A stretch of DNA of 64,000 bases from an uncultured Poribacteria bacterium (lineage in GTDB: Bacteria; Poribacteria; WGA-4E; WGA-3G): NCBI GenBank assembly GCA_951813565.1, contig OX638351.1:1184001-1248000 (forward strand). Direction: 5' to 3'. How positions within the stretch are numbered: position 1 is the first letter of the stretch; each line of letters opens with the position of its first letter. Positions 1 to 64,000 of the stretch are shown piece after piece. Both the position numbers and the translations under genes were made by a program. Under the pieces are notes generated by a model. The model worked only from the letters and a program-made list of their open reading frames with translations. It was not told the origin of the DNA and did no database searches.

Positions 1-13
1 ATTCTTCCACAAA

Positions 14-1873
14 TTATCCGAAAATCTGCTGTTGGCACAACTTATGGTAAAGTCCGCCTTTTTCCAATAACTTTGTATGGTTACCGCTTTCTACTATTTC
101 ACCATCGTTAATAACCAAAATATTGTCGGCACGCATTACCGTGGAAAGTCGATGGGCGATAATAAAACTGGTTCTGCCTTCCATGAGATTCGTTAACGAC
201 TTTTGGATAATTGCTTCTGATTGTGTATCAAGGGCTGAAGTGGCTTCATCAAGGATAAGAATTGGTGCATCCTTCAGAATCGCGCGAGCAATAGAAATAC
301 GTTGTTGTTCTCCTCCTGAGAGGTTACCTCCTGCTTCTCCTATTGGAGTATCGTAGCCATTAGGCATTTCAGAAATAAAACCGTGGGCGTTCGCCTTTTC
401 TGCTGCTGCAATGATTGATTCTCTTGTTGCTCCCGGGGAACCGTATCCGATATTTTCTAAAACGGTGCCGTCAAAAAGAAATGTATCTTGTGGAACAAGA
501 GCAATATTTTGCCTTAACGATGGTAAAGTGACTTCATCAACAGAAAAATCGTCAATTAAAATTGTTCCACTATCAACTATATAGAACCGTAGCAGTAGAT
601 TGAGAAGTGTGGTTTTTCCGCTGCCGCTTGGACCGACAAGCGCGATTATCTCTCCCGGCTCTGCTGTAAAACTAACATTTTTAATCACAGGACGTTGTTG
701 ATATGCAAACGAAACGTGTTGAAATTGGACAGTTCCTCTTACGTTGGGAAGTACACCTTTTTCCTCTGATTTAGTACCCGACTCTCTTTCTAAATCAAGT
801 AGTGGAAAAATGCGTTCTGCGGAAGCAAGGCTTTGCTGTAATACATTATTGACGCTACCTATCGTCTTAATCGGTTTGTACATCAGTGCAACCATAAGAA
901 TATAACCTGCGAACCAGCCGATAGTCAGCTTGCCTTCTATGACGTTCCAACACCCAAGTCCCAAAACGGTTGCGGTTCCGATAGCCGCCATCCATTCAAT
1001 AAGTGGTGGGAGGAGTGAAGCAAATCGTGCGCGACGAATTGCGGAGTTGTATTGGCCAGATGTGATCAATTGAAATCTTTTCATCTCAATTTTTTCAGCG
1101 GTAAAACTTTTTATTATGTTGATTCCGGAAAGAGTCTCCTTGAGTTGTGAATAGATGTCCGAACTACGTTGTTGGATTTCCGTGCTTGCTCTACGGACAC
1201 GTGTTCCTATGCGTGAGATGGAATACGCAATCATTGGAAGAACCAACATGGAGAAGATTGTCATTTGGATATTCTGGTAGAACATCACGGCGAGAAAAAA
1301 AGTGACCTTGATAATAGCACGCATTATTGATGCTGTTGCGGCGACAGCTTGCTGCAACATTCGCACATCATCGGTAACGCGTGTCATTACGTCGCCAGTG
1401 TGGTGTTCTGAGAGGGTACCCAGTGGGGCTGAAACAATTTTTTCATATAGGTCATTTCGTATGCGAAAACTCAATTTATTTCCGACACATTCCATTATAA
1501 AATCGCTGCCATAAACAAAAAATCCTTTTACAAAAACCAGACCGAGTAATCCTACTAAAAGCCAAAAAAAGAAGCGGAACGCGTCCGCCGCATCTGTCAA
1601 TGTAATTTCGAAACCTTCAAAGATGTTTTTTATGTTAAAAAACCGGATAGTAACAGGTTCGATAGATTGACTGAAGCCCTCTAATAGTTTTAGCGAATCA
1701 AGCGTATCTGCTAAAATCTGAATTGGCCCATAATCACAAACAGAAACAACTAAAGCACACCCCATCGCCAATATAATAGAGCCTTTGTAGGGAGTGAGAT
1801 AACGTAAAAACCGAAAAAGGTGATTTTTTTGTTGCAAGGTGTCATCACTTTGACCAGAAGGCTCAATCTTCAT
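14..1873 (-). CDS. ABC transporter permease/ATPase, MsbA-like exporter
   Basis: N-terminal TM domain; Walker A GPSGSGKT, signature LSGGEQQR, Walker B ILILDEATS, H-loop IAHRLST. Confidence 0.9.
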   Translation of the reverse strand: MKIEPSGQSDDTLQQKNHLFRFLRYLTPYKGSIILAMGCALVVSVCDYGPIQILADTLDSLKLLEGFSQSIEPVTIRFFNIKNIFEGFEITLTDAADAFRFFFWLLVGLLGLVFVKGFFVYGSDFIMECVGNKLSFRIRNDLYEKIVSAPLGTLSEHHTGDVMTRVTDDVRMLQQAVAATASIMRAIIKVTFFLAVMFYQNIQMTIFSMLVLPMIAYSISRIGTRVRRASTEIQQRSSDIYSQLKETLSGINIIKSFTAEKIEMKRFQLITSGQYNSAIRRARFASLLPPLIEWMAAIGTATVLGLGCWNVIEGKLTIGWFAGYILMVALMYKPIKTIGSVNNVLQQSLASAERIFPLLDLERESGTKSEEKGVLPNVRGTVQFQHVSFAYQQRPVIKNVSFTAEPGEIIALVGPSGSGKTTLLNLLLRFYIVDSGTILIDDFSVDEVTLPSLRQNIALVPQDTFLFDGTVLENIGYGSPGATRESIIAAAEKANAHGFISEMPNGYDTPIGEAGGNLSGGEQQRISIARAILKDAPILILDEATSALDTQSEAIIQKSLTNLMEGRTSFIIAHRLSTVMRADNILVINDGEIVESGNHTKLLEKGGLYHKLCQQQIFG

Positions 1874-1911
1874 ATTTATATTTTGTTCTGAGACAACGAT
1901 AGAAAATAGTA

Positions 1912-3069
1912 TTACTGTTTACCGGTAAACTTATAATCTCCAAACTGAAGCACCTTAATTTTTGCAGCAATTCCGGGTTCACAGCGGATATTAAGGTTTT
2001 GATTTTGGAAGTCCATCTTTTCAATAATTCCGATTGCTAAAGTTTCACCTTCCTCGTTTACCATTCCCACAAGACGTTGTTTAAAGTAAGCAGGTGTTTC
2101 TACTGCGGTAAACGATAAACTCAGATAGTTTTTTAGATTTTTAGTTGCAGATTGAGGCAGGTTTCTTCGCGCAATTAGACTTAAAGTGCGTTGTCTCCAC
2201 TCAGCATATATTATCTCTTCTTCGGTAAGGCGGGTAAGAATTTCAATTTCTTTCTGATTTGCGATTCTGCCGTTGAAAAATGAGGTGCGTGCACCTCTAA
2301 TTTGTTCATACGAAATTGTTTGAAGTTCACTCTCTGAAAAATATGCTTCAAACTTCGCTTTGCGATTGCGCTTACGCGCTTCACTGCTTTTTGTGCGTAC
2401 CAACTTATGTGGGAGTAGATAGTGAATTGTTGGATGATTTAAATCGCTGTAGCACGCAACAATCCTTTCCAAGTCTCTTGAACGCCCAATGCAGACCAAG
2501 TGATGTGGACGAATGAGATCAATTTTTTGCTGCTTTAGCGTTATAGCTGCGCCGTCGTGAACATATCCTGTTGTATCAATTACAGTGAAGTCTGCACCGG
2601 CATTCAATCCAGCGTCTACCATCAATCGGGTTCCAGTTAAAATCGGAAGTAGATTGCGCTGTGGTGATACTGCTCCGACAAAGTAAAGCGCATCTGCTTT
2701 GTGGTATAATTCACTACTTCGGTTTTTCTTTCTGTCCTCAATTTGTTCGGTTTTCGTATCAGAATTTTTCTGATTGGTAGCAGTGCCATTTTCGTGACCA
2801 CCAAAAGGTAAATGCGGTGCAGCACCGTCCGGTCCGGGATCAAAAAGTTTCATACCAATAGTAGTTGGGGGACCGATTTGAGATTGTCCAACATCAGCGT
2901 CAACAAGTGCAACTTTCAACGACGCTGCGCAAGCGTAATCAATCAGATAACGACAGAATGTTGATTTGCCTGCATCTGAAGGACCAAGGACGAGTACACG
3001 TTGGTTCGGCATTACAATGCGGCTTGCAAGCCGTTTCCAATCGAGATTAATTCGGTATTTGTGATTCAT
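1912..3069 (-). CDS. Clp1/Grc3-family polynucleotide 5'-kinase
   Basis: GPSDAGKST P-loop, DADVGQSQIGPP and VIDTTG motifs typical of the Clp1 family. Confidence 0.8.
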   Translation of the reverse strand: MNHKYRINLDWKRLASRIVMPNQRVLVLGPSDAGKSTFCRYLIDYACAASLKVALVDADVGQSQIGPPTTIGMKLFDPGPDGAAPHLPFGGHENGTATNQKNSDTKTEQIEDRKKNRSSELYHKADALYFVGAVSPQRNLLPILTGTRLMVDAGLNAGADFTVIDTTGYVHDGAAITLKQQKIDLIRPHHLVCIGRSRDLERIVACYSDLNHPTIHYLLPHKLVRTKSSEARKRNRKAKFEAYFSESELQTISYEQIRGARTSFFNGRIANQKEIEILTRLTEEEIIYAEWRQRTLSLIARRNLPQSATKNLKNYLSLSFTAVETPAYFKQRLVGMVNEEGETLAIGIIEKMDFQNQNLNIRCEPGIAAKIKVLQFGDYKFTGKQ

Positions 3070-3081
3070 GACAGATAGCCT

Positions 3082-3951
3082 CTAATTTCCAAGGCTAAGT
3101 TCATATCGAAATGTAACACCAGGGAAGTTAAGGATGTCGTCTAATTGAGGATTGTGTTTTATACCGATGAGTTGTTCAAGTAAGGATGATTTTCTTTGTT
3201 TTCGGACGACTTTAGGAGTGCCTTCAATGTTACCGAGCTCCCCAGCAATTTGGATAGCATCTTGCAGGTTACCTAATTTATCAACTAATTTGTGTGTGAG
3301 TGCTTGTTTTCCAGAAAAGATTCGCCCATCAGCGAGTTGAACGATTTCGTCTCGAGTTAGGTGTTCTTCACGTGATTTAAAGATTGCATCTACAAATTGA
3401 TTGTAAACATCGTCAACAGTTCCTTGCAGAACGTCTTTTTCCTCTTCGGTGAGATCGCGGAAAATTGATCCTGTGTCCTTGAATTGACCGCTTTTAATGA
3501 CTTGTTGCTCTAACCCGATTTTTTCGTATAAACCCTTCATCTTAGTGAACTGCATGATTACACCGATACTGCCGGTCAAAGTTCCTGGGTTGGCGACAAT
3601 AGTATCTGCTGCAGATGCAATATAATAACCACCAGAAGCGGCTGTTCCGCCCATTGATGCAACTATAGGTTTGTCCAACTTTGTTAATTCACGATGAATC
3701 TCTTGAACAGGAGCTACGCTCCCACCCGGTGTATTTATGCGGAGTACGAGTGCCTTCACGTTTGGATCATCTCGATAGGCGTGGATCAGTTTTATGGGAG
3801 CATCTGATTTGGATATGATGCCAGAAATATCAAGCACAGCGACTTTTTGACCGATGGGTGATGTCCCGACCATCATAATACGGACAATGACAGATAATAA
3901 AAAAAGAACAACAATAGCGAATATGATTATCAAGACACGTTTCTGTTTCAT
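3082..3951 (-). CDS. sppA: Signal peptide peptidase SppA (36K type)
   Basis: N-terminal TM; RINTPGGS, AASGGYYIA, TGSIGV and KSGQFKD motifs. Confidence 0.92.
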   Translation of the reverse strand: MKQKRVLIIIFAIVVLFLLSVIVRIMMVGTSPIGQKVAVLDISGIISKSDAPIKLIHAYRDDPNVKALVLRINTPGGSVAPVQEIHRELTKLDKPIVASMGGTAASGGYYIASAADTIVANPGTLTGSIGVIMQFTKMKGLYEKIGLEQQVIKSGQFKDTGSIFRDLTEEEKDVLQGTVDDVYNQFVDAIFKSREEHLTRDEIVQLADGRIFSGKQALTHKLVDKLGNLQDAIQIAGELGNIEGTPKVVRKQRKSSLLEQLIGIKHNPQLDDILNFPGVTFRYELSLGN

Positions 3952-3995
3952 TTTTGTGTAGTTTGACGGTTGTGATATACATCCAAAAAGTAGTT

Positions 3996-4736
3996 CTAAA
4001 TGTTGGGTAGGTTGCCCGATTCATTGATATGTTTCTTTTTCTTAAGCGGAAAAACAACTACCCAAACGGTTTTGAGCAGCCAACCTATATCGGAAATGAA
4101 GCCCTGCGTTGCCACGTAGCGAAGGTCAAGTTCTAACTTTTTCGGCATTAATTCTGTAATGTAATAATGTTCTGGATCGGTCTGTGCAGCTAATTTTTTT
4201 TCTTCATTTCGGTTAGCAATTTGAGAAGGTCCGGTAATACCGGGTTTCACAAGCAGTACTTGCCTTTGTGTTTCAGTATAATATTTGACGTAATTCGGAG
4301 CTTCAGGACGAGGTCCAATTAGACTCATCTCTCCCTTGATAACATTGATTAGGTTCGGCAGTTCGTCTAATTTTGTTACCCGTAAAAAACGACCAATCGG
4401 TGTTACACGTGAATCCCTATGCATTGTAAGACCGATTCCAATTTTATCAGCATTGATAACCATTGTTCTAAATTTATACATTTCAAAAATCGTTTTACCT
4501 TTACCTACGCGCTTCGCTTTATAAAACACAGGGCCGGTGGATTGAACTTTGGCAAGTAGGCATCCAAGTAAGAATAAGGGAGAAAAAAGCAATAAGGTAG
4601 TGACTGTGAAGAGAATGTCAAAACAACGTTTCGCCCAATTTGAACGAATACGTAGACCTTCACGGACAGATGAACTATCCATGGTCAAGGCTGTGTTTGC
4701 ATTTTGAGAAGGTTTATCAGGCGATGGATTTTGCAT
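3996..4736 (-). CDS. Bacterial sugar transferase (phosphoglycosyl transferase)
   Basis: KRCFDI, YKFRTM, KLDELP, GEMSLIGPRP and KPGITG motifs. Confidence 0.92.
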   Translation of the reverse strand: MQNPSPDKPSQNANTALTMDSSSVREGLRIRSNWAKRCFDILFTVTTLLLFSPLFLLGCLLAKVQSTGPVFYKAKRVGKGKTIFEMYKFRTMVINADKIGIGLTMHRDSRVTPIGRFLRVTKLDELPNLINVIKGEMSLIGPRPEAPNYVKYYTETQRQVLLVKPGITGPSQIANRNEEKKLAAQTDPEHYYITELMPKKLELDLRYVATQGFISDIGWLLKTVWVVVFPLKKKKHINESGNLPNI

Positions 4737-4829
4737 TTTACAGTAGATTTACGATTAACGAATCAACGTTGAACAGCGGGTTTTGAAAGCGTGTCAACAG
4801 GCCAAAATTCACCTTAATATTTTTATTGG

Positions 4830-6806
4830 CTATACACTCCTATCTGTTGTTTTAGGTTCGGATGTTTCAGCGTCTTTGGGAGAATTGATAAGATGGCTTC
4901 TGATATCGGATTGATTATCTCTATTCCTATTTGTTATGAATGCGCGATTTGGTTCATAAGTAGGTACTAATTCTTGGAATTTTGCTATAATTCCATCTGT
5001 ATCAAGCGCATCAGCCAATTCGGAAAGTTCCTCAATTTGAAATAGTAGTTGTTCTTCCGCAATGTTTTCCATTTGCGCGACGAAGATACGTTGATGTTTG
5101 GTTGCTGTGACACCTTCTTGGGGTGTAAGAAGTTCTTCATAGAGTTTTTCCCCTGGTTCCAAGCCAGTAAAGTCAATCTTAATGTCCTTGTCAAGTTCTA
5201 AGCCAGAAAGTCTAATCAGGTCACGAGCAAGGTCAAGTATTTTGATAGGTTCTCCCATATCCAACATCAAAATTTCGCCACCATTTCCCATAGCCCCTGC
5301 TTGAATTAAGAGTTGGACTGCTTCAGGAATCGTCATGAAATAACGAGTTGCTTCACGATGTGTAACAGTGACAGGACCCCCTTTTGCAATTTGTCGTATG
5401 AAATTTGGTAAAACGCTTGCACGGCTACCGATGACATTGCCGAATCGTACTGCAATAAATTTCGTTCCATTTCGATTCGCTTTACATTGGATGAGTTTTT
5501 CTGTTACCCGTTTAGAAGCACCGTAGACACTCGTTGGATTGACTGATTTGTCCGAAGACACGAGGATAAATGCTTCAACTTGATGTTTTATCGCAGCATC
5601 AATTAGATTTTGGGTGCCAAGTATGTTATTCTTTACCGCCTCATCCGGATGAATCTCCATGAATTTGACATGTTTATGCGCAGCGGCATGGAAAATGATA
5701 TGCGGACGGTACCGTTTTGTAATCTGAAAAACTTTGGAATTATCTCGAATATCACCAATAATTAATTCACGATTAAGTTGTGGGTCAGATTCACGTAGTT
5801 CCATATCAATATGATACAAACTATTTTCGCCTCTTCCGAAGAGAATTAGCAACTCAGGATCAAGTTTTGCTACTTGTCTACAGAGTTCAGAACCGATAGA
5901 ACCTCCCGCACCTGTTACCATGACCCGTTTTCCAGAAAGATATTTTGAGATTTCCGCTAAATCAACTGGCGTAGTAGGACGGTTAAGCAGGTCTTCAAAT
6001 TTTACTTCACGGATGTGATTGATACTAACCCGCCCTTCAAGTATAGCGTATATATTTGGGACGATCTTGAATTGACATTTTCGGTATTCACACTGTCGGA
6101 TTATATCCCGAATTTTTCCGCCTGGTGCTGATGGCATTGCGATGATAACTTCATCAATTTCACGCTTACGGGCAATGTAGGTAAGGTCACGCGTAGTGCC
6201 TAATACTTCAAGCCCAGCAATACTTTTACCGACTTTTCGTAAATTATCATCAATGAATCCAAGAGGTATATATCCTTTTTCAGGATGGTTCCGTAATTCT
6301 CTTAAGACTCCAATTCCAGCGATTCCCGCGCCAACAATTAGGATTTTAGTTCGTGGTGATGCGACGTCTTTTTGCCTACCTTCTTGAAAAATACGGTAGG
6401 AAAATTTTGCGAAACCGATTAAGGACGCGTTAAATAATCCATCAATTAAAAAGAAAATCCAAGTATCAATCTGCTTCAGAAATACCGATAGACAGATAAG
6501 GACAAAACTTGAGATTCCAATAGCAGTTATTAAGGTGCGAAATTCTTTTACACCTGCATATTGCCAAATAGGCTTATAAATTCGGAAGCATAAGAAGGTA
6601 ATGATTCGTACTGATGTTACAACGGCAGCAATACAAAATAAGAGTTGAGAAGACGAAATCTCAGAAAGAATTGATATTTGCTGGAACTCTGTTAATATAT
6701 TAAATTTGAGTTGTCTGCAAATAAAATAGGTTAATAGGAATGCAAAATTAACAAGCAATATGTCAATAACAATTGAAGAACTCCATTTTATTTTGGATTT
6801 TTCCAT
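4830..6806 (-). CDS. Polysaccharide biosynthesis NDP-sugar 4,6-dehydratase (CapD/PglF-like)
   Basis: N-terminal TMs; VTGAGGSIGSELCRQ, HAAAHKHV, YGASK and VRFGNV motifs. Confidence 0.92.
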   Translation of the reverse strand: MEKSKIKWSSSIVIDILLVNFAFLLTYFICRQLKFNILTEFQQISILSEISSSQLLFCIAAVVTSVRIITFLCFRIYKPIWQYAGVKEFRTLITAIGISSFVLICLSVFLKQIDTWIFFLIDGLFNASLIGFAKFSYRIFQEGRQKDVASPRTKILIVGAGIAGIGVLRELRNHPEKGYIPLGFIDDNLRKVGKSIAGLEVLGTTRDLTYIARKREIDEVIIAMPSAPGGKIRDIIRQCEYRKCQFKIVPNIYAILEGRVSINHIREVKFEDLLNRPTTPVDLAEISKYLSGKRVMVTGAGGSIGSELCRQVAKLDPELLILFGRGENSLYHIDMELRESDPQLNRELIIGDIRDNSKVFQITKRYRPHIIFHAAAHKHVKFMEIHPDEAVKNNILGTQNLIDAAIKHQVEAFILVSSDKSVNPTSVYGASKRVTEKLIQCKANRNGTKFIAVRFGNVIGSRASVLPNFIRQIAKGGPVTVTHREATRYFMTIPEAVQLLIQAGAMGNGGEILMLDMGEPIKILDLARDLIRLSGLELDKDIKIDFTGLEPGEKLYEELLTPQEGVTATKHQRIFVAQMENIAEEQLLFQIEELSELADALDTDGIIAKFQELVPTYEPNRAFITNRNRDNQSDIRSHLINSPKDAETSEPKTTDRSV

Positions 6807-6835
6807 ATTACCTCCTCTAATTGGGTGATTTTAAT

Positions 6836-6941
6836 TATGGTGGATCTTAGAATTAATGAGGCACTTTGCACCAGCACGGTTAGGAAACCGTGCCTGCCGC
6901 GGGAGGGCGAAAGGGTGTACTTATTTCTAAGATTTACTATA
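6836..6941. mobile_element. MITE-like element with ~21-bp imperfect terminal inverted repeats
   Basis: Left TATGGTGGATCTTAGAATTAA vs reverse complement of right end TATAGTAAATCTTAGAAATAA (17/21); related ends at 42304-42437, 52656-52839 and 59596-59739. Confidence 0.6.
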
Positions 6942-7134
6942 ATCAACGTATAAATTTATATGTATAATACCTTTAGCGAATACATTGTATGAGAAACTCA
7001 CTTTGACCTGTGAATCAACGCTACGATTCGAGATAGGGATTTCATTGTGTATTCCCTCGCGTATAGTAAATCATATTTGCACTCTGTTGTCAATAAAAAT
7101 GCGGTGTCTGTTTTCGCGTCTATAACAACGCCCT

Positions 7135-7351
7135 TTCCCAAAAGGTAATTTCGGTAAATTATCATTAAAATAATCCTGAAGCTCATAAATCTGCCCCGCG
7201 TCTTGCATTAGATCTGAATCCAAGCACGTGGGTAATAACCCAATCTTCAAAACCATGTGGGTCGGTGGCGATGAGGTCGATGTAGGGCGTCTGGGAAGTT
7301 TCGCATCTCGGTGAGGTTATCGTCGCGGATAAGGGTTCGGTTTTCGTGCAT
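7135..7351 (-). pseudogene. Deleted, frameshifted remnant of a DNA methyltransferase / restriction-domain fusion gene
   Basis: Reads MHENRTLIRDDNLTEMRNFPDA, frameshift, YIDLIATDP (MTase N-terminus up to DPP), joined directly to HGFEDWVITHVLGFRSNARRGAD and then YELQDYFNDNLPKLP in another frame. Confidence 0.5.
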
Positions 7352-7380
7352 GGGGAACTGTTCTCGTAATCAAGTTTTTA

Positions 7381-7674
7381 CTAATCTTTAACCGAAATAA
7401 CTGTTTGAATTTTAAGCCATGAATCCCATTCATACATTTGGGCTCCGGCTAAAACAAGTTCTTTAATGTCTGTTTCAAGTTTATTGATAAGTTCTTCGGG
7501 GGCACGCCGATCATGCTTGATGTTTATTATGATACTTTTTCCATCTTTCGCTGCTAAACAATATGCATGGAATTTTTCATCGTTCACGCGTGGTAAAACA
7601 GAGTTTACCATAACAGCTAACCATTCCAAACGGGTTGGATTATATTCCTTTGCTCCTAATTCTTTCTTTGCCAT
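7381..7674 (-). CDS. Hypothetical protein (97 aa)
   Basis: ORF with GGAG-type RBS, directly downstream of 7687-8187. Confidence 0.6.
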   Translation of the reverse strand: MAKKELGAKEYNPTRLEWLAVMVNSVLPRVNDEKFHAYCLAAKDGKSIIINIKHDRRAPEELINKLETDIKELVLAGAQMYEWDSWLKIQTVISVKD

Positions 7675-7686
7675 CGTTTCTCTCCA

Positions 7687-8187
7687 CTACTTGACGAATA
7701 AGGTGATTAGGGTTACAACTACACCGATAACAGCAACACCAGCAGTGATAAAGATCCCAATAAACCACTTCAAACTCGATTGCTGCTCTTTCATGTCACT
7801 CTTAAGGTCGCTTCTAACGTTCTGGATTTCACTCTTGAGGTCGCTTCTAACGTTCTGGATTTCACTCTTGAGGTCGCTTCTAACGTTCTGGATTTCACTC
7901 TTGAGGTCGCTTTCTACTTTTTGGATGTCGTTTGTTAGATCATCTTTGACCTCCCTGATGTAATCTGTTAGATCGTCCTTAACCACATTTATGTAGTCTG
8001 TTAGATCGTCCTTAACCACATTGATGTCGTGCTTTACATCCTTGATCTGATTAGTTAAACGCCATTCAACAGGATCAACCTCTTTATCAACTTCCGTCAC
8101 TTGCGTATTGAATCCCTTCAGATCTGTTTGAATTATACTAATTTTTTCTTTGTAGTTTTCTGTGTTTTGATCTATAGATTCTGACAT
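7687..8187 (-). CDS. Coiled-coil 11-aa-repeat protein with C-terminal TM anchor (DUF1640/Bdr-like)
   Basis: Repeats KSEIQNVRSDL and INVVKDDLTDY; hydrophobic C-terminus; AGGAG RBS. Confidence 0.7.
   Translation of the reverse strand: MSESIDQNTENYKEKISIIQTDLKGFNTQVTEVDKEVDPVEWRLTNQIKDVKHDINVVKDDLTDYINVVKDDLTDYIREVKDDLTNDIQKVESDLKSEIQNVRSDLKSEIQNVRSDLKSEIQNVRSDLKSDMKEQQSSLKWFIGIFITAGVAVIGVVVTLITLFVK
7796..8030. repeat. 33-bp coding tandem repeats (two subtypes)
   Basis: TCACTCTTGAGGTCGCTTCTAACGTTCTGGATT about 4 times, then TCTGTTAGATCGTCCTTAACCACATT-type units. Confidence 0.85.
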
Positions 8188-8237
8188 AACACGCTCCTGC
8201 TACAAATTCCGCTCAATCTCAAAATCAGTTCCGCAAG

Positions 8238-9461
8238 TTAGATTTGGGCGTAAACTTGCTCTAAACGTTCAACGAGTACAGGCCAATCATAGCTTGCTTC
8301 AACTCGCTTTCTGCCTGCGTCAGCAAGGTTTTGCCGAATATCGGGGTTTTCAATTAAGTGAATGACACGTTCAGCAAAAATTTCAGGAGTATCGGCGATA
8401 AGAAGTTCTTTGTCAATTTCCGCCTCCATCCCCATAGCACCAATTGAAGTCGTAACAATGGGGGCCCCCATTGCCATTGCCTCTAAGTTTTTTGTTTGAA
8501 TCCCCGAACCAGCACGTAGCGGGGCAACAAAGATGGATGCCTTGTCAAAATAGGGACGAACATCAGGAACATAGCCTGTAACAACGACCCCTTTCCGTGC
8601 AGCAAGCCTGCGCACCTGCTCAGTCGGATGGTTACCAACAATAAAAAAAGTAGTATCTGGGTGCCGTTTCTGTATCAATGGAAAAATACTATTGCAGAAG
8701 TAGATGACTGCATCTGCATTCGGAAAATAGTTCATAGTTCCAGTAAACAGCAAGTTTATTGCTTGATCCTCTGCGACAGTAGGTGTCAATTGGTCTATAT
8801 CAACACTTTTTTTCCCGTTGACTTGATGCGGATGGAAATATTTGAGATCAACTCCCATAGGAACAACGGATAAATTTAGCGTCTCATCCTGATTCAGCAA
8901 GTAATCACGATCAAAGTTTGCGACAACGGTGCCACGGTCAAAAGCTTTCATAATATCAATTTCATAACGGCGGACCCGTTTTTCTTCCAATTTTACCAAA
9001 AAACGTTTTGGGGTGCGATCTAAATCTGCACGACGTCTCAAGTTTAATGCTAATGAATCACACAAATCCAAAACTTTTGCAGTTCCTTTAGTATGTGCTA
9101 CATATTGTCCCATCCGAAAAAGTTGTGCGTGAATTAGTTCAAAATTTTCCGCTGCCAGAAGTTGGTTAATTTTACGTTGCATTTGTGGTGAATACCAATA
9201 GTGTACTTGCAAAGGCAGCCGTGAAAGGCAGTGTATTGCGGTATTCATTGATGCGAACGCGGGACGAAACCGAACCCATTCCACCCGCTCACAGAAAGTG
9301 CTTAGATGTTCTACTCCTTCAATGTCAGTGTCTGACTCGGCAAAGAAAACGAGGGTGACATCGTGCCGTTTGGATAGTTGTTTGATAAAATGGTATGATC
9401 GAATGCGGTCACCTCGCTGTGGTGGATAAGGGGATCGCAAACTCAAAAATAAGATTCGCAT
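8238..9461 (-). CDS. Glycosyltransferase family 4 (TIGR03087-like)
   Basis: PYPPQRGDRIR N-terminus; GSGIQTKNLEAMAMG motif. Confidence 0.88.
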   Translation of the reverse strand: MRILFLSLRSPYPPQRGDRIRSYHFIKQLSKRHDVTLVFFAESDTDIEGVEHLSTFCERVEWVRFRPAFASMNTAIHCLSRLPLQVHYWYSPQMQRKINQLLAAENFELIHAQLFRMGQYVAHTKGTAKVLDLCDSLALNLRRRADLDRTPKRFLVKLEEKRVRRYEIDIMKAFDRGTVVANFDRDYLLNQDETLNLSVVPMGVDLKYFHPHQVNGKKSVDIDQLTPTVAEDQAINLLFTGTMNYFPNADAVIYFCNSIFPLIQKRHPDTTFFIVGNHPTEQVRRLAARKGVVVTGYVPDVRPYFDKASIFVAPLRAGSGIQTKNLEAMAMGAPIVTTSIGAMGMEAEIDKELLIADTPEIFAERVIHLIENPDIRQNLADAGRKRVEASYDWPVLVERLEQVYAQI

Positions 9462-9501
9462 TTCGTATAACGACTCATATCAAGCGTCGGTTTTGCCAAT
9501 T

Positions 9502-9696
9502 TTATGTAGAAGGCGATTCTGCTTCATCAATCAACATGACCGGAATTCCATCGCGAATCGGATAACGCCTTTTACATTCACCTTGACATACTAATTTTTG
9601 CTCTTTTTCTACGTGTTCTATTTTACCTTTACATGCAGGACACGCCAGAATATCAAGTAAGGTTTGCGATAATGTATAGGGTTTTTCAGTATTCAA
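9502..9696 (-). CDS. Trm112/YcaR family protein
   Basis: LLDILACPACK...C...C.RRYPIRDGIPVMLIDEA. Confidence 0.88.
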   Translation of the reverse strand: MNTEKPYTLSQTLLDILACPACKGKIEHVEKEQKLVCQGECKRRYPIRDGIPVMLIDEAESPST

Positions 9697-9759
9697 AACA
9701 GTTCTCCAAAAAAGTTAACGGATTGAGTAGAGATCGTGTGTAATAGATATTTAATACCC

Positions 9760-12465
9760 TTAGCGTCCATGGCATTTTTTATATTTTTTTCCACTGCCGC
9801 ATGGACACGGTGCATTTCGTCCAACTTTTGGCATAGTTCCCATTGCCTGCTGTGAAGCAAATTCTGCTGAAGTTTGAGAGCTATCATTGGCAGCGCGGCG
9901 CGGCGGCGTTCGGCGGGAGCTGCTTGCCTTTCTGTTAGGCACTCGGCGGGGTGCTTCAGTATTAATACGCGATTTGAAGATAAACTCGCTTACTTCTTTC
10001 TCTACGTTTTGATACATGGATTCAAAGACACCGAGTGCCTCGCTTTTAAAAACAACAATTGGGTCTTTGCCGCCATAGCCTGCTCCGAACCTGATACCTT
10101 CTTCAATAAAATCAATATTATAAAGGTGGTCTTTCCAATGGTTGTCAATTCTATCTAACACAAGGAGTCGTTCAAGGAGACGCATGGTCTCCGATCCCAT
10201 TTCAGTTTCCCGTTGTTGATATGCAGTTTTAAGTTCTGCAATGATCTGTGCGTGCAGATCATCTGCGGATATTTCGGTTAGCGGGGTTTTCCAAGTGGGG
10301 TTAATCGGAAAAGTAGTTGTCAACCATTTTGTAAACTGTTCCAGGTCTTCTGTTTCACGCGGGCCTTTTTCAGGAATGATCATATCAATTTCATCATCGA
10401 CGACGTTCTCGATCATCTCCCACACAGTTTCTTTGGAGTCTTCATCTGAGAGAATAGTATCTCTTAATGTGTAAACGGTATCGCGTTGCGCTTCCATCAC
10501 ATCGTCAAATTTGAGTATATTTTTGCGGATATCAAAATTTATCTGTTCAACGCGTGTTTGTGACTTTTCTATTGCTTTTGAGACCCGCGGGTCTGCAAGT
10601 GGAATAGGTTCGTCCGTTGCAGCTCGGATCATAATCCCTTTTAGGCCTTCGATCAGACGTTCAGGTCCAAATTTTTTCATAAGGTCATCTTCAAGTGAGA
10701 GATAGAATGTTGATGAACCAGGGTCTCCTTGTCTTCCAGCGCGACCACGCAATTGGTTATCAATCCGGCGGGAATCGTGTCTTTCTGTTCCAACAATATG
10801 CAATCCGCCAGCGTTCAACACATGTTCTCGATTCTTTTCACAAATTTCTTCTGCTTCGGCGAGTGCCGTTTCTCGTTCCTCAGAATCCGGAGATAAAGCA
10901 TTTAAATTGATTTTCTTTTTTCGCAGCGTATCTTTTGCTAAACCTTCGGGATTACCACCAAGCAAGATATCAACACCTCTTCCTGCCATGTTGGTAGCAA
11001 TTGTTACGGCACCCGGCATTCCCGCTTGGGCGATGATGTCTGCCTCACGAGTATGCTCCTTAGCATTCAATACTTGGTGCTTAATATTCCGCTGTCTGGC
11101 TCTAAGCAGTTTACTTAATTTTTCCGAATTTTCGATGGAAATTGTTCCCACAAGGACAGGGCGACCTTTTTCGTGCTGCTCTGCAATGTCGTTCAGGACA
11201 GCATCATATTTTGCTTCTTCGGTTGCATAGATTTGGTCGGGATTATCAATCCGAATCATCGGTTCATTTGTAGGCACAACAACGACATCCAGTCCATAGA
11301 TATGCGCGAATTCGTTTGCTTCTGTTGCAGCTGTACCAGTCATCCCAGCGAGTTTCTCATACATCCGGAAATAGTTTTGGTATGTAATTTTTGCAAAGGT
11401 TTCGTTTTCTTGCGCGATTTTTACGCGTTCCTTTGCCTCAATGGCTTGGTGGAGCCCTTCACTCAACCGTCGCCCTATTTGTTTTCTGCCAGTGAATTCG
11501 TCAATAAGTATAACTTCGCCGTTTTCTACCAAATAGTGTATATCGCGATTGTAGAGGTGATGCGCGGTCAATGCTTGTTTGACATGGTGAACCAACATGA
11601 TGTTATTTTGTTCATACAAATTTTCTATTCCCAGACGACGTTGGACCTCTTCTATCCCATCATCTGTAAGCGTAACACTTCCGCGGGATTTGCCTTTCTT
11701 GTCAATTTCGTAATGTTCCTCGTTACGGAGCTGCGTAACAACACTATTAATTCTCCGGTAAAGTTCAGCGGGTTTGTCGGATGGGTCCGAAATAATGAGG
11801 GGTGTGCGTGCTTCATCAATGAGGATACTATCAACTTCGTCAAGGATGGCATAAGGATGCCCACGCTGTACTTTCATATCAATGGTAAGTGCTCGGTTAT
11901 CATTCAGATAGTCAAACCCAAACTCACTGTGGACTCCGTAGGTGATATCATTTTTATATGCGAGTTTTTTCTGTTCGTGTGGCATCTGGCTCAGTGTCAA
12001 TCCGACAGACAATCCGAGGAAATTGTATATTTTTCCCATCCATTCGGCATCCCGGCGTGCAAGATAATCATTGACTGTTGCGAGATGAACGCCATTTCCG
12101 GTGAGTGCGTTCAAATAGACAGCGAGGGTTGAAGTTAACGTTTTGCCTTCCCCCGTTCTCATTTCAGCGATTCCACCCTGATGGAGTGCTGCACCACCGA
12201 TTATTTGAACATCGTAGTGCCGCTGTTTTAATGTTCGCACTGCTGTTTCTCGAACAACGGCAAAAGCTTCTGGTAACAACTCTTCAAGAGATGCACCAGC
12301 ATCTAATTGCTTTCGGAACCACGGGGTTTTGGCTTGGAGTTGTGAGTCAGTGAGTCTTTTGATTTCCGACTCGCGTTGGTTGACAGCTTCAACAACTTCG
12401 CGAAAGCGTTTGACATCACGGTCTTCCTTTGTACCAAAGACTTTGTTCATTACTTTTTCAAACAT
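9760..12465 (-). CDS. secA: Preprotein translocase subunit SecA
   Basis: [32 protein letters not shown] and C-terminal [24 protein letters not shown] 12465 has a GAGG RBS. Confidence 0.97.
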
Positions 12466-12527
12466 AATTTTCCTCAAACTGCATCAAACTTTTGCATTAC
12501 CAATAGGGCCCTGCTTTTGATTATTTT

Positions 12528-12679
12528 ACCTAAGTTGCTACGGACAAGATTTCAAGCTTGTAGACCTTGCTTTTTACTGAAAAACAAGGATTTCCAGCTA
12601 ATTCTTATGCTTTCTTTTTTAAATCGGGGTTAGAAACCCCTCCTACAAGAGCATTCGCGATATAGGTAGCAACTTGGGT
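12528..12679. mobile_element. MITE-like element, copy 1 (TIR ACCTAAGTTGCTAC / GTAGCAACTTGGGT)
   Basis: Terminal inverted repeats; similar longer copy at 52465-52652; internal GGGGTTAGAAACCCCTCCTAC REP-like hairpin. Confidence 0.75.
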
Positions 12680-12730
12680 TATTTTGCATAAATAGAGTTT
12701 TACTTATCAGCAGGTTGCCGTAGTTTTATA

Positions 12731-13915
12731 TTATTTGTCTCCTATAGGCAGTGGGGCGGGTTCTGTTTGCCCAACCGTTCCGATTGTATCTAATAGATTT
12801 TGTCCATCAATATGTTTTCGTAGAATCGTGTAAATTAGTGTTGTGCCAACAGATGCAAGTGAAAAGAGATAGGCTACCACACCGCCTGCAATACATATTA
12901 ACGTTAACGTTATGAAAATGGCACAGATCGTAGTTGAAAAAGTTGTGGCAGAAAGTTGGGATGGGTTGATGCCAAAGATAATAGTGTTATCTTGAAAAAA
13001 CAGGCTTGCAAATTTCTGGAGTGTTCCGCCTAACCATTCATTAGCAAATCCCAGGGATTCTTGCATGTATGTTTTATGTAGATAGGACGTTGGTAATAGG
13101 ATTATTGCAAACCCAGCGAGGCAGAAGATTGCCCAAATCGGCACAAAGATTAGTTTTAGAACCAGTAAGAAGATACCATAACCTACAATACGCCAAGGTT
13201 GATTCCATACAATCGCAAAAAGTTGATATATAGTTTCAAACGCATCCGTATTGGTCGTAGAAACAATAGCAGGCACAAAAAATAGGCCTGAAATAAAAAC
13301 AGTAATTATAAATGCGATGAGCAAACCGAGTAAAAAAGCGATAGGTGTAAAAAGTGAAGCTAATATGAGGATAGGTTTGCCAAGAAATGGGATTTTGCCG
13401 AGCAACGCAACGCTACCATGTATTAAGAATAAGAAAAATATGATAAAAACTAATCCGAAAAATGAACCAAAAACTGTTTTCCAATTCTGTTTTACGAAAC
13501 TTAAAGCGTTTCCAACTGAAAAGAAATCATCACCGCGTAATTGTTCAATGGTAATCTTGGAAACCATTGTACTGACAAGGAAAAAGATAGCTGCAAAAAC
13601 AACTACACCCACCCACATTGCTCCAGTTGTAAGAGGGTTTAAATTGGTAGCAGCGAATGGCAGAACCGGTATGAGTCCAAAGTTTTCCCAAAACGTTTGT
13701 GCTTTTGTCCCATCCGTAATGAAGATACTGAGATAAACCAATATTTCATAAATTAGGTAGCCGATCAGTATTCCCACCAGGTGAATTCCTATCCTTCGAC
13801 CACTGAATCCATACCGGTTAATTCTGGAGATATCCTTATAGTTGAAGTGGAACTGTTCCATGTTTTCGTCAGATTTACTGATGTGTGTTACGTCAGAATT
13901 ATTATGTGGTGACAA
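12731..13915 (-). CDS. Multi-pass membrane protein of unknown function
   Basis: 394-aa ORF with many hydrophobic segments. Confidence 0.75.
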   Translation of the reverse strand: MSPHNNSDVTHISKSDENMEQFHFNYKDISRINRYGFSGRRIGIHLVGILIGYLIYEILVYLSIFITDGTKAQTFWENFGLIPVLPFAATNLNPLTTGAMWVGVVVFAAIFFLVSTMVSKITIEQLRGDDFFSVGNALSFVKQNWKTVFGSFFGLVFIIFFLFLIHGSVALLGKIPFLGKPILILASLFTPIAFLLGLLIAFIITVFISGLFFVPAIVSTTNTDAFETIYQLFAIVWNQPWRIVGYGIFLLVLKLIFVPIWAIFCLAGFAIILLPTSYLHKTYMQESLGFANEWLGGTLQKFASLFFQDNTIIFGINPSQLSATTFSTTICAIFITLTLICIAGGVVAYLFSLASVGTTLIYTILRKHIDGQNLLDTIGTVGQTEPAPLPIGDK

Positions 13916-14127
13916 CGCGCATTCACTCTATTATGATACTATAATTTACCCAATTGTGTCAAGTATTTATTTGGGTCATTTTAGTTTTCGGTTGCTGTTT
14001 TGTCGGGAGGGAACCACTGGTAGGTTGTTCCTACAGTGGAGTTCGGGGTTGACGCTGGTTGGCACTCTTACAAAGAAGAACTAAATTGGAAGATTAAGAG
14101 TATCATGGAATTAGCGTGCTGGGTTGA

Positions 14128-17100
14128 GTTTCTATTCCACATTGGTGCGATTAAAAGTGGTTCTCTGGCTTCAGCATGACAGACAGAACAAGCCGTTTCT
14201 ATTCCACATTGGTGCGATTAAAAGTTGTGGGTCGCCGTTGGCAATGCTATTGGTGTACCCGTGTTTCTATTCCACATTGGTGCGATTAAAAGGATTGGCC
14301 CCCTGTGACTTGTTCGGCGCCCCTGATCATGTTTCTATTCCACATTGGTGCGATTAAAAGTTTTCTGTTTTATCCCAAGGTGCTGCCAGTTGTTGATCTG
14401 TTTCTATTCCACATTGGTGCGATTAAAAGGCACGTGGGGTTGCTACACCAGAAATCAATTATGTCGTTTCTATTCCACATTGGTGCGATTAAAAGGTTGA
14501 AACTGCTGGCATAGTCAGATTACGTAACAAGAGTTTCTATTCCACATTGGTGCGATTAAAAGAATGCCAATTATGTCCAGTTCGGACTCTGGGTGGCAAT
14601 GTTTCTATTCCACATTGGTGCGATTAAAAGGAGTGCAAGAGGACTAACCAGACAGAACACATATTACTTGTTTCTATTCCACATTGGTGCGATTAAAAGA
14701 AGCCTCCACAGGTTCGGGGGTTATAGGGTTTTCAACGTTTCTATTCCACATTGGTGCGATTAAAAGAAGCCTCCACAGGTTCGGGGGTTATAGGGTTTTC
14801 AACGTTTCTATTCCACATTGGTGCGATTAAAAGTTTGCAGCAACAAGTACCTTATAAGAGTTGAAAGCGACGTTTCTATTCCACATTGGTGCGATTAAAA
14901 GATAAGTGGATGGTTGATCCTACATCTTCGGATCCCGTGTTTCTATTCCACATTGGTGCGATTAAAAGTAAGAAATTCTCCAAACCTACGAGTCAGGAAA
15001 CCCCGTTTCTATTCCACATTGGTGCGATTAAAAGGTTTCAGCACCACTCACATTAAAATAACCAGTAAGGGGTTTCTATTCCACATTGGTGCGATTAAAA
15101 GCGCGTTTGCACAAGAAAGAATTGTTCAGGATACATTAGAGAGTTTCTATTCCACATTGGTGCGATTAAAAGGTAATTAGAAAAACCCGAGCTGATTATT
15201 CCCCGAACAGTTTCTATTCCACATTGGTGCGATTAAAAGGTCTTGATATTGTCAAGCAAGTTGCAAGATATTCTCAGTTTCTATTCCACATTGGTGCGAT
15301 TAAAAGTTTAAAAAACCTGCCTATAGGGTATCGTGAAAATAGTTTCTATTCCACATTGGTGCGATTAAAAGTAGGTGTATTACACACTTTCTACGTTGCT
15401 TGGGGGTTTCTATTCCACATTGGTGCGATTAAAAGTATGTTTAGTTCTTGTTTATAATACTTTTATTTCACACGTTTCTATTCCACATTGGTGCGATTAA
15501 AAGTGGTGAAGATGTAATTATGCCTATCTATACAGATGATGTTTCTATTCCACATTGGTGCGATTAAAAGATTGAACAAGATTTTACAAGGTATACAAAA
15601 GTTGCCAGCGTTTCTATTCCACATTGGTGCGATTAAAAGAAAAAGCCGACAGTCTGTTAACCGTAAACTCAACAACCGTTTCTATTCCACATTGGTGCGA
15701 TTAAAAGTTGGTCTTTACAGGACATAGAAACTGTCTTTGAGTATGTTTCTATTCCACATTGGTGCGATTAAAAGGTTTATGAGAGGGGGAACATGTCCCC
15801 TTCAGACGCAGTTTCTATTCCACATTGGTGCGATTAAAAGAATATGACCCCGAAAAATTCACTTATATTGTTAGTAGTTTCTATTCCACATTGGTGCGAT
15901 TAAAAGGAGTTCCATTCTGGTGCATCACTCCGAATGAATTATAGTTTCTATTCCACATTGGTGCGATTAAAAGACAAACCTCTGCCCTAACATCCTTATA
16001 CGAGATCATCTCGTTTCTATTCCACATTGGTGCGATTAAAAGTCTACGTCTTATCTTGAACAAGTTATCCGTGCTAACTATGTTTCTATTCCACATTGGT
16101 GCGATTAAAAGAACCGATTGTAATTCCGATAGCACATTGTCCAAGCGGTTTCTATTCCACATTGGTGCGATTAAAAGTTATCGCGGCTCTCCCAGTCCGT
16201 ATTGGAGAGACTCTGGCGTTTCTATTCCACATTGGTGCGATTAAAAGTTTAGGCTTGAAAATCCGTGAGCGTGTTTGTAAGAGAGTTTCTATTCCACATT
16301 GGTGCGATTAAAAGGATCGTCTGTGATCCTTGTAGTCAACCTGATATTTGTTTCTATTCCACATTGGTGCGATTAAAAGGTCCAGTTCGGACTCTGGGTG
16401 GCGGTTGGAAATGCCATGTTTCTATTCCACATTGGTGCGATTAAAAGCCGAAAAGGATGACTTTGAATTTGCTAATCAACGAAGAGTTTCTATTCCACAT
16501 TGGTGCGATTAAAAGTTACTAAAGCAAAACTTAGAGTTTATATCTCCCAAGTTTCTATTCCACATTGGTGCGATTAAAAGTATATTCGCATCACAAAAGC
16601 AAAATGGAGCGTTAAGTTTCTATTCCACATTGGTGCGATTAAAAGTGCGGAGGGCCTCAAACTTTTATTTTTGGGTGAATGCTGTTTCTATTCCACATTG
16701 GTGCGATTAAAAGTGAGCGTCCCTGGATTCAACAACAAGGAGATATAAAAAGTTTCTATTCCACATTGGTGCGATTAAAAGGAAAAGTACATGAAGGAGG
16801 TGAAGAGGAAATGGCTGTTTCTATTCCACATTGGTGCGATTAAAAGGTGATGATCTTCGTCGTCATCAGGTAGGGCATGTTGCGTTTCTATTCCACATTG
16901 GTGCGATTAAAAGTGAAAAGAAAGTCCTCGCTGGTGGTTATGACTATACGTTTCTATTCCACATTGGTGCGATTAAAAGTGTTTAATCTTCATTACTCCA
17001 ATGAAGACTATTATATGTTTCTATTCCACATTGGTGCGATTAAAAGTCTGGCCGCTCAGGGCGCTGTTCTGATGCATGTGATGTTTCTATTCCACATTGG

Positions 17101-17310
17101 TGCGATTAAAAGACCAAACATCAACTATGTCCGCTTCGGCTTGTATGGTTTCTATTCCACATTGGTGCGATTAAAAGTGTTTAATCTTCATTACTCCAAT
17201 GAAGACTATTATATGTTTCTATTCCACATTGGTGCGATTAAAAGGGCTTTCCCGGACAGACAGCCAATCGGTCGCCATCAGTTTCTATTCCACATTGGTG
17301 CGATTAAAAG
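14128..17310 (-). CRISPR. CRISPR array, 48 identical 30-bp repeats and 47 spacers (about 35-41 nt)
   Basis: Repeat on + GTTTCTATTCCACATTGGTGCGATTAAAAG; transcribed form CTTTTAATCGCACCAATGTGGAATAGAAAC ends in an ATAGAAAC handle; leader on the cas2 side; counted by hand. Confidence 0.98.
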
Positions 17311-17566
17311 GCTATCCAAAAACTACATAAACATTATAATAAACCCTTACAGTTCCTGTCAAGTTAAAATTTATTTTTGTCAGATTTATGGGTGGTTGCC
17401 GTCAACCTCTAATCGTGCAAATTCTCTGGGAGGTTGACGGCAGTAGACGCATCAAGGGTTTGTCGGGGATTTTGCACGATTTTCGGTGCAGTATTGAGCC
17501 GCAAAATGAGAAAGATTTCGGAGGTCGACAGCAGAACATCAACACAGATTTACCGATGACGCCTTA
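17311..17566 (-). promoter_or_regulatory. CRISPR leader with sigma70 promoter and 13-bp inverted repeat
   Basis: Minus-strand TTGACA (17357-17362), 18 nt, TATAAT (17333-17338); IR TGCCGTCAACCTC (17397-17409) / GAGGTTGACGGCA (17430-17442). Confidence 0.8.
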
Positions 17567-17830
17567 CTACAGCAGGTTTGTCGCAGGATTCTTGTCAACA
17601 CCCATCACCTCTTTGGTCATCCATTTCGCATCGCGCAGTTGATAGATAATAACTGAGTCTTTTTCAGGATCGGTGATTTCTGCTAAACCCGATTTGACAC
17701 GAGCGAACTGTGCTTTGGTCAATTGTCCTTCAAATACAGAGTTTTGAATCCAATTGAGATGTTGACGCAGATATTTACATACCTTTGCCACCCGTTTCAC
17801 TTCTATGTCGTAAACGAGGATGATATACAT
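17567..17830 (-). CDS. cas2: CRISPR-associated endoribonuclease Cas2
   Basis: YIILVYDI...WIQNSVFEG, 87 aa. Confidence 0.96.
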   Translation of the reverse strand: MYIILVYDIEVKRVAKVCKYLRQHLNWIQNSVFEGQLTKAQFARVKSGLAEITDPEKDSVIIYQLRDAKWMTKEVMGVDKNPATNLL

Positions 17831-17957
17831 TGTGATTGCCTCCGTTATATAAGATTGTCACGATTCCAAATCAACGGTATGAATGCCATTAAGGCATTCC
17901 CTGGAGATCGCTCCTACAGCGGTAAATCTGCTTTTTTCGGACGAGGAGACCTTGCCC

Positions 17958-18187
17958 CTACGATTTAGTGTGCTTCTACCACCACTGTCGCGAGCTGGAC
18001 AAGAAAATCGGGCTTAGAAAGCCCTCCCACAAGACAAAGTGCTTCTACCACCACTGTCGCGAGCTGGACAAGAAAATCGGGCTTAGAAAGCCCTCCCACA
18101 AGACAAAGTGCTTCTACCACCACTGTCGCGAGCTGGAGCTCGCTCCTACAAGAAGAGAATCTACGATTTAGTGTGTTTCTACCACCA
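17958..18187. repeat. 69-bp tandem repeat (2 full + 1 partial) of REP-like units, bounded by a 27-bp direct repeat overlapping the cas1 3' end
   Basis: Units start at 17970, 18039 and 18108; CTACGATTTAGTGTGYTTCTACCACCA at 17958-17984 and 18161-18187. Confidence 0.85.
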
Positions 18188-19174
18188 TGGGCGGAGTGCT
18201 TGATACGTCTCCATCCCAACAAGATGTTTGATAAGTTTGTAACACTCTAATCTGATAAGTCGCTGATAGGAAACATGTCGATTCAGTTTACGATGCGAAA
18301 CCGTCTGCTTGAGTTGTTCGTCAAAAGCAGCAATAAAGGTTTTGCGTCCGTGTTCGTTCAGATAACACTCACCGACCTTTGTTTCAAAATGTTTTGATTC
18401 GTTGAGTTGCCCACGGTTAAACAATCGGAAGATAATCCTGTCAATGATCAGCGGTTTGAAGATTTCTGCGAGGTCAAGACTCAGTGAAAAACGACGCTCT
18501 CCCGGTTCATGCAGGAAACTGATTGTCGGGTTGAGCTGTGTGCGATAGATTTCTGTGAGACACGCTGGATACATCAATGAGTTGCCGAATGAGATAGCGG
18601 CATTAATTGGATTGTCAGGAGGACGCCGAACTCGACGTTCAAAAGGGGTTTCCAACTCCAGTATTGTGTTGAAAGCGGAGTAATAGGTGTCTCGGATTGT
18701 CCCTTCGTATCCCATCAACTCATTTGTATTTTTTGCGGATTGGCTTTCGTCAAGTAGCGTTTCTATTGTTTGAATTTGTGTGCTGCAATCTTTGCCACGA
18801 TTGGTATGATACCGCAATATTCGGAGCATATTGAATCCTGCGGATGCGACAAATTCGTGGGCAATCACCATGCGTTTGGCAGGTTTTTCGTAGTGCTGCA
18901 CCTGTTTAACGAGCAGTGAACCGGAGTTGAGATATTCTCTCGGATAATAACTTCCAGAATAGTATCCGTAATAGTTGAATACGTGGAAAGCGATTTTCTT
19001 TTGCGCGAGGAAGTTAAGCAGTTTAGTGTTGAGGTCAATTTCTCCGTAGAAGTAGAGTGCGTCGATGTCTTCTACGGGGATAGGGATACGTTTTGCGTCT
19101 TCCGGTTCAAGGTAGATTGTGTTGTCTTTTCGACGAATTCTACCGGGTTGTGTGATGTAGTAGTTGCGTGACAT
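18179..19174 (-). CDS. cas1: CRISPR-associated endonuclease Cas1 (type I-B)
   Basis: RRKDNT, FNYYGYYSGSYYP, RRPPDNPINAAISFGNS and SLDLAEIFKP motifs; ATG 19174 with AAGGAG RBS; no RT domain. Confidence 0.96.
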   Translation of the reverse strand: MSRNYYITQPGRIRRKDNTIYLEPEDAKRIPIPVEDIDALYFYGEIDLNTKLLNFLAQKKIAFHVFNYYGYYSGSYYPREYLNSGSLLVKQVQHYEKPAKRMVIAHEFVASAGFNMLRILRYHTNRGKDCSTQIQTIETLLDESQSAKNTNELMGYEGTIRDTYYSAFNTILELETPFERRVRRPPDNPINAAISFGNSLMYPACLTEIYRTQLNPTISFLHEPGERRFSLSLDLAEIFKPLIIDRIIFRLFNRGQLNESKHFETKVGECYLNEHGRKTFIAAFDEQLKQTVSHRKLNRHVSYQRLIRLECYKLIKHLVGMETYQALRPWW

Positions 19175-19241
19175 TGTTGGTCTCCTTCGTCGGCTATCGG
19201 GGTTGAAAACCCCTCCCACAAGAGAGGTCATACTACAAGTT

Positions 19242-19751
19242 TTAGCTCCAGCAGAGTTCTTGGTAACTACAGGATTTACATATCTTCATGTAATCGGCGT
19301 GCGGTGGTGTTGGTAGTGCGGTGATTCCTTGGACTTTTGTGATGGCGTCTTCCACCTCTTTTTCTTTTTCGGGTGTGAGTTCAACTTCGGTTGTTTGCCG
19401 TTGGCGCGGGTAGTTGATAATGCCTTTCCTATTGGATACACCTTTCTGTTTGAGCAGATAGAGGTAATAGCATATCTGCATGATGTGCGCTGTTTCCATT
19501 GATGTGCCAAATTTGATGTCGTGGAGGATGCCTTGTTTGTCTACGAAGTCAATACGAATGAGGTTGTCGATGTCCCATTCTCTGCGTTTTTCGCGTGGAT
19601 AACTCTCATCGTGTAGGTGTTTGCCGAGGTCAACTTTATCGGAGGTATGCTCCATTTCGAGATGGTGTGTGTAAAACCAGAGTTTGCGTTGGCAGATGTA
19701 GAGGTAGTTGATGGCTGTGCCGGTGATGTTTGGGTGGTGTGGGTTTTGCAT
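19242..19751 (-). CDS. cas4: CRISPR-associated protein Cas4
   Basis: CQRKLW, RIDF, QICYY and C-terminal CKSCSYQELC Fe-S cysteines. Confidence 0.93.
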   Translation of the reverse strand: MQNPHHPNITGTAINYLYICQRKLWFYTHHLEMEHTSDKVDLGKHLHDESYPREKRREWDIDNLIRIDFVDKQGILHDIKFGTSMETAHIMQICYYLYLLKQKGVSNRKGIINYPRQRQTTEVELTPEKEKEVEDAITKVQGITALPTPPHADYMKICKSCSYQELCWS

Positions 19752-19800
19752 TTGGGTGTTCTCCTTATATCTGTCAATTAGCGGTCAATCCCGTCACACG

Positions 19801-19878
19801 TTGTAGGGCGGGGTCTCTGTGCCCCGCCATATCTGATGTATGGAAACATTGGGCGGGCACAGAGACCCGCCCCTACAA
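19801..19878. repeat. GTAG-type REP doublet (long inverted repeat)
   Basis: TTGTAGGGCGGGGTCTCTGTGCCCCGCC ... GGCGGGCACAGAGACCCGCCCCTACAA; related copy at 41221-41331. Confidence 0.8.
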
Positions 19879-19980
19879 TAAGGTAGGTGTGTTGGGTGTG
19901 CTAAATTGCGTACAAAAAAGGCATTCATAGCGTTGATTTATCGGTTTTGCAAGCTCTACCCGACCTACGAGACTAACTCA

Positions 19981-21117
19981 TTACGGATTTGCATTTACAT
20001 TGTTCCTGTGTCCATACCTACGAAGTATGAGCCTGCCGTTATCCGTTGAACAACTGACGCGGATTCCGCGGGCAACACGAAAAGTATAAACGTTAGCATG
20101 CCCTTGTAAAGCTTTAAATCGTAATCCTCCTCCTGTGAGTGCTGTTGTATCTCCGTTGTTAGCCTTAAGTTTATAGGCAACATGAGCTAATGTTTCCTGA
20201 AGTTTAATGCGTTCTTCAACATTGTTTTGATTGCTGAAGTCATCTTTGAAACTTGGCAAGTATTCCAATCGTGGGAATGGTAGAAGTTCTCCTGTCAAAA
20301 TATCTGCTTTTGTCCGATTCCAAATCAGGTTTCCCCACGCGGACAACCATGCAACAGTTTTTCCGTTATTTGCTAGAGATTCAAGCAGTGTTTCTGGAAT
20401 ACCTTCAAGTTCTTCAATAGGATAATCTGCGTCAGCCGCCATCATTGCAAATTTTGTCCGATGCTGTTGGATTACGGATGTATCAATCTTAATTGGGAGA
20501 CGTGGAATTCTAATCAGATCAGAAGATCGTTCAAAGATATATACAGTTTCATCGGCATAGAATGTGCCGAAAGTCTGCATGTAACCTTGCAGGCTTTTGA
20601 AGCCACCAACAAGATTAAATATGACACGATAACCCGCATCAGGCCGCCACGGGACGTTATCCTCCAACCACTTAATGAGCTCCTTTATACCATCGGTGAA
20701 AGAATCTGTATCTTTCGTCGATAAACCTTTAGGTGTTACAATAGATACGCTACACCCTTTATCTTGCAGAAACTCAGAAATCAGTTTACCTGTTGTTTCT
20801 CCTTGTGCGGTGTCGGTGCAGATAAGATAGTGTTGATCTTTACTGTTTTCAGGTAACCGACCTTCGTAGATACCATAAACACCATTTAATTCTGCACTTG
20901 CCATTCGGTTTGTATTTACATCATTTTCCTGGAGTTTTTTATGTGCGCGTTCAGCGAGTTTTGTAATAACATCTTGAGCCTTAGCTTCTAATTCATCATT
21001 TTTAAGATTTGCTGATTCCACAAGTATTTTTGCCCAATCTCTTGCTTCGTCCGGATCTTTTCTATTGATGGAATTTGTGAGGATACTTGTTCCAACGGTT
21101 GATACGATAAAACGCAT
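19981..21117 (-). CDS. cami1: CARF (APE2256/SSO1393-type) + C-terminal RelE-like toxin; Cami1-like type III effector
   Basis: STVGTS N-terminus, SAELNG, TDTAQG and FNLVGGFK (CARF); C-terminus LEYLPSFKDD...YTFRVARGIRVSC...LILRRYGHRNNV (RelE-like). Confidence 0.75.
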   Translation of the reverse strand: MRFIVSTVGTSILTNSINRKDPDEARDWAKILVESANLKNDELEAKAQDVITKLAERAHKKLQENDVNTNRMASAELNGVYGIYEGRLPENSKDQHYLICTDTAQGETTGKLISEFLQDKGCSVSIVTPKGLSTKDTDSFTDGIKELIKWLEDNVPWRPDAGYRVIFNLVGGFKSLQGYMQTFGTFYADETVYIFERSSDLIRIPRLPIKIDTSVIQQHRTKFAMMAADADYPIEELEGIPETLLESLANNGKTVAWLSAWGNLIWNRTKADILTGELLPFPRLEYLPSFKDDFSNQNNVEERIKLQETLAHVAYKLKANNGDTTALTGGGLRFKALQGHANVYTFRVARGIRVSCSTDNGRLILRRYGHRNNVNANP

Positions 21118-21144
21118 TCTTAGCCTCCTTTCATGCTAAAAGAA

Positions 21145-22317
21145 TCAAGAGGCGTCAATTGGTGATATTTTGACCCAACCGAGTGGTGTGACAGGGTTAT
21201 CTCTACGGTATAAAATGCGGCGGGTTTTTGGGAATTCACGAGTATCATAGGGTTGTCGTTGATTAGAACGACTCCTACCTAACCGATACCGTTCTCGTAA
21301 CTCCATCACGTCTATAGGTGCATCTTCTCCTTGCGTAAACGATGCGGTAACAGTGTTAGAAAGGTATCCTGCGCCCCACCCGATTTGCAGCATAAACGCA
21401 TCGTCAGCCAGTCTATTGTTTAAACCCATCAGTTGTTCATATAGGTTAGCGATTTCTGGATTATTGTAGTCATCATAGAACTTTCGTTCCACTTCCATAA
21501 GTATTTGCGTCTCCTCGTTACAAACTTCAGCAATTTCTTGGAGTATATTTTTTTGTGTCTTATCAAAATTGAGTTGTTTTTTCTCCCTTTCTCTAAAAAG
21601 CAGGTCATCAATCTTGATGGAAAAACTCAAAGACTTCACACCCTGAATTACCTCTACAAAGTTTTTATATTCTGTGTTGTCCTCAACCTTCTGTTCAAGT
21701 TGATTGTTTTGATTGAGTGTAACCGTCCATGCAGTCTCGATTGCAAGTGCGTCCCACTCAAGCGGTTCAGTATCGCTTACTTGTAATGCGCGAAGCAGAT
21801 CATGGGTAGGGTCTTTCCCAAACGCCAGTTTTTCTATCTGTTGGGCAGGATTTTCTTGTCTACGTCTCGGTGGCGTGCCTTTTTCAATTTCTCTGTTCAG
21901 ATGTTCCGAACTGTCGTTATAGAGTTTTTCATTTTCAGCATTGTTTATTAGATCCGATAACAACGCAGTGCGGAGTGCACCTTTGATACTGCTACCGGGA
22001 ATATAGGGACGGTTGCCTACGGATTTGATAGCTTCTCGTATGTCAGTTGTTTCTGGGCTTTGGGCGCAAAGGATATTATAAGTGGAAAGGTCCGCTGCAT
22101 CCATGTTGTGCCGTGAGAAGTAATCGCTCCAACGGAAATCGCGCTGCGACATTTCGGAGGTCAATGCGTTTATATCAGTGCTTGGATGCGCTAATACTTT
22201 GTCCAGGTCAATATGATACCACCTGCTGTTAGCATAATAGCCATCAATATGATTCAACGTTTCGCCTGTGCCGATGTGGACTGGGGTGAGTGTTTCAAGT
22301 TTGTATTTTTGTTTCAT
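21145..22317 (-). CDS. csm5: Type III-A RAMP Csm5
   Basis: TLTPVHIGTG, PYIPGSSIKGALRTA, LQIGWGAG and PLGWVK motifs. Confidence 0.93.
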   Translation of the reverse strand: MKQKYKLETLTPVHIGTGETLNHIDGYYANSRWYHIDLDKVLAHPSTDINALTSEMSQRDFRWSDYFSRHNMDAADLSTYNILCAQSPETTDIREAIKSVGNRPYIPGSSIKGALRTALLSDLINNAENEKLYNDSSEHLNREIEKGTPPRRRQENPAQQIEKLAFGKDPTHDLLRALQVSDTEPLEWDALAIETAWTVTLNQNNQLEQKVEDNTEYKNFVEVIQGVKSLSFSIKIDDLLFREREKKQLNFDKTQKNILQEIAEVCNEETQILMEVERKFYDDYNNPEIANLYEQLMGLNNRLADDAFMLQIGWGAGYLSNTVTASFTQGEDAPIDVMELRERYRLGRSRSNQRQPYDTREFPKTRRILYRRDNPVTPLGWVKISPIDAS

Positions 22318-22337
22318 TATTGAGGTTTTCTCCTACA

Positions 22338-23393
22338 TTATCGGGAATCGGAGTTCCCTCCTACTTTGATGCCGACCTGCCACGCGTAGCCATAGCGATA
22401 GACGTGATGCGGGTATTCCTTCGGTGTTAAATCTACCAACCTGCCAACGAGTTTGTCAGATGAATTTAAAACTGAACCTTCTGCGAACATATTGACCTTT
22501 TTCCTCTTTTTGTGTGTGCCAGTTGCCCCCACCCATCCTGTTAATGGGTTTAGGTTGTAGGCGATATCACCTTTGAGGAGATGCTCAAGTTGCTCCGATG
22601 ATTTGGGGCATATCGGTGAAAGTGTGACAAATTGCGTGCTGTGTTCCGCTGTCGATATTTCAAGATCATGCGCTGGGCAAAACTCAAACTGCCCGTAACC
22701 TGCGTTGCGTTCACCACCGATTCCGTTGTCGCCAAGCACTCGGAGTAGCGTTTCTACTTTCTGTTTTGTTGCATCAGAGTCAAATTTCGCTGCGAACCAG
22801 AGTCCGCAGTTTGTATTGAATTGGACGGTTTGGACGTGCCATATTTCGGAGCCTGAATTTTGCGCACCGATGGTAACGCGCGGGCGTGTGGTAGTCTCCC
22901 AAATGATTGGCGTATTATCCATCACCTTATTTAGTTGATCTTTTTCATCAGCACTTATCCAAACATTTTCACCGTTGATCAGATTGTCTCTGTCAAAATC
23001 AGGCGATTGATCGGAGATAATGTTTTGAAAAATAGATTTGGAAATGAACCGGACCTTTTTGATTTTTTTCTTAGATTTGTCTGGGACATTTTCATTTCCA
23101 CGAAAAGTCAAAGGTTTCGGAAAGAGGTAGATGTTATCTGCATACGGAAACGCAGAGGTTAACATAAAAGGTAACGTCTCGCTATCTTCTTTGTATCGTT
23201 CAAGAGACTTTTTGAGACTGTCGGTGTCGTAAAAGGTTGACCACGTTTGGCAGATTGCAGAAAAGAGCGTATCTGCTGGGATGTAGGTCTCGGTTTTCTC
23301 TAAGCCGAGGCTGCCTGTTTGTGCTGCACCTGTGGCGCGCCCGAGGTGTAGTTGTGTTTTGAACCTTAAGCGATAGACGGTATAATCTTCCAT
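22338..23393 (-). CDS. csm4: Type III-A RAMP Csm4
   Basis: IPADTLFSA, LTSAFPY, GIGGERNAGYGQF, MFAEGS and HHVYRYG motifs. Confidence 0.93.
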   Translation of the reverse strand: MEDYTVYRLRFKTQLHLGRATGAAQTGSLGLEKTETYIPADTLFSAICQTWSTFYDTDSLKKSLERYKEDSETLPFMLTSAFPYADNIYLFPKPLTFRGNENVPDKSKKKIKKVRFISKSIFQNIISDQSPDFDRDNLINGENVWISADEKDQLNKVMDNTPIIWETTTRPRVTIGAQNSGSEIWHVQTVQFNTNCGLWFAAKFDSDATKQKVETLLRVLGDNGIGGERNAGYGQFEFCPAHDLEISTAEHSTQFVTLSPICPKSSEQLEHLLKGDIAYNLNPLTGWVGATGTHKKRKKVNMFAEGSVLNSSDKLVGRLVDLTPKEYPHHVYRYGYAWQVGIKVGGNSDSR

Positions 23394-23401
23394 AATCGCA
23401 C

Positions 23402-24232
23402 CTATTTCCCGTTAATTGCTTTCAAAATTGTAGTTTTATAGTCCAATTTGCGTAGGGTTGCAATATCGGTGTTTTCATCTCCGATAGGGGTAAGGGTAAC
23501 GTTTGGGTCTTCATAACATTCACGCGATTTGAAGGTCATGGTTAGGTTCTCAAATGCTATTTGCCCAGAACCGCGGGAACCGGAGCCGCCGAGGTAGTCA
23601 TCTTGAAGCAGTTCCATACCTTTTAGGACGGTGTCGAAAAGTTTGAGTTCGTCTTGAAGTTGATTGTCATGATCGCTGCCGTGCAGTGTATAGAGACTGT
23701 GGGCTACTTGAAATGGTCCGAATATTGCGCCTGCAGGGACCCGTTCCTGTTGACGTGGTGTAGCGGCAGAGGTAATTCGGTCAATTGCTACTTCTGTCTT
23801 AATTTCGGTGAAGTCGGTATCGGTGTCGACTCTGTCCAGTACCGCCAGTGATTCGTCGGTTAAAAAGGTGTCTCGGACGATCACACGTGTCGGCATTGTT
23901 TTCCCTCTTAATTGTTGTATTGGTGCAACACCGAAAACTTGACAAACTGGGCATATATTATATTCTGCTGGTGTTTTGCACTCGTGAACTTGGACATCTC
24001 TACCGACAGACTTATTCAAATCCTTCTCGAAGTGCCGGTCAAGTAAACCTCGCATCTTTCCACGTAAGGACGAACCGGGGATGTAGGGTTGTCGGTTGAA
24101 GGCGTTTCGTATGATTGGATTATCAATACCACCGATGTCTAATTCACCTGTGTTGCCACCGATGTGTAATCCTGTTAAGGCGTTGATTGCACCTTTTAGA
24201 AAAATTTTTCCGTGTAGTTGAATGCTTGGCAT
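23402..24232 (-). CDS. csm3: Type III-A backbone RNase Csm3 (Cas7)
   Basis: TGLHIGG, IGGIDNP (catalytic Asp position intact), PYIPGSSLRGKMR, KTEVAIDR and YLGGSGSRGSG; ATG 24232 with AAGGAGG RBS. Confidence 0.95.
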   Translation of the reverse strand: MPSIQLHGKIFLKGAINALTGLHIGGNTGELDIGGIDNPIIRNAFNRQPYIPGSSLRGKMRGLLDRHFEKDLNKSVGRDVQVHECKTPAEYNICPVCQVFGVAPIQQLRGKTMPTRVIVRDTFLTDESLAVLDRVDTDTDFTEIKTEVAIDRITSAATPRQQERVPAGAIFGPFQVAHSLYTLHGSDHDNQLQDELKLFDTVLKGMELLQDDYLGGSGSRGSGQIAFENLTMTFKSRECYEDPNVTLTPIGDENTDIATLRKLDYKTTILKAINGK

Positions 24233-24242
24233 GTGTTCCTCC

Positions 24243-27132
<2,890 letters not shown>

Positions 27133-27200
27133 TGGGTGTTGTCCTTGTGGTATCAGGTGTTTTTCAATGGGTTATCTTATCATAACTTCAGTCAATATGA

Positions 27201-27300
27201 TGCTCTATTCCAAATTGGTTCGATTAAAAATGTACAAGAAATACAAGTTCCTTTAAGAGGAACAACAAAAGTTTTTATTCCAAATTGGTTCGATTATAAA
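27201..27300 (-). CRISPR. Degenerate two-repeat mini-array with one 40-nt spacer (crRNA-like regulatory RNA)
   Basis: 27271-27300 matches the main repeat 25/30 and 27201-27230 matches 24/30; spacer 27231-27270; guide 5'-UUUUGUUGUUCCUCUUAAAGGAACUUGUAUUUCUUGUACA. Confidence 0.85.
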
Positions 27301-27360
27301 GTGTACATCCAACATTATACATTTTGTACACTATTAAGTTTGGAATGTCAAGTTAAAAGT
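27301..27360 (-). promoter_or_regulatory. Leader-like promoter region of the mini-array (possibly also of cas10)
   Basis: TGTCAAGTTAAAA (27346-27358, minus-strand TTGACA) identical to main leader 17357-17369 and at nearly the same distance from the repeat; AACATTATA also shared. Confidence 0.65.
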
Positions 27361-27386
27361 CAGGAAATTCGGAAATATAAAGGTAG

Positions 27387-27408
27387 GGCGAGGCAAAGGT
27401 GCCTCGCC
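27387..27408 (-). terminator. GC-rich hairpin (terminator or REP-like) after the 59-aa ORF
   Basis: GGCGAGGCA-AAGG-TGCCTCGCC perfect 9-bp stem, 11 nt past the stop codon. Confidence 0.55.
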
Positions 27409-27419
27409 AATTCAGTGGG

Positions 27420-27599
27420 TTAATTGTTTGGAAAACTTTTGATGTTTTTCTTACAGTTCTTTGTAATTCTTTTTATCTCATTTTTCTCATTGTACTTGCT
27501 GGTGTCTTTCGACTCATCTCGAAAAAACGAGAAGAAAAATCCGAAATGGATTTTTACCTTCCTGTTCGGTTGTAAGCGAAATTCTGAATAGAATTTCAT
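27420..27599 (-). CDS. Unannotated 59-aa basic small protein; candidate CRISPR-repressed toxin or regulator
   Basis: MKFYSEFRLQPNRKVKIHFGFFFSFFRDESKDTSKYNEKNEIKRITKNCKKNIKSFPNN; strong SD AAGAAAGGAGG; absent from the ORF track, whose shortest entries are 60 aa. Confidence 0.55.
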   Translation of the reverse strand: MKFYSEFRLQPNRKVKIHFGFFFSFFRDESKDTSKYNEKNEIKRITKNCKKNIKSFPNN

Positions 27600-27721
27600 G
27601 ATATCTGCCTCCTTTCTTCATAAAATTTAACATTTATCTCCTTTCTTGTTTGACATGAGTCCACAGTAGAATACTTTCCTTAAACTTGTGAAACATCTTG
27701 TCGTGATTTATTCTAATGATA

Positions 27722-27738
27722 TGCAAAATCTATGCCAA
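27722..27738 (-). promoter_or_regulatory. Sigma54 (-24/-12) promoter upstream of the small ORF(s)
   Basis: Minus strand TTGGCATAGATTTTGCA fits YTGGCACGRNNNTTGCW with exact spacing. Confidence 0.6.
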
Positions 27739-27855
27739 TAATTTCGGTAGAAATTATATGGTTATCTCCTTTTTGCTGTGCCAAATTGACATTTTTATCG
27801 CAACTTCATAAAACAACAAGGTCAATTCGGCACATTTGGAGCGTTTAACGTTATA

Positions 27856-30189
27856 CTATAAAACGTTCGGATTATATTCGTCTAATATCAGACCAAGTGT
27901 ATTATCGTAGCGAACGTTGATGAAATACTGATTTATACGTTCATTTTCGTTGATTTGCCCATCCTTATATAGTTTTGCAAATTGGCTGTAACTAATTTGT
28001 GCGATGTATGCCCTCGCTTCATAATACTTGCGAGCATCTGTGTCGGATAAAAATTCTTGTTCGTAGCACGTTGGCACAACCTCAACGCTTTTAAAGAGTT
28101 CGTTAAACTCTTTACGTCCTTTAGCATCTTCAATGAACGGGACGATGTCTTGTAGGTGCCGTTCAAACAGTTGTTTTGCTCTATTAAACTTATCATTTTC
28201 TTTTTCATCATACCCTTCACAATAAACATTTTCTATAAGGACTTGGATTTTTGACTCCTTGAGTGTGTCATTAACTACAGATGCGAAAGCGTTTATAGTG
28301 CGTTCAACTTTCTCTGTGGAATAGATGTATTTATCGCTTTTCCCACCCTCTTTGCATATATGGACATCACAGATTCCTTTCTTGCCTTTTCTGTTGATAC
28401 GACCAAAACGTTGGATGAGTGCATCTATCGGTGCAGGTTCAGTAAAGAGACAATCAAAATCAATGTCAAGTGATACCTCAACGGCTTGTGTGCCGACAAG
28501 GAGATCGGCGTTTTCAAGTTCTCCTTCTATCCTTTCCCGATCTTTAAGGATAAATCGGCTGTGAAGGAGTTTGGCATTATCGGCTCCATGCTGCAATTCC
28601 TGAAACACATCTTGTGCCTGCTTGACAGTATTACAGACAACCATAACGCTATCTCCTTGGTTCAGTTTATCCTTTATTTTCGGAATAGCATCGGGGATAT
28701 TTCCATCAAGCAGCTTGACACGGTGCCGTGTGAATTTGTCCCTATCTTCTGGTGCCATGTCAACTGGTATGAATTCCCCGATTGCCTTGATAATCATATC
28801 TGTAAGAAACTGGGGCATTGTAGCAGTCATAATGCAGAACTTTGCATTGTAATCTTCACGGAGTTTCTTTATCATTGTCAAAATAAGCGCGGTTGTGTGC
28901 GGATCATAAGCATGGATTTCGTCAAAGATGAAAAGTCCATGAGACATCTCTGCCATCTGCATTTCAAAACCGCGTATACCGAAAAATGCTTTGAGGAGTT
29001 GAAAGGGCGTTAGCACCTTGTAAGGACGACAAATTTTTTTCGTTAGATCTCTTTCGTCTTGAGCACGTTTTTGCCTAACTAATTTTTCGGCAGATTCATG
29101 ATCACGCCCCTGATCAATGAAAGCTTGATATATGGCTTGATATTTGGCAGCATTTTGAGGTGTATAGTCTTTATCAACGAGTGCTTGATACATGAAGTAG
29201 GTAGCCTTTCCATGCAACACACCTATTTTTTCGTCTGATACGAGTTTTTTCAATCTCTTATACATTGCGTTGATGCTTGCAGTATAGGGTAACACATAAA
29301 AGACACGGTTACCTTTTGTTTTGCATTGGTTTTTGTCTGACCAAAGCAGCGCAGCTTCCGTTTTACCTGAACCTGTCGGTGCTGATAGCATGAGCTGACC
29401 GTCGGTTTTCCCAGCATCCTCTTGAAAGGACTCCCATCCGTGAAATTGTCGTCCTCTTTGCTCAATGCTTTGTACAAGGGACGCTTCAAGTTTATCAAGG
29501 GCGGTTTGGATTTCGTTTTTGGCATTGACATTAGAAGCAAGATGATCGCAGGCAATCATGCATCCGCGCATCAGCATGCCGTAGGTGCAGTGTAAGGAGT
29601 TTAATTCACCGTCTTCAAAGTCGTTCAAATATGGGGCAAGAAATTCTCGGTAACCACTAATGAGTAGATCGGTTGAGGTAACGGGTGTCCATAAGCACGT
29701 TGTTGTAGGAAACCAACTATGAAACCAATGAGGGATCTGCTCCTGTATTTCCATCAAAGCATCCCAATTCGGTTCCAGTTCTGCAACATGCTTTTGCCAC
29801 TCTTGATAACCTTCTTCGTTTTCTGGAATGCATGGATACTTTTCCCACAGCGTCTCACTATCCTTATGGTGTGTTAAAATGGCAAGTGCAATTGCCTGTT
29901 TTGCCTCATCTGATATTTGAAGTGTTACCACAAATCCAGTGGAAAGGATTTCATGACGATAGTTCCACCGATCATCTCTATCGGTAAGTTGCTTTTGGAA
30001 ACCGGTTGCTGCTTTGCCGAAATCGTGAAGTGCGACAGCGTAAAAAAGATGTTCAAAGAAATTAGGTTCTCCTGCAACATCAGCTAAAAAAGGCATCCGT
30101 TCTCGTAGACTATTGTATACTTCAAGACAATTCTGTGTATGATCATGAAGTGATTCTTGTGGATCGCTTTTTGCTAATAGTGTGGACAT
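27856..30189 (-). CDS. cas3: Cas3 HD nuclease-helicase
   Basis: ALHDFGK, APTGSGKT, DEIH, MTAT, TQAVEVSLDID and QRFGRINR motifs. Confidence 0.96.
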   Translation of the reverse strand: MSTLLAKSDPQESLHDHTQNCLEVYNSLRERMPFLADVAGEPNFFEHLFYAVALHDFGKAATGFQKQLTDRDDRWNYRHEILSTGFVVTLQISDEAKQAIALAILTHHKDSETLWEKYPCIPENEEGYQEWQKHVAELEPNWDALMEIQEQIPHWFHSWFPTTTCLWTPVTSTDLLISGYREFLAPYLNDFEDGELNSLHCTYGMLMRGCMIACDHLASNVNAKNEIQTALDKLEASLVQSIEQRGRQFHGWESFQEDAGKTDGQLMLSAPTGSGKTEAALLWSDKNQCKTKGNRVFYVLPYTASINAMYKRLKKLVSDEKIGVLHGKATYFMYQALVDKDYTPQNAAKYQAIYQAFIDQGRDHESAEKLVRQKRAQDERDLTKKICRPYKVLTPFQLLKAFFGIRGFEMQMAEMSHGLFIFDEIHAYDPHTTALILTMIKKLREDYNAKFCIMTATMPQFLTDMIIKAIGEFIPVDMAPEDRDKFTRHRVKLLDGNIPDAIPKIKDKLNQGDSVMVVCNTVKQAQDVFQELQHGADNAKLLHSRFILKDRERIEGELENADLLVGTQAVEVSLDIDFDCLFTEPAPIDALIQRFGRINRKGKKGICDVHICKEGGKSDKYIYSTEKVERTINAFASVVNDTLKESKIQVLIENVYCEGYDEKENDKFNRAKQLFERHLQDIVPFIEDAKGRKEFNELFKSVEVVPTCYEQEFLSDTDARKYYEARAYIAQISYSQFAKLYKDGQINENERINQYFINVRYDNTLGLILDEYNPNVL

Positions 30190-30192
30190 GTC

Positions 30193-30828
30193 TTATTCTC
30201 CATGAATGCGTTGGTGCAAATAGACACCCCATTCCTTATCGGTATCGTGTAATACATCACCCTCATATTTTATTTCCTCTGTGATAAGACAATATGCACG
30301 TGTACCACACTGCCGACGCGGAATATCTGCTGTGAAATGCGTTGGTAATGCCTGCACCTGTCCGTGAAGTTGTTGGTCAGGAAACGGGAGTATTGTATCG
30401 CAATAAGTCGTTTCCGTTTTACGTTCTAATTCAACTTCCTCTATAGATTTCACCGTTGCTAAATCTGAGGAACGCCCCAACAGCAAGGGGTAATGTGGTC
30501 GTTCTAATGCATCCTTTAACCACATATCCGGGGTATAAAGATAGAGTTCTGGTTGCACAAGGAATTCGCGTCTGTTGACGTTTGATTTTGCATCTAACTT
30601 GCCTCCAAATTCATAGACGGTTTCTAAATCAACTGCTCTGCCTTTACTCTTAAAAACAAACCCTATTGCTGCATCATGCGGTGTAACCCAGTCACCTTTT
30701 GCAGCAGTCAAAAGCCCATAAAGTGCCGAAAGTGGTGGTAAGGGTAGTGTCGGCTGGAATCCGCTAATAAATAACGGATTCCGAAATGATGAAACCCATC
30801 CCGTAATGTGAACGCGTAGAACCTTCAT
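30193..30828 (-). CDS. cas5: Type I-B Cas5
   Basis: SSFRNP...TLPLPPLSALYGLL, LLLGRSSDLA. Confidence 0.92.
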   Translation of the reverse strand: MKVLRVHITGWVSSFRNPLFISGFQPTLPLPPLSALYGLLTAAKGDWVTPHDAAIGFVFKSKGRAVDLETVYEFGGKLDAKSNVNRREFLVQPELYLYTPDMWLKDALERPHYPLLLGRSSDLATVKSIEEVELERKTETTYCDTILPFPDQQLHGQVQALPTHFTADIPRRQCGTRAYCLITEEIKYEGDVLHDTDKEWGVYLHQRIHGE

Positions 30829-31856
30829 GGAATGTCTCCGATATGTGTTTCTAATTTTTGTGATAACATGGATATTACCTTATTTGGCGAATCGTAAACG
30901 ATTTCACATGGTAGGTTTGTGTTGTTTGCCAAACTCATTAGATCCTCATCTATTCCATCCATGAACCCGCTCCGTCTACCGATATAAATCGCATCACAAA
31001 ATCGGTCTGCGTAGTCGTCAATAACTTGGTTTAGTGCGTCTAAAGATAACTCTCCGACTTCATTTCGTTCTACCATTAAATTCATGAATGGGTGGTTTCC
31101 ACCGTCAAGGACTGTGAGAATAATCAGTTTAGGTGTAACATCGGTGAGGTGTGATGTCAATTTTGCCCCACCACTGAGTATAGGAAGTGCTTCAAGAGTT
31201 TGTTGACAACGTCTCACCCGAATCTCTTTTGGAAGCACCCACGGTGCCTTTTCGTCTTCCTGAGTGCCACCCGCATTTTGGATAGTCTCAACATAACTTG
31301 ATGAGATATTCTTATAGCCAGTCCTGTTAACATCAGAAAACGCACCCACTGCACTGAGATCTAATGAGAAAATACCTTGTAGGACACACGAATAAAATTG
31401 GTGTTCATACGGCACTGGATCACCTTCTTGCCGTGCCATCACACCGAAATCGTTTGTTGGAATTTGTGGTTCGATAGCAATAAGCGGTGAACACTTCAGT
31501 GGAGACAAGCGGGTTACCGTCAAGTTTACTCTTTTCTTACCTTGCATTTCGCTTTGAGCACGCATATAACCAAAGACATCGTCATCGTCATAAGTTACAG
31601 GGTCTGCAGCGGTAAATGCAATTTTTTTCTCTCTTTCTATAGGCGAATTTTTCCATTCATCAAATTCGTGTTTAAGGGTGGTGCGCCACCAGTTTCGCCA
31701 TGCTTGTCCGGAAACATAAGGATAGGTACTCCGTCCTTTTCTTAACGTTTTGACCTTTACTATGTTTTCTGTTCTTTCAGATGTGTCCTCACCTGCGTTG
31801 TTAAGTGCGGAATATGGTGCATCAATTAGGGTGAGTCCGATAAGGTGTTTAGACAT
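30825..31856 (-). CDS. cas7: Type I-B Cas7 (Cst2/DevR)
   Basis: SALNNAG, YPYVSGQAWR, DDDVFGYM and TRLSPL motifs. Confidence 0.92.
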   Translation of the reverse strand: MSKHLIGLTLIDAPYSALNNAGEDTSERTENIVKVKTLRKGRSTYPYVSGQAWRNWWRTTLKHEFDEWKNSPIEREKKIAFTAADPVTYDDDDVFGYMRAQSEMQGKKRVNLTVTRLSPLKCSPLIAIEPQIPTNDFGVMARQEGDPVPYEHQFYSCVLQGIFSLDLSAVGAFSDVNRTGYKNISSSYVETIQNAGGTQEDEKAPWVLPKEIRVRRCQQTLEALPILSGGAKLTSHLTDVTPKLIILTVLDGGNHPFMNLMVERNEVGELSLDALNQVIDDYADRFCDAIYIGRRSGFMDGIDEDLMSLANNTNLPCEIVYDSPNKVISMLSQKLETHIGDIP

Positions 31857-31858
31857 GA

Positions 31859-33250
31859 TTAGTCCTCCTCATTTGCTTCGGTTTCAGATGCATCGTCTGC
31901 ATCAGGTATATTATCTTCATCAAAATCAACAAAACCTTTATCCTGTAGCCAGTTGTGGAGTCGTTCATAAACCCGAAAAAGCAGTAAGTCGCGCGTCTCT
32001 CGCCACGGTGTTGCGCTAAAATCCTCGCTCTCTGGAAAGAGATATTCCACATAATCATCCAATGAAAAAAGCGGGTTTTGTGTGCCTTGTTTAATTCGTT
32101 CTCGGATAATGTATAGCAGGACAGTTCGGCATGCCTCATAACTTTTGGCACCTTCTAAGCGAGTAAGTCGTTTATTACTTCCAGATTCTTGGATACAATC
32201 TGCGATGAGATCCCCGACATGTTTTATTTTCTCAAGTCGTGTTTGTTCCATAGCTCTAACCTCCTTAAAGTAGAGAGATAACAATTCCCAATTCCCGCGC
32301 GGTTTTCTGTGTCGTCTATTTAAAAAGGATCCAAGAATTGAGATGTCTTGCAATAGATTTTCATATACTCGGTTTGGTCTGTTTTTGTAATCTTCCTCAG
32401 ATTTAACTTTATCCCAATTGACATAGTAACCACTTCGGACAATTTCCTGCCATACTTTATTAAACTTGCCCATATAAACAATACGTAAAAATTTAAATAC
32501 AGGTGCGGGCATGTAGAATATCTCAAGTTCAGGTTTGTCGTTGTAATTTCTGAAACAGTAAACCTGCATCGGTATATTCTCATCAGAGCGCATTTCCTGA
32601 TATTGTGTCATTTCCCGCGCCATATAGAACAGTCCATTGCGTGGATTGGCATAACCAGGGTTAAAACACCCCGTTATATCCTGTTGAAGGTGTTGCTTGC
32701 GAATATCCTCGATACATACCCTCGCCCAACTTTTCAGTGCCTTCCACGAATTCGAGTGGAGTGTAAGAAACTGGCCTCCAGTCGCCATGAATACTAATGG
32801 GGATAATTGAATAGCAAAAGCACAAGCCGAACAATAACCTGCTCCCTCAGTGAAGGCAGGAAAAAAATTGCGTAATAGGCCAGAGCCTGTTAAAGGTATG
32901 TCTTTTTTCAAAAGAAAATTGTTGGCATCACGTCTGCCGCATCCCATACAATCTCCAGTTTCGTTCAATTCGCACATCGTGTCTAAATAGTGTGTGCATT
33001 CTTCCTTGAGTAGTGCAACTCTATCACGCTTATTGTGAGAAGGATTAGTCAATACACTATTTGGAAAAATGCTGTGTAAATTTCCCCATCCAATCTTTGT
33101 TTGCATCATTGGCGCGACATCATTAACAACTTGCTTAAGGTCCGCTTTAGTAATCTGATCGGGTTGTACGGTGCGCCCCAACCATTCACAGATACCACAA
33201 ACACCTGCATCAACAAATGGATTTCCCATTAACTTTTCATAAATTGGCAT
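31859..33250 (-). CDS. cas8: Type I-B large subunit Cas8 (Cst1/Cas8a1-like, CxxC-CxxC)
   Basis: GNPFVDAG, IFPNS, CMGC and CSAC motifs; located between cas6 and cas7. Confidence 0.85.
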   Translation of the reverse strand: MPIYEKLMGNPFVDAGVCGICEWLGRTVQPDQITKADLKQVVNDVAPMMQTKIGWGNLHSIFPNSVLTNPSHNKRDRVALLKEECTHYLDTMCELNETGDCMGCGRRDANNFLLKKDIPLTGSGLLRNFFPAFTEGAGYCSACAFAIQLSPLVFMATGGQFLTLHSNSWKALKSWARVCIEDIRKQHLQQDITGCFNPGYANPRNGLFYMAREMTQYQEMRSDENIPMQVYCFRNYNDKPELEIFYMPAPVFKFLRIVYMGKFNKVWQEIVRSGYYVNWDKVKSEEDYKNRPNRVYENLLQDISILGSFLNRRHRKPRGNWELLSLYFKEVRAMEQTRLEKIKHVGDLIADCIQESGSNKRLTRLEGAKSYEACRTVLLYIIRERIKQGTQNPLFSLDDYVEYLFPESEDFSATPWRETRDLLLFRVYERLHNWLQDKGFVDFDEDNIPDADDASETEANEED

Positions 33251-33287
33251 TTCAAAAACCTCCTTTCAAAAATGTTATGTAAAGTTA

Positions 33288-33317
33288 ATCATAACGTAAG
33301 TAAATAACAATTGTCAA
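33288..33317 (-). promoter_or_regulatory. Internal sigma70 promoter in front of cas8
   Basis: Minus-strand TTGACA (33312-33317), 18 nt, TATGAT (33288-33293). Confidence 0.55.
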
Positions 33318-33329
33318 ATTAAAATAAAT

Positions 33330-34082
33330 CTAAACCTCTACCATCCCGAACCCTGCACTATTCTTATCGCCAAACCCGCATTCATAGCCTGTCTGTATCA
33401 ATGCGGGGCTGCCGGACACACGAAACGGACACAAAATCCCGCGTATCTTGATACCCTTGAAATCAACAAGCCGAGTGACGCGCCTCTGCTTCCTACGGAT
33501 ATAGCGTTCATCAAAACATAAGGACAATGTATCGTCTTGCGGGGTGCGTGCATGTATCGCCTCATGTTTGCGGATAAGGTTTTGACGGATGAGATCGGAG
33601 AGTTCAGGATCGTCTGGTAGGCAGTAGTGCATGCGGCGTTTACCATCGTTTTCACGCACAGCGGACATCACAATCGGAGAGAGGCATCGGAACTCCATCT
33701 CAGAGCGAAAACGCGGGAGACGCGGGATCGTCACATCCTTGATTTTGAGTTGGTGCGATCCGATGGATAATCTGCCTTCGGTTAGGAGTGTATCGGCAAA
33801 ATGGGATAAGAATTGTTCCATTGGGGAAGATACGAACCACGTCAAAGTAGACCGAAAATGTATCTGTTCGCCTAAGATACGTCTGCGTTCTGCCATCAGT
33901 TGAGAGAAGGTGAAAAGCTTGAACCGTTTTTCAGCGGCGTGATAACCTTCATCATGCAGAAAGCCAGCGTATTCAGGATTAGATTCTGCAAGGAATCGGT
34001 AAATCACTCCGACAAGGAGGTGGTTGTAGTTAATGGGTAGGGTAATGCCGTTGCCAACATCGGTAAGGATTTGTATTCGCAT
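33330..34082 (-). CDS. cas6: crRNA-processing endoribonuclease Cas6
   Basis: LPINYNH, FLHDEG, FKLFTFS and C-terminal G-loop GFGDKNSAGFGMV. Confidence 0.95.
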   Translation of the reverse strand: MRIQILTDVGNGITLPINYNHLLVGVIYRFLAESNPEYAGFLHDEGYHAAEKRFKLFTFSQLMAERRRILGEQIHFRSTLTWFVSSPMEQFLSHFADTLLTEGRLSIGSHQLKIKDVTIPRLPRFRSEMEFRCLSPIVMSAVRENDGKRRMHYCLPDDPELSDLIRQNLIRKHEAIHARTPQDDTLSLCFDERYIRRKQRRVTRLVDFKGIKIRGILCPFRVSGSPALIQTGYECGFGDKNSAGFGMVEV

Positions 34083-34246
34083 TGGAGATCTCCGTTTAGT
34101 TTTCTTGCGACTTAAGACAATCTACCGTAAATGTAAGAGGCGCCAAATACCATACGCGTATTTGGCGTTGATTTGGTAATAAATTGCGCGACTACAAACA
34201 CACAAATCAGAGGAAAATGTAGAAGTATTTTAGATTTGACTAAAAA

Positions 34247-34759
34247 TTAAATCCCCATGCGGAGGGCGACAGCTGCAAGTAGAATTAGCAGTGAAACTAC
34301 TCCCATAAGACTGGATACAATAGACATTTGCTTGCGGAGTGGTTTGACTTGCGGGGGAAGTTCTTTTGTTTCGGGGTCTAATCCTTCAATTGCTGCTGAT
34401 AACCGTGGACCGAAGACAAAGCTGTGAAGCGCGGTTAGAATAAGCAGTGCGATAAATAATATCAGTTTGATAAGGAGTGTTCGCATGAAAGCATTGATGG
34501 TCTCCGAACCAGAAGATGAGCCTAAGCCTATTGCTTCAAAGATATTGGCAATGCCAGTGAAAAAGAGTATCCCGACACAACCCCACACAATCGGTTCAAA
34601 CCGTTTGCCTATTTGTGTTAAGAGTTGAATGCGTTTGACAGGAGGTAGATTCTGTCTGAAATAGGGTACAATTACCATTGCTAAAATGAGATTTCCGCCA
34701 ATCCAAACAACGGCGGCGATAACATGTATCCATCGAATAAATAGCCAAAATATATTCAT
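34247..34759 (-). CDS. CopD/DUF4149-like membrane protein
   Basis: RWIHVIAAVVWIGG; four TM segments. Confidence 0.7.
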   Translation of the reverse strand: MNIFWLFIRWIHVIAAVVWIGGNLILAMVIVPYFRQNLPPVKRIQLLTQIGKRFEPIVWGCVGILFFTGIANIFEAIGLGSSSGSETINAFMRTLLIKLILFIALLILTALHSFVFGPRLSAAIEGLDPETKELPPQVKPLRKQMSIVSSLMGVVSLLILLAAVALRMGI

Positions 34760-34852
34760 TTACGATATTCCTTATTTATGTGGAGGAATAGCATCCTTAA
34801 AAGTGTCAAATCAACATTGAATGTGCTGATGATATTTGGCACTAACACAAGT

Positions 34853-36472
34853 TTACGTTTCTTCAATATGTTGTATAACAGTCTCAGCACGGGAAATTAA
34901 TGATTTCCGTTCGTCAGCAGAAAGCGGTACAGGGGCAAACCGATGATAGTCGCATTTTGTAAGGATTTCTACCAATTCCATAATAATAGAATCGGCAACT
35001 CCTGCTTGTGTGTAAATTTCTTGGATTTCTGCTGTGTTTAGTGGGCGGTACGAGGAGTCTTGCTGTTCGCAGATATACTGATGCAGAATGCGAGTCAACG
35101 TTTCTCCGAAAGAGGTTGCTTGCGTGTCAATTTTGCCAGAATCAATTGCGTTGAGTGCCGATAATGCCCGTTCAGCGGGAGTCGTCAACGTGTCTGGCAT
35201 AATTGATTTGCTATCAGGTTTTAACTTGGCACGATACAATAAATACGCACCAACCCCAACAAATATAGGTATTAGTAGAAGCAACCACAAAATCCATGAT
35301 GGGAAATTGGATTCGCTATCAATCAAATCGTTTGAATTAGGAAGCACAGTAATAGGAATTGGGATTGTTTGGGTTGTTTGATATGTGTGTTTGTTAGGAT
35401 TGAAAAAGGCGTATTCAATTTTAGGAATCAATAGGATTCCTGCCTTTAATGGTGTAATTGCGTAAGTATAGACGCGGGAATTATCTTTAGTAGTATTAGC
35501 AAGATTTTGAGGGTCTATTCTGAATCCGCTAATAGCAGGTATTTGCGGCGGCGTTACCGTTTTTATATTTCCGCTTCCTGCGATTTGTAATGAGAGTGTA
35601 AGTGCGTTTCGAATTTCAAGTCTTCTACGGTCAACTTGTGCTGTGATGTTATATTGACCAACAGTGCCTGTGAAGTTTGTGGGTTTTCCGACTTTAGGGA
35701 GTGGTTGGACATTGAGTGGTAGGGATTTTGTTTTTAGCGTCTTTGGGTTGCCTTTTATAGGGAGTTTTAACTGGGCAGGTTGAATAAGAATTCGTCCTAT
35801 TTTATGTGGATATAAACGCCTAACAGACTCCTGAACAATGAATGTTTTTCCCTGCATCTGTACAGTAGTGTCTTTCTCATCAGGAAGTTCTTCTACTAAA
35901 AAGTCAGAGAATTCTGGAAGTGAAGGAGTCAGGGGTTCCAGAGTAGGTAGCACAGTTGTATATAGGTAGCGAAACCGATATTCGATCGCTTCATTAAGAT
36001 ACGGTTTTTGATTACTGACTTCAGCCTGTACTTTATGGATACCTCCAGTAGTATTGTTTACATAAGTGTCTACTGCTCCCACAATAATTTTGCCAGGGTT
36101 TGCCAAATAAGGAACACCTTGATAAGAAAATTGGACATCCGAAAGGGCGATCTCACCAATTTTTTGCGGTATAAGTTCATAAGCCCATGCCATAGTGACA
36201 GCAATTTTATCATCTATTAACCGTGGCGTTGTTTTGGAATGTAGGGGAACAGCGAGGAAATCAGGCAAAAAATTGAAAGTCGGGGAACCGATGTGTTTCA
36301 TTTGTGTATTTCCCGAGATTGTGAGTTCCAAAGTTGCCTTCTCGTTTAATTGAATATGGCGGGGTGTAACTGTTGCTTCGACTTTAACATCCTTGCTTTG
36401 TGCTGCTGGCGTGAAAAGCATTAGTAAGATGCTAAAGGCTGTAACGCATAAACATGAATGCAACGAAGGCAT
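34853..36472 (-). CDS. BatD-family protein
   Basis: Signal peptide, repeated beta domains, FTGTVGQY motif, TM near C-terminus; adjacent to a BatC-like TPR gene. Confidence 0.75.
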   Translation of the reverse strand: MPSLHSCLCVTAFSILLMLFTPAAQSKDVKVEATVTPRHIQLNEKATLELTISGNTQMKHIGSPTFNFLPDFLAVPLHSKTTPRLIDDKIAVTMAWAYELIPQKIGEIALSDVQFSYQGVPYLANPGKIIVGAVDTYVNNTTGGIHKVQAEVSNQKPYLNEAIEYRFRYLYTTVLPTLEPLTPSLPEFSDFLVEELPDEKDTTVQMQGKTFIVQESVRRLYPHKIGRILIQPAQLKLPIKGNPKTLKTKSLPLNVQPLPKVGKPTNFTGTVGQYNITAQVDRRRLEIRNALTLSLQIAGSGNIKTVTPPQIPAISGFRIDPQNLANTTKDNSRVYTYAITPLKAGILLIPKIEYAFFNPNKHTYQTTQTIPIPITVLPNSNDLIDSESNFPSWILWLLLLIPIFVGVGAYLLYRAKLKPDSKSIMPDTLTTPAERALSALNAIDSGKIDTQATSFGETLTRILHQYICEQQDSSYRPLNTAEIQEIYTQAGVADSIIMELVEILTKCDYHRFAPVPLSADERKSLISRAETVIQHIEET

Positions 36473-36479
36473 TTGAGAA

Positions 36480-37100
36480 TTACCAATCTTTATCACGGCG
36501 GTATCCGCTGTTGAGTTGTTGTTTGAGCATCTTTTGCCTACGCTTATTTTCATTTTTGCTCAGGCGTTCAAGAAGTTGAAGTGCCTCCGCTTTAGGAATG
36601 TTACTTGGCTCATTTTTTGGTGAATTCTTTTGCGTATTGAGTTGCTGCTGTACAGTATTTTCCTGTTGTTCTTTTAACAGTTGAAGTGCTAATGCGAGGT
36701 TATGTTTAGCATCAGCATCATGTGGGTTTAAGCGGAGTGAAGACTTGTAAGACTCAATTGCAGCGGTGAGGTCACGCAACTGAAATTGCGCATTGCCTAA
36801 GTTGTAATAAATAGAGGCTTCGTTGGGTGCATTTCCTTTTAAAAGTGATCTTTGGAAAGCTGCAGATGCGTCTTTATATCTGCCTTTTTTGTAGAGTGCT
36901 GCGCCGAGGTTGTGAAGGGCAATTGGATTATTGGGTTTGTCAAACGTTGCCTGTTGAAAAGCCTCTATTGCAGCATCATAGTCCTGAATCCAATACGCCT
37001 CGGTGCCGGTTTTCATCGCGCGCTTCCAGTTTCCCATCCAGCCGACAAGGAAAAAGATAATAAAGAGGACAAGTGAGGAATTAAAAATCTTATTCCACAT
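36480..37100 (-). CDS. TPR protein (BatC-like)
   Basis: HNLGAALYK, YYNLGNAQF, AKHNLALA; ends KDW. Confidence 0.8.
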   Translation of the reverse strand: MWNKIFNSSLVLFIIFFLVGWMGNWKRAMKTGTEAYWIQDYDAAIEAFQQATFDKPNNPIALHNLGAALYKKGRYKDASAAFQRSLLKGNAPNEASIYYNLGNAQFQLRDLTAAIESYKSSLRLNPHDADAKHNLALALQLLKEQQENTVQQQLNTQKNSPKNEPSNIPKAEALQLLERLSKNENKRRQKMLKQQLNSGYRRDKDW

Positions 37101-37260
37101 ATTTTTATTATAATTGATAACATGGCGATTTGCAAGAAATTGTAAAGACAGTCTTTGAAATCCTATCTAAGCTTACAATATCTTCGCCAATTATCCAAGA
37201 TTTAGTTCAGGTTGTGTGTGATGAATAGCAGCGATTGAAGTTATCTTTTTAGAGATTTGC

Positions 37261-37514
37261 TTAGGTTGTGTTTAGGTTTCATTTGTATTGAATCACAATT
37301 GAGGCAAAACAGACAAAACCGAGATACCTAACAGCCAACTTGTCATAACGCGTGGCAACACGCCGATATCGCTTTAGGAATCCAAAGTAACGCTCTATCA
37401 AGTTTCGTGCTTTATACAACTCTTTACCGTAATCTCGCTACACAACCCGTTTTTTTCGGAGGGATCATAACTTTAGTAGATGTTGGCACTATTTCTGCTA
37501 TAAACACAACCTAA
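37261..37514. mobile_element. MITE-like element with 14-bp terminal inverted repeats
   Basis: TTAGGTTGTGTTTA ... TAAACACAACCTAA. Confidence 0.55.
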
Positions 37515-37562
37515 TATACTAACATTGAGCAATCACAACTTGCAATTAAATCGCTATAATGT

Positions 37563-38318
37563 CTAATACGTTTCTAACTTCGCTCGCGCGTTCGAAACAC
37601 CCTCAATAATCGGTTGTGGCGTATCCACCTTCAATCCTAAATAGATAAGCATAATTTCTTGGTCGTAGCCGACCCGTTCGATTTCCTTACAGATAGCGCG
37701 AAAATCCATCTCTGGTGCCCAGAACGGTTCGCTTCCTGTCCGTGAATCAACACCACAGTTAAAATAGATGCTATTTAGCCGTTCTGACAAGGTTTGCAAG
37801 GCAACAACTGGGTCGTCCCCAGCGCGATGGAAATGAAATGGACTATAGTAAAAACCGAAGTTTTCGGAGGGGATTGCATTGAAGATTTGCTGCGTGCGTT
37901 CAATGTTGTAAGCAAGGCTTCCTTCGTGTGCATAGAGGGCGAGAGTCAGATTGCGAGTCTGCGCTTCTGCTGTGACCGTTTTGAGATGATCAATAATCGT
38001 ATCAATCTCGCGAGCGGTGGCGGTTTCATCTCCACCACTCGCGATGCTTACTATTGGAATGGAAAGCCTTTGGGCAACATCAAGAATCGAAATTTGTGCT
38101 TCAAGTCCGTCTGGCGCGTCAACCCGTACTGTGCTCAGCAAAGATTTGAAATGGAGTCCGGTCTCTTCTCGGAGTGTGGCGATGGTTTCGGCTTCCACAT
38201 CTGAGAAATGAGCATGGGCGAGTTCAATGGCAGATATACCGCCATCAGATAACTCACTCACAAACTCGGTCAAACGGAAAGAGGAGAATGGAAGGGTGCT
38301 TGCACAATAAGTTTTCAT
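37563..38318 (-). CDS. Sugar phosphate isomerase/epimerase TIM-barrel family (divergent)
   Basis: Overall pattern (AIEL, DFRAICKEIERVGY); metal-binding motifs degenerate. Confidence 0.6.
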   Translation of the reverse strand: MKTYCASTLPFSSFRLTEFVSELSDGGISAIELAHAHFSDVEAETIATLREETGLHFKSLLSTVRVDAPDGLEAQISILDVAQRLSIPIVSIASGGDETATAREIDTIIDHLKTVTAEAQTRNLTLALYAHEGSLAYNIERTQQIFNAIPSENFGFYYSPFHFHRAGDDPVVALQTLSERLNSIYFNCGVDSRTGSEPFWAPEMDFRAICKEIERVGYDQEIMLIYLGLKVDTPQPIIEGVSNARAKLETY

Positions 38319-38503
38319 AAGTCTATTCCTGCTATATAGATTTTGGAATTAAGGATAGACGGTTGCTCGGGCATCTATCAGAAGTCGTCTCTCTTATATG
38401 TAGAGGGTCGCGACCTGGAGGTCGCTCCTACAAGAAGAGAGTAGGCTCGTAAAGCACATCTGCAAGTAGGTGTACACATATTTCTATATTTGACCAAAAC
38501 AAA

Positions 38504-39280
38504 TTACTTGCCCATTTCTTTTAGTGCTTTCAGACAACGTTCCACAGCTTCAAGTGGCGGAAAAGCATCACTTTCATATTCTACGATATACCATTCCGTG
38601 CCACCCGTTGTTTCGCAGATACGGAAAATCTCTGACCACGGCACGCTATCCTCGCCAATGATAGGACGAAAACCTGCATGCCTATCCTCTTCACCATCTG
38701 ATATAGTATAAGGTTTGAGATGCACTGTTCCTGCACGACCGGAATATTTCTCCAAAATAGCAACGAGATCAGCACCGCCTGACAGTGCATTTCCCATATC
38801 CAGTTGCATCACAACACCTTTGTTTGTGTTTCCGAAGAAAGTGTCCCACTGAATTTCACCATCCATGGGTGAAAATTCTGCATGATGGTTGTGATAACCT
38901 GTTACCATACCGTGTGGTTCAAGTTTGTCAGCGAGGTCATTGAAGAAATCTGCTAACTTCAACCAATCTGCACGCGATTGACGAAGTTCACCTGGGATGC
39001 CCGGAATGATAACATAGCGATTTTCAAGGATCTTGTTGAATTCAATCGTGTCAGCGAGGTTGTCTTCTTGAACAAGATTGAACGGCGTGTGCCATCCACA
39101 ACAGACCAACCCGAATTCGTCAAGGTAACCTTTTAATTCTTCTGCCGAATGTTGTGGAGGACCTGCGAATTCTACGCCTTCGTATCCCATTTCTGCGACC
39201 GCCTTTATTGTGCCGCGCGCATCTTCTGCTAACTCATTGCGGACAGAAAATAACTCTAAACCAATTGGTACTCTTGCCAT
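38504..39280 (-). CDS. Sugar phosphate isomerase/epimerase (xylose isomerase-like TIM barrel)
   Basis: GYEGVEFAG, GYHNHHAEF, QLDMG, VHLK and IVEYE motifs. Confidence 0.88.
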   Translation of the reverse strand: MARVPIGLELFSVRNELAEDARGTIKAVAEMGYEGVEFAGPPQHSAEELKGYLDEFGLVCCGWHTPFNLVQEDNLADTIEFNKILENRYVIIPGIPGELRQSRADWLKLADFFNDLADKLEPHGMVTGYHNHHAEFSPMDGEIQWDTFFGNTNKGVVMQLDMGNALSGGADLVAILEKYSGRAGTVHLKPYTISDGEEDRHAGFRPIIGEDSVPWSEIFRICETTGGTEWYIVEYESDAFPPLEAVERCLKALKEMGK

Positions 39281-39309
39281 AATTTTTCCTTTCAATTTTT
39301 AACTTCGAC

Positions 39310-39450
39310 TGTGAATATAAGAGGCGCAATGAATTGCGCGACGACAAACATATCAAGTCTATAGAGTGATAAAAGTAATTGTGAATATAAGAGGCGCAAT
39401 GAATTGCGCGACGACAAACATATCAAGCCTATAGAGAGTGAAAAAGTAAT
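39310..39450. repeat. 70-bp tandem duplication containing the GAGGCGCAATGAATTGCGCGAC REP
   Basis: Units start at 39310 and 39380. Confidence 0.8.
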
Positions 39451-39506
39451 TTAGATTTTCTATAACCCATTAACTTGTAGACACTAAGCCTTTGAATTTA
39501 AGACTT

Positions 39507-40976
39507 TTACCGTGCTGTGTAATTGGGCGCGAGTGGGCAACTATCCGCCATAGTTTGACAAAGAGCAACCCGCGCCAAACCGTGAATCAGATATGCTGCC
39601 CCCGTCTGCGATTCATACCAATCAATCCCAGATGCACCGTAGGGAAGCGTTTCTGGAAAATAAATCTCCAATGCTGTTTCTGTGAGTTCAACGCCGCCTT
39701 CCAACCATGTCGGTTCGCCAGTGATGTCGTAGAGGTCAGCAAAGAGTTCAAGCGTTAAACCGATATCTGATGCTGGGATTTTGAATTCTTCTTTTTTAAC
39801 ACGATCGGCCGGAAATTTCTCATCAAGATAGGTATTGCCGACTGCGCGTGCAAATTCCATCAATCTGTCATTCTGTGTCAATCGCCACCCACCGAGACAA
39901 AGCACCCCTGTACTGCACACAGTCCCAGCACCATAGACACTTCCCCATGCTGACATTCGATCGTACGCGCGATTCGTCTCACATTCACACATACTAACGA
40001 ATTCGCGAGTGTCAAGATTGTGCGGCGCGGCGAGAAACCCGTCAATGTAAACCAATCCGTATTGCCGCATCTGGTTTGCCAATTCCGGTAGGAACGATTG
40101 TAACAGCACCGCGGATTCAAGTAGACTAATTCCTAACGAAAGCGTCTGCGTCGGAGCATTCTTCTCAAAAAAACTTTCAGCATCCTTCGGTGAACGACTC
40201 TCTATACGCAATAGTCCACGTGCATCCCGTTTTTCCCACCAGTAATCGGTATAATTCTGAATCTGCTGGAGCGTTTCTGGACGTTGATCTTGCGTATACG
40301 CGAAAGCCAAATCAAAGATATAAAATCCCGAATGGCGTGGAAAATCGCATGAGCGTCCGCCACGATCGAGATGCTCCGTCATGTCAATATTCGCATGACG
40401 GATGTATTCAAGTTCATCCCCTTTTGTCCAATGATAATCCAACCCATCCGAAAAACTTTGGGCACAGGTGGGATTAAACGTATTCAGTTTCTCCCATAAC
40501 CAGAGTGGAACTTGACGCAGATGGTCGTGAATTGCGGCACCACCAGCGGGATTACGAGAACATCCGACTCGCTCCTCAATCAGATGCCAAAAGGAGTGCT
40601 CACCCCAAGGGAATAACCCCGTTGTTGTCTGTGTGCAATTCAGGGCAAAATGCTCCAAATATTGATCTACAGCTTTAGTATATTCTGGTTTTGATTCCGT
40701 TTCAGCGAGTACATTTATGGTAGCAAGCAACGGTTCATCGTGAATCAAGTTTGTGCCGAGATGTGCCCTATCACCGTTTCGTTGTCCCGGAATCTTAGGC
40801 GGTTTTTCCATCAGCATTTCGCCAGTCTGCGGATGCAGAATGGAAGGAAACAACCCTTTATATTTCTTGCTGCTTTGGATCATCAGATCAATAGCGTTGC
40901 ATATTTTGGTGATGATTATCTCTGGGGTTATCACAAATGATTCCTCCGTCTCTGATGAATGAAAATATGGTATCAT
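39507..40976 (-). CDS. Hypothetical protein, possibly an alpha/alpha-toroid carbohydrate-active enzyme
   Basis: 489-aa ORF; GLFPWGEH and LYDITGEPTWL helical-repeat motifs. Confidence 0.6.
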   Translation of the reverse strand: MIPYFHSSETEESFVITPEIIITKICNAIDLMIQSSKKYKGLFPSILHPQTGEMLMEKPPKIPGQRNGDRAHLGTNLIHDEPLLATINVLAETESKPEYTKAVDQYLEHFALNCTQTTTGLFPWGEHSFWHLIEERVGCSRNPAGGAAIHDHLRQVPLWLWEKLNTFNPTCAQSFSDGLDYHWTKGDELEYIRHANIDMTEHLDRGGRSCDFPRHSGFYIFDLAFAYTQDQRPETLQQIQNYTDYWWEKRDARGLLRIESRSPKDAESFFEKNAPTQTLSLGISLLESAVLLQSFLPELANQMRQYGLVYIDGFLAAPHNLDTREFVSMCECETNRAYDRMSAWGSVYGAGTVCSTGVLCLGGWRLTQNDRLMEFARAVGNTYLDEKFPADRVKKEEFKIPASDIGLTLELFADLYDITGEPTWLEGGVELTETALEIYFPETLPYGASGIDWYESQTGAAYLIHGLARVALCQTMADSCPLAPNYTAR

Positions 40977-41220
40977 TAATGCATTATAAGGTCAAGTTCG
41001 GATAGCAAGTAATACCAATTCTAATAAATAAAATACCATTACGAAGATTCTATGAGATTTTGAAACTCATCTTATGTTGAATGTCCGAGGCGCAATGAAT
41101 TGCGCGACTACAAACGCGTTTTTGTAAATGGGAAGTTATAATTTAGAAATGGTATAAGAGTTGTGTGTAAAAATCTTGTCTCATAGGTTTAATTACGAAG
41201 AATTCTTCACGTTTTTCTAC

Positions 41221-41331
41221 TGTAGGGTGGGGTCTCTGTGCCCCGCCGAATGCAATACGCGGATGAGGTGTCGATTTTGCCATGTCCGATGTATACAATC
41301 AATGGGCGGACACAGAGACCCACCCCTACAA
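41221..41331. repeat. GTAG-type REP doublet, second copy
   Basis: TGTAGGGTGGGGTCTCTGTGCCCCGCC ... GGCGGACACAGAGACCCACCCCTACA. Confidence 0.8.
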
Positions 41332-41377
41332 TAAGAGATGGACGCTTTTGTTAAAACTTTGCTTACCTGCTATTTTC

Positions 41378-41406
41378 TTGCCATTTGGTTAGTTGTGTTA
41401 TATAAT
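41378..41406 (+). promoter_or_regulatory. Sigma70 promoter
   Basis: TTGCCA, 17 nt, TATAAT upstream of the 41458 CDS. Confidence 0.65.
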
Positions 41407-41457
41407 CACAATGCTTTTATATTATTCTTTTTAATCATCATTTTATAGGAGCGACTA

Positions 41458-42258
41458 ATGCAAATAGGTCTGATGGAGGGAACGATTCGGCGGGAAACGC
41501 TGCAAGAAACCCTTGATGCAGTGGCTGCACACAGCATTCACCATCTACAGTATCATCTATCTCCAGGTCCATCGCTTACCGAAATCCGCAGAGAGCTTGA
41601 CGCTCGGCAAATAAAGATTTCTGCCCTTTCCGGCACTTACAACATGATTGACCCTGATATTGAGAAACGTCATGCTGGCTTGCGTATGTTACGCTTTGTC
41701 GCTGAACAGTGTGAGCCGCTTGGTACATCTGTCATTACGCTTTGCACCGGTTCTCGCGATCCACAAAGTATGTGGCGCGCGCATCCTGATAACAACTCAC
41801 CGTCTGCATGGAAAGACCTTGTTGAATCTATGGAAAAAGCGTTGGAAGTTGCTGAGGAATACAAGGTGACATTAGCGTTTGAACCGGAAGTATCAAACGT
41901 GATTGACTCGGCACAGAAATCGCGCCGTTTAATTGATGAGATGCAATCTCCTTACCTTAAGGTTTGTATGGACGCAGCGAATATCTTTCATAAGGGTGAG
42001 TTGCCAAAGATGCGTGAAATTCTTGACGAAGCATTTGCGTTGCTTGGTGATGATATTGCTCTTGCACACGCAAAGGATTTGGATCGGGATGGGCAAGCGG
42101 GACATCTTGCTGCAGGGACTGGGTTGCTGGATTACGATCAATATCTCAGTTTGCTAAAGGAATGTGGGTATGGTGGCGCGGTTGTCCTGCATGGGCTTTC
42201 GGAAGAGCAAGTGCCTTACTGTGTAAAGTTTTTGCAAGAAAAAATTGATGCGTTATAG
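41458..42258 (+). CDS. Sugar phosphate isomerase/epimerase
   Basis: LAFEPE, MDAAN, AHAKD and GTGLLDY motifs. Confidence 0.88.
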   Translation: MQIGLMEGTIRRETLQETLDAVAAHSIHHLQYHLSPGPSLTEIRRELDARQIKISALSGTYNMIDPDIEKRHAGLRMLRFVAEQCEPLGTSVITLCTGSRDPQSMWRAHPDNNSPSAWKDLVESMEKALEVAEEYKVTLAFEPEVSNVIDSAQKSRRLIDEMQSPYLKVCMDAANIFHKGELPKMREILDEAFALLGDDIALAHAKDLDRDGQAGHLAAGTGLLDYDQYLSLLKECGYGGAVVLHGLSEEQVPYCVKFLQEKIDAL

Positions 42259-42439
42259 GAATTGTCTGAACCAGGATTTACAAGATTTTTAGATTTGTAG
42301 GATTATAGCCAATTTACAATTAACGGCGTGCTTGGAAAGCGCGCCTTCCTGTGAATGTCCGAGGCGCAATGAATTGCGCGACTACAAACGGCGCAAATCC
42401 AACGAAAATTGTATAGATAATTTTAGATTTTACTGTAAA

Positions 42440-44080
42440 TCAGACGGTTTCAGACATACGTTCTGCTAACCGCGCAAGTGCTGGTGACCTATCCAATTTT
42501 TCAAGTTCTGCTTCAATAAGTGTGAATTGTTGCGTCTCAGCTAAGGCAGTTTTCATCGCCTCATCAAATTCGCCTTCGGTTTGCACATGAAACCCGCGTC
42601 CTGCACTAAAGAGTGAAGGCATACAACTATAGTTCCAACACCCAATATCGTTAAACTCCCCTTCAAGCAGATGTCGTTCCGTTCCGTATCCATGGTTGTT
42701 TAAGAGAAGAACAATCGGATTAAGTCCGTAACGGACGGTGGTTGATAGTTCTGTGCCTGTCATTTGGAAAGCACCATCCCCCACGATAACGAGCGGGCGG
42801 GTGTTCGGTGTGCTAATTTGCGCGCCAATGGATGCTGGCACAGCAAAACCCATTGAGGTATAGTAGGCTGGACTGATAAAATTGGTGTGTTGATGTATCC
42901 GCAATTCTGCTGCGCCGAAAAGACTATCACCTACATCGGCAATCACTGTGAGTTCATCACTAATGAATTCATTGAGATGTTGGAACAAACGTTCAACTGT
43001 TAGAGGTGCGTTAGACTTGACTTCAAAGGGTTTAGCATCTGATAATACCCACGCTAAGTTCGGTTTCTTTCGTCTGCGGAGTTGTGGTGAAATGAGTCCA
43101 TCAATAAAATCATCAAACATCACTGCTTCATAACTATGGTAACGGACAGAGATTTTTTCAGAGGTGGCGTAGATTGAGCGGGCACGGTCAAGGTTGGCGG
43201 TGTAAATCCCAAGATTCACATCTGTCATGAACGCACCGAGGATAATAACACAGTCGGAATCTTCAACAAACTCTCTAATTTCCTCTCTACCCATCGCTCC
43301 TTCATAAATTCCTAAGTAAAGCGGATGTGACTCTGGTATCACGGATTTGCCGAGGAGCGTTGCAACGACAGGGATACGTTTTTCTTCAACAAGTTTAAGT
43401 AATTTGTTTTGATAGCCGAATCTGTGAAGTTCTACCCCTGCAAGAATTACTGGATTTTTACTTTGATTGATGAATTTAACCGCATCGTCAACGGCGGCGT
43501 TCAGTGTTTCTGGATCGCTGACACGCCCGCCTGTTGAAGGGCGGCGGTAGAGCGTGCCGCGCACATCTACCATATCACGCGGGAGTTCTATGTATCCCGG
43601 ACGTTTATAGTGATACACAGCATCAAGCACCCGATCAATTTCGTTGAATGCGGTAAAAGGTTCATCAAGTAGGGCAGTCGCGACGGTGATTTCGTCATAG
43701 ATGCGTTGTTGTGTGTGGAAATCTCTGACTTTATGGTGGAGGAGCGCATCTTTACCGCGTTCTTTGATACCCGGCGCTCCACTAATCACAACAACGGGAG
43801 ATTTTTCGGCATAAGCACCCGCGATGGCGTTCACCATTGATAAACCACCGACACAATACGTAATACACGCAGCACCCATGCCTTTTGTGCGGGCGTAAGC
43901 ATCGGCTGCGTAACCAGCTGCGTCTTCACGTGTCATGCCGATGTGTTGAATTTCACTTTGCTCAATGAGATGGTAGAAGCGCAGTACATAATCGCCGGGT
44001 ATGCCGAAGATATGTTCAATATCGTAACTTTCGAGTTTTTTGAGTAGGTATTCGCCGATTGTTGGGGGTCTGTTGCGCAT
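42440..44080 (-). CDS. ipdC: ThDP-dependent alpha-keto acid (indolepyruvate/phenylpyruvate) decarboxylase
   Basis: FGIPGDY, LLHH, and GDGAFQMT...NNHGYGTE ThDP motif. Confidence 0.85.
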   Translation of the reverse strand: MRNRPPTIGEYLLKKLESYDIEHIFGIPGDYVLRFYHLIEQSEIQHIGMTREDAAGYAADAYARTKGMGAACITYCVGGLSMVNAIAGAYAEKSPVVVISGAPGIKERGKDALLHHKVRDFHTQQRIYDEITVATALLDEPFTAFNEIDRVLDAVYHYKRPGYIELPRDMVDVRGTLYRRPSTGGRVSDPETLNAAVDDAVKFINQSKNPVILAGVELHRFGYQNKLLKLVEEKRIPVVATLLGKSVIPESHPLYLGIYEGAMGREEIREFVEDSDCVIILGAFMTDVNLGIYTANLDRARSIYATSEKISVRYHSYEAVMFDDFIDGLISPQLRRRKKPNLAWVLSDAKPFEVKSNAPLTVERLFQHLNEFISDELTVIADVGDSLFGAAELRIHQHTNFISPAYYTSMGFAVPASIGAQISTPNTRPLVIVGDGAFQMTGTELSTTVRYGLNPIVLLLNNHGYGTERHLLEGEFNDIGCWNYSCMPSLFSAGRGFHVQTEGEFDEAMKTALAETQQFTLIEAELEKLDRSPALARLAERMSETV

Positions 44081-44143
44081 GGTGTCACCTCTCGCTGTGT
44101 TTGTTTTAATATCCGATCAGGATAATACCTTTCAGTGGTAACA

Positions 44144-44980
44144 CTAACCGATTACTGATGTTTGAAGTTCCTTATTATTAAGCAAATTCCATTCAAGTTC
44201 ATCTTCCGTTTTATGAATTAGGTATTTTCCCGACTCAAGAAGGTCACTTGCAAATTCATAATACGCTGGTACAATTTCAAAACCTATGTAGTGCCGTCCC
44301 TTCATTTTGCTAACGACAGCAACCTGCCCAGAACCCAAAAATGGATCTAAAACAACATCGCCTTTTTGGCTTGAATAATCAAGGATTTTATCGATGAGTT
44401 CAGCTGGCAATTTTGTTGGTGTTTTCACAGCACCTTGCCAATATTCTCTCTTGATTTCCCAGACATCCTCCTTGTCCTTGTAGTGTGCAGATCCACCGTT
44501 TTCAGTCTTTGCTTCTTTATCAAAGCGACGGTAAGGATAAAATTGTCGTTTTTTGTCGTTTTTACATAGGAAAAGGCAGTGGTAATGAGATGTCACGTAC
44601 TTACGCTTGGTAACAACGCCAAACTGATATTTCCAAATCAGGTGATTGACCGTTGTAAGTTCACACTCATCAATTGCAATCAAGAGGTCTTTCAGGTAAT
44701 TCCAACCTGAGAAGATATACATGCTGCCAGAATCTTTTAATACTCTTGTCGCTTCCGAAAGCCAATCAAGCGTAAAAGTTAGGTAGTCACTCCCTTCAAT
44801 TTCATTGTATCCTTGAAGAACGCGATTTCCTTTTCTATTATAGTTGTGCCGAGTAGCTTTGAAGTCAATGGCAAAAGGCGGATCTGTTATGACAAGATCA
44901 ACACATTCAGGTGGTATTTCTGACATCAACTCAATGCAGTCACCTTGTTTGATAGTATTTATGTACTCAGGATGTTTCAT
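44144..44980 (-). CDS. Orphan N4/N6 DNA methyltransferase (beta class)
   Basis: TDPPF precedes LDPFLGSG; no adjacent endonuclease; alternative TTG start at 45025. Confidence 0.88.
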   Translation of the reverse strand: MKHPEYINTIKQGDCIELMSEIPPECVDLVITDPPFAIDFKATRHNYNRKGNRVLQGYNEIEGSDYLTFTLDWLSEATRVLKDSGSMYIFSGWNYLKDLLIAIDECELTTVNHLIWKYQFGVVTKRKYVTSHYHCLFLCKNDKKRQFYPYRRFDKEAKTENGGSAHYKDKEDVWEIKREYWQGAVKTPTKLPAELIDKILDYSSQKGDVVLDPFLGSGQVAVVSKMKGRHYIGFEIVPAYYEFASDLLESGKYLIHKTEDELEWNLLNNKELQTSVIG

Positions 44981-45021
44981 TTTTAACCTGCGTGCTATAG
45001 AAGCATCGCTTCCCCATTGAT

Positions 45022-45471
45022 TCAAAACTGTTTGTCGCTATCCAATAGAATGGTGACGGGACCATCATTAATAAGTTGTACGTCCATCATTGCTTGAAAG
45101 GTGCCGCCTTGCGTTGGGATATTGAGTTGCTTTAAGGCAGTGATGAATTGTTCATAAAGTGTGTTTGCAACTTCGGGGCGCGCGGCATCAATAAAACTTG
45201 GACGTCGTCCTTTACGGCAATCGCCATAGAGTGTAAATTGTGAAACAACGAGAGCTGCACCACCAATGTCAAGTAGGGAACAGTTCATTTTGCCATCTGC
45301 GTCTTCAAAGATACGCAGATTTGCAACCTTGTTAGCGATATATTCCAATTCTGTTTCGGTATCGTCATGAGAAATACCGAGAAATATAAGCAATCCCGTA
45401 CCAATTTCAGAGACGAGTTCGCCGTTTACCTTGACACTTGCTGATTTTACACGTTGGATGACTGCTCTCAT
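45022..45471 (-). CDS. dtd: D-aminoacyl-tRNA deacylase
   Basis: [19 protein letters not shown] and NDGPVT motifs. Confidence 0.96.
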
Positions 45472-45769
45472 TTAGACCGTTTCCCCATAGATAAGATAAC
45501 GTGAGTATGATAATTAAATCCAAATGTAGATGTAGGTTGGGTTGAGGAACGAAACCCGCCAAATGCCATACGGGGAATGCCATAAGGCATTCATACCGTT
45601 GATTTGGCGCATTCATCGTTGATTTGAACTTGAAACGCTCTTATAGGCTCTAAATGTTGGGTTTCACCTGTGGTTCAACCCAACCTACGGGATTTATCAA
45701 ACTCATATTAAGATAGAATCCTTGCCGAAAATGAACAGAATGGTTGAATTTACTTTTCGCAGGCAAACC

Positions 45770-46711
45770 CTAAAATAACAACTTATTACCATCCATTTCT
45801 TGTGCTTTTTCGCCACCTAAAGTTAGACTGAACTGAAATCCGGGAAGGTTGTTAATTCCAATTTGGAATGCCAACGTATTGGAAACTTCATAACGGAATG
45901 CAAGACCGAGAATGCTTGAGAAGTTGACACCAGCATACTGGACTTCACGCGAAAAATCGGCGGCGAGCCACATGTTATCTGAAACAGCGATTTCACCACC
46001 TGCCTGCCAATTGAGCGTGAAAAAGTCAGTCGTCTTGAGTGCTTTTGAAGATAGGAAAATACCTGCCCCCGCGTGAACTTTAAAATACTTACCAAATCTT
46101 TGTGTGCCAACGAAATAGGTGTTGATACCAACAAATGGAAATCCGTCGATAGGACTATTATCAAGAAAATCATTATCCGAATTGAGACGGTCATCCGCTG
46201 TAAACCCGGAATACACATCGCCACCGACTGAGATACTCGGAAATCCATCGTTTTTTTCTGGTTTTAGGTTGTATTTGAGTCCGAAAAGTCCTTCGTATAG
46301 CGGTTGGTCGTAAACTCGTTTAGAGTTAAGCTCCGGGTCTCCAGTATTATAAAAATCGTGAACGACTTTGTGGACACCACCTGTTGAGAGTGTAGCGCCT
46401 AACTGCAAATCAAGTTGTTCGCTTAAACCATAAGTAAATCGGACGGGTATAACGAATGTCTCAATTTCGAGTGTAACACGGTGAGATTCTTCAAATCCAC
46501 CGATGACGACATTCTGGCTATGTTCGGGCAATAGTTCATTTTTTGAATGCTGGAACAAGCCGAAGGATGTAACAGATCCGCCTTTGCCTATCGTATCCGC
46601 AGTCTGCATAGTTGTAAGTTGAGAAGTGGACAATGTTTGTGCTAAAATCGGAGAACTAATTCCGATGAATACTAAAATGATTCCAATAGTGATGTGTTTA
46701 TTAAAGTGCAT
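45770..46711 (-). CDS. Putative outer-membrane beta-barrel protein
   Basis: Signal peptide; alternating aromatic/hydrophobic strands. Confidence 0.6.
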   Translation of the reverse strand: MHFNKHITIGIILVFIGISSPILAQTLSTSQLTTMQTADTIGKGGSVTSFGLFQHSKNELLPEHSQNVVIGGFEESHRVTLEIETFVIPVRFTYGLSEQLDLQLGATLSTGGVHKVVHDFYNTGDPELNSKRVYDQPLYEGLFGLKYNLKPEKNDGFPSISVGGDVYSGFTADDRLNSDNDFLDNSPIDGFPFVGINTYFVGTQRFGKYFKVHAGAGIFLSSKALKTTDFFTLNWQAGGEIAVSDNMWLAADFSREVQYAGVNFSSILGLAFRYEVSNTLAFQIGINNLPGFQFSLTLGGEKAQEMDGNKLLF

Positions 46712-46742
46712 AGATTTCCTCTAATATCTTTATACCAAAATG

Positions 46743-47885
46743 TCAATTAAGTGGTTGTGCTTCAACCATCTCGCTTTCGTCTCGCTTACCATCGGGTCCA
46801 GGAGTATCGTCGAATGCGGTAATGAAGTAGGTTCTAAAAAATGCTTGCTGATTGACTACAATTGGGTCTTCGCCAGGAATTGTCAAACCGTTTTCTCTTC
46901 GTCCAGCAGACTGACGTGGCAGCAAATTGCCTCCTGCGTCTTTTGTATAGATTTGGTATCCTGCAAGGTCCCTCTCAGTATTTGCGGACCATGAAATAAT
47001 AGCATCGTACTTATTGTTAAAAAAGGATCGCGCTGCGTAAAAAACCGTAACATTTTTTGGTGGGGCAGGTGGCAAATGCGGAGAGGTGGCACTAATAGTG
47101 GTAATGGCTTCTACGCCAAACTCGTCAACAGCAGCTACACGATAAACTTTGGTTTCTCCATCTCCCCGAAAATTTACGTCAAAGTAATAGAGTTGATCCC
47201 GCTTTATCTCAGCAACACGTCTAAAAGCAAGTTCTTTTCCTGTCCCTTCATCCCTTGCTATATAAACACGAAAAAGAGAAAAATCGTATGAAAAATCGTA
47301 GTTTTCCCAAAATAGTTTGACGGTGAGATCTGATGGTGTTCCAAGCGTAACAACAGGGAGAGCAGGTGGAATGCTTGGTGTGCCGGCAACCGTTTGCCAC
47401 ACACGGAATGGTTCTTCTGTTGTACTGGGCGGGTTAGATGGATCTGGCGTTTCAACGCCATTTATATCAATATATGAGATGCGGTATTCATAAGCGAGAA
47501 CGCGTCCTAATGAATCTTTACGATCGTTTTCAATATTTTGTGTATCCACGAATTCGCTTGCCGGTGCATCAATCATGCCGACTAACTCAAACGGTTCATC
47601 TGAATTGGCTATTGAACGACGATAGATTCGATAAGCCTTGATACCTTCCTGCCCGATATCTGTCCAAGTCACACGTACTTGTTGGTCACCGGGGTAAAGC
47701 GTGAGTCCTTCTGGCGCCCCAGCTGTCCGCAAATTTTCTGAGTCAAGAGGGTTCGCGAAATCCTCGCTATTAGTACATCCTACAAATAGTAGAATTATTA
47801 GGAACAATGGTATACAGAGCACTGATGCTGTTCTTAACGAAAAACGGCGCGATTGCGTTTTAAAAAGACTGCGAAATAAATACAT
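46743..47885 (-). CDS. Lipoprotein with fibronectin type III-like repeats
   Basis: Lipobox FVGC; repeats W...Y.IYR...F.D...YRVAAVD. Confidence 0.7.
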   Translation of the reverse strand: MYLFRSLFKTQSRRFSLRTASVLCIPLFLIILLFVGCTNSEDFANPLDSENLRTAGAPEGLTLYPGDQQVRVTWTDIGQEGIKAYRIYRRSIANSDEPFELVGMIDAPASEFVDTQNIENDRKDSLGRVLAYEYRISYIDINGVETPDPSNPPSTTEEPFRVWQTVAGTPSIPPALPVVTLGTPSDLTVKLFWENYDFSYDFSLFRVYIARDEGTGKELAFRRVAEIKRDQLYYFDVNFRGDGETKVYRVAAVDEFGVEAITTISATSPHLPPAPPKNVTVFYAARSFFNNKYDAIISWSANTERDLAGYQIYTKDAGGNLLPRQSAGRRENGLTIPGEDPIVVNQQAFFRTYFITAFDDTPGPDGKRDESEMVEAQPLN

Positions 47886-47973
47886 TTATTTTCTCCCCGC
47901 AAAATGATTATCTATCTCATATTGCGGAATATGGCGTATACGACACGCCTTTTGGACAATAGAATAAGATGTT

Positions 47974-48510
47974 TTAGAAACGGTGTAAGAATTGTAGACT
48001 CGCACGTTGTTTTTCGAAATCAAAGTGTGGACGCACACTAAATTCTTGTGACTCACTCCAAAACCCACTATCTAATAATATTGGTGACGCGGTAAAGTTA
48101 ATTGGATAATGTGTATTGAATTTAACATTACTTTGTGTTTGTGATAATGGAGTAATCTCGATTGAAGCATTGTGCAACTGATTAAAGATGGATAGGATTA
48201 CAGCAAGTCCAATACATCCGAAACCGACACGAGACATTATAACACTCGCGTTTTCTCTGGCTACCACGTCATTTTTGTGGTTTTGAATATCATCTTGGAT
48301 TGCCAAAGAAAGATATTCCTCGTACCTACTTTCCGCAGAGGTATGCAGCATCGTACTGCCGACTTGCAAACCTACGCCAGATGCCAATAGGGTTATGGCG
48401 AGACCGTGCGAGCGGCGAGCAGCTTGTGCAGGTAGAATCGTCAAAATCAGGATAAAAATACAGCATATTCCTATGACAAACCGCTTCTGATTTGAACTAC
48501 AATGTTTCAT
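47974..48510 (-). CDS. Hypothetical membrane protein
   Basis: Signal peptide plus two hydrophobic segments; AAAGGA RBS. Confidence 0.6.
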   Translation of the reverse strand: MKHCSSNQKRFVIGICCIFILILTILPAQAARRSHGLAITLLASGVGLQVGSTMLHTSAESRYEEYLSLAIQDDIQNHKNDVVARENASVIMSRVGFGCIGLAVILSIFNQLHNASIEITPLSQTQSNVKFNTHYPINFTASPILLDSGFWSESQEFSVRPHFDFEKQRASLQFLHRF

Positions 48511-48602
48511 TTTGGTTAATCCTTTCAGTTCAATTTAATACGGCTATTATATTAAGTGTACCCAATTTTTCTCCGAAAGTCAATGCTTTTTGAAATGTTT
48601 GG

Positions 48603-49198
48603 CAGAGCCATTCAATTGTATGGAAGTCATCTTGTTAGAGGGTTTTGTCCGCCCGATTTAACAACAAAAGCGTTTAATGTAAATGTCGGACGCACATTCA
48701 CCAAGCGCAATTCATTATGCCTCTTTTTAACGCCTTTTGAGGTGTTATTTCACACTTCTGTATTCAAAACTAAAAAATGAATGGCTCTGGACTCAATAGC
48801 AGGGCTATTTAAGTTTTAAGAATTATCAGTTAATGCGCGTTACTGAAAGTTTATATTGTCCGTTGGGTAGAGCTTGCGAAACCCGACAAATGCCAAAAAG
48901 CGCACTTGACGTTGATTTAGACATGGTAGTAGGCACGCTCCGCGTGCCGTCCGCTTTACATTTTGGGTGGACGGAAACCCACGGCGTGTGCCTACTACTT
49001 TGCATACGTATTAGTTTATATTAAAATGTGAAAAATATAGCCGAAAAACCGAAAACTAAATAACCCTGACTCAATAGCAGAGGCATTCAATTGTCGGTTT
49101 ATAACTCGTTTTAGTCGAAAGGTCGCGAGCTGGAGCTCGCTCCTACAGGAAGAGGTTTTAGGGAAAAGAAGAAATTATTAGAGAATTGAATGGCTCTG
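48603..49198. mobile_element. Two adjacent MITE-like elements (48603-48789, 49078-49198) sharing a CAGAGCCATTCA-type TIR, plus REP hairpins
   Basis: Right ends TGAATGGCTCTG; ACTCAATAG repeated at 48791, 49069 and 49201. Confidence 0.6.
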
Positions 49199-49217
49199 GA
49201 ACTCAATAGAAAAATAT

Positions 49218-49246
49218 TTGACATCCTAAGGAATTTGGGTTATAAT
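49218..49246 (+). promoter_or_regulatory. Consensus sigma70 promoter of argF
   Basis: TTGACA, 17 nt, TATAAT. Confidence 0.8.
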
Positions 49247-49310
49247 TATCATTTCTTTTTTACCGAAGTCTCAGTAAAATACAGCGGATAAAAGCACTGG
49301 GGAGGCGATT

Positions 49311-50246
49311 ATGCACCTAATTACACTGAAAGACTGGCCAGAAACGGATATTCTTGAAACTGTAGAAAACTGCCTTAAGATCAAAAATTATCCTGAAAAA
49401 TATAGACATACAGCAGAAGGGTTAAGCCTTGCGTTGCTATTCCAGAAAACCTCTACGCGTACGCGTTGTGCGGGAGAAATTGGCATCGTGCAGCTTGGTG
49501 GACACGCGCATTATTTAGATTGGCGAACAACTAACTTCGGTTTGGCCGACCTCAGCGATGAAATTCGTGTCCTGTCTGCGTATGTAGATGTGATTTTAGC
49601 TCGATTCCTGAAACACGCAGATATCTGTGAGGCAGCGGCAGCATCTGTTCCTATGATTAACGGTTGTTGTGATAGATACCATCCAACCCAAGCACTCGGG
49701 GACCTCATGACAATACAGGAACATCTTGGTAGATTGGAAGGTATCAAAATTTGTTTTATTGGCGTTCACAACAATGTCTGCAATTCGCTGATTGCCGCAG
49801 GAATGAAGGTGGGGTTAGAAGTGACTGTCATCGCGCCAGAAGTAAACCCTGCTGCTGTTGATAAGGAGTTATGGTCTGCAGCGGAACAAAAAGGTTGCTA
49901 TAAAACGGTCTCTATAGATGCTGTTAACAGTGCTTTGGATCTGCAGCAAATCATCGCGCAAAACGATGTTGTCTACACGGATACGTGGATAGATATGGAA
50001 TTCTTCACGGACCCTGATTTTGCGGAGGAACGGGAACGGCGAATGAAAAAGATGATGCCGTATCAATTGAATTCTGCACTTCTTAAGGGACTTGATTGTA
50101 AGATTATGCACTGTCTGCCAGCACATCGCGGCTATGAAATTGTAGGTGAACTTCTTGACGATCCGCGTGCGATTATTTTTCAACAATCCGAAAACCGTTT
50201 GCATAGCATGAAAGCTATCATTCTCAAGTTGCTTGGGCATTCGTAA
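49311..50246 (+). CDS. argF: Ornithine carbamoyltransferase
   Basis: STRTR, HPTQ, VYTDTW, HCLPAHRG and QSENR motifs. Confidence 0.9.
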   Translation: MHLITLKDWPETDILETVENCLKIKNYPEKYRHTAEGLSLALLFQKTSTRTRCAGEIGIVQLGGHAHYLDWRTTNFGLADLSDEIRVLSAYVDVILARFLKHADICEAAAASVPMINGCCDRYHPTQALGDLMTIQEHLGRLEGIKICFIGVHNNVCNSLIAAGMKVGLEVTVIAPEVNPAAVDKELWSAAEQKGCYKTVSIDAVNSALDLQQIIAQNDVVYTDTWIDMEFFTDPDFAEERERRMKKMMPYQLNSALLKGLDCKIMHCLPAHRGYEIVGELLDDPRAIIFQQSENRLHSMKAIILKLLGHS

Positions 50247-50284
50247 AGCGGTTGGTTCTTTTCGTCATTGTGTTGGATTAAAGC

Positions 50285-51433
50285 ATGAAAAACTATTTAC
50301 GACATCTTGAATGCAGCAGCTGTAATGAAGTCTACCCATACGAAATACCGCAAAACGTCTGTCATTCGTGTGGCAAACCTTTGTTTGCACGCTACACGCT
50401 CGGACAATTGGCTGATACATGGAGACCTGAGCACCTTCAGTCAAGACCTCCATCGCTATGGCGATATAGAGAGCTTTTACCCGTTTGCGACGATAATATC
50501 GTTTCACTTGGGGAAACAATGACCCCGCTAATCCATGCGAAAAAGCTTGGTGATCAACTCGGATTACCAAAACTTTGGATAAAGGATGAATCCCGCTTGC
50601 CGACTGGAAGTTTCAAGGCGCGCGGCTTAGCGATGGCTGTTTCTAAGGCGAAAGAACTTGGCATTAGCAAATTAGCTATTCCATCTGCAGGAAATGCAGC
50701 GACAGCGTTGTCGGTATATGCTGCGTGTGCTGGTATCCCAGCTCACATTTTTATGCCGACAGATACACCCGCCTTTAATCGAGAAACGTGTCGACTCTCA
50801 GGTGCAAACGTCACACTGATTGATGGCTTAATTACAGATGCTGGTAAAATTGTTGCTGAGCGAAAAACAGATGAAGGGTGGTTTAATGTTTCAACTCTGA
50901 AAGAGCCTTACCGTGTGGAAGGAAAAAAGACAATGGGGTTTGAACTGGCAGAACAGTTCGGTTGGAAACTGCCAGATGTGATAATTTATCCCACTGGCGG
51001 TGGTACAGGCATTGTGGGGATGTGGAAAGGTTTCGCAGAATTAGAGGCAATCGGTTGGATAGGTAAGAAAAGACCTCGGTTTATCGCGGTTCAGGCAACG
51101 GGATGTGCCCCAATTGTTAAGGCATGGGAGGAAGAAAAACCAGCTGCTGAACCGTGGCAAGATGCACAAACCATCGCAAGTGGGTTGCGGGTACCGCAAG
51201 CTATCGGTGATTTTCTTATTTTAGATGCTATTCGCAAAAGTAATGGTGCTGCTGTTGCTGTTACGGATAATGCTATTGGTCAAGCGATGCAATTATTACC
51301 AACGGCTGAAGGGATTTTGACTTGTCCTGAAGGCGCGGCCACAGTTGCTGCACTAAAACCGCTTATAGCGAATGGAATCATTAAGCCAACTGAGCAAGTT
51401 GTGTTGTTTAACACTGGCGGGTATCAGGCATAG
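50285..51433 (+). CDS. thrC: Threonine synthase-like PLP enzyme
   Basis: N-terminal CxxC..CxxC, PTGSFKARG, SAGNA and PTGGGTG motifs. Confidence 0.8.
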   Translation: MKNYLRHLECSSCNEVYPYEIPQNVCHSCGKPLFARYTLGQLADTWRPEHLQSRPPSLWRYRELLPVCDDNIVSLGETMTPLIHAKKLGDQLGLPKLWIKDESRLPTGSFKARGLAMAVSKAKELGISKLAIPSAGNAATALSVYAACAGIPAHIFMPTDTPAFNRETCRLSGANVTLIDGLITDAGKIVAERKTDEGWFNVSTLKEPYRVEGKKTMGFELAEQFGWKLPDVIIYPTGGGTGIVGMWKGFAELEAIGWIGKKRPRFIAVQATGCAPIVKAWEEEKPAAEPWQDAQTIASGLRVPQAIGDFLILDAIRKSNGAAVAVTDNAIGQAMQLLPTAEGILTCPEGAATVAALKPLIANGIIKPTEQVVLFNTGGYQA

Positions 51434-51498
51434 GAGAGTTTGAAGCAGAGTGTTGTCTCCGTGGGCACGCCAGACAACGCACCCACGGAAATTGTTAT

Positions 51499-52266
51499 TT
51501 ATCGGTCCTGTTCAATGTAATCGTACCTCGGTTTCGCCTCCTGGGCAGGATTCGCTCCTTCCATAGGATGCTGTTCAGCAGGCGTGTTTCCACGGTTAAC
51601 ACGAGGCCCGAGTTTATAGGTGTGAACTTTTACAATCGGATATGGGCCATCAAATCCGATGATCTCTCCTTGTACTTCGACCTCATTATTACCCTTTGTA
51701 GTATCAATTCTCAACTGGTCGAATTCTGGAGATGTCTTAAAAACAAATTTCTGTCCGTTGTTTCCAACATTCAGTGCGTGATGAATTTCAGAAGTATGCG
51801 GTCTCCAACGCGCCCATCCCGGTACATCGCGGAGATTACCTCGTGACCATCCGGGGTGCGCAAACAGAGTGCCTGTAATTGTGGCTTCAGTCTTTAGGAG
51901 ACGGACCTGTCCGAGTCCATGTCGTCCGCGATAGCGCGTATCTCTCAACTGTCGCATAATGTCATAGGCGTCAAAGGTATGTGTTCTGCTATATTTTGAA
52001 ACGCCTTGTCTCGGTTTTACTTCCACAACAGTTGTGAAAAGTCTTTTTTTACCATTCTTGTCTACGGGGGTATGGAAGGTTACATCTTTTGCGTCTGCCC
52101 AAGGTGTCAACAATCTTCGGATTTGGATGGCATCCGCATGACTAACAACATCTGTAATTTCTATTTTCAAGGTTTGTAATTCTGCTATACTCTGCGTACT
52201 AATGCCACTCAGCAGAAATAGAAACATTGTTACACAGATGATACTGCTGAAATATGCGCGTTTCAT
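51499..52266 (-). CDS. Secreted hypothetical protein
   Basis: Signal peptide; 255-aa ORF with GAGG RBS. Confidence 0.65.
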   Translation of the reverse strand: MKRAYFSSIICVTMFLFLLSGISTQSIAELQTLKIEITDVVSHADAIQIRRLLTPWADAKDVTFHTPVDKNGKKRLFTTVVEVKPRQGVSKYSRTHTFDAYDIMRQLRDTRYRGRHGLGQVRLLKTEATITGTLFAHPGWSRGNLRDVPGWARWRPHTSEIHHALNVGNNGQKFVFKTSPEFDQLRIDTTKGNNEVEVQGEIIGFDGPYPIVKVHTYKLGPRVNRGNTPAEQHPMEGANPAQEAKPRYDYIEQDR

Positions 52267-52464
52267 AATGTGTTCCTCACTTGAATTTGGTTAAGTTTAA
52301 CATCCGTTACTTTCATTATACACTATTTCACAAAAAGTTGCAATGAATAATTTCTGAAAGGTGATTTCAACCGTAACAGAGAGAATTCATATCTGCAACT
52401 GCTCCAATCTTACATCTCATTGAGAGTATGTTGCTGAAGTACAACGTTTCCAGCAACCATTATA

Positions 52465-52652
52465 ACCTAAGTTGCTACGGACAAGATTTCAAGTTAGCAA
52501 ACACTGCTTTTTACTGAAAAAACAAGGCTTTTTCGCTGATTCTTATGTTTTTTGTTCTAAAATCCAAATCAACACCAAATGCGCGTTTGGCATTTGGCGG
52601 GGTTAGAAACCCCTCCTACAAGAGCATTTGCGAAATAGGTGGCAACTTGGGT
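52465..52652. mobile_element. MITE-like element, copy 2 of the 12528 family
   Basis: Same TIRs and internal sequence as 12528-12679, plus an extra internal hairpin. Confidence 0.75.
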
Positions 52653-52851
52653 CATTATAGTAGATTTACAATTAACGATACACTGTCGTTTAGTGCGTTT
52701 ACAAAGCAACCTACAGTTTTAATCATAAAGTCGCGACCAGGAGGTCGCTCCTACAAAAGAGAAGAGGCGCAATGAATTGCGCGACTACAAACGTATCAAC
52801 TCAAAAGAAAATGTCTACTTATTTTTATAATTCACTATAGTTGACACGCAC

Positions 52852-55800
52852 TTATTGATCGGCATTACGTTTTTCAACGAGGTAATACAACGCCGGTAAA
52901 ACAAGGAGCGTTAAAAAGGTTGCGGTGATCATGCCACCACTGATAACAATTGCAAGTGGTTTCTGAAGTTCCGCACCTGAGCCGTGTGCAAGCGCCAGGG
53001 GTAGCATCCCTAACCCTGTTGTCAAAGCTGTCATTAGGACAGGGCTAATCCGTTCCGATGCACCCTTCATCACAGCATCGTATAGCGGCATGCCTTCCTT
53101 ACGCAGCGCATTAATGTGAGAGACCAAAATGATACCGTTACGCACGGCAATACCGAACAACAGAATGAAACCTACCATAGACGGAATACTCAACACGCCG
53201 CCAGTGAGGAAAACACTGACAACGCCGCCGATTAACGCCAGTGGTAGATTCAGTATGACTAATATTGAAAGCCGCATTGACCCCATCGCAAGATAAAGCA
53301 AAATAAAGATACCAATAAAAACAAAACCAGTTTGAATTAGAATACGTCTTTGTGCGCGCTGTTGACTTTCAAACTGCCCTCCATAAGTGAGGAAATATTC
53401 TTCAGGTACATCAACATGCGCCTCAATTTCTTTTTGAACTTCAGCAATAAAATTGCCGAGGTCTCTGTTCTGGACGTTGCATTGAATCACGATACGTCGA
53501 GAGACGTTCTCGCGATTGATAGTATTCGGTCCAAAGCCGAAACTCACGTCAGCAACTTGTTTCAACGGAATAAATGCGCCTGCAGGTGTTCGGAGTTTTA
53601 GATTACCGAATGACTCAACGGTTTTGACAAGGGTTGGATCAATTCGGATCACGAGATCGTACTGCCGCTGTCCTTGTATAATTTGGCTGACTGTTTCACC
53701 CTTGAAAGCTGCTTCTGCAAAGTGCGTTATGTCTTGAACGCTTAAGCCGTACCGTGCTGCTTCAAAACGCTTAACTTTGATTTGGAGTTGTTCAACCTGC
53801 ACCTGTTGCTCAACTTGTAGGTCGGCAACGCCATCAATTCCAGACATGACTGCTTCAATTTCTTCCGCTTTCTGCCTTAGTATGTCAAGATCGGGTCCGA
53901 AAAGTTTTAATGCCACTTGTGCGCTAACACCCGACAAGAGATGGTCAAGACGGTGTTGAATCGGTTGACCAACGGATACTTGAACGCCCGGAAAGTTTTC
54001 TGTGGAAAGCAGCTCTCGCACTTCGGCAAGGAGGTCCTCCCGTGTTTCCTCACGTTCATCTGGCGGCATGAAATTCAGCACGATTTCATGCGTATTCACA
54101 TCGTGTGCGTGTTCATCCGCTTCGGCACGCCCTGTCCGACTGCTGACGCTTGTCACCTCTGGAATTTCCAACAACCTTGTTTCCATCTCACGACCAATAC
54201 GTGTAGATTCATTTAGTGAGGTTCCAGGTGGTGAAAACACGCTGATTGTGAACGTAGCTTCGTCCATTACAGGCAAAAATTCTCTGCCTAATCGCGGAAT
54301 TGCTGCAAAAGTCAATATCACTAATAAAAGTGCAACTGCTACAACAAGCCAACGCAAACGCATGACCAATGAGAGAATAGGACGGTAAGCCCGTTTGATC
54401 CACATGACAACAGGCTGAAGCGTCAAAGCATCATCAACATCCGAATCGGGTGCTAATGTGACAACAAAAAGCCTCCATCGTATCACAAGGTTGCGGAAAC
54501 CGTTGTATATGCTTTTAATCCCTGTAAACACACCCCGTTTTCTTGAGGGATCAACGCCTGCGGTAGGTTCATGCAACGGTATATCCCTGACACGTCCCAA
54601 AAGTAAGTCACTTAAGACTGGTACCACTGTTAAAGCGACGAGTAGTGATGCCGCCATAGAAATTACAACAGCCCAACCGAGCGGACGGAACATTCTACCC
54701 TCAATACCGCTGAGACTGAACAGCGGTAAAAACACGAGAATGATAATTAAGGTCGCAAAAACGATAGATACCCGCATCTCATCGCTTGCGCGTGTCACAA
54801 CTTGTGTCGGTGTTTCGTCAGTTTCATTTCCTAATTCACGCAGATGAAAATATTCCTGCAATCGCCGAAAGATGTTTTCTACGTATACAATCGCATCGTC
54901 AACCACCATTCCGACTGCAATTGCTAATCCAGCAAGCGTCATGATGTTGAGCGTGCCGCCCTGCCAAAGCAGTACAATAATTGCGATTATTAAAGATAAT
55001 GGAATGGCAGTCAGTGTAATAAGCGCGGTGCGAACATTGAAGAGAAAGATGATTAGGACGATGACGACGAGAATTGCACCATCCCGCAATGCATCTTTGA
55101 CAGTATCCACAGCACGGCGAATGAGGTCTGCTTGTGCGTATTCAACTTCAACCTTTACATTTTCTGGTAGCGACTTCTCTAAAGATTCAAGTTCTGATTT
55201 CACTTTATCACTAAGGATAAGCGTATTGATACCGGGTTGTTTGATGACCTTACCTAAAACGGTTTCTTCGCCATTGCGGCTTCCTGCACCCCGACGAATT
55301 TCAGGAAGAGACCCAATTTTAACTGTCGCGATGTCCTTGACAAGGACAGGCGTATTATGTTCCCGGACATCAATCACAACATTTTCAATGTCGGCAACTG
55401 TAGAAATCCGTCCTAACCCTCTAATCATCAATTCACGTGCGTCCTTGATGAGAAATCCGCCTGAGGCATTATCGTTGCTCTTTTCGAGCGCATGTGCAAC
55501 ATCTTCAAGTGAAATGCCGTAGCTTACCAACCGTTCAGGATTGACGAAAACCTGAAATTGCTTGATATAACCTCCAATGTTTATCACATTTGCAATCCCG
55601 CCTTGTGATTGGAGGCGAAACCTTATTACCCAATCTGCTATGTCGCGCATCTCCATCGGGTCAAGTTTTTCTTTTGATTCCGATTCATCAACAAGCGCGT
55701 ATTCCATTATCTCTCCCAAGAGAGAGGAAGTGGGTAAAATAATTGGCGCATCAACGCCTTCGGGTAAATTCGGTGCAACAAGTTGCAGACGTTCAGAAAC

Positions 55801-56127
55801 CATCTGTCGCGCCAGAAAAATATCCATCCCCCATTCAAATTCAACGAAAACAAGCGACAAACCGATTGCTGACGATGAGCGAACCAATGTAACATCAGGC
55901 GCACCGTTCATTGAACTTTCAATCGGCAGTGTCACAAGAGTCTCCATCTCCTCGGGGGACCAGCCGTGCGCTTCAGTTAGGACAGTGATGCGAGGTGGAT
56001 TGATATCGGGGTAAACGTCAATCGGTGCCGTTTGGAACATCCTGAAGCCGATAATGATTGCTGCGATAAGTCCACAAATAACAAGGAGTCTGTTTCGCAG
56101 TGAAGCTTCGGTGATTTTTGACCACAT
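52852..56127 (-). CDS. Heavy-metal RND efflux permease (CzcA/CusA family)
   Basis: PIDVYPD, AVGMVVDDAIV, FRPLG, FGIAVRNG and SPVLMTA motifs. Confidence 0.93.
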   Translation of the reverse strand: MWSKITEASLRNRLLVICGLIAAIIIGFRMFQTAPIDVYPDINPPRITVLTEAHGWSPEEMETLVTLPIESSMNGAPDVTLVRSSSAIGLSLVFVEFEWGMDIFLARQMVSERLQLVAPNLPEGVDAPIILPTSSLLGEIMEYALVDESESKEKLDPMEMRDIADWVIRFRLQSQGGIANVINIGGYIKQFQVFVNPERLVSYGISLEDVAHALEKSNDNASGGFLIKDARELMIRGLGRISTVADIENVVIDVREHNTPVLVKDIATVKIGSLPEIRRGAGSRNGEETVLGKVIKQPGINTLILSDKVKSELESLEKSLPENVKVEVEYAQADLIRRAVDTVKDALRDGAILVVIVLIIFLFNVRTALITLTAIPLSLIIAIIVLLWQGGTLNIMTLAGLAIAVGMVVDDAIVYVENIFRRLQEYFHLRELGNETDETPTQVVTRASDEMRVSIVFATLIIILVFLPLFSLSGIEGRMFRPLGWAVVISMAASLLVALTVVPVLSDLLLGRVRDIPLHEPTAGVDPSRKRGVFTGIKSIYNGFRNLVIRWRLFVVTLAPDSDVDDALTLQPVVMWIKRAYRPILSLVMRLRWLVVAVALLLVILTFAAIPRLGREFLPVMDEATFTISVFSPPGTSLNESTRIGREMETRLLEIPEVTSVSSRTGRAEADEHAHDVNTHEIVLNFMPPDEREETREDLLAEVRELLSTENFPGVQVSVGQPIQHRLDHLLSGVSAQVALKLFGPDLDILRQKAEEIEAVMSGIDGVADLQVEQQVQVEQLQIKVKRFEAARYGLSVQDITHFAEAAFKGETVSQIIQGQRQYDLVIRIDPTLVKTVESFGNLKLRTPAGAFIPLKQVADVSFGFGPNTINRENVSRRIVIQCNVQNRDLGNFIAEVQKEIEAHVDVPEEYFLTYGGQFESQQRAQRRILIQTGFVFIGIFILLYLAMGSMRLSILVILNLPLALIGGVVSVFLTGGVLSIPSMVGFILLFGIAVRNGIILVSHINALRKEGMPLYDAVMKGASERISPVLMTALTTGLGMLPLALAHGSGAELQKPLAIVISGGMITATFLTLLVLPALYYLVEKRNADQ

Positions 56128-56151
56128 TGATTTTCCTCCTTGGAACCGTGA

Positions 56152-58086
56152 TTAATGTGAATGTCCAGCATGTGGGTCAACAACTGCTGCGGAACCTGCT
56201 GAAGCGCTCATGAGTTGATGCGTTCCCTGGACAACAACAAATTCACCCGGAAGTAAGCCATCTCTGATTTCAATATACTGGTCATCCTTTACACCTACTT
56301 CAACTTCATGCTTAACGTAAGTGTTTCCCGACTGAACAAAGACAATCTGCGTTGCACTATCTTGTAGGACAGCACTCAACGGCACACTTAAGACGTCATC
56401 CAATTTTTCAATAACAAGCGTTTGTTCCGCAAACATGCCAGGTTTTAATTGATGTTTAGCATTGTCAACCTCAGTCCAAAAGTGGACTGTCCGTTTCTCT
56501 GAATCCACGACTGCCGATATTTGAGAAATCTTTCCCATAAATACTGTTTTAGGATAAGCAGGGACACGAATTCGCACCTCACTGCCTACCTGCCACTTAT
56601 CCTCTAAAAGAGCAAGCGTATCTTCATAAGCCTCACCTTCAACCCAAACAACGCTAGTGTCGAGTATTGCGTATAGGGAATCGCTTTTGTCAACGGTTGC
56701 ACCGAGCGTTACATCTTGCTTAATGATCTGTCCTGTGGCTGGTGCTGTGACATAGAAGCGGGAGTGAGGTTTTCCTATTTCTATAACCTTATCTATCTTG
56801 CCCGAAGTCATACCGAACACTTCAAGTTTCTGGCGGGCCTTTGCTAACACAATAGCAGCACTACGTTGCGCTTCTTCTGCCTGCAGCAATGCCTCTAACG
56901 CTTCTGAACTTGTCATAAAAGGTGAATATTTTTCAATAAGTTCATCGGTGTGTAAATCATTGAAAGATATAACCGAAGTGGTTTTTGTAAGTGTTTCCAG
57001 ATGTGTTTCGGTCAAACCTACAGCTAATGCACGGAGTTTGTTCGCTTCAACCTTAATAACAGCAGATTTATACGCTGTTCCTGCATCTACCAAACCCGTT
57101 GCTTCCTCTATTAGCGTCACGTATTTCAACGCATCAACATTATCAGTCGTTTGCGTTAATTTTGATTGTGCTTTGCTATTAGTCTTCAGAAGCGTGAGTA
57201 TAGGTGTTGTTCCATCATCGTCAAGAATCTTTTGGAGCGTCTTTTTACTGACACCGAGGAGTTGAAATTGTCGTTTTGCACCTGCCAATGCGTTAGTTGC
57301 TTTCGTGTATTCTGCCTTTTGCGCAATAAGTTCCTTCTGTGCAGAGATACGTTTTTCGGTTAGCATTTCAATACGTTCAAGCGTATTCTTAATTAATTTG
57401 CTTTCAACATCAGCTTTGATAAGGTCAACGCGCATCTGCTCTAAAGTGGAAATGGTTTTAGCGATGGCTATAGACCTATGTTTCTCATAAGCGGTTTTCT
57501 GTTCTTGCAGTTCAGCAAGAGATTCCAAATAGTCAATTTGTCGCGTTTGTAATTCCAGTCGTATCTGCTTAGCAAAAACCGATTTCTGTTTTGCTAATTT
57601 GGCATCTAACGATTTCTGTTGATGCACTGCTTCAATCAGATCAATCTCAGCCAATTGCAAATCTACACTCTCCAATTCGAGTAGCACATCACCTTTTTTC
57701 ACCGAGGCACCAAGGTTGGAATGGATACGTTTTACGATACCACCAATCCTTGGCGTAACAATTGCATGCTTTCCAGGGTGGGCAATGACGTTGCCTGTAA
57801 CTTGTACAACCCTTTCAATAGCGCGAATATCTACCTCTGCAGTTTCCAAACCGATGTTGGCTTTTGCTTTATCGGTGAGAGTAACCGTGTTTTCTGCGTC
57901 GTGTGCATGTCCTCCGTCTTCAGCCTGGATGTGCGGATCGTCTTCTTTGTGTTGACCTTTTTCATTTTTTATCTCTTCTTCAGCTGCCCAAGTTAATGTG
58001 AGGTCAGGGTTTGATGAAAACAAACCACTTATCGTAACAACAGAGATTCCCAACAATAATAGCGTAAGATGAAAATAGCGTGGCAT
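56152..58086 (-). CDS. RND periplasmic adaptor (CzcB-like) with long coiled-coil insertion and His-rich ends
   Basis: PRIGGIV, APATG, LKPGMF; C-terminal DPHAGHSH. Confidence 0.85.
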   Translation of the reverse strand: MPRYFHLTLLLLGISVVTISGLFSSNPDLTLTWAAEEEIKNEKGQHKEDDPHIQAEDGGHAHDAENTVTLTDKAKANIGLETAEVDIRAIERVVQVTGNVIAHPGKHAIVTPRIGGIVKRIHSNLGASVKKGDVLLELESVDLQLAEIDLIEAVHQQKSLDAKLAKQKSVFAKQIRLELQTRQIDYLESLAELQEQKTAYEKHRSIAIAKTISTLEQMRVDLIKADVESKLIKNTLERIEMLTEKRISAQKELIAQKAEYTKATNALAGAKRQFQLLGVSKKTLQKILDDDGTTPILTLLKTNSKAQSKLTQTTDNVDALKYVTLIEEATGLVDAGTAYKSAVIKVEANKLRALAVGLTETHLETLTKTTSVISFNDLHTDELIEKYSPFMTSSEALEALLQAEEAQRSAAIVLAKARQKLEVFGMTSGKIDKVIEIGKPHSRFYVTAPATGQIIKQDVTLGATVDKSDSLYAILDTSVVWVEGEAYEDTLALLEDKWQVGSEVRIRVPAYPKTVFMGKISQISAVVDSEKRTVHFWTEVDNAKHQLKPGMFAEQTLVIEKLDDVLSVPLSAVLQDSATQIVFVQSGNTYVKHEVEVGVKDDQYIEIRDGLLPGEFVVVQGTHQLMSASAGSAAVVDPHAGHSH

Positions 58087-58143
58087 TTTTATGTCTCCTT
58101 AAAGGTAGTAGGCACGTTGCGTGCATGGTAACTGACTATCGTA

Positions 58144-59409
58144 CTATTCAATAACCAATCCGATGGAAGTGCCGATAGCGGCTTCAAGTTCTGCGAATGC
58201 TTTGTGATACGCCGCAAGCGCGTCAAGATAAGCAAATCGTGTTTTGACAAATTCGCTCTGTATTAAAATCACTTCTAAAAGCTCTGCCTCCCCCAATTCG
58301 TAGGCAGAACGCGTGAGCGTTAGGTTTTCATTGAGCAACTTCAGCAAATTGTCATCATAAAATTTAAGGTTTTTTTGTGCAGCATTCAGCGAAACAAATG
58401 CTGTTATTACTTCACGGATAATTTGCCTCTCAGAATTGGTAATTTCAATTGTATCAACCTGCTTTTGCGCCTTTGCAGCATTGATCTCAGCACGATTCCA
58501 GTCGAACAGTGGCAAAGGTATTGAAAACTTCACCCCGAATCCTGTTGAACCTAAACTCCGTTCTGCAATGCCGCCGATGCTCAGGTCAGGGATGTTTGCC
58601 GCTTTTGCAAGCCGATGTGTGCTTTCGGTCTGTTTGACGTTTAATCTTAGCGACTTCAGGTCAGCACGATGGACAAGCGCGTGCAACTTCAATGCATCAA
58701 GGTCCAAATCTTTAGACATTTCTTTCGGCAACTCTCCGATTGCGGTCAGAGCTGCGTCAAGCGAAGTTCCCATCAAACCGTTCAATTCAAGCCGCGCCAA
58801 CTGCAAATCACTTTCTAACGTAGCAGACTCACGCAGTGCTGATTGCAACTGGATATTTGCCAAACCGACCTGTGTAACAGAAATATCGCCTGCTTCAAAC
58901 TGAACGCGTGCCATGTCGAGTATCTGTTGATTGTGTTTGATGATCTCTTTTGTTAACTTAAGTTTTTCTTGTACAAGAACAAGTTGATAAAAAGCATGTT
59001 TGACAGATTTGGTAAGTTTCTGAGATTCTTCAGTGAGTATAAGGTTAACTTTTTCAAGATTTATTTTCGCTATCTGTTTTCGATGGCTGCGTTGTCCGCC
59101 GAGTTCAAAAGTTTTAGTTAATTCAAAAATCTGCTCTGCATCAGAACCACCGATAAGTTCTGATTCCAATTCCGGATTACTGAACAGCGCAATACCATCA
59201 AGTTGGACTTGTGCAACCTTAACTTTTTCGCGGATCGCTTTAAGTGCTGGATTTTCACTCAACGCAGTCTCGATTGCAGACTCAAGATTAACTTCTTCAA
59301 TTTGAATAGCGTAAGCAGATTGCAGCAAAATATTGAAGGTTAAGAAACACATTCCTATCATTGCAATGATAATGCTTGGTTTTAATTTCATGAGTATTAA
59401 ACTCCTCAT
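58144..59409 (-). CDS. TolC/CzcC outer membrane efflux protein
   Basis: NPEL, FELGGQR, SIPLPLFDWN and AYELGE motifs. Confidence 0.9.
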   Translation of the reverse strand: MRSLILMKLKPSIIIAMIGMCFLTFNILLQSAYAIQIEEVNLESAIETALSENPALKAIREKVKVAQVQLDGIALFSNPELESELIGGSDAEQIFELTKTFELGGQRSHRKQIAKINLEKVNLILTEESQKLTKSVKHAFYQLVLVQEKLKLTKEIIKHNQQILDMARVQFEAGDISVTQVGLANIQLQSALRESATLESDLQLARLELNGLMGTSLDAALTAIGELPKEMSKDLDLDALKLHALVHRADLKSLRLNVKQTESTHRLAKAANIPDLSIGGIAERSLGSTGFGVKFSIPLPLFDWNRAEINAAKAQKQVDTIEITNSERQIIREVITAFVSLNAAQKNLKFYDDNLLKLLNENLTLTRSAYELGEAELLEVILIQSEFVKTRFAYLDALAAYHKAFAELEAAIGTSIGLVIE

Positions 59410-59755
59410 AAGTTAGACTGTAAAAGATCGTATTTAGCAGTCGACAATCGCTTAATCAATGGAATCAATTGAACTACGTTCGCGAAACCTTGTAACAAAG
59501 GTTACACGACAGCAGTCCAGATGACATTGATTTAGAACAATTCAACGTCACCTGCAATAAGAATAATCTATAGAGGATCAGGACAAGATGAATTTTATAG
59601 TGAAACCCATAATTATTTGGACATTTTGTTCTTATGTGGATTTTAAACACGCCATAAATGTCCGAGGCGCAATGAATTGCGCGACTACAAACGCCGCTAA
59701 TCTTAAGAAAATGTCCAGGTATTTTTAGATTTTACTATAAATAGCGCGGGAAGGA

Positions 59756-60199
59756 TTAAATGAGGAGCGTAACAGTACGAAGTGAAATGAGCGTAGGATT
59801 AATTAATGGTGGGATGACTGAAAATAGAGTAGATGTTGGAATGGAATAATTTGATATTTCCTGTGAAATCGGTAAGGTTGCTGAGACTGTATCTTGTATT
59901 GGCAAATTTTCTTGGACGGAAACAATGTATAACTCACTGTTTAGAGAAGCGAAAATGGGAAAATCAACACATTCGCCACAGTGGTCTTCATTTTTCGCAG
60001 CAGCTTCCTCTGGGTGATCCAAATCGTAAGCAGGCACGTCTGTACAACACCCATTCGCCGCAAATTCAAATTCTATGTGTCCATCTTCGCCAATACAGAG
60101 GACGTAGTTAGACAGCTGCATTGGGATTATTGCAGAATAAATGAATAACCAAATTAGAGGAATAAGGGTGCAATTTTTTTGAGAAAAAAGAGTAACCAT
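59756..60199 (-). CDS. Small Cys/His-rich protein leading the metal-efflux cluster
   Basis: VLCIGEDGH..E, CC, HCGECVD; ends LRTVTLLI. Confidence 0.65.
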   Translation of the reverse strand: MVTLFSQKNCTLIPLIWLFIYSAIIPMQLSNYVLCIGEDGHIEFEFAANGCCTDVPAYDLDHPEEAAAKNEDHCGECVDFPIFASLNSELYIVSVQENLPIQDTVSATLPISQEISNYSIPTSTLFSVIPPLINPTLISLRTVTLLI

Positions 60200-60654
60200 T
60201 TTGTTGTATCCCTCAAATTTATGGGACTCTAATCCAAGTAGCCTTACAGAACATAAACAAATTCAATACTGTTTATGAAGTATACACAATTTTCTACAAG
60301 AATGTCAAGAAGAAAACGTAGAAGTAATAGTTGAGTGTGATACTTAAAACAATCCAATGTTTTGAAAATTAGATGAAGTGTTCAAATTATAGACAATAAT
60401 GTTCATTTTGTAACTATATTTTTCACTGTTGCAGCAATGACTCGCTATGGTTTACGCTGCAGCAGTTGACTACAATTGGCATCGTATTTGCTATTATCTA
60501 TTGTAAGATGATTGATAACCTAATCGCTGTCCTCTCTATTTGCAAACAAAATACCTTGAAAATTACATTGAAAAATGCTAAAATTGAAACGATACTTCAT
60601 ATTACCGTAAAAGTTTTTAGCCAAATTCTATATAAGGAAAAAGAGGATATACAA

Positions 60655-61617
60655 GTGAGAAAAAAAATGATGTGGACAACATTGCTGTTTCTGATGTGTG
60701 TCGCTGCTGGGCATGGTCAGTATAACGGGGAATGTTGGGTTGTTAGTGGTGGCGATACTGTTTACAAATTACATGCAAATGGCGCAGCAGATCCGTCTGC
60801 TATCCAAGGTTTAACAAATGCAAGTGCTGTGCAGGTCAATCCGGTTAATGGGATAGTTTGGATTGCGGTTTCAGCTGGGAATGCGGTTTTCAGATACGAT
60901 TCAGCAACAGGCGCATTTGATCAAACACCTGAGATTAAAGCACCTACAGGTATATCTGTTAACCCTGCTGACGGAACCGTTTGGGTTGCTGGACTCGACG
61001 GCGTCCGAAAGATTTCTGCTGATGGAAAAGATATTCTTGCTCAAGTAATTCCGCCCGATGGGCCCGCGAATTTAGACAGTGGTAGGTTCAGCGTGGCTGT
61101 AAATCCAAAGGATGGCAGCTGCTGGATTACTGATGGAAAAGGCCCTATTGGGCGTTACGATTCAAATGGAAATCTGCTTGCAAGTGCGCCACCGATGGAC
61201 GAACCCAAAGGTGGTTTGTCGGTAGACTATCAAGGAAATGTGTGGATAGCTGACACGCAGCATAATAGGGTTGTTCGCCTTTCACCCAATGGCGAAGTGT
61301 TAGTAGATTTAACCGACATTCCCACTCCTGTTTCACCCAGTGTTAATCCAAAAGACGGAAGTGTATGGCTTGCCGGAAATAATAATATGTTGATCAATCT
61401 ATCATCAACAGGTACAAAACTCAAAGAATTTGAAGTTGGCTTGGCAATTGTTGCGGTAACCTTCTCACCCGCAGACAGCGGTATTTGGATTGCTGACATG
61501 TTGGGTGAGACATTCCAAGGTCAAGTCAGCAAATGGGCAGCAGATGGCGTCAGGAGTTTTGCAAACGCTATTCCGCAGCCCTCTACCGTTTCAATTGGAT
61601 TTTGGGAAGGAAATTGA
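60655..61617 (+). CDS. Secreted beta-propeller (NHL/SGL-like repeats) protein
   Basis: Repeats SVNPxDGSVWxA; GTG start 60655 after GAGG; signal peptide. Confidence 0.75.
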   Translation: MRKKMMWTTLLFLMCVAAGHGQYNGECWVVSGGDTVYKLHANGAADPSAIQGLTNASAVQVNPVNGIVWIAVSAGNAVFRYDSATGAFDQTPEIKAPTGISVNPADGTVWVAGLDGVRKISADGKDILAQVIPPDGPANLDSGRFSVAVNPKDGSCWITDGKGPIGRYDSNGNLLASAPPMDEPKGGLSVDYQGNVWIADTQHNRVVRLSPNGEVLVDLTDIPTPVSPSVNPKDGSVWLAGNNNMLINLSSTGTKLKEFEVGLAIVAVTFSPADSGIWIADMLGETFQGQVSKWAADGVRSFANAIPQPSTVSIGFWEGN

Positions 61618-61707
61618 TTACGCATTGAAGGATGTTTAGAAGTGGTATAAATCGGCTTAAAAAGCCTGTCCACAAGAGTGCTTGTTGATATTATTGGGAG
61701 GTGTGTT

Positions 61708-64000
61708 ATGAAAAAATTAATCGCTGTTGCAATCGGAATATTTTTTGTTGCGGCCATTCTTGGCAATGCGGACGCACAACTTCCAGATTTTCAGATTGAT
61801 ACTAAAAGTATTATCTTTTCTAATCCTAACCCCGTTGAAGGTGAAGAGATTACAATATCGGTTGAAGTGAAAAACATTGGAGATGGAACCCCAACGATGA
61901 ACGAAGATTTAGTAGTTGAACTTTATGAGGGTGATCCAGCGACCGATCCGCTCCAAATCTTATGCAATGATGTTATTTTAGACCTAAAAGCTGGAACAAC
62001 TGGTCGTGTGACTACTCCATGGCAACCATCTTCTGGCAAAACTGAGATCTATGCTGTCGTCAACCCCACAGGTGATAAGCATATTAAAGAATTCAACAGT
62101 GCAAACAATATGGCACATGCTACTATAGTCGCCACTTCAAGGACATTCCCCCCAGTAACGCCTGAACAAATCCAAGCTTCAATAGATGGGGGTGTTGCGT
62201 GGATAGAAACACAACAAGGGAAGAGTAGTCGTATCTGTTTGCAGTGCGGCATTGAAAACCAGATGATTTTAACTTGTGTTATCTGTGGCGCGAGTCTGAA
62301 AGGTTTAGCAGAAAATTTCATTCCGGGTTCGGTCTGGAATTTTGGCGAGGACCCGATACAGGAAACATCATTGGCATTGCAGGCATTGCTTGCTGCAGGA
62401 CGTACACCGTCTGACTTATCTGTACAGAAAGGTCTTACATTCCTTCTGGAACAGGATTGGAATAACCTTGATGTGTACCAATATGCTGTACTTATTCCAG
62501 TATTAGTCGCAATACAGAACCCGAATTATCGGGACCGTGCACAATTCGCAGTAAACCAGCTCGTTAAAAAGCAACTCCCTGTCCCCGGTGATGAGTTTGA
62601 TGATCCAAGAGATGATGGCGGTTGGGGCTACGGTTACTCAGCAGACGGTGCACACATGAACATGGTTATTTATGCGCTATATGCTGCAAAACATTGGGGA
62701 CTTGAGATTCCACAGGATACATGGACACGTGCCGAAGACTGGATTCGGAGAAACCAAACCGAAACGGGTGGGTGGCTCTATAATTTAGTTGAAGGAGGGT
62801 CACTTTGGGGAATAGGTGTCTACGGTAGCATGACGGCTACAGGTTTGTGGGCACTTCGTGCCTGTGGTGTTTCTATTGATGATCCCCAGGTGCGAAAGGG
62901 TATTGACTGGATAGGAGAGTATTGGTCACTTACCCGAAATCCGGGTTCAAATTCTTGGCTCTACTACTATCTTCTTTCCCTACAGCGCTTTAGCGACATC
63001 CCGCCAAAGGTAGAAACGTTAGCGGGTCATGACTGGTACGATGAAATTGGGAACATGATGGTCACAGAACAAAAATCGGACGGTAGGTGGCAAAGTCCTG
63101 GAACGTCAACTGATTTTATGTCAACCTGCTTTTCCGTAATGTTTTTGAGCCGTGCACTTGTTGGTCCAACAGCACCAAATATTGGCGTAGTACCCCAAAG
63201 TTTGCGTTTTTCACCGCCATCGCCTCGTGTTGGGGAAGCAGTTAAGCTCAGTGCCACGCTTAGAAATAGCGGTACTCCACTTGATAAAACGCTGAATGTC
63301 AAGTTTTATGCTGACAACACAGAGATACAAACAGCAGAGGTTTTCTGGACATCCTCCCTCAATGAGTCCGTTGTTTCAGTTGACTGGGTGCCTAAAGAAG
63401 AAGGGGAAACGGAGATCTCTGTCCGCGTGGATTTTGAAGATTCAGATGAAAGTGACAATACGGAATCTGTAATGCTCGAAATCTATCCAAAATCCACTGC
63501 TGCTACGGATGTAAAACTAACAGATATCAAGAAGATATCTGAAAATGTTTATCAGTTGGGTACTGTTGTTGTTGATACGAAGAAAAAGGAAGTGACTTTT
63601 CCTGGAGAAATTAACATCGCAAGTGATGACACTGTAATTGAATTCTTAGCTTGTGGCACACGCGGTAAATCGCATGAGAGCATCCTAATTCTTGATGCAG
63701 AGCCGATTTATGTTTATACAGCACTCGGTATGTTAGACCTTAAACCCGGCATGAATCTTGAAGTTCAAGGAGATCCACGGGAACCTAAAGGGGCACATGT
63801 TGAAATTTGGGTTGAATGGAAAAGGGAGGAAAATGTTGTTTCCCGTCCCGCACGCGAGTTGGTGTGGGATGTTATAACTGGGCAACCGATGCAAAAAACA
63901 CATTGGGTTTTCACTGGTGGAAGACTTATCAATGATCAACTTACCATACAGCTTTATCATAACCTCATTGCAGTCTATCGTGACCCGGATTCGCTTCTCA
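61708..64000 (+). CDS. Secreted multidomain protein, truncated by window end: CARDB - Zn ribbon - prenyltransferase/squalene-cyclase-like toroid - CARDB - YdjY-like domain
   Basis: Hand-translated MKKLIAVAIG...; VKNIG/VVNP..E.N..NN; CLQC..CVIC; DGGWGY, NQTETGGW and QKSDGRW repeats; KSHESIL...WVFTGG; missing from the ORF track because it has no stop in the window. Confidence 0.75.
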   Translation, partial: MKKLIAVAIGIFFVAAILGNADAQLPDFQIDTKSIIFSNPNPVEGEEITISVEVKNIGDGTPTMNEDLVVELYEGDPATDPLQILCNDVILDLKAGTTGRVTTPWQPSSGKTEIYAVVNPTGDKHIKEFNSANNMAHATIVATSRTFPPVTPEQIQASIDGGVAWIETQQGKSSRICLQCGIENQMILTCVICGASLKGLAENFIPGSVWNFGEDPIQETSLALQALLAAGRTPSDLSVQKGLTFLLEQDWNNLDVYQYAVLIPVLVAIQNPNYRDRAQFAVNQLVKKQLPVPGDEFDDPRDDGGWGYGYSADGAHMNMVIYALYAAKHWGLEIPQDTWTRAEDWIRRNQTETGGWLYNLVEGGSLWGIGVYGSMTATGLWALRACGVSIDDPQVRKGIDWIGEYWSLTRNPGSNSWLYYYLLSLQRFSDIPPKVETLAGHDWYDEIGNMMVTEQKSDGRWQSPGTSTDFMSTCFSVMFLSRALVGPTAPNIGVVPQSLRFSPPSPRVGEAVKLSATLRNSGTPLDKTLNVKFYADNTEIQTAEVFWTSSLNESVVSVDWVPKEEGETEISVRVDFEDSDESDNTESVMLEIYPKSTAATDVKLTDIKKISENVYQLGTVVVDTKKKEVTFPGEINIASDDTVIEFLACGTRGKSHESILILDAEPIYVYTALGMLDLKPGMNLEVQGDPREPKGAHVEIWVEWKREENVVSRPARELVWDVITGQPMQKTHWVFTGGRLINDQLTIQLYHNLIAVYRDPDSLL

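Follow-up and report, generated by a model that had tools for sequence, protein, structure and literature searches.

A guide encoded by a mini-CRISPR array in a sponge-associated Poribacteria genome (G000) is complementary to the mRNA of a small gene beside it, and the pair is tied to type III CRISPR effectors. The window, which is the whole stretch of 64,000 nucleotides that was analysed, holds both elements in the gap between a type I-B and a type III-A operon. Comparison with related genomes suggests that a type III complex silences this host gene, possibly a toxin gene, by acting on its RNA. The guide-mRNA pair is real, specific and conserved in seven species. For the whole proposal, that Csm-guided silencing of the mRNA of a harmful protein, with Cas10 kept off, would form a post-transcriptional type III counterpart of CreTA and CrePA, we put the probability at roughly 0.55.

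Mini-array and small gene between two cas operons

The CRISPR genes of the window are all encoded on the minus strand. The type I-B operon cas6-cas8b1-cas7-cas5-cas3 (27856-34082) begins with cas6 (33330..34082), the probable processing enzyme of the module; cas6, cas8b1, cas7 and cas5 span 34082-30193, and cas3 follows at 30189-27856. The type III-A genes start with cas10/csm1 (24850..27132; TIGR02578, 558.7 bits), whose product has both the HD and the GGDD motif, and continue with csm2, csm3, csm4, csm5 and a CARF-family gene (19981..24893). The csm2 product carries a cold-shock domain at its N-terminus, and Csm3, aligned to solved Csm3 chains, retains the Asp of the GGIDNP loop, which we take to be the catalytic residue. 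After the CARF-family gene come cas4, cas1 and cas2 (cas2 at 17567-17830), also on the minus strand, and then the main CRISPR array of 48 repeats (14128..17315), whose leader and promoter (about 17316-17400) adjoin cas2 and include a minus-strand -35/-10 pair directly before the first repeat. The small open reading frame (ORF) and the mini-array occupy the 723-nt gap between the type I-B cas3 and cas10/csm1. No Rfam family matched within the window.

The mini-array is a repeat-spacer-repeat unit at 27201-27300 (minus strand), 69 nt upstream of cas10/csm1. Its upstream pseudo-repeat, psiR1 (27271..27300, minus strand), is identical to the main-array repeat at 25/30 positions and is kept in seven species; the last 8 nt of psiR1 would become the 5' tag of a crRNA. 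The 40-nt pseudo-spacer, here called the guide (27231..27270, minus strand), separates psiR1 from a downstream pseudo-repeat, psiR2 (27201..27230, minus strand), with a degenerate 3' end. Within the guide, positions 8-13 can pair with 19-24 in a 6-bp hairpin that precedes a T-rich run, and this hairpin was flagged as terminator-like at 27263-27247. A degenerate mini-CRISPR beside a cas operon is also the form of a CreTA-type antitoxin gene, and the parts that a type III-A system would use are present as well: Cas6, csm1-5 and an 8-nt repeat-derived 5' tag, as predicted from the repeat end.

A predicted leader-type promoter precedes the mini-array at 27323..27358 (minus strand), with a TTGACA -35 box at 27351-27346, a 17-nt spacer and a -10 hexamer matching at 4/6 positions; it was read by eye and is absent from the list produced by a consensus promoter scan. 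The short motif in front of it is the motif of the main array's leader. A promoter of this type lies upstream of the mini-array in 6/7 species and downstream of it in the seventh, G125. The shared leader motif and the minus-strand promoter together imply that the guide is read in the minus-strand sense and is therefore complementary to the mRNA of the minus-strand ORF; on these predicted elements, we regard the antisense orientation as settled.

The ORF comprises 59 codons (27420..27599, minus strand), with a GGAGG Shine-Dalgarno sequence at 27612-27608, 8 nt before the ATG. Directly past its stop is a GC-rich hairpin (27385..27408, minus strand) belonging to a REP-like repeat family (D12), and a strong hairpin, as read by eye, stands at the matching place in each of six relatives. 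This frame, alone among the possible ones, stays open in 7/7 species; its conservation across 34-60 codons, with pN/pS under 1, points to a protein product. Selection on that product looks moderate, and purifying only to that degree, with pN/pS of 0.34-0.95 in the N-terminal part (0.43 for the closest pair). The product is rich in aromatic and hydrophobic residues in its N-terminal half and in Lys and Asn in its C-terminal half. Pfam and NCBIfam gave no match, and the family found by protein search consists of 8 members among 5.8 billion proteins, none named and none with a Pfam domain; five of them (P0003-P0007) are from metagenomes. Across Pfam, NCBIfam, the protein search and the ESM Atlas, no known toxin family matched; the best ESM Atlas score, 0.78, gave no lead, and an AlphaFold2 model with a mean pLDDT of 55.7 was unusable.

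Upstream of the ORF start by 122 nt lies a predicted sigma-54-type -24/-12 element (27722..27737, minus strand), a pattern found twice in the window against 0.16 matches expected. In all 7 species, each locus that spans the module has exactly one copy, placed 45-122 nt before the ORF; G009, where the module has been lost, has one too, standing directly before cas10; none was found in the 82 other loci scanned. The genome encodes rpoN. A 20-nt inverted repeat (27777-27796 / 27815-27834) upstream of the element is a candidate activator site, and similar palindromic halves are visible by eye in relatives; an RtcR-type CARF activator that could partner sigma-54 was not found in the genome. With a sigma-54-type promoter the ORF would need an activator, which argues against a simple constitutive toxin as in CreTA and would better fit an inducible suicide or signalling gene than a toxin made constitutively.

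Pairing between guide and message

Reverse-complemented, 27231-27270 matches plus-strand 27437-27473 in an ungapped alignment at 27/37 positions (27/40 when extended to 27476), with mismatches at guide positions 6, 11, 12, 18, 21-24, 30 and 36. The alignment, coordinates and mismatch positions given in the initial annotation were thus reproduced exactly, as was its claim of a mismatch at every sixth position: all six such positions are mismatched (6/6; hypergeometric P = 0.00011 for 10 mismatches in 36). The last 5 nt of psiR1 are identical to plus-strand 27432-27436, and the match, beyond what the initial annotation noticed, extends into the crRNA 5' tag, giving a target site, in guide sense, of 27432..27473 (plus strand) made up of an anti-tag (27432-27436) and a protospacer (27437-27473). 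On minus-strand RNA the complement of this site is the ORF mRNA at codons 42-56 approximately, a few codons before the stop. The leader and promoter likewise uphold the claimed complementarity to the mRNA of the minus-strand ORF 27420-27599, and a guide complementary to a transcript is what RNA targeting by a type III-A complex would use.

Elsewhere in the real window, the next-best match of the guide over a 40-mer is 24. In the shuffle test that the initial annotation had proposed, composition-preserving shuffles of the guide scored at least 27 in 36/2000 trials across the window and in 14/20000 trials in the local intergenic region (27301-27855). In a genome-wide scan of both strands (5.43 Mb), scoring only the 30 guide positions that are not multiples of six, the ORF target was the best site at 26/30, against 22/30 for the next (one per strand). 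Chance does not explain the match. The only good target in the genome was the 3' end of the ORF; a cas-effector promoter, the target expected of a CreR-type guide, was not among the good sites.

Relaxation at every sixth position recurs across the seven loci described below. Pooled over these loci, every-sixth guide positions were paired in 9/39 cells (23%), against 29/39 to 38/40 (74-95%) in the other five registers. By arithmetic from the ORF coordinates, the relaxed positions are second codon positions; codon wobble is excluded as the cause because it has a period of 3 and the relaxed sites are at second positions. Positions 3, 9, 15 and so on share the codon position of the every-sixth sites and were matched in 37/40 cells, so that the period is 6 and not 3 and codon structure does not account for it. 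Counting begins exactly at the junction of tag and guide; with spacers of 38-40 nt, a count from the opposite end would let the register drift. A 5+1 periodicity in register with the tag is a type III-A trait. An unexplained point against the proposal is that all seven loci pair poorly over guide positions 21-24.

The tag itself takes part in the pairing. Tag positions -5 to -2 are matched in 28/28 cells over the seven loci, the tag:anti-tag pairing by which type III-A systems protect themselves, and positions -5 and -1 change jointly in guide and target between two guide types. The check for guide-target covariation in orthologous loci, also proposed at the outset, gave a score of 0.189 against 0.105 in shuffles, and 0/500 shuffles reached 0.189. 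This alignment comprised six loci, G001 being omitted for its insertion. In it, the 30 pairs outside multiples of six were paired at 87.7%, with 6 changed on both sides, and the five tag pairs at 93.3%, with two changed on both sides; sliding one partner by 1-3 columns lowered pairing to 43-51% from 80%. Most of the two-sided changes separate the two guide types, and so they represent few independent events. The target part of the ORF also shows lower synonymous divergence than the N-terminal part in 20/21 species pairs, which are not independent of one another; constraint on the RNA sequence itself would have this effect.

Distribution of the module and choice of effector

Searching relatives with the gap DNA, the Cas10 N-terminus and an ORF profile placed the ORF and mini-array in seven Poribacteria species of two genera (G000, G001, G003, G013, G023, G102 and G125). 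The matching type of cas10 is present in 47/159 genomes of the order, and the loci compared were 30 of these 47 together with that of G023. Six loci have a two-repeat mini-array at most 200 nt from cas10 (G000, G001, G003, G023, G102 and G125); in G013 the mini-array is present with no cas10 after it. All seven mini-arrays have a Shine-Dalgarno-led ORF upstream on the same strand, with the guide antisense to the 3' end of the ORF mRNA. Matches between guide and target, tag included, amount to 32/48, 32/48, 34/48, 35/48, 28/46, 39/47 and 35/46 in the seven loci, against only 22-25 of 43-48 for ordinary array spacers scanned locally in the same way.

The ORF and the guide were never seen apart. 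A profile of the ORF, run against 176 genomes across the phylum, matched strongly in six and in a 34-codon form in G023, exactly the seven genomes with the mini-array, and no genome was found with the ORF and without the guide. Weak profile matches (E 0.002-0.009) occurred in G083 (with three stops), G161, G005, G160, G084, G010 and at a second site in G003. Where only the last pseudo-repeat is left, in G009 and G079, the ORF is missing too. This joint presence and joint loss imply that the ORF and guide travel and disappear together. Pairing also persists across an insertion: in G001, where two IS fragments (811 nt) separate ORF and mini-array, it is still 35/48. Two loci count against the main reading: in G023 the pairing is retained although an internal deletion reduces the ORF to 34 codons, and in G013 the guide is 2 nt shorter in the loop, its register is broken past position 22 and no csm genes are adjacent. 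A scan for tag plus seed returned 20 loci in the genome collection, of which six were true and all lay in the seven species, 29 loci in metagenomes, of which one was true and identical to the window, and 0 loci in viral contigs. Since every carrier is a member of a single bacterial family, the seven loci stand for few independent events.

The genomes that carry the module differ in their effectors. G023 and G125, both single-contig genomes, have Csm3 and the module, with no cas3_core match over the cut-off and no match to I-B Cas7; G001 likewise has no I-B Cas7 match. In G023 the order of genes is cas6, ORF, mini-array, csm1-5, CARF gene, cas4 and cas1, with housekeeping genes on either side. 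G013, which has no csm genes adjacent to the module, had appeared to be a counter-example; this was resolved by a complete cmr locus on a separate contig, cmr1-6 together with a Cas6-like gene. Thus, every carrier genome has a type III effector but only some have a type I system, which supports a link of the module to type III and not to type I. The initial annotation had proposed post-transcriptional silencing by a type III complex. Co-conservation in seven species, compensatory changes, the period of 6 and the anti-tag lend that proposal part of its support, and the presence of Csm in G023 and G125 without cas3_core or I-B Cas7 matches, together with the cmr locus of G013, does the same for the type III partner; the remaining part, comprising transcription, Cas6 processing, Csm loading, cleavage, toxicity of the ORF and addiction of the cell, we infer. 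A search for RNA runs containing the locus found none.

Possible mechanism and known systems

The elements in the gap can be assembled into the following scheme, which the logic of the sequences supports well. Transcription of the mini-array would start at its leader-type promoter, and Cas6 would cut the transcript to a crRNA-like RNA carrying an 8-nt tag and about 35 nt of guide. The type III-A Csm complex, whose genes follow directly downstream, would take up this RNA. The loaded complex would pair with the 3' coding end of the ORF mRNA in 5-nt segments, leaving each sixth base unread. Because Cas10 has the HD and GGDD motifs and a CARF gene is present, protection from self-activation would be needed; pairing of the mRNA with tag positions -5 to -2 would supply it by switching off the HD DNase and cOA (cyclic oligoadenylate) synthase of Cas10. 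When the tag pairs with the target flank, Csm3 cleavage is allowed and cOA synthesis and DNase activity are blocked, according to published accounts (PMC9297841, PMC11288051). Csm3 alone would then cut, leaving the ORF message destroyed or without a stop, and there would be no autoimmunity. The ORF would most likely encode a harmful small protein, whose production would report loss or inhibition of the type III effector, making the whole an addiction or anti-anti-CRISPR module. Against this scheme stand the failure of the ORF to match any known toxin family, the only moderate purifying selection on its product, the pairing kept by the shortened ORF of G023, the broken register of G013, the poorly paired guide positions 21-24, the sigma-54-type promoter, and the ability of target and guide to pair within one read-through RNA. 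A fuller version, which we put forward tentatively and hold to be somewhat doubtful, is a guard module, in which a sigma-54-induced toxin is kept off at the RNA level by Csm or Cmr with the guide, the anti-tag prevents Cas10 from firing, and effector loss, viral inhibition or saturation in the course of an infection releases the toxin.

The same machinery could operate on an ORF that is no toxin: the guide might tune a sigma-54-induced small protein, such as a regulator of csm or CARF genes or an accessory factor, or might trim a transcript running from the sigma-54-type promoter into the csm operon, in a CreR-like feedback. We consider this rather unlikely. It draws on the conserved sigma-54-type promoter and upstream inverted repeat before the ORF, a promoter that in G009 stands directly before cas10, on the weak constraint on the ORF protein and on the retention of pairing by the shortened ORF of G023, and mini-arrays of type I-D that regulate non-toxin cargo genes have been described (Shmakov et al.). 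Yet the ORF and guide are always gained or lost jointly, the strong hairpin between the ORF and the mini-array and cas10 in all seven species makes the ORF look like a transcription unit of its own, and the target is in the coding 3' end and not close to the start of cas10. The complementarity might also act independently of Cas proteins, through a plain antisense RNA in the style of type I toxin-antitoxin systems or, where transcription reads through from ORF to mini-array, a long-range stem acting on termination or translation. Folded to minimum energy, the minus-strand RNA 27485-27195 does pair target with guide (-61.2 kcal/mol, z -4.33), the ORF and mini-array are on the same strand, and no promoter is visible between them in G125. 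A naked duplex, however, would give no cause for relaxation at every sixth base counted from the tag junction, nor for the retention of two CRISPR repeats and an array leader motif, and the pairing persists across the 811-nt insertion in G001; we therefore judge Cas-independent action improbable.

Two further readings fare worse. Cascade also leaves every sixth base unpaired, so that the period of 6 would equally suit the canonical logic of CreTA and CreR, in which a type I-B Cascade carrying the mini-array RNA binds DNA and blocks transcription, and an I-B operon is indeed next door in G000 and in G102. Against this, the three bases at the PAM position are the repeat's own 3' end in 4/7 loci, including G000, and differ from it only at -1 in the other three; Cascade should not accept the end of its own repeat as a PAM. 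The site, moreover, lies at the 3' end of a coding region rather than at a promoter, and neither G023 nor G125 has an I-B Cas7 match or a cas3_core match over the cut-off, G001 also being without an I-B Cas7 match. The DNA-binding reading, decidedly improbable, was rejected on flank, site position and gene content. It is very unlikely that the match is a functionless relic, left when a repeat-spacer unit was duplicated in inverted orientation and then decayed, and we give that reading the least credence. Duplication would leave similarity running into the repeat end, as is seen, but conservation in seven species with changes on both sides, the period-6 pattern, the reduced synonymous change in the target and the strict co-occurrence of ORF and mini-array all speak against it.

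If RNA-level silencing by the type III complex is confirmed, RNA-targeting CRISPR effectors would also serve host gene control, and tag/anti-tag pairing would have a natural use in regulation rather than in self-protection of arrays. The module would then supply a design for quiet RNA knock-down that is ready for use and already tested by evolution, as well as a hint of how type III systems guard against loss or anti-CRISPRs. Further modules of this kind can be sought by a simple signature: beside cas10, a mini-array whose guide matches in antisense except at every sixth position and whose tag matches the target flank.

In type I toxin-antitoxin systems, a short coding gene whose transcript begins with a long 5' UTR and ends in a hairpin is accompanied by a nearby small RNA that can pair with its mRNA. 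These features are predicted here too; unlike that arrangement, the Poribacteria antisense RNA would be repeat-flanked and crRNA-like with a Cas7-type periodicity, and the ORF product is no obvious single-helix membrane peptide, its predicted structure being uninformative.

As far as we could find, a CRISPR-regulated gene module with a predicted type III effector and mRNA target has not been described before. CreA, CreR, tracr-L and scaRNA, as reported, belong to types I, II or V, and CreA and CreR act on promoter DNA. The type III mini-arrays surveyed by Shmakov et al. (2023) had, as far as the available text goes, no conserved positions or targets and were judged to be degraded repeats. A December 2025 review (PMC12737573) covers CreTA, CreR and CrePA and places CreR in types I and V-A; its accessible text makes no mention of Csm, and two preprints on crRNA-like RNAs mention neither type III nor Cas10 nor Csm. 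A search of the open literature, covering main texts, found no natural type III version, in agreement with the belief expressed in the initial annotation.

CreTA, known from type I-B systems of haloarchaea and type I-F systems of Acinetobacter and Pseudomonas, has a degenerate mini-CRISPR in the cas locus, from which a crRNA-like RNA partly complementary to a neighbouring small gene is made (PMC9458426, PMC12737573). The Poribacteria module resembles it in having guide and target side by side and inherited jointly. In CreTA, as described, CreA directs Cascade to creT promoter DNA beside a PAM, whereas the Poribacteria guide matches the 3' part of the coding region in an mRNA (codons 42-56 approximately), with an anti-tag, the repeat's own end, at the PAM position; the partner would be a type III effector, and type I markers were not found in G023 or G125. 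CreT is a small toxic RNA, non-coding or with a minimal ORF, that sequesters a rare tRNA or acts similarly, and the Poribacteria target is instead a conserved reading frame of 34-60 codons. CrePA comes closer in this respect, as a protein toxin gene repressed by a crRNA-like RNA, whose release on effector inhibition has been proposed as an anti-CRISPR defence (10.1101/2024.01.05.574328, PMC12737573). Both would hold down a protein-coding gene with a crRNA-like RNA; in CrePA the Cas effector represses at the level of DNA binding and transcription, the available accounts name no type III partner, and the toxin family is unrelated as far as sequence search shows. CreR and other mini-arrays regulating cas genes (types I-B, I-E, I-F and V-A), together with tracr-L and scaRNA in type II (PMC12737573; Shmakov et al. 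2023), share the use of ectopic repeats that regulate through partial complementarity, but their described targets are cas-gene promoters or DNA.

A further parallel, in design, is man-made. In the engineered type III-A knock-down of Woodside et al. 2022 (PMC9297841), the 3' flank of the target pairs with the crRNA tag, Csm3 cuts at 6-nt steps and cOA synthesis is off. The design rule is identical to the one predicted here; that system was built in E. coli with fully matched guides, whereas the Poribacteria arrangement is natural and conserved, with its fourth segment mismatched.

Signals around the small ORF and inside the guide

Ahead of the small 59-codon ORF lies a sigma-54-type -24/-12 element (window 27722-27737, minus strand), with an inverted repeat upstream of it at 27777-27834. 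The element is kept in every locus that carries the module and in G009, a relative without the ORF, where it stands directly ahead of cas10. A search of the genome under study for an RtcR-type protein as activator of this element found none. At 27597-27653 (minus strand), an upstream ATG that is out of frame and has a GGAG box of its own begins a 37-codon ORF, which overlaps the 59-codon frame at its start. This upstream ORF is present in this genome only, and is not conserved in the module-carrying species G125.

Within the mini-array guide, a 6-bp hairpin stands just before a T-rich run (27247-27263, minus strand), a combination flagged as terminator-like in a scan of the window. The hairpin is perfect in five of the carriers (G000, the genome under study, and G102, G125, G003 and G013, with 5 bp in the last), and weakened in G001 and G023. 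Its 3' arm holds the poorly paired guide positions 21-24. The hairpin could terminate the small RNA, or could act as an attenuator of read-through into cas10.

Csm2 and repeats elsewhere in the genome

Csm2 (24243-24893, minus strand) has an N-terminal cold-shock domain (Pfam CSD, residues 35-96; Csm2, residues 116-215). As the protein is only 164-165 amino acids long in G023 and G003, the CSD-Csm2 fusion is not universal.

The main CRISPR array contains spacer duplications at 14670-14833, where identical units lie next to each other (14670/14737), and at 16950-17244, where a repeat-spacer-repeat unit is duplicated (16950/17148). A lone CRISPR repeat stands 3 Mb away from the arrays (G000:C1:4216798-4216828; positions 1999-2029, plus strand, of locus L112). 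A hairpin precedes it, and directly after it come a GGAGG box and a 31-codon ORF; the neighbourhood also holds an IS4-like transposase gene.

Short palindromic REP-like repeats of several families are dispersed between genes of the window (39312-39466, 41078, 42352, 52755 and 59655; also 12623, 18007, 18076, 19196 and 52596), and one family, D12 (12750, 19802, 27382 and 41221), includes the hairpin after the small ORF. A 33-nucleotide unit is repeated in tandem in about five to six copies at 7760-7957.

Module surroundings in two other carriers

Transposase fragments of the ISAs1 and IS630 families surround the module in G001 (locus L110, 10180-12315). The ISAs1 fragment separates the small ORF from the mini-array, and guide-target pairing is still 35/48. 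In G013 (locus L106, 435-9128) the module is not adjacent to csm; it is flanked by DISARM/BREX-like genes (an SNF2 helicase and a PglX-like methylase) on one side and by a RelE/ParE toxin gene on the other, a neighbourhood that looks like a defence island.

Follow-up and report, generated by a model that had tools for sequence, protein, structure and literature searches.

A conserved crRNA-like guide upstream of cas10 in Poribacteria and its putative silent targeting of a neighboring small-ORF mRNA by Csm

Results and discussion

A composite CRISPR-Cas locus with a second, degenerate array

The window analyzed here, a stretch of 64,000 nt from the genome of an uncultured Poribacteria bacterium, carries on its minus strand a composite CRISPR-Cas locus, in which type I-B genes are followed, after a gap of 723 nt, by type III-A genes, then by the gene of a CARF protein, by cas4, cas1 and cas2, and finally by an array of 48 repeats (Table 1). 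The leader promoter of this main array is also on the minus strand, so that the array and the cas genes share the same reading direction. The locus has a single Cas6 gene, which is that of the I-B set.

Judging from its sequence, the III-A machinery looks intact. The cas10/csm1 product matches TIGR02578 with 558.7 bits, and the families of the Csm2, Csm3, Csm4 and Csm5 set (TIGR01870, TIGR02582, TIGR01903 and TIGR01899) were each found above their cut-off. Cas10 has an HD motif at residue 14 and a GGDD motif at residue 581, as expected of a type III-A system, and Csm3 has its catalytic Asp in a GGIDNP motif that we take, from the motif itself and from passages in the literature, to be the counterpart of SeCsm3 D32. 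With the HD and GGDD motifs of Cas10 and the Asp of Csm3 preserved, a self target that lacks protection should harm the host. In the Csm2 protein, the Csm2 domain is preceded by a fused cold-shock domain (PF00313, 2.2e-15) at the N-terminus; among the relatives described below, this fusion is also present in G001, and is absent from G003, G023 and G142.

The CARF protein is presumed, from its family, to be an effector switched on by cOA. The sequence-only reading of this stretch had labeled it Cami1. The CARF part of the label agrees with the PF09651 match, whereas the RelE part is not confirmed: the PDB match to the 406-aa chains 8phj/8phb spans residues 71-270 only, and the C-terminal 110 aa (19984-20313, minus strand) gave no Pfam family at E-values up to 10, RelE/ParE included.

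Within the main array, the spacers at 14563-14600 and 16380-16417 have a 23-nt core in common and differ at their ends, and two spacers are each present in duplicate (14700-14803; 16980-17214), which suggests either that one target was sampled repeatedly or that units of the array were duplicated. The common 23-mer gave nothing in IMG/VR and, in 40 genomes of the genus, only the array itself. The whole array found no protospacer in 50,697 GenBank phage records, and a search for the I-B PAM with the 47 spacers against their own genome returned only chance matches of 14-19 nt. GC-rich, REP-like palindromes ending with CTACAAGA occur across the window (for example at 12623, 18007, 19196, 38407, 49122 and 52596), and a 69-nt tandem of such elements (2.4 copies) lies between cas2 and cas1 (region 17970-18137). 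Outside the window, and far from the arrays, a lone third repeat-like sequence, CATCTAATCGCACCAATTTGGAATATGAAA (G000:C1:4216797-4216826, G000 being the genome of the window), has AAGGAGG and a short ORF within 10 nt downstream; it may be another stand-alone repeat unit.

The 723-nt gap between the I-B and III-A genes holds a second array, a mini-array located directly upstream of cas10, with two degenerate repeats (psiR1 and psiR2) around a single 40-nt spacer (psiS). The final 8 nt of psiR1, ATAAAAAC (27278..27271), would be the 5' tag of a crRNA. They depart from the canonical sequence ATAGAAAC with which the main repeat ends when read on the minus strand, and the loading of such a guide by Csm is for this reason an assumption. 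The promoter-like site ahead of the mini-array has a TTTTAACTTGACA motif in common with the leader promoter of the main array; it is missing from the promoter scan because its second hexamer has a terminal A. No match to Rfam was found in the region 26900-28100 at E-values up to 1. The hairpin of psiS (27247-27263, minus strand), together with a U-rich tail, was flagged as terminator-like (z = -2.2); its 3' half corresponds to guide positions 20-24, which are conserved between loci and yet have the worst pairing with the target, and its stem is weaker in G001 and G023, with no compensatory change. We consider that the mini-array is probably a conserved gene for a crRNA-like guide, holding no immune memory.

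The same gap contains a small ORF (P0001), with a ribosome-binding site and a promoter-like site ahead of it and a GC-rich hairpin after its stop. A 14-nt inverted repeat, TGTGCCAAATTGAC / GTCAATTCGGCACA (27777-27790 and 27821-27834), lies between the stop codon of cas3 and this promoter-like site. The stretch that contains it is conserved in G001, G009 and G013, and it may act as an operator or mark where the I-B operon ends.

Table 1. Coordinates of the features discussed, in the numbering of the window
Feature	Position	Strand	Details
Main CRISPR array	14128..17310	minus	48 repeats, 47 spacers
Main-array leader promoter	17362..17333	minus	consensus score 12/12; 22 nt ahead of the first repeat
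CARF protein (Cas_APE2256)	19981..21117	minus	PF09651 at 1e-33; PDB matches to the APE2256 family
Type III-A effector genes	21145..27132	minus	cas10/csm1 27132..24850, csm2 24893..24243, csm3 24325..23402, csm4 23393..22338, csm5 22317..21145
psiR2, degenerate repeat	27201..27230	minus	24/30 identical to the main repeat
psiS, conserved guide	27231..27270	minus	40 nt; internal hairpin GTTCC-N7-GGAAC
psiR1, degenerate repeat	27271..27300	minus	TTTATAATCGAACCAATTTGGAATAAAAAC; 25/30 identical to the main repeat
Promoter-like site ahead of the mini-array	27323..27351	minus	TTGACA-17-TACAAA, read directly
GC-rich hairpin past the small-ORF stop	27387..27408	minus	GGCGAGGCA-N4-UGCCUCGCC; terminator-like, weak U tract
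Small ORF P0001	27420..27599	minus	59 aa + stop; conserved in 7 genomes
Anti-tag, 3' flank of the target in the small-ORF mRNA	27429..27436	minus	GUUUUCCA; complements tag positions -1 to -5
Protospacer-like target	27437..27476	minus	final small-ORF codons; paired to psiS positions 1-37
Ribosome-binding site AGGAGG	27608..27613	minus	8 nt ahead of the ATG
Promoter-like site ahead of the small ORF	27710..27738	minus	TTGGCA-17-TAGAAT, 10/12; such sites are no commoner in the region than in shuffles
Type I-B genes	27856..34082	minus	cas6 34082..33330, cas8b1 33250..31859, cas7 31856..30825, cas5 30828..30193, cas3 30189..27856

The guide is complementary to the end of the small-ORF coding region

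At its 3' end, the small ORF contains an inverted match to psiS, separated from the guide by 198 nt. With its flank, this target spans the last 13-14 codons, and the stop codon lies 6 nt past the flank. Since the guide shares the strand of the ORF and matches it in inverted orientation, it is the predicted small-ORF mRNA that is complementary to the guide; the target is thus found on the strand of the cas genes, in the predicted sense mRNA of an ORF provided with an AGGAGG site.

Over the 40 positions, 27 are matched and 13 mismatched (6, 11, 12, 18, 21-24, 30, 36 and 38-40), the segment 19-24 being poorly paired. Ten of the mismatches fall within positions 1-36, where none of the six multiples of six is matched (hypergeometric P = 0.00011), and a register of every sixth position is that of Cas7-family backbones. 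Codon wobble was ruled out as the source of these periodic mismatches, as the sixth positions are second codon positions. With 27/40, the target is the best non-self match to psiS on both strands of the 5.43-Mb genome, tied with one other site. When the sixth positions are masked, it becomes the clear best genome-wide, with 27/34, followed by one site with 24 and ten with 23; this mask was applied post hoc, the pattern having already been noticed, and its register is fixed by the junction between tag and spacer.

The sequence-only reading had stated that the flank of the target mimics the repeat at positions -5 to -1 (AAAAC), and this is directly read in the DNA: the plus strand at 27429-27436 is TGGAAAAC, to be compared with the psiR1 end given above, so that tag positions -1 to -5 would pair with the flank of the mRNA, as expected of a type III self target. 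The tag had been ascribed to the upstream repeat; the tag itself was right, whereas this repeat is not a member of the main array and belongs to the separate, degenerate mini-array before cas10. The tag positions that pair with the flank number four to five, not eight. AAAAC has a frequency of 0.0025 of positions in the window as in the genome, and of 0.0041 in the intergenic gap, which makes the flank match by itself an approximately 1-in-300 event at a fixed place.

The module recurs in Poribacteria and its pairing covaries

The module made of small ORF, hairpin and mini-array is present in seven Poribacteria genomes, in addition to one metagenome contig identical to the window. Relatives were found by BLAST of the gap against 41 genomes, by a scan of the genus for the exact pattern, which occurs in 5/40 genomes, and by scanning two public collections. 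Exact matches amounted to 39 in genomes and 43 in metagenomes, of which only six and one, respectively, have the repeat core, the others being due to chance. Matches to the pattern with two mismatches in the genus proved to be in unrelated sequence and were discarded. Of 112 genomes of the family, 34 have a Cas10 orthologue, and six of these 34 carry the module.

In every carrier, the best match to the carrier's own guide is an inverted site upstream, at a distance of 195-233 nt, or of 881 nt in G001 as a result of an inserted ISAs1 fragment. These target sites are all at the 3' end of a small ORF, 34-60 aa long; a GGAGG site is present at all seven small-ORF loci, and a hairpin follows the small ORF in the relatives as well, with a different sequence. 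The insertions of G001, an IS4 transposase gene between cas10 and csm2 (L011, 9146-10462) and the ISAs1 fragment between small ORF and mini-array (L011, 13180-13716), have left small ORF, guide and pairing intact.

In an alignment of the small proteins, the motifs HF-x-V-FFSF and KN-E...KKN-x-K-x-F are conserved. Strong matches to their profile are confined, in 176 genomes of the phylum, to the seven carriers, so that small ORF and mini-array always co-occur (7/7); a weak match in G045 is spurious, with internal stop codons and neither repeat nor guide nearby. Searched against 5.8 billion proteins, the profile gave eight matches, all unnamed. The small protein had no match in Pfam or in the ESM Atlas, and a comparison to PADLOC yielded nothing (best E-value 0.045, from one of the seven members). 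Its AlphaFold model, a beta-hairpin and a helix, is of low confidence (pLDDT 63). No family, annotation or feature of this low-confidence model indicates a toxin; it is by analogy with the systems compared below that the small protein is a candidate toxin or regulator.

Pairing was compared position by position between the loci. At six of them, G013 being left out for a 2-nt deletion in its guide, the sixth positions within 1-36 are mismatched in 26 of 36 cells, and the other positions in 22 of 180. On the tag side, positions -2 to -5, which are those paired in solved non-cognate type III complexes, pair at all seven loci, and position -5 covaries, being A/A at four loci and G/G at three. Position -1 is paired at 4/7 loci, -6 at 1/7, -7 at 3/7 with one wobble in addition, and -8 at 1/7. 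Compensatory changes are found at spacer positions 3, 7, 17, 29, 31 and 32 too. For pair counting, six loci were used, G001 being omitted for its 680-nt insertion: in register, pairing reaches 75.4% of cells, versus 43-49% when the two sides are slid by 1-3 columns, 11 pairs have changed on both sides versus 0-3, and the covariation score was reached by none of 500 shuffles; all these counts overstate independence, since the seven loci are kin.

Covariation alone is evidence only that pairing matters, and the pairing might involve no Cas protein at all. The two arms, which lie on one strand with about 200 nt between them, make up an imperfect inverted repeat and could correspond to a plain antisense RNA, to a hairpin formed over a long range within a read-through transcript, or simply to the relic left by a repeat-spacer unit that was duplicated in inverted orientation. 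We regard such explanations as very unlikely. A naked duplex explains neither the mismatches at every sixth position nor a pairing that stops at -5 and leaves -1 free; the guide is flanked by two repeat-like sequences that keep a Cas6-type core, and sits at cas10 in 6/7 loci; and no covariation would be expected of a relic across lineages that share only 62-79% identity in Cas10.

Csm is the most likely effector

A Cas-dependent alternative is that the I-B Cascade is the executor, binding the DNA at 27437-27476 and blocking transcription without Cas3, in the manner of CreA and CreR. In the window's own genome, Cascade could load the same guide, as Cas6 and the repeat family are common to both systems; I-B genes adjoin the module in the window and in G119; and Cascade follows the same rule for every sixth position. 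The characterized CreTA and CreR cases, as published, all have type I or V-A effectors. In the corresponding passages of a preprint, composite I-B and type III loci are described as rich in mini-arrays for which either effector is possible, and both effectors were left open for a composite I-B/III-C locus (Shmakov et al. 2023).

The gene content of the carriers speaks for Csm. The gene directly downstream of the mini-array is cas10 in 6/7 loci, while the I-B cas3 precedes the module in the window and G119 only, and the order in G023 is cas6, module, csm genes. Whole-genome family searches found Csm3 in six of the seven carriers and the I-B Cas7 in G000, G003 and G119, with a borderline match in G013. 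The same searches found no I-B Cas7 in G001 (97% complete), G023 (one contig, 92%) and G142 (one contig, 94%), all three of which carry the module and Csm; the single contig of G023 also gave no match to Cas8b1 and none above cut-off to the Cas3 core. The preference of the sequence-only reading for Csm over Cascade is strengthened by the adjacency of cas10 and by these three carriers. G013, in which the small ORF is intact and the guide has its 2-nt deletion, gave neither a Csm3 nor a Cas10 orthologue in an assembly that is 81% complete, which argues against a strict dependence of the small ORF on Csm.

The target itself is also ill suited to Cascade, as it is the 3' end of a coding region and not a promoter. 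The trinucleotide at the place of the PAM varies between AAC, AAA and AAT over the seven loci, and in the window it is AAC, identical to the repeat end. A PAM comprises 3 nt and is read as duplex DNA, so that Cascade leaves the conserved complementarity at -4 and -5, two positions that a PAM does not read and that covary with the tag, unexplained; nor does a PAM account for a tag that departs from the canonical sequence and has changed along with its target. Given a working PAM, pairing up to position 37 would moreover be expected to invite Cas3. Taken together, Cascade is in our opinion a very unlikely executor, and Csm is the one most likely to carry out a silent knockdown.

That the knockdown would be silent is predicted by the flank. 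According to the published passages on LdCsm, targets with or without an anti-tag are cut equally, in 6-nt steps, and the DNase is active on a mismatched flank only; one matched nucleotide in the flank is insufficient, and the shut-off grows gradually with the length of the anti-tag. In the case of the Cas10-Csm complex of S. epidermidis, RNA with an anti-tag is described as being cleaved at wild-type speed, with immunity lost. Csm structures show position -1 flipped by the Csm4 thumb and positions +12 and +18 by Csm3 thumbs (PMC10289348). Along with the pairing of -2 to -5 at all seven loci and the covariation of -5, these reports agree with what had been proposed from the flank of the window, namely that it should allow cutting by Csm3 without activation of Cas10.

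A Csm-mediated cut could have another purpose than the control of the small protein. In an autoregulatory loop, the guide would cut a long leader transcript that runs from the promoter-like site at 27738..27710 across the small ORF and on towards cas10, and the abundance of Csm would feed back on csm expression, as CreR does, at the RNA level; the small ORF would then be a leader peptide or a minor player. In G009 (L004 1500-1800), a single psi repeat and cas10 come right after the upstream promoter region, and both small ORF and psiS are missing; this arrangement looks like a deletion of the module, and it follows from it that this promoter region can serve cas10. Autoregulation by CreR-type mini-arrays is described as known for types I and V-A. 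We therefore treat an RNA-level loop as a serious alternative, unlikely as it is on the following grounds. The GC-rich hairpin and the second promoter-like site separate the target from the mini-array, so that the small ORF and the mini-array look like separate units; cutting upstream of a terminator would not obviously alter the cas10 mRNA; and the N-terminal half of the small protein, which is outside the paired region, is conserved at the amino acid level, some of the changes being synonymous.

A model for silent knockdown

The best explanation of the whole, to which we give a probability of about 0.6, is that a Csm-bound guide silently knocks down the small-ORF mRNA, in a safeguard akin to CreTA and CrePA. 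Cas6 would cut psiR1 and produce a guide made of the tag AUAAAAAC and about 35-37 nt of psiS, which the Csm complex would load. In the cell, this guide would pair with the last ~37 nt of the small-ORF coding region, to which it is complementary. Pairing would follow the rhythm of five paired positions and one flipped that is expected on a Csm3 backbone, a rhythm present both in the sequence of the window and in the covariation between loci. As the literature on anti-tags leads one to expect, the pairing of tag positions -2 to -5 with the 3' flank of the mRNA would keep the HD nuclease and the cyclase of Cas10 off, and Csm3 would still cut the mRNA at 6-nt intervals. Cut away from its stop codon and 3' hairpin, the mRNA would no longer give rise to the 59-aa protein. 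As long as Csm works, the candidate toxin would be off; were Csm to disappear or be inhibited, the small protein would be produced. Points that weigh against this model are the 13 mismatches in 40 positions, with the poorly paired segment 19-24, the non-canonical tag, and a flank that pairs with only four to five of the eight tag positions.

The purpose is the least certain part of this model. By analogy with CreTA and CrePA, the small protein may be a toxin that reports the loss or inhibition of Csm and, provided that Csm is the executor, we see about even chances for such a role. The pair formed by guide and small ORF looks like a built-in switch, for toxin control or for regulation. It is a more tentative proposal, held at somewhat less than even chances, that this would be the first natural type III counterpart of CreTA, in which Csm has been domesticated by a conserved guide against the mRNA of an adjacent toxin, Cas10 is silenced by a co-evolving tag and flank, and Csm becomes addictive or acts as an anti-CRISPR sensor.

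Comparison with known systems

To our knowledge, CreTA, CrePA, CreR, tracr-L and scaRNA all rely on DNA-binding effectors that repress promoters. The arrangement found here looks like a type III, RNA-level variant of the known mini-array regulators. As in CreTA and CrePA (types I-B and I-F), a degenerate mini-array with a conserved spacer is located within the cas locus, and its guide is partly complementary to a neighboring gene. In the published accounts of these two systems, the neighbor is a small toxin gene, through which the effector is made indispensable, whereas toxicity is assumed here only by analogy. Cascade moreover acts there at the DNA level, on a promoter beside a functional PAM, and represses transcription; here, in contrast, the target is the 3' coding end of an mRNA, a tag-pairing flank takes the place of the PAM, and the likely partner is Csm.

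Type I toxin-antitoxin systems associate a small protein gene and a strong ribosome-binding site with a neighboring complementary RNA, a layout similar to that of the module. Unlike in these systems, the antisense RNA is here framed by CRISPR repeats, and its pairing pattern fits a Cas7-family backbone.

Regulatory mini-arrays are documented in the literature for types I, II and V-A. CreR and its like (types I and V-A) are also conserved mini-arrays with spacers matching their own cas locus, and the passages of the preprint that describe them mention neither an RNA-level mechanism nor tag/anti-tag pairing (Shmakov et al. 2023). In open-access text and in bioRxiv, we found no publication tying a mini-array, CreTA or CreR to Csm or to tag/anti-tag pairing.

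The mechanism proposed for the module is closer to type III self-avoidance, as described for anti-tag or 'NTR' RNAs: pairing between tag and flank marks self and blocks Cas10, cutting by Csm3 continues, and the same would hold here. Self-avoidance is usually seen as a guard against antisense transcripts of the array, whereas it is apparently used here on a protein-coding mRNA and, unlike in plain self-avoidance, the tag and its target have changed in concert, away from the canonical tag sequence.

If the model is true, type III effectors serve the control of host genes, and evolutionary covariation reveals which tag positions matter in vivo. The guide and its flank rule would then make up a compact, portable part for silent RNA knockdown, and the module could stabilize type III systems in engineered strains. 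A type III version of the mini-array regulators, acting on RNA, would face a difficulty foreign to the DNA-binding ones, as a self transcript, once bound, normally sets off cOA signaling and collateral nucleases. In an engineered type III-A knockdown, Woodside et al. (2022, PMC9297841) are reported to have picked a target in E. coli lpp for its flank, which pairs at -1 to -5 and at -8, a choice meant to allow cutting by Csm3 without setting off Csm6; the window has the same tag/flank pairing at -1 to -5. Theirs is a laboratory design with perfect spacers, whereas the present module is natural and conserved, and has periodic mismatches. The covarying tag and anti-tag would thus be a natural answer to the alarm raised by a self transcript, in parallel to the device by which engineers have made knockdown with Csm safe.

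Follow-up and report, generated by a model that had tools for sequence, protein, structure and literature searches.

A small candidate toxin gene and a degenerate mini-CRISPR array complementary to its transcript beside a type III-A cas operon of Poribacteria

Introduction

CRISPR-repressed toxins were described as CreTA in type I-B of Haloarcula hispanica and in type I-F of Acinetobacter and Pseudomonas. In the accounts available to us, the CreTA toxin is a small RNA that acts by tRNA sequestration through a strong SD and the rare codons of its mini-ORF, while CreA matches about 10 nt of promoter DNA beside a PAM and Cascade represses transcription. In CrePA, from type I-F of Acinetobacter baylyi ADP1, the toxin CreP is a 103-aa KilA-C domain protein whose own promoter is targeted, and an anti-anti-CRISPR role was proposed. 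CreR, reported for types I-B, I-E and V-A, consists of a degenerate mini-CRISPR through which the effector is redirected to regulation; as far as these accounts go, its targets are cas promoters and a toxin is absent. In the portions of the literature searched, the CRISPR-repressed guards (CreTA, CreR and CrePA) thus rely on promoter repression by effectors that bind DNA, of type I or V-A, and a 2025 review raises, in the part available, the question of such modules in other CRISPR types. For type III, the available text of Shmakov et al. (2023; 10.1101/2023.03.03.530964) reports no conserved positions, enriched Cas10 clades or targets of mini-arrays, which were judged degraded. Here, a cassette is described from an uncultured Poribacteria bacterium, located within 64 kb of DNA (the window, meaning the whole stretch analysed), in which a degenerate mini-array next to a type III-A operon is complementary to the transcript of a small gene.

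Results

The cassette sits between type I-B cas3 and type III-A cas10 and is composed, in this order, of an inverted repeat, a sigma-54-type promoter, a Shine-Dalgarno (SD) sequence, a small ORF, a terminator hairpin and the mini-array psiR1-psiS-psiR2 (Table 1).

Table 1. Features of the cassette and its surroundings, with positions in the window.
Feature	Position	Strand	Description
Upstream inverted repeat	27777-27834		arms 27777-27796 and 27815-27834; half-sites GCCAAATTGAC / GTCAATTTGGC
Sigma-54-type promoter	27722-27737	-	TGGCAT-N5-TTGCA (GG-N10-GC); consensus TGGCAC-N5-TTGCW
SD1, first AAGAAAGGAG	27638-27647	-	4 nt upstream of the 39-aa ORF ATG (27633)
39-aa ORF behind SD1	27514-27633	-	overlaps the 59-aa ORF out of frame; unconserved
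SD2, second AAGAAAGGAG	27609-27618	-	core GGAGG; 8 nt upstream of the 59-aa ORF ATG (27599)
Small protein gene, 59 aa	27420-27599	-	candidate toxin; conserved across loci
mRNA site pairing with the guide	27432-27471	-	anti-tag 27432-27436; protospacer 27437-27471, the last 14 codons
Terminator hairpin	27387-27408	-	GGCGAGGCA-CCUU-UGCCUCGCC, then a U-rich stretch; in MFE and centroid folds
Mini-array promoter, sigma-70-like	27323-27351	-	TTGACA (27346-27351), 17 nt, TACAAA (27323-27328)
psiR1, degenerate CRISPR repeat	27271-27301	-	5 substitutions vs true repeat
psiS, mini-array spacer	27231-27270	-	40 nt
psiR2, degenerate CRISPR repeat	27201-27230	-	6 substitutions vs true repeat
Type III-A effector operon	21145-27132	-	proposed guide user; Csm1-Csm5 equivalogs
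cas10/csm1	24850-27132	-	HD and GGDD present in translation
csm3	23402-24325	-	aligned with solved Csm3 chains
CARF-RelE type cOA-responsive effector	19981-21117	-	PADLOC CARF7--CARF_RelE, 3e-130
cas6	33330-34082	-	presumed processor of array and mini-array
True CRISPR array	14128-17310	-	48 identical repeats CTTTTAATCGCACCAATGTGGAATAGAAAC (transcribed sense)

The original prediction, made from the window alone, drew attention to a duplicated strong SD site on the minus strand and to a pair of overlapping small ORFs, and proposed that toxicity could come from either peptide or from the RNA itself. The duplication was borne out by a recount, which found AAGAAAGGAG exactly twice in the window, while shuffled sequences held a mean of 0.17 copies and only 1 of 100 shuffles reached two; the assignment of one SD to each ORF was likewise confirmed by placement and translations. 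As to which frame is conserved, comparison of genomes pointed to that of 59 aa: among 112 genomes of the family, only that of the window had the 39-aa frame, which also occurs in one near-identical contig, and this ORF had no match in Pfam, PADLOC or PHROGs. In the four other cassette-bearing genomes of the genus, SD1 was without counterpart, and each showed a single GGAGG and a single ORF, the homologue of the 59-aa ORF. Since SD1 and the 39-aa ORF are lineage-specific, toxicity from either peptide is unlikely. The two elements look like a recent local addition in this lineage, which at most would modulate translation. In hok/sok, the upstream overlapping ORF mok can gate translation, and by analogy the 39-aa ORF could do the same.

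The 59-aa protein showed an aromatic-then-basic layout and no hydrophobic stretch of transmembrane length. A GGAGG was located at most 20 nt upstream of the start codon in 8/8 loci, and pN/pS of the small ORF was 0.35-0.66 in eight pairs; judged from these sequences, the frame of 56-60 aa is under purifying selection. AlphaFold2, run with a 13-row alignment, predicted a single long helix with low confidence (mean pLDDT 56.8, pTM 0.20). The profile of the small protein recovered 10 small proteins of 56-100 aa among 1.84 billion representatives. None of the three small ORFs of the window matched Pfam at E<=0.01, the eight family members had no PADLOC match and no significant PHROGs match, and the ESM Atlas gave no usable match for the protein; a holin match of P0011 (E 0.019) was disregarded as too weak. 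The protein is considered here a candidate toxin with no family match. A CreT-like RNA toxin, working through a strong SD plus a mini-ORF and with either peptide or the RNA being toxic, would agree with the two strong SD sites and with the CreA-like mini-array that adjoins them. This reading is highly improbable, however, given the confinement of the tandem SD and the 39-aa ORF to one genome and its near-identical contig, the selection acting on the longer frame and the finding that no short ORF of tandem rare codons is conserved.

The mini-array ends 69 nt upstream of cas10, and its psiRs, which lie 70 nt apart, are the sole repeat-like sequences of the window outside the 48-repeat array. Both repeat cores are invariant, and the last 8 nt of psiR1 (AUAAAAAC) would be the 5' tag of a crRNA. 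Mini-array and ORF share a strand, and psiS reads as the mRNA in reverse complement; the guide is hence complementary to the transcript. When 5 tag nucleotides plus psiS positions 1-35 were compared with the 3' end of the 59-aa ORF, 31 of 40 positions were paired in mRNA sense, against 26 of 40 at the next-best non-self site when the 5.43-Mb genome was scanned on both strands. Masking of every sixth position gave 31/35 for the small ORF and 24/35 for the next-best site.

Covariation analysis of four genomes showed that 82.4% of the alignment cells were paired, compared with 41-49% when the partner was slid, and that nine pairs had changed on both sides. The covariation score was 0.228 vs 0.130 in shuffles and was reached by none of 500 shuffles, a comparison that rests on only four sequences. 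The alignments indicate that the pairing is kept by compensatory changes across the eight loci. Part of such covariation could also arise if two inverted copies evolved in concert.

The mismatches that remain follow a rhythm of six bases. They occurred at positions 12 and 24 in 8/8 loci each and at positions 6, 18 and 30 in 6/8 each, so that sixth positions were mismatched in 34 of 40 cells vs 35 of 240 elsewhere, counts that are not independent because the loci are related; the position-permutation p was 1.1e-5, and subsets gave values from 9.5e-5 to 5.7e-4. Such a rhythm is expected of a guide on a Cas7-family backbone, where every sixth base is flipped out. The sixth positions also face second codon positions of alternate codons, and for this reason protein-level variability may add to the rhythm; four of these codons encode variable residues. 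At positions 12 and 24, the mismatch arises through the guide side.

The same pair of sequences forms a 40-nt inverted repeat, 156 nt apart on one strand, and could be read as a Cas-independent antisense pair of the type I toxin-antitoxin kind, in which a duplex prevents translation or becomes a substrate of RNase III; the duplex would involve either the mini-array transcript or a toxin mRNA that reads through and folds back on psiS. A strong SD ahead of a small basic or aromatic protein, as found here, is typical of type I toxins. A plain duplex, however, leaves the mismatches at every sixth base without reason, and neither the invariant repeat cores nor a pairing that reaches exactly into the tag would be explained, so that such a pair is very unlikely.

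Guide and mRNA also pair over 4-8 nt of the handle, which derives from the repeat. Tag positions -2 to -5 were paired with the mRNA in 7/8 loci, and positions -1 and -5 covaried with the target in the four-genome alignment. Changes of the psiR1 tag relative to the true repeat tag of the same genome create target matches, at -5 (G>A) in the genome G000 and at -1 (C>U) in G003 and G023. In the Csm complexes of S. epidermidis and S. thermophilus, pairing at -2 to -5 prevents activation of Cas10 but lets RNA cutting proceed. In their sequences, the guide and its target show three traits of a type III-A pair, namely transcript complementarity, mismatches at sixth positions and an anti-tag opposite -2 to -5.

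The gene neighborhood points in the same direction. Besides cas10 and csm3, the type III-A operon contains CSD-csm2, csm4 and csm5, and Csm3 retains the Asp of the GGIDNP motif in the alignment with solved Csm3 chains, which we take to be the catalytic residue. The cassette was directly upstream of cas10 in 6/8 loci. Both G001 (97% complete) and G023 (92%, one contig) carry the cassette together with csm3 and cas10, and in neither was I-B Cas7 or Cas8b1 found. This last observation bears on a classical CreTA or CrePA arrangement, in which the type I-B Cascade encoded upstream would bind the DNA of the small gene and block its transcription. In the window and in L056 (L denotes loci from DNA pattern scans) the cassette directly follows I-B cas3, type I Cascade likewise leaves every sixth base unpaired, and the guide is complementary to the non-template strand, in which orientation elongation is blocked. 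However, apart from the undetected I-B effector genes, the three bases at the PAM position (AAC, AAT or AAA) equal or resemble the repeat's own end, a sequence that type I must reject; the complementarity spans about 35 nt and not a seed of about 10 nt, for which a valid PAM would invite Cas3 cleavage; and covariation within the tag has no role in type I recognition. Repression by I-B Cascade is therefore improbable, and as far as gene content and pairing can tell, type III-A is the most likely partner.

The cassette was detected in 5 of 40 genomes of the genus through matches to the small-protein profile and in 6 of 176 genomes of the phylum (2 of 31 genera) at E<=0.001. DNA pattern scans returned nine loci, of which three repeated cassettes already counted and one was near-identical to the window; three were further cassette loci (L056, L058 and L063), while two were rejected, L055 because it matched a coding region by chance and L062 because it is a true CRISPR array. 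A DNA search with the intergenic region recovered the mini-array and promoter parts, most matches being true CRISPR arrays, and gave no match over the ORF part since the ORF is too diverged at the DNA level. Four sequencing runs, inspected over all contigs, showed cover of the DNA type only, and the two runs presumed to be RNA yielded none. An intact small ORF was accompanied by the mini-array in 7/7 genomes, as the logic of a toxin-antitoxin pair would have it.

Partial copies were also observed: one psiR is left in G009 and G027, and the small ORF is broken in L063. These remnants, together with the view of Shmakov et al. (2023; 10.1101/2023.03.03.530964), in the text available, that type III mini-arrays are likely non-functional, would suit a decaying relic, in which an array is degenerating around an old spacer that targeted self and has no present function. 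Against it, the eight loci in two genera keep the order of parts (except the promoter position in L058), the pairing and the compensatory changes, which makes a relic very improbable.

In the upstream region, the sigma-54-type motif had two matches in the window vs 0.16 expected, was located 47-124 nt upstream of the ATG in 5/5 genomes and was also found in L056, L058 and L063, giving 8/8 loci overall. A sigma-70-like reading of the same region (TTGGCA-17-TAGAAT) was set aside: its -10 box fits the window's genome only and is unconserved in the other loci, and sigma-54 is for that reason preferred for the toxin promoter. The genome encodes rpoN and has eight strong Sigma54_activat matches and a ninth weak one, none of the nine inside the window. 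The small gene would accordingly be driven by sigma-54. The arms of the inverted repeat are 20 nt long and 85% complementary, the pattern GYCAAWTTGRC had one match in the window, and the half-site pair was also found upstream in G001, G009, G013, L056, L058 and L063; the repeat is a candidate site for an enhancer-binding protein (activator), a role suggested by its sequence and position. Control of the promoter by cOA through a CARF-fused activator was considered and dropped, there being no local activator and no RtcR-type CARF activator found in the genome.

A hairpin 3' of the small ORF was also present in the other loci examined. The promoter of the mini-array was read by eye, as the automated scan demands T at position 6 of the -10 box and missed TACAAA; its AACTTGACAT is conserved in G000, G001, G003, G013 and L056. 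Unlike the other loci, L058 has a TTGACA promoter behind psiR2. Rfam gave no matches at gathering thresholds over the whole window.

The arrangement in G009, where the inverted repeat and sigma-54-type promoter stand directly before the single leftover psiR and cas10, means that this promoter may be the csm operon's own. It favors a CreR-like regulatory cassette, in which the small protein would be a harmless regulator or accessory protein and Csm would exert feedback on a sigma-54 transcript that also feeds the csm operon. Two other observations agree with this alternative, namely the small protein's lack of a toxin family match in Pfam, PADLOC or PHROGs and the toleration of an orphan cassette in G013. 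In this MAG (81% complete), which has an intact ORF and a mini-array, neither a csm3 or cas10 orthologue nor an I-B effector was detected, although a distant Cas10-like gene is present and psiS has a 2-nt deletion; with a strong Csm-dependent toxin, such an orphan should be lethal. On the other side, a hairpin terminator and a separate TTGACA promoter stand between the ORF and the mini-array with cas10, a cut upstream of the terminator would leave the cas10 mRNA level unlowered, and the CreR RNAs known from the accounts at hand are directed to cas promoters, whereas the target here is the coding end of a small ORF. A CreR-like cassette is thus rather unlikely.

Discussion

Observed here are the anatomy of a conserved cassette, a covarying pairing of guide and mRNA, mismatches at six-base intervals and an association with cas10. 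A guide RNA built to pair with the messenger of a 59-residue protein suggests that the CRISPR machinery probably silences a small toxin. We lean modestly towards the view that the small gene is the toxin half of a type III-A CRISPR-repressed cassette, an RNA-level counterpart of CreTA and CrePA, in which Csm loaded with a crRNA-like RNA silences the mRNA and the anti-tag avoids activation of Cas10.

According to this model, the sigma-54-type promoter and the inverted repeat would drive a short mRNA with a strong SD, terminated at the hairpin. Cas6 would cut psiR1-psiS-psiR2 into a crRNA-like RNA with an 8-nt tag, which may then be loaded in Csm and pair with the last 14 or so codons of the toxin. 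Cutting by Csm3 would leave a non-stop, terminator-less fragment, and because of this the toxin protein would not be made. As the mRNA pairs with tag positions -2 to -5, Cas10 would stay silent and CARF-RelE untriggered. Loss of Csm, Cas6 or the guide, or a block such as an anti-CRISPR could impose, would let the mRNA escape, and the protein could be made. In its full form, the proposal is of the first RNA-targeting (type III) CRISPR-repressed toxin-antitoxin, in which Csm cuts the mRNA of a new small toxin, the tag and anti-tag are tuned against cOA immunity, sigma-54 and an activator provide the wiring, and the whole acts as a guard arresting or killing the cell upon effector loss or block; this wider claim is made tentatively and falls a little short of an even chance.

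If true, RNA-targeting CRISPR complexes would also have been co-opted to control the cell's own transcripts, and the tag:anti-tag rule would serve as a design feature separating silencing from immune signalling. It would further imply a new family of small-protein toxins, and nature would have supplied a template for knock-down by Csm that avoids collateral activation. Mismatches at every sixth base are a signature that could serve, from sequence alone, to find further guide:target pairs.

The original prediction had pointed to CreT, and this held with respect to the adjacent mini-array, in which degenerate repeats enclose a spacer complementary to the small ORF, but not in the details. Like CreTA in the published accounts, the cassette lies within a cas locus, its antitoxin part consists of two degenerate copies of the locus's repeat around a spacer matching the toxin gene, the toxin SD is strong, and an effector complex appears to be reused for self-regulation. 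The candidate toxin differs, being a conserved 56-60-aa coding frame (59 aa in the window) in place of a small RNA whose mini-ORF has tandem rare codons. So does the target, which is the 3' coding end and not promoter DNA: about 35 nt of it, the last 14 or so codons, plus the tag are matched at the mRNA level, with no PAM evident. The most likely partner, type III-A, is a further difference. In addition, the CreT and CreP promoters are constitutive, while the toxin promoter here looks sigma-54-dependent and activator-requiring. CrePA, as far as described in the accounts available, shares the presence of a protein toxin gene and a creA mini-array between cas genes, but its promoter target contrasts with the mRNA end targeted here, and a KilA-C type toxin was not recognized among Pfam, PADLOC or significant PHROGs matches. 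With CreR, in the same accounts, the cassette has in common a degenerate mini-array that would redirect an effector to regulation; here, a separate small ORF is targeted instead of cas promoters.

Two further comparisons concern the RNA level. As in type I toxin-antitoxin pairs such as hok/sok, base pairing with an RNA would neutralise the mRNA of a small toxin. What sets the present case apart is a crRNA-like antitoxin, with a pairing pattern that implies a protein backbone of the Cas7 family. The pairing of positions -2 to -5 with the target flank resembles the tag:anti-tag mechanism of Csm in S. epidermidis and S. thermophilus, where it guards against autoimmunity from antisense transcripts of the array, while here it was apparently selected at a dedicated cellular target. 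Finally, the pairs of repeat-like sequences near type III loci surveyed by Shmakov et al. (2023; 10.1101/2023.03.03.530964) resemble, in the portion of that work available, the psiR pair; unlike those mini-arrays, the one described here has a conserved position, a target and covariation with that target.

Location and anatomy of the cassette

The core of the finding is a conserved small-protein gene with a crRNA-like guide, adjoining a type III-A operon. The 723-nt gap between cas3 and cas10 houses a cassette composed of a promoter, a small ORF encoding a candidate toxin of 59 amino acids, a hairpin and a mini-array (psiR1-psiS-psiR2). The mini-array has a promoter of its own between the hairpin and psiR1, with a TTGACA box and, 17 nt further downstream on the minus strand, TACAAA; psiR2 ends 69 nt from the TTG start of cas10. 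In the whole window, psiR1 and psiR2 are the only repeat-like sequences outside the array, and Rfam gave no family match anywhere in it. On the minus strand, cas10/csm1 is followed by a cold-shock-domain-Csm2 fusion, csm3, csm4 and csm5, and beyond this type III-A set by a CARF-RelE type effector and then cas4, cas1 and cas2. The Cas10 translation contains HD and GGDD motifs, and Csm3 could be aligned with solved Csm3 chains, the Asp of its GGIDNP motif being kept. The Csm2 fusion is also found in the related genome G001 (L054:4875-5453) and is missing from G003 and G023, where Csm2 has 164-165 amino acids.

Features of the cassette, the CRISPR-cas locus and other sites in the window
Feature	Position	Strand	Remarks
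Sole other TGGCAYN5TTGCW match	60477-60492	+	in first bases of ORF with TTG start at 60466
70-nt tandem repeat	39310-39451		2 copies, 94% matches
cas6	33330-34082	-	type I-B set
cas8b1	31859-33250	-	type I-B set
cas7	30825-31856	-	type I-B set
cas5	30193-30828	-	type I-B set
cas3	27856-30189	-	type I-B set
Upstream inverted repeat	27777-27834		half-sites GCCAAATTGAC / GTCAATTTGGC
Sigma-54-type motif	27722-27737	-	TGGCAT-N5-TTGCA
39-aa ORF	27514-27633	-	ATG at 27633, behind first AAGAAAGGAG copy
59-aa ORF	27420-27599	-	ATG at 27599, behind second AAGAAAGGAG copy
Terminator hairpin	27387-27408	-	GGCGAGGCA/UGCCUCGCC
psiR1	27271-27301	-	degenerate CRISPR repeat
psiS	27231-27270	-	40-nt spacer
Hairpin inside psiS	27247-27263	-	GTTCC-N7-GGAAC, then U-rich stretch; flagged terminator-like by scan
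psiR2	27201-27230	-	degenerate CRISPR repeat
cas10/csm1	24850-27132	-	type III-A set; TTG start
CSD-Csm2 fusion	24243-24893	-	N-terminal cold-shock domain (Pfam CSD + Csm2_III-A)
Type III ancillary protein	19981-21117	-	CARF-RelE kind (PADLOC CARF7--CARF_RelE, 3e-130), not Csm6 HEPN nuclease
69-nt tandem repeat	17970-18137		2.4 identical copies between cas1 and cas2; unit ends ...GACAGTGGTGGTAGAAGCAC; unlike CRISPR repeat
CRISPR array	14128-17310		48 identical repeats

The genome carries rpoN and eight strong Sigma54_activat matches plus a ninth, weak one; none was detected near the cassette, and RtcR was not found in the genome. In the upstream inverted repeat, both half-sites have a core, CAATTTGG, in common with the psi-repeats at 27201-27301 (CCAATTTGG), which may reflect chance, or common descent or recognition.

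Conservation of the small open reading frames

The original prediction of tandem Shine-Dalgarno (SD) sites ahead of two overlapping small ORFs was correct, and its coordinates and frames were reproduced. The minus-strand text across this region reads ...AACAAGAAAGGAGATAAATGTTAAATTTTATGAAGAAAGGAGGCAGATATCATGAAATTC..., and two copies of AAGAAAGGAG are present in the 64-kb window, both on the minus strand (27638-27647 and 27609-27618, 29 nt apart), as compared to a mean of 0.17 copies in shuffles, of which 1 in 100 reached two. The two copies look like a local duplication, and the ORFs that they precede are out of frame with each other. This arrangement is real, yet nothing else in the region is less conserved.

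As to which frame is conserved, the 59-aa frame is kept across relatives, while a search of 112 genomes of the family found the 39-aa ORF in a single one, that of the window. An orthologous ORF behind an SD site is present for the 59-aa frame in the four other cassette genomes of the genus, and none was found there for the 39-aa frame. In all eight loci compared (the window, G001, G003, G013, G023 and the further cassettes L056, L058 and L063), GGAGG lies at most 20 nt upstream of the ATG of the homologue. Six homologues have 59, 56, 60, 58, 58 and 59 amino acids; that of G023 (34 aa) has lost its middle in frame, and that of L063 (27 aa) is a broken ORF. The small-protein profile matched 5 of 40 genus genomes, the next match having an E value of 0.0014 and stop codons, and across the phylum it matched 6 of 176 genomes and 2 of 31 genera at E<=0.001, a cut-off that the short G023 form does not reach. 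The pN/pS of the 59-aa frame was 0.35-0.66 (8 pairs). Among 1.84 billion representatives, the family had 11 matches at E<=0.001, ten of them of 56-100 aa and with M.F.F.F..HFGFFFSFFR..S..F.AKNE..R.T...KKN.K.FPKN in common; the eleventh, 2349 aa long and matched over 35 short segments, was taken as compositional noise. Judged from these comparisons, the 59-aa ORF is a genuine gene from a small family of patchy distribution, and the 39-aa ORF would be no more than a translational modulator of recent origin.

The 59-aa protein had no known family in Pfam, PADLOC or PHROGs, no hydrophobic stretch of transmembrane length, a poor predicted structure and no usable match in the ESM Atlas. The absent family match, the absent transmembrane-length stretch and the poor model count against the candidate-toxin reading.

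Distribution of the cassette in relatives

When 61 related genomes were searched at the DNA level, matches were obtained for the mini-array and for its promoter and none over the ORF part; the majority of the hits were true CRISPR arrays. The same cassette was read in G003, G013 and G023, and in G001 the terminator and the promoter of the mini-array are kept apart by an IS-like insert (L024, oriented 1680-2380, with a target duplication of about 9 nt). A DNA pattern combining psiR1, psiS and psiR2 found nine loci in two public collections: three new cassettes (L056, L058 and L063), one near-identical to the window (L061), three already known and two that are not cassettes. In L058 (oriented 1380-1420), a AACTTGACA...TATAAT promoter stands behind psiR2, not ahead of psiR1.

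The cassette lies directly upstream of cas10 in six of the eight loci, and in G023 it is flanked by cas6 and cas10, without I-B genes. The I-B proteins Cas7 and Cas8b1 were not found in G001 or G023, both of which have cas10 and csm3. In the related genomes G009 and G027 a single psiR is left before cas10, directly preceded in G009 by the retained inverted repeat and sigma-54-type motif. The intact cassette of G013 speaks against the mechanism proposed below, as neither a csm3/cas10 orthologue nor an I-B effector was found in this MAG (81% complete), which carries a distant Cas10-like gene. This orphan cassette (L052, contig C95, 7400-8020) has a RelE/ParE toxin gene on one side and an SNF2-helicase/PglX-like methyltransferase island on the other, and cas genes are absent from its vicinity.

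Pairing of the guide with the mRNA

The strongest inverted repeat of the region joins 27236-27275 with 27432-27471 (40 nt, 78% complementary) and, because both elements are on one strand, the RNA of the mini-array shows complementarity to the last ~14 codons of the 59-aa ORF mRNA. The complementarity starts 5 nt within psiR1, in the would-be 8-nt crRNA tag. When the 40-mer of these 5 nt and psiS 1-35 was scanned against both strands of the 5.43-Mb genome, the best non-self site was that in the small ORF (31/40), followed by one of 26/40; with every sixth spacer position masked, the values were 31/35 and 24/35. In a four-genome alignment of the 41-pair helix of the target with tag and psiS, 82.4% of cells were paired, as compared to 41-49% with the partner slid by 1-3 columns, and both sides had changed in nine pairs (12 cells). 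The covariation score of 0.228 (0.130 in shuffles) was reached by none of 500. The sequences are few and related, and this covariation is supportive rather than decisive evidence of selection on pairing. The stem of the hairpin inside psiS is kept in most loci; the hairpin may have arisen as a side effect of the pairing to the conserved KKN codons.

A signal independent of this covariation is that mismatches follow a six-base rhythm. Counted from the first base past the tag, and in eight loci that are kin and hence not independent, positions 12 and 24 were mismatched in 8/8 loci and positions 6, 18 and 30 in 6/8 each; these five were mismatched in 34 of 40 cells, as compared to 35 of 240 at the 30 other positions, where the remaining five phases had 4-12 mismatches per 48 cells (permutation over positions, p 1.1e-5; 9.5e-5 to 5.7e-4 in reduced locus sets). 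Class 1 effector complexes flip out every sixth base of the guide, leaving it unpaired. Such a rhythm is expected of a guide on a Cas7/Csm3 backbone, and not of a free RNA duplex. Protein variability may contribute, since each sixth position lies opposite the second base of every other codon, and four of these codons specify variable residues. Phase 3, which faces the remaining second codon positions, was not enriched (6/48), and the mismatches at 12 and 24 arise on the guide side.

Type III-A or type I partner

Tag positions -2 to -5 are paired in seven of the eight loci, and all eight tag bases in G003; in the four-genome alignment, covariation with the target is seen at positions -1 and -5. 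Departures of the psiR1 tag from its own genome's true repeat produce a match to the target, from AUAGAAAC to AUAAAAAC in the window's genome and from AUUGAAAC to AUUGAAAU in G003 and G023. In type III systems, tag:anti-tag pairing marks self, so that Cas10 is off while RNA cutting goes on; to our knowledge, type I recognition makes no use of this pairing. At the PAM position stand bases identical or nearly identical to the repeat end, and such bases cannot be accepted as a type I PAM. In addition, with a CARF-RelE effector present, activating Cas10 by accident is costly. The guide's partner is thus most likely type III-A rather than type I, as far as sequence can indicate.

Proposed mechanism and comparison with known Cre modules

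The anatomy and conservation of the cassette, the pairing with its covariation, the six-base rhythm and the link to cas10 are shown by the sequences. In the proposed mechanism, the mini-array transcript would be cut by Cas6 and the product bound by Csm, and the complex would cleave the mRNA close to its 3' end, with loss of the stop codon and terminator hairpin, the anti-tag keeping Cas10 silent. The 59-aa protein would be harmful once made, and transcription from the promoter would depend on sigma-54 and on an activator that binds the inverted repeat. We give Csm-guided silencing of a toxin mRNA a little better than an even chance.

A search of the literature (full text, including a 2026 preprint, with thin coverage of subscription journals) brought up no report of a Cre-like module in a type III system. 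A 2023 survey of repeat-like elements (10.1101/2023.03.03.530964) met with no type III mini-arrays that were conserved or had targets and deemed them degraded, and a 2025 review asks whether further CRISPR types have modules of this sort. In the published accounts, CreTA and CrePA rely on Cascade or Csy complexes of type I, which act on promoter DNA with about 10 PAM-proximal base pairs, CreT being an RNA toxin and CreP a 103-aa KilA-C protein, while CreR acts on cas promoters, in types I and V-A. Unlike those of known Cre toxins, the promoter here looks to be of the activator-dependent sigma-54 type, which counts against the proposed reading. The cassette would be similar to CreTA/CrePA in its working but differs in the defining target, toxin type and effector, and it would therefore be a variant of the CreTA/CrePA kind.
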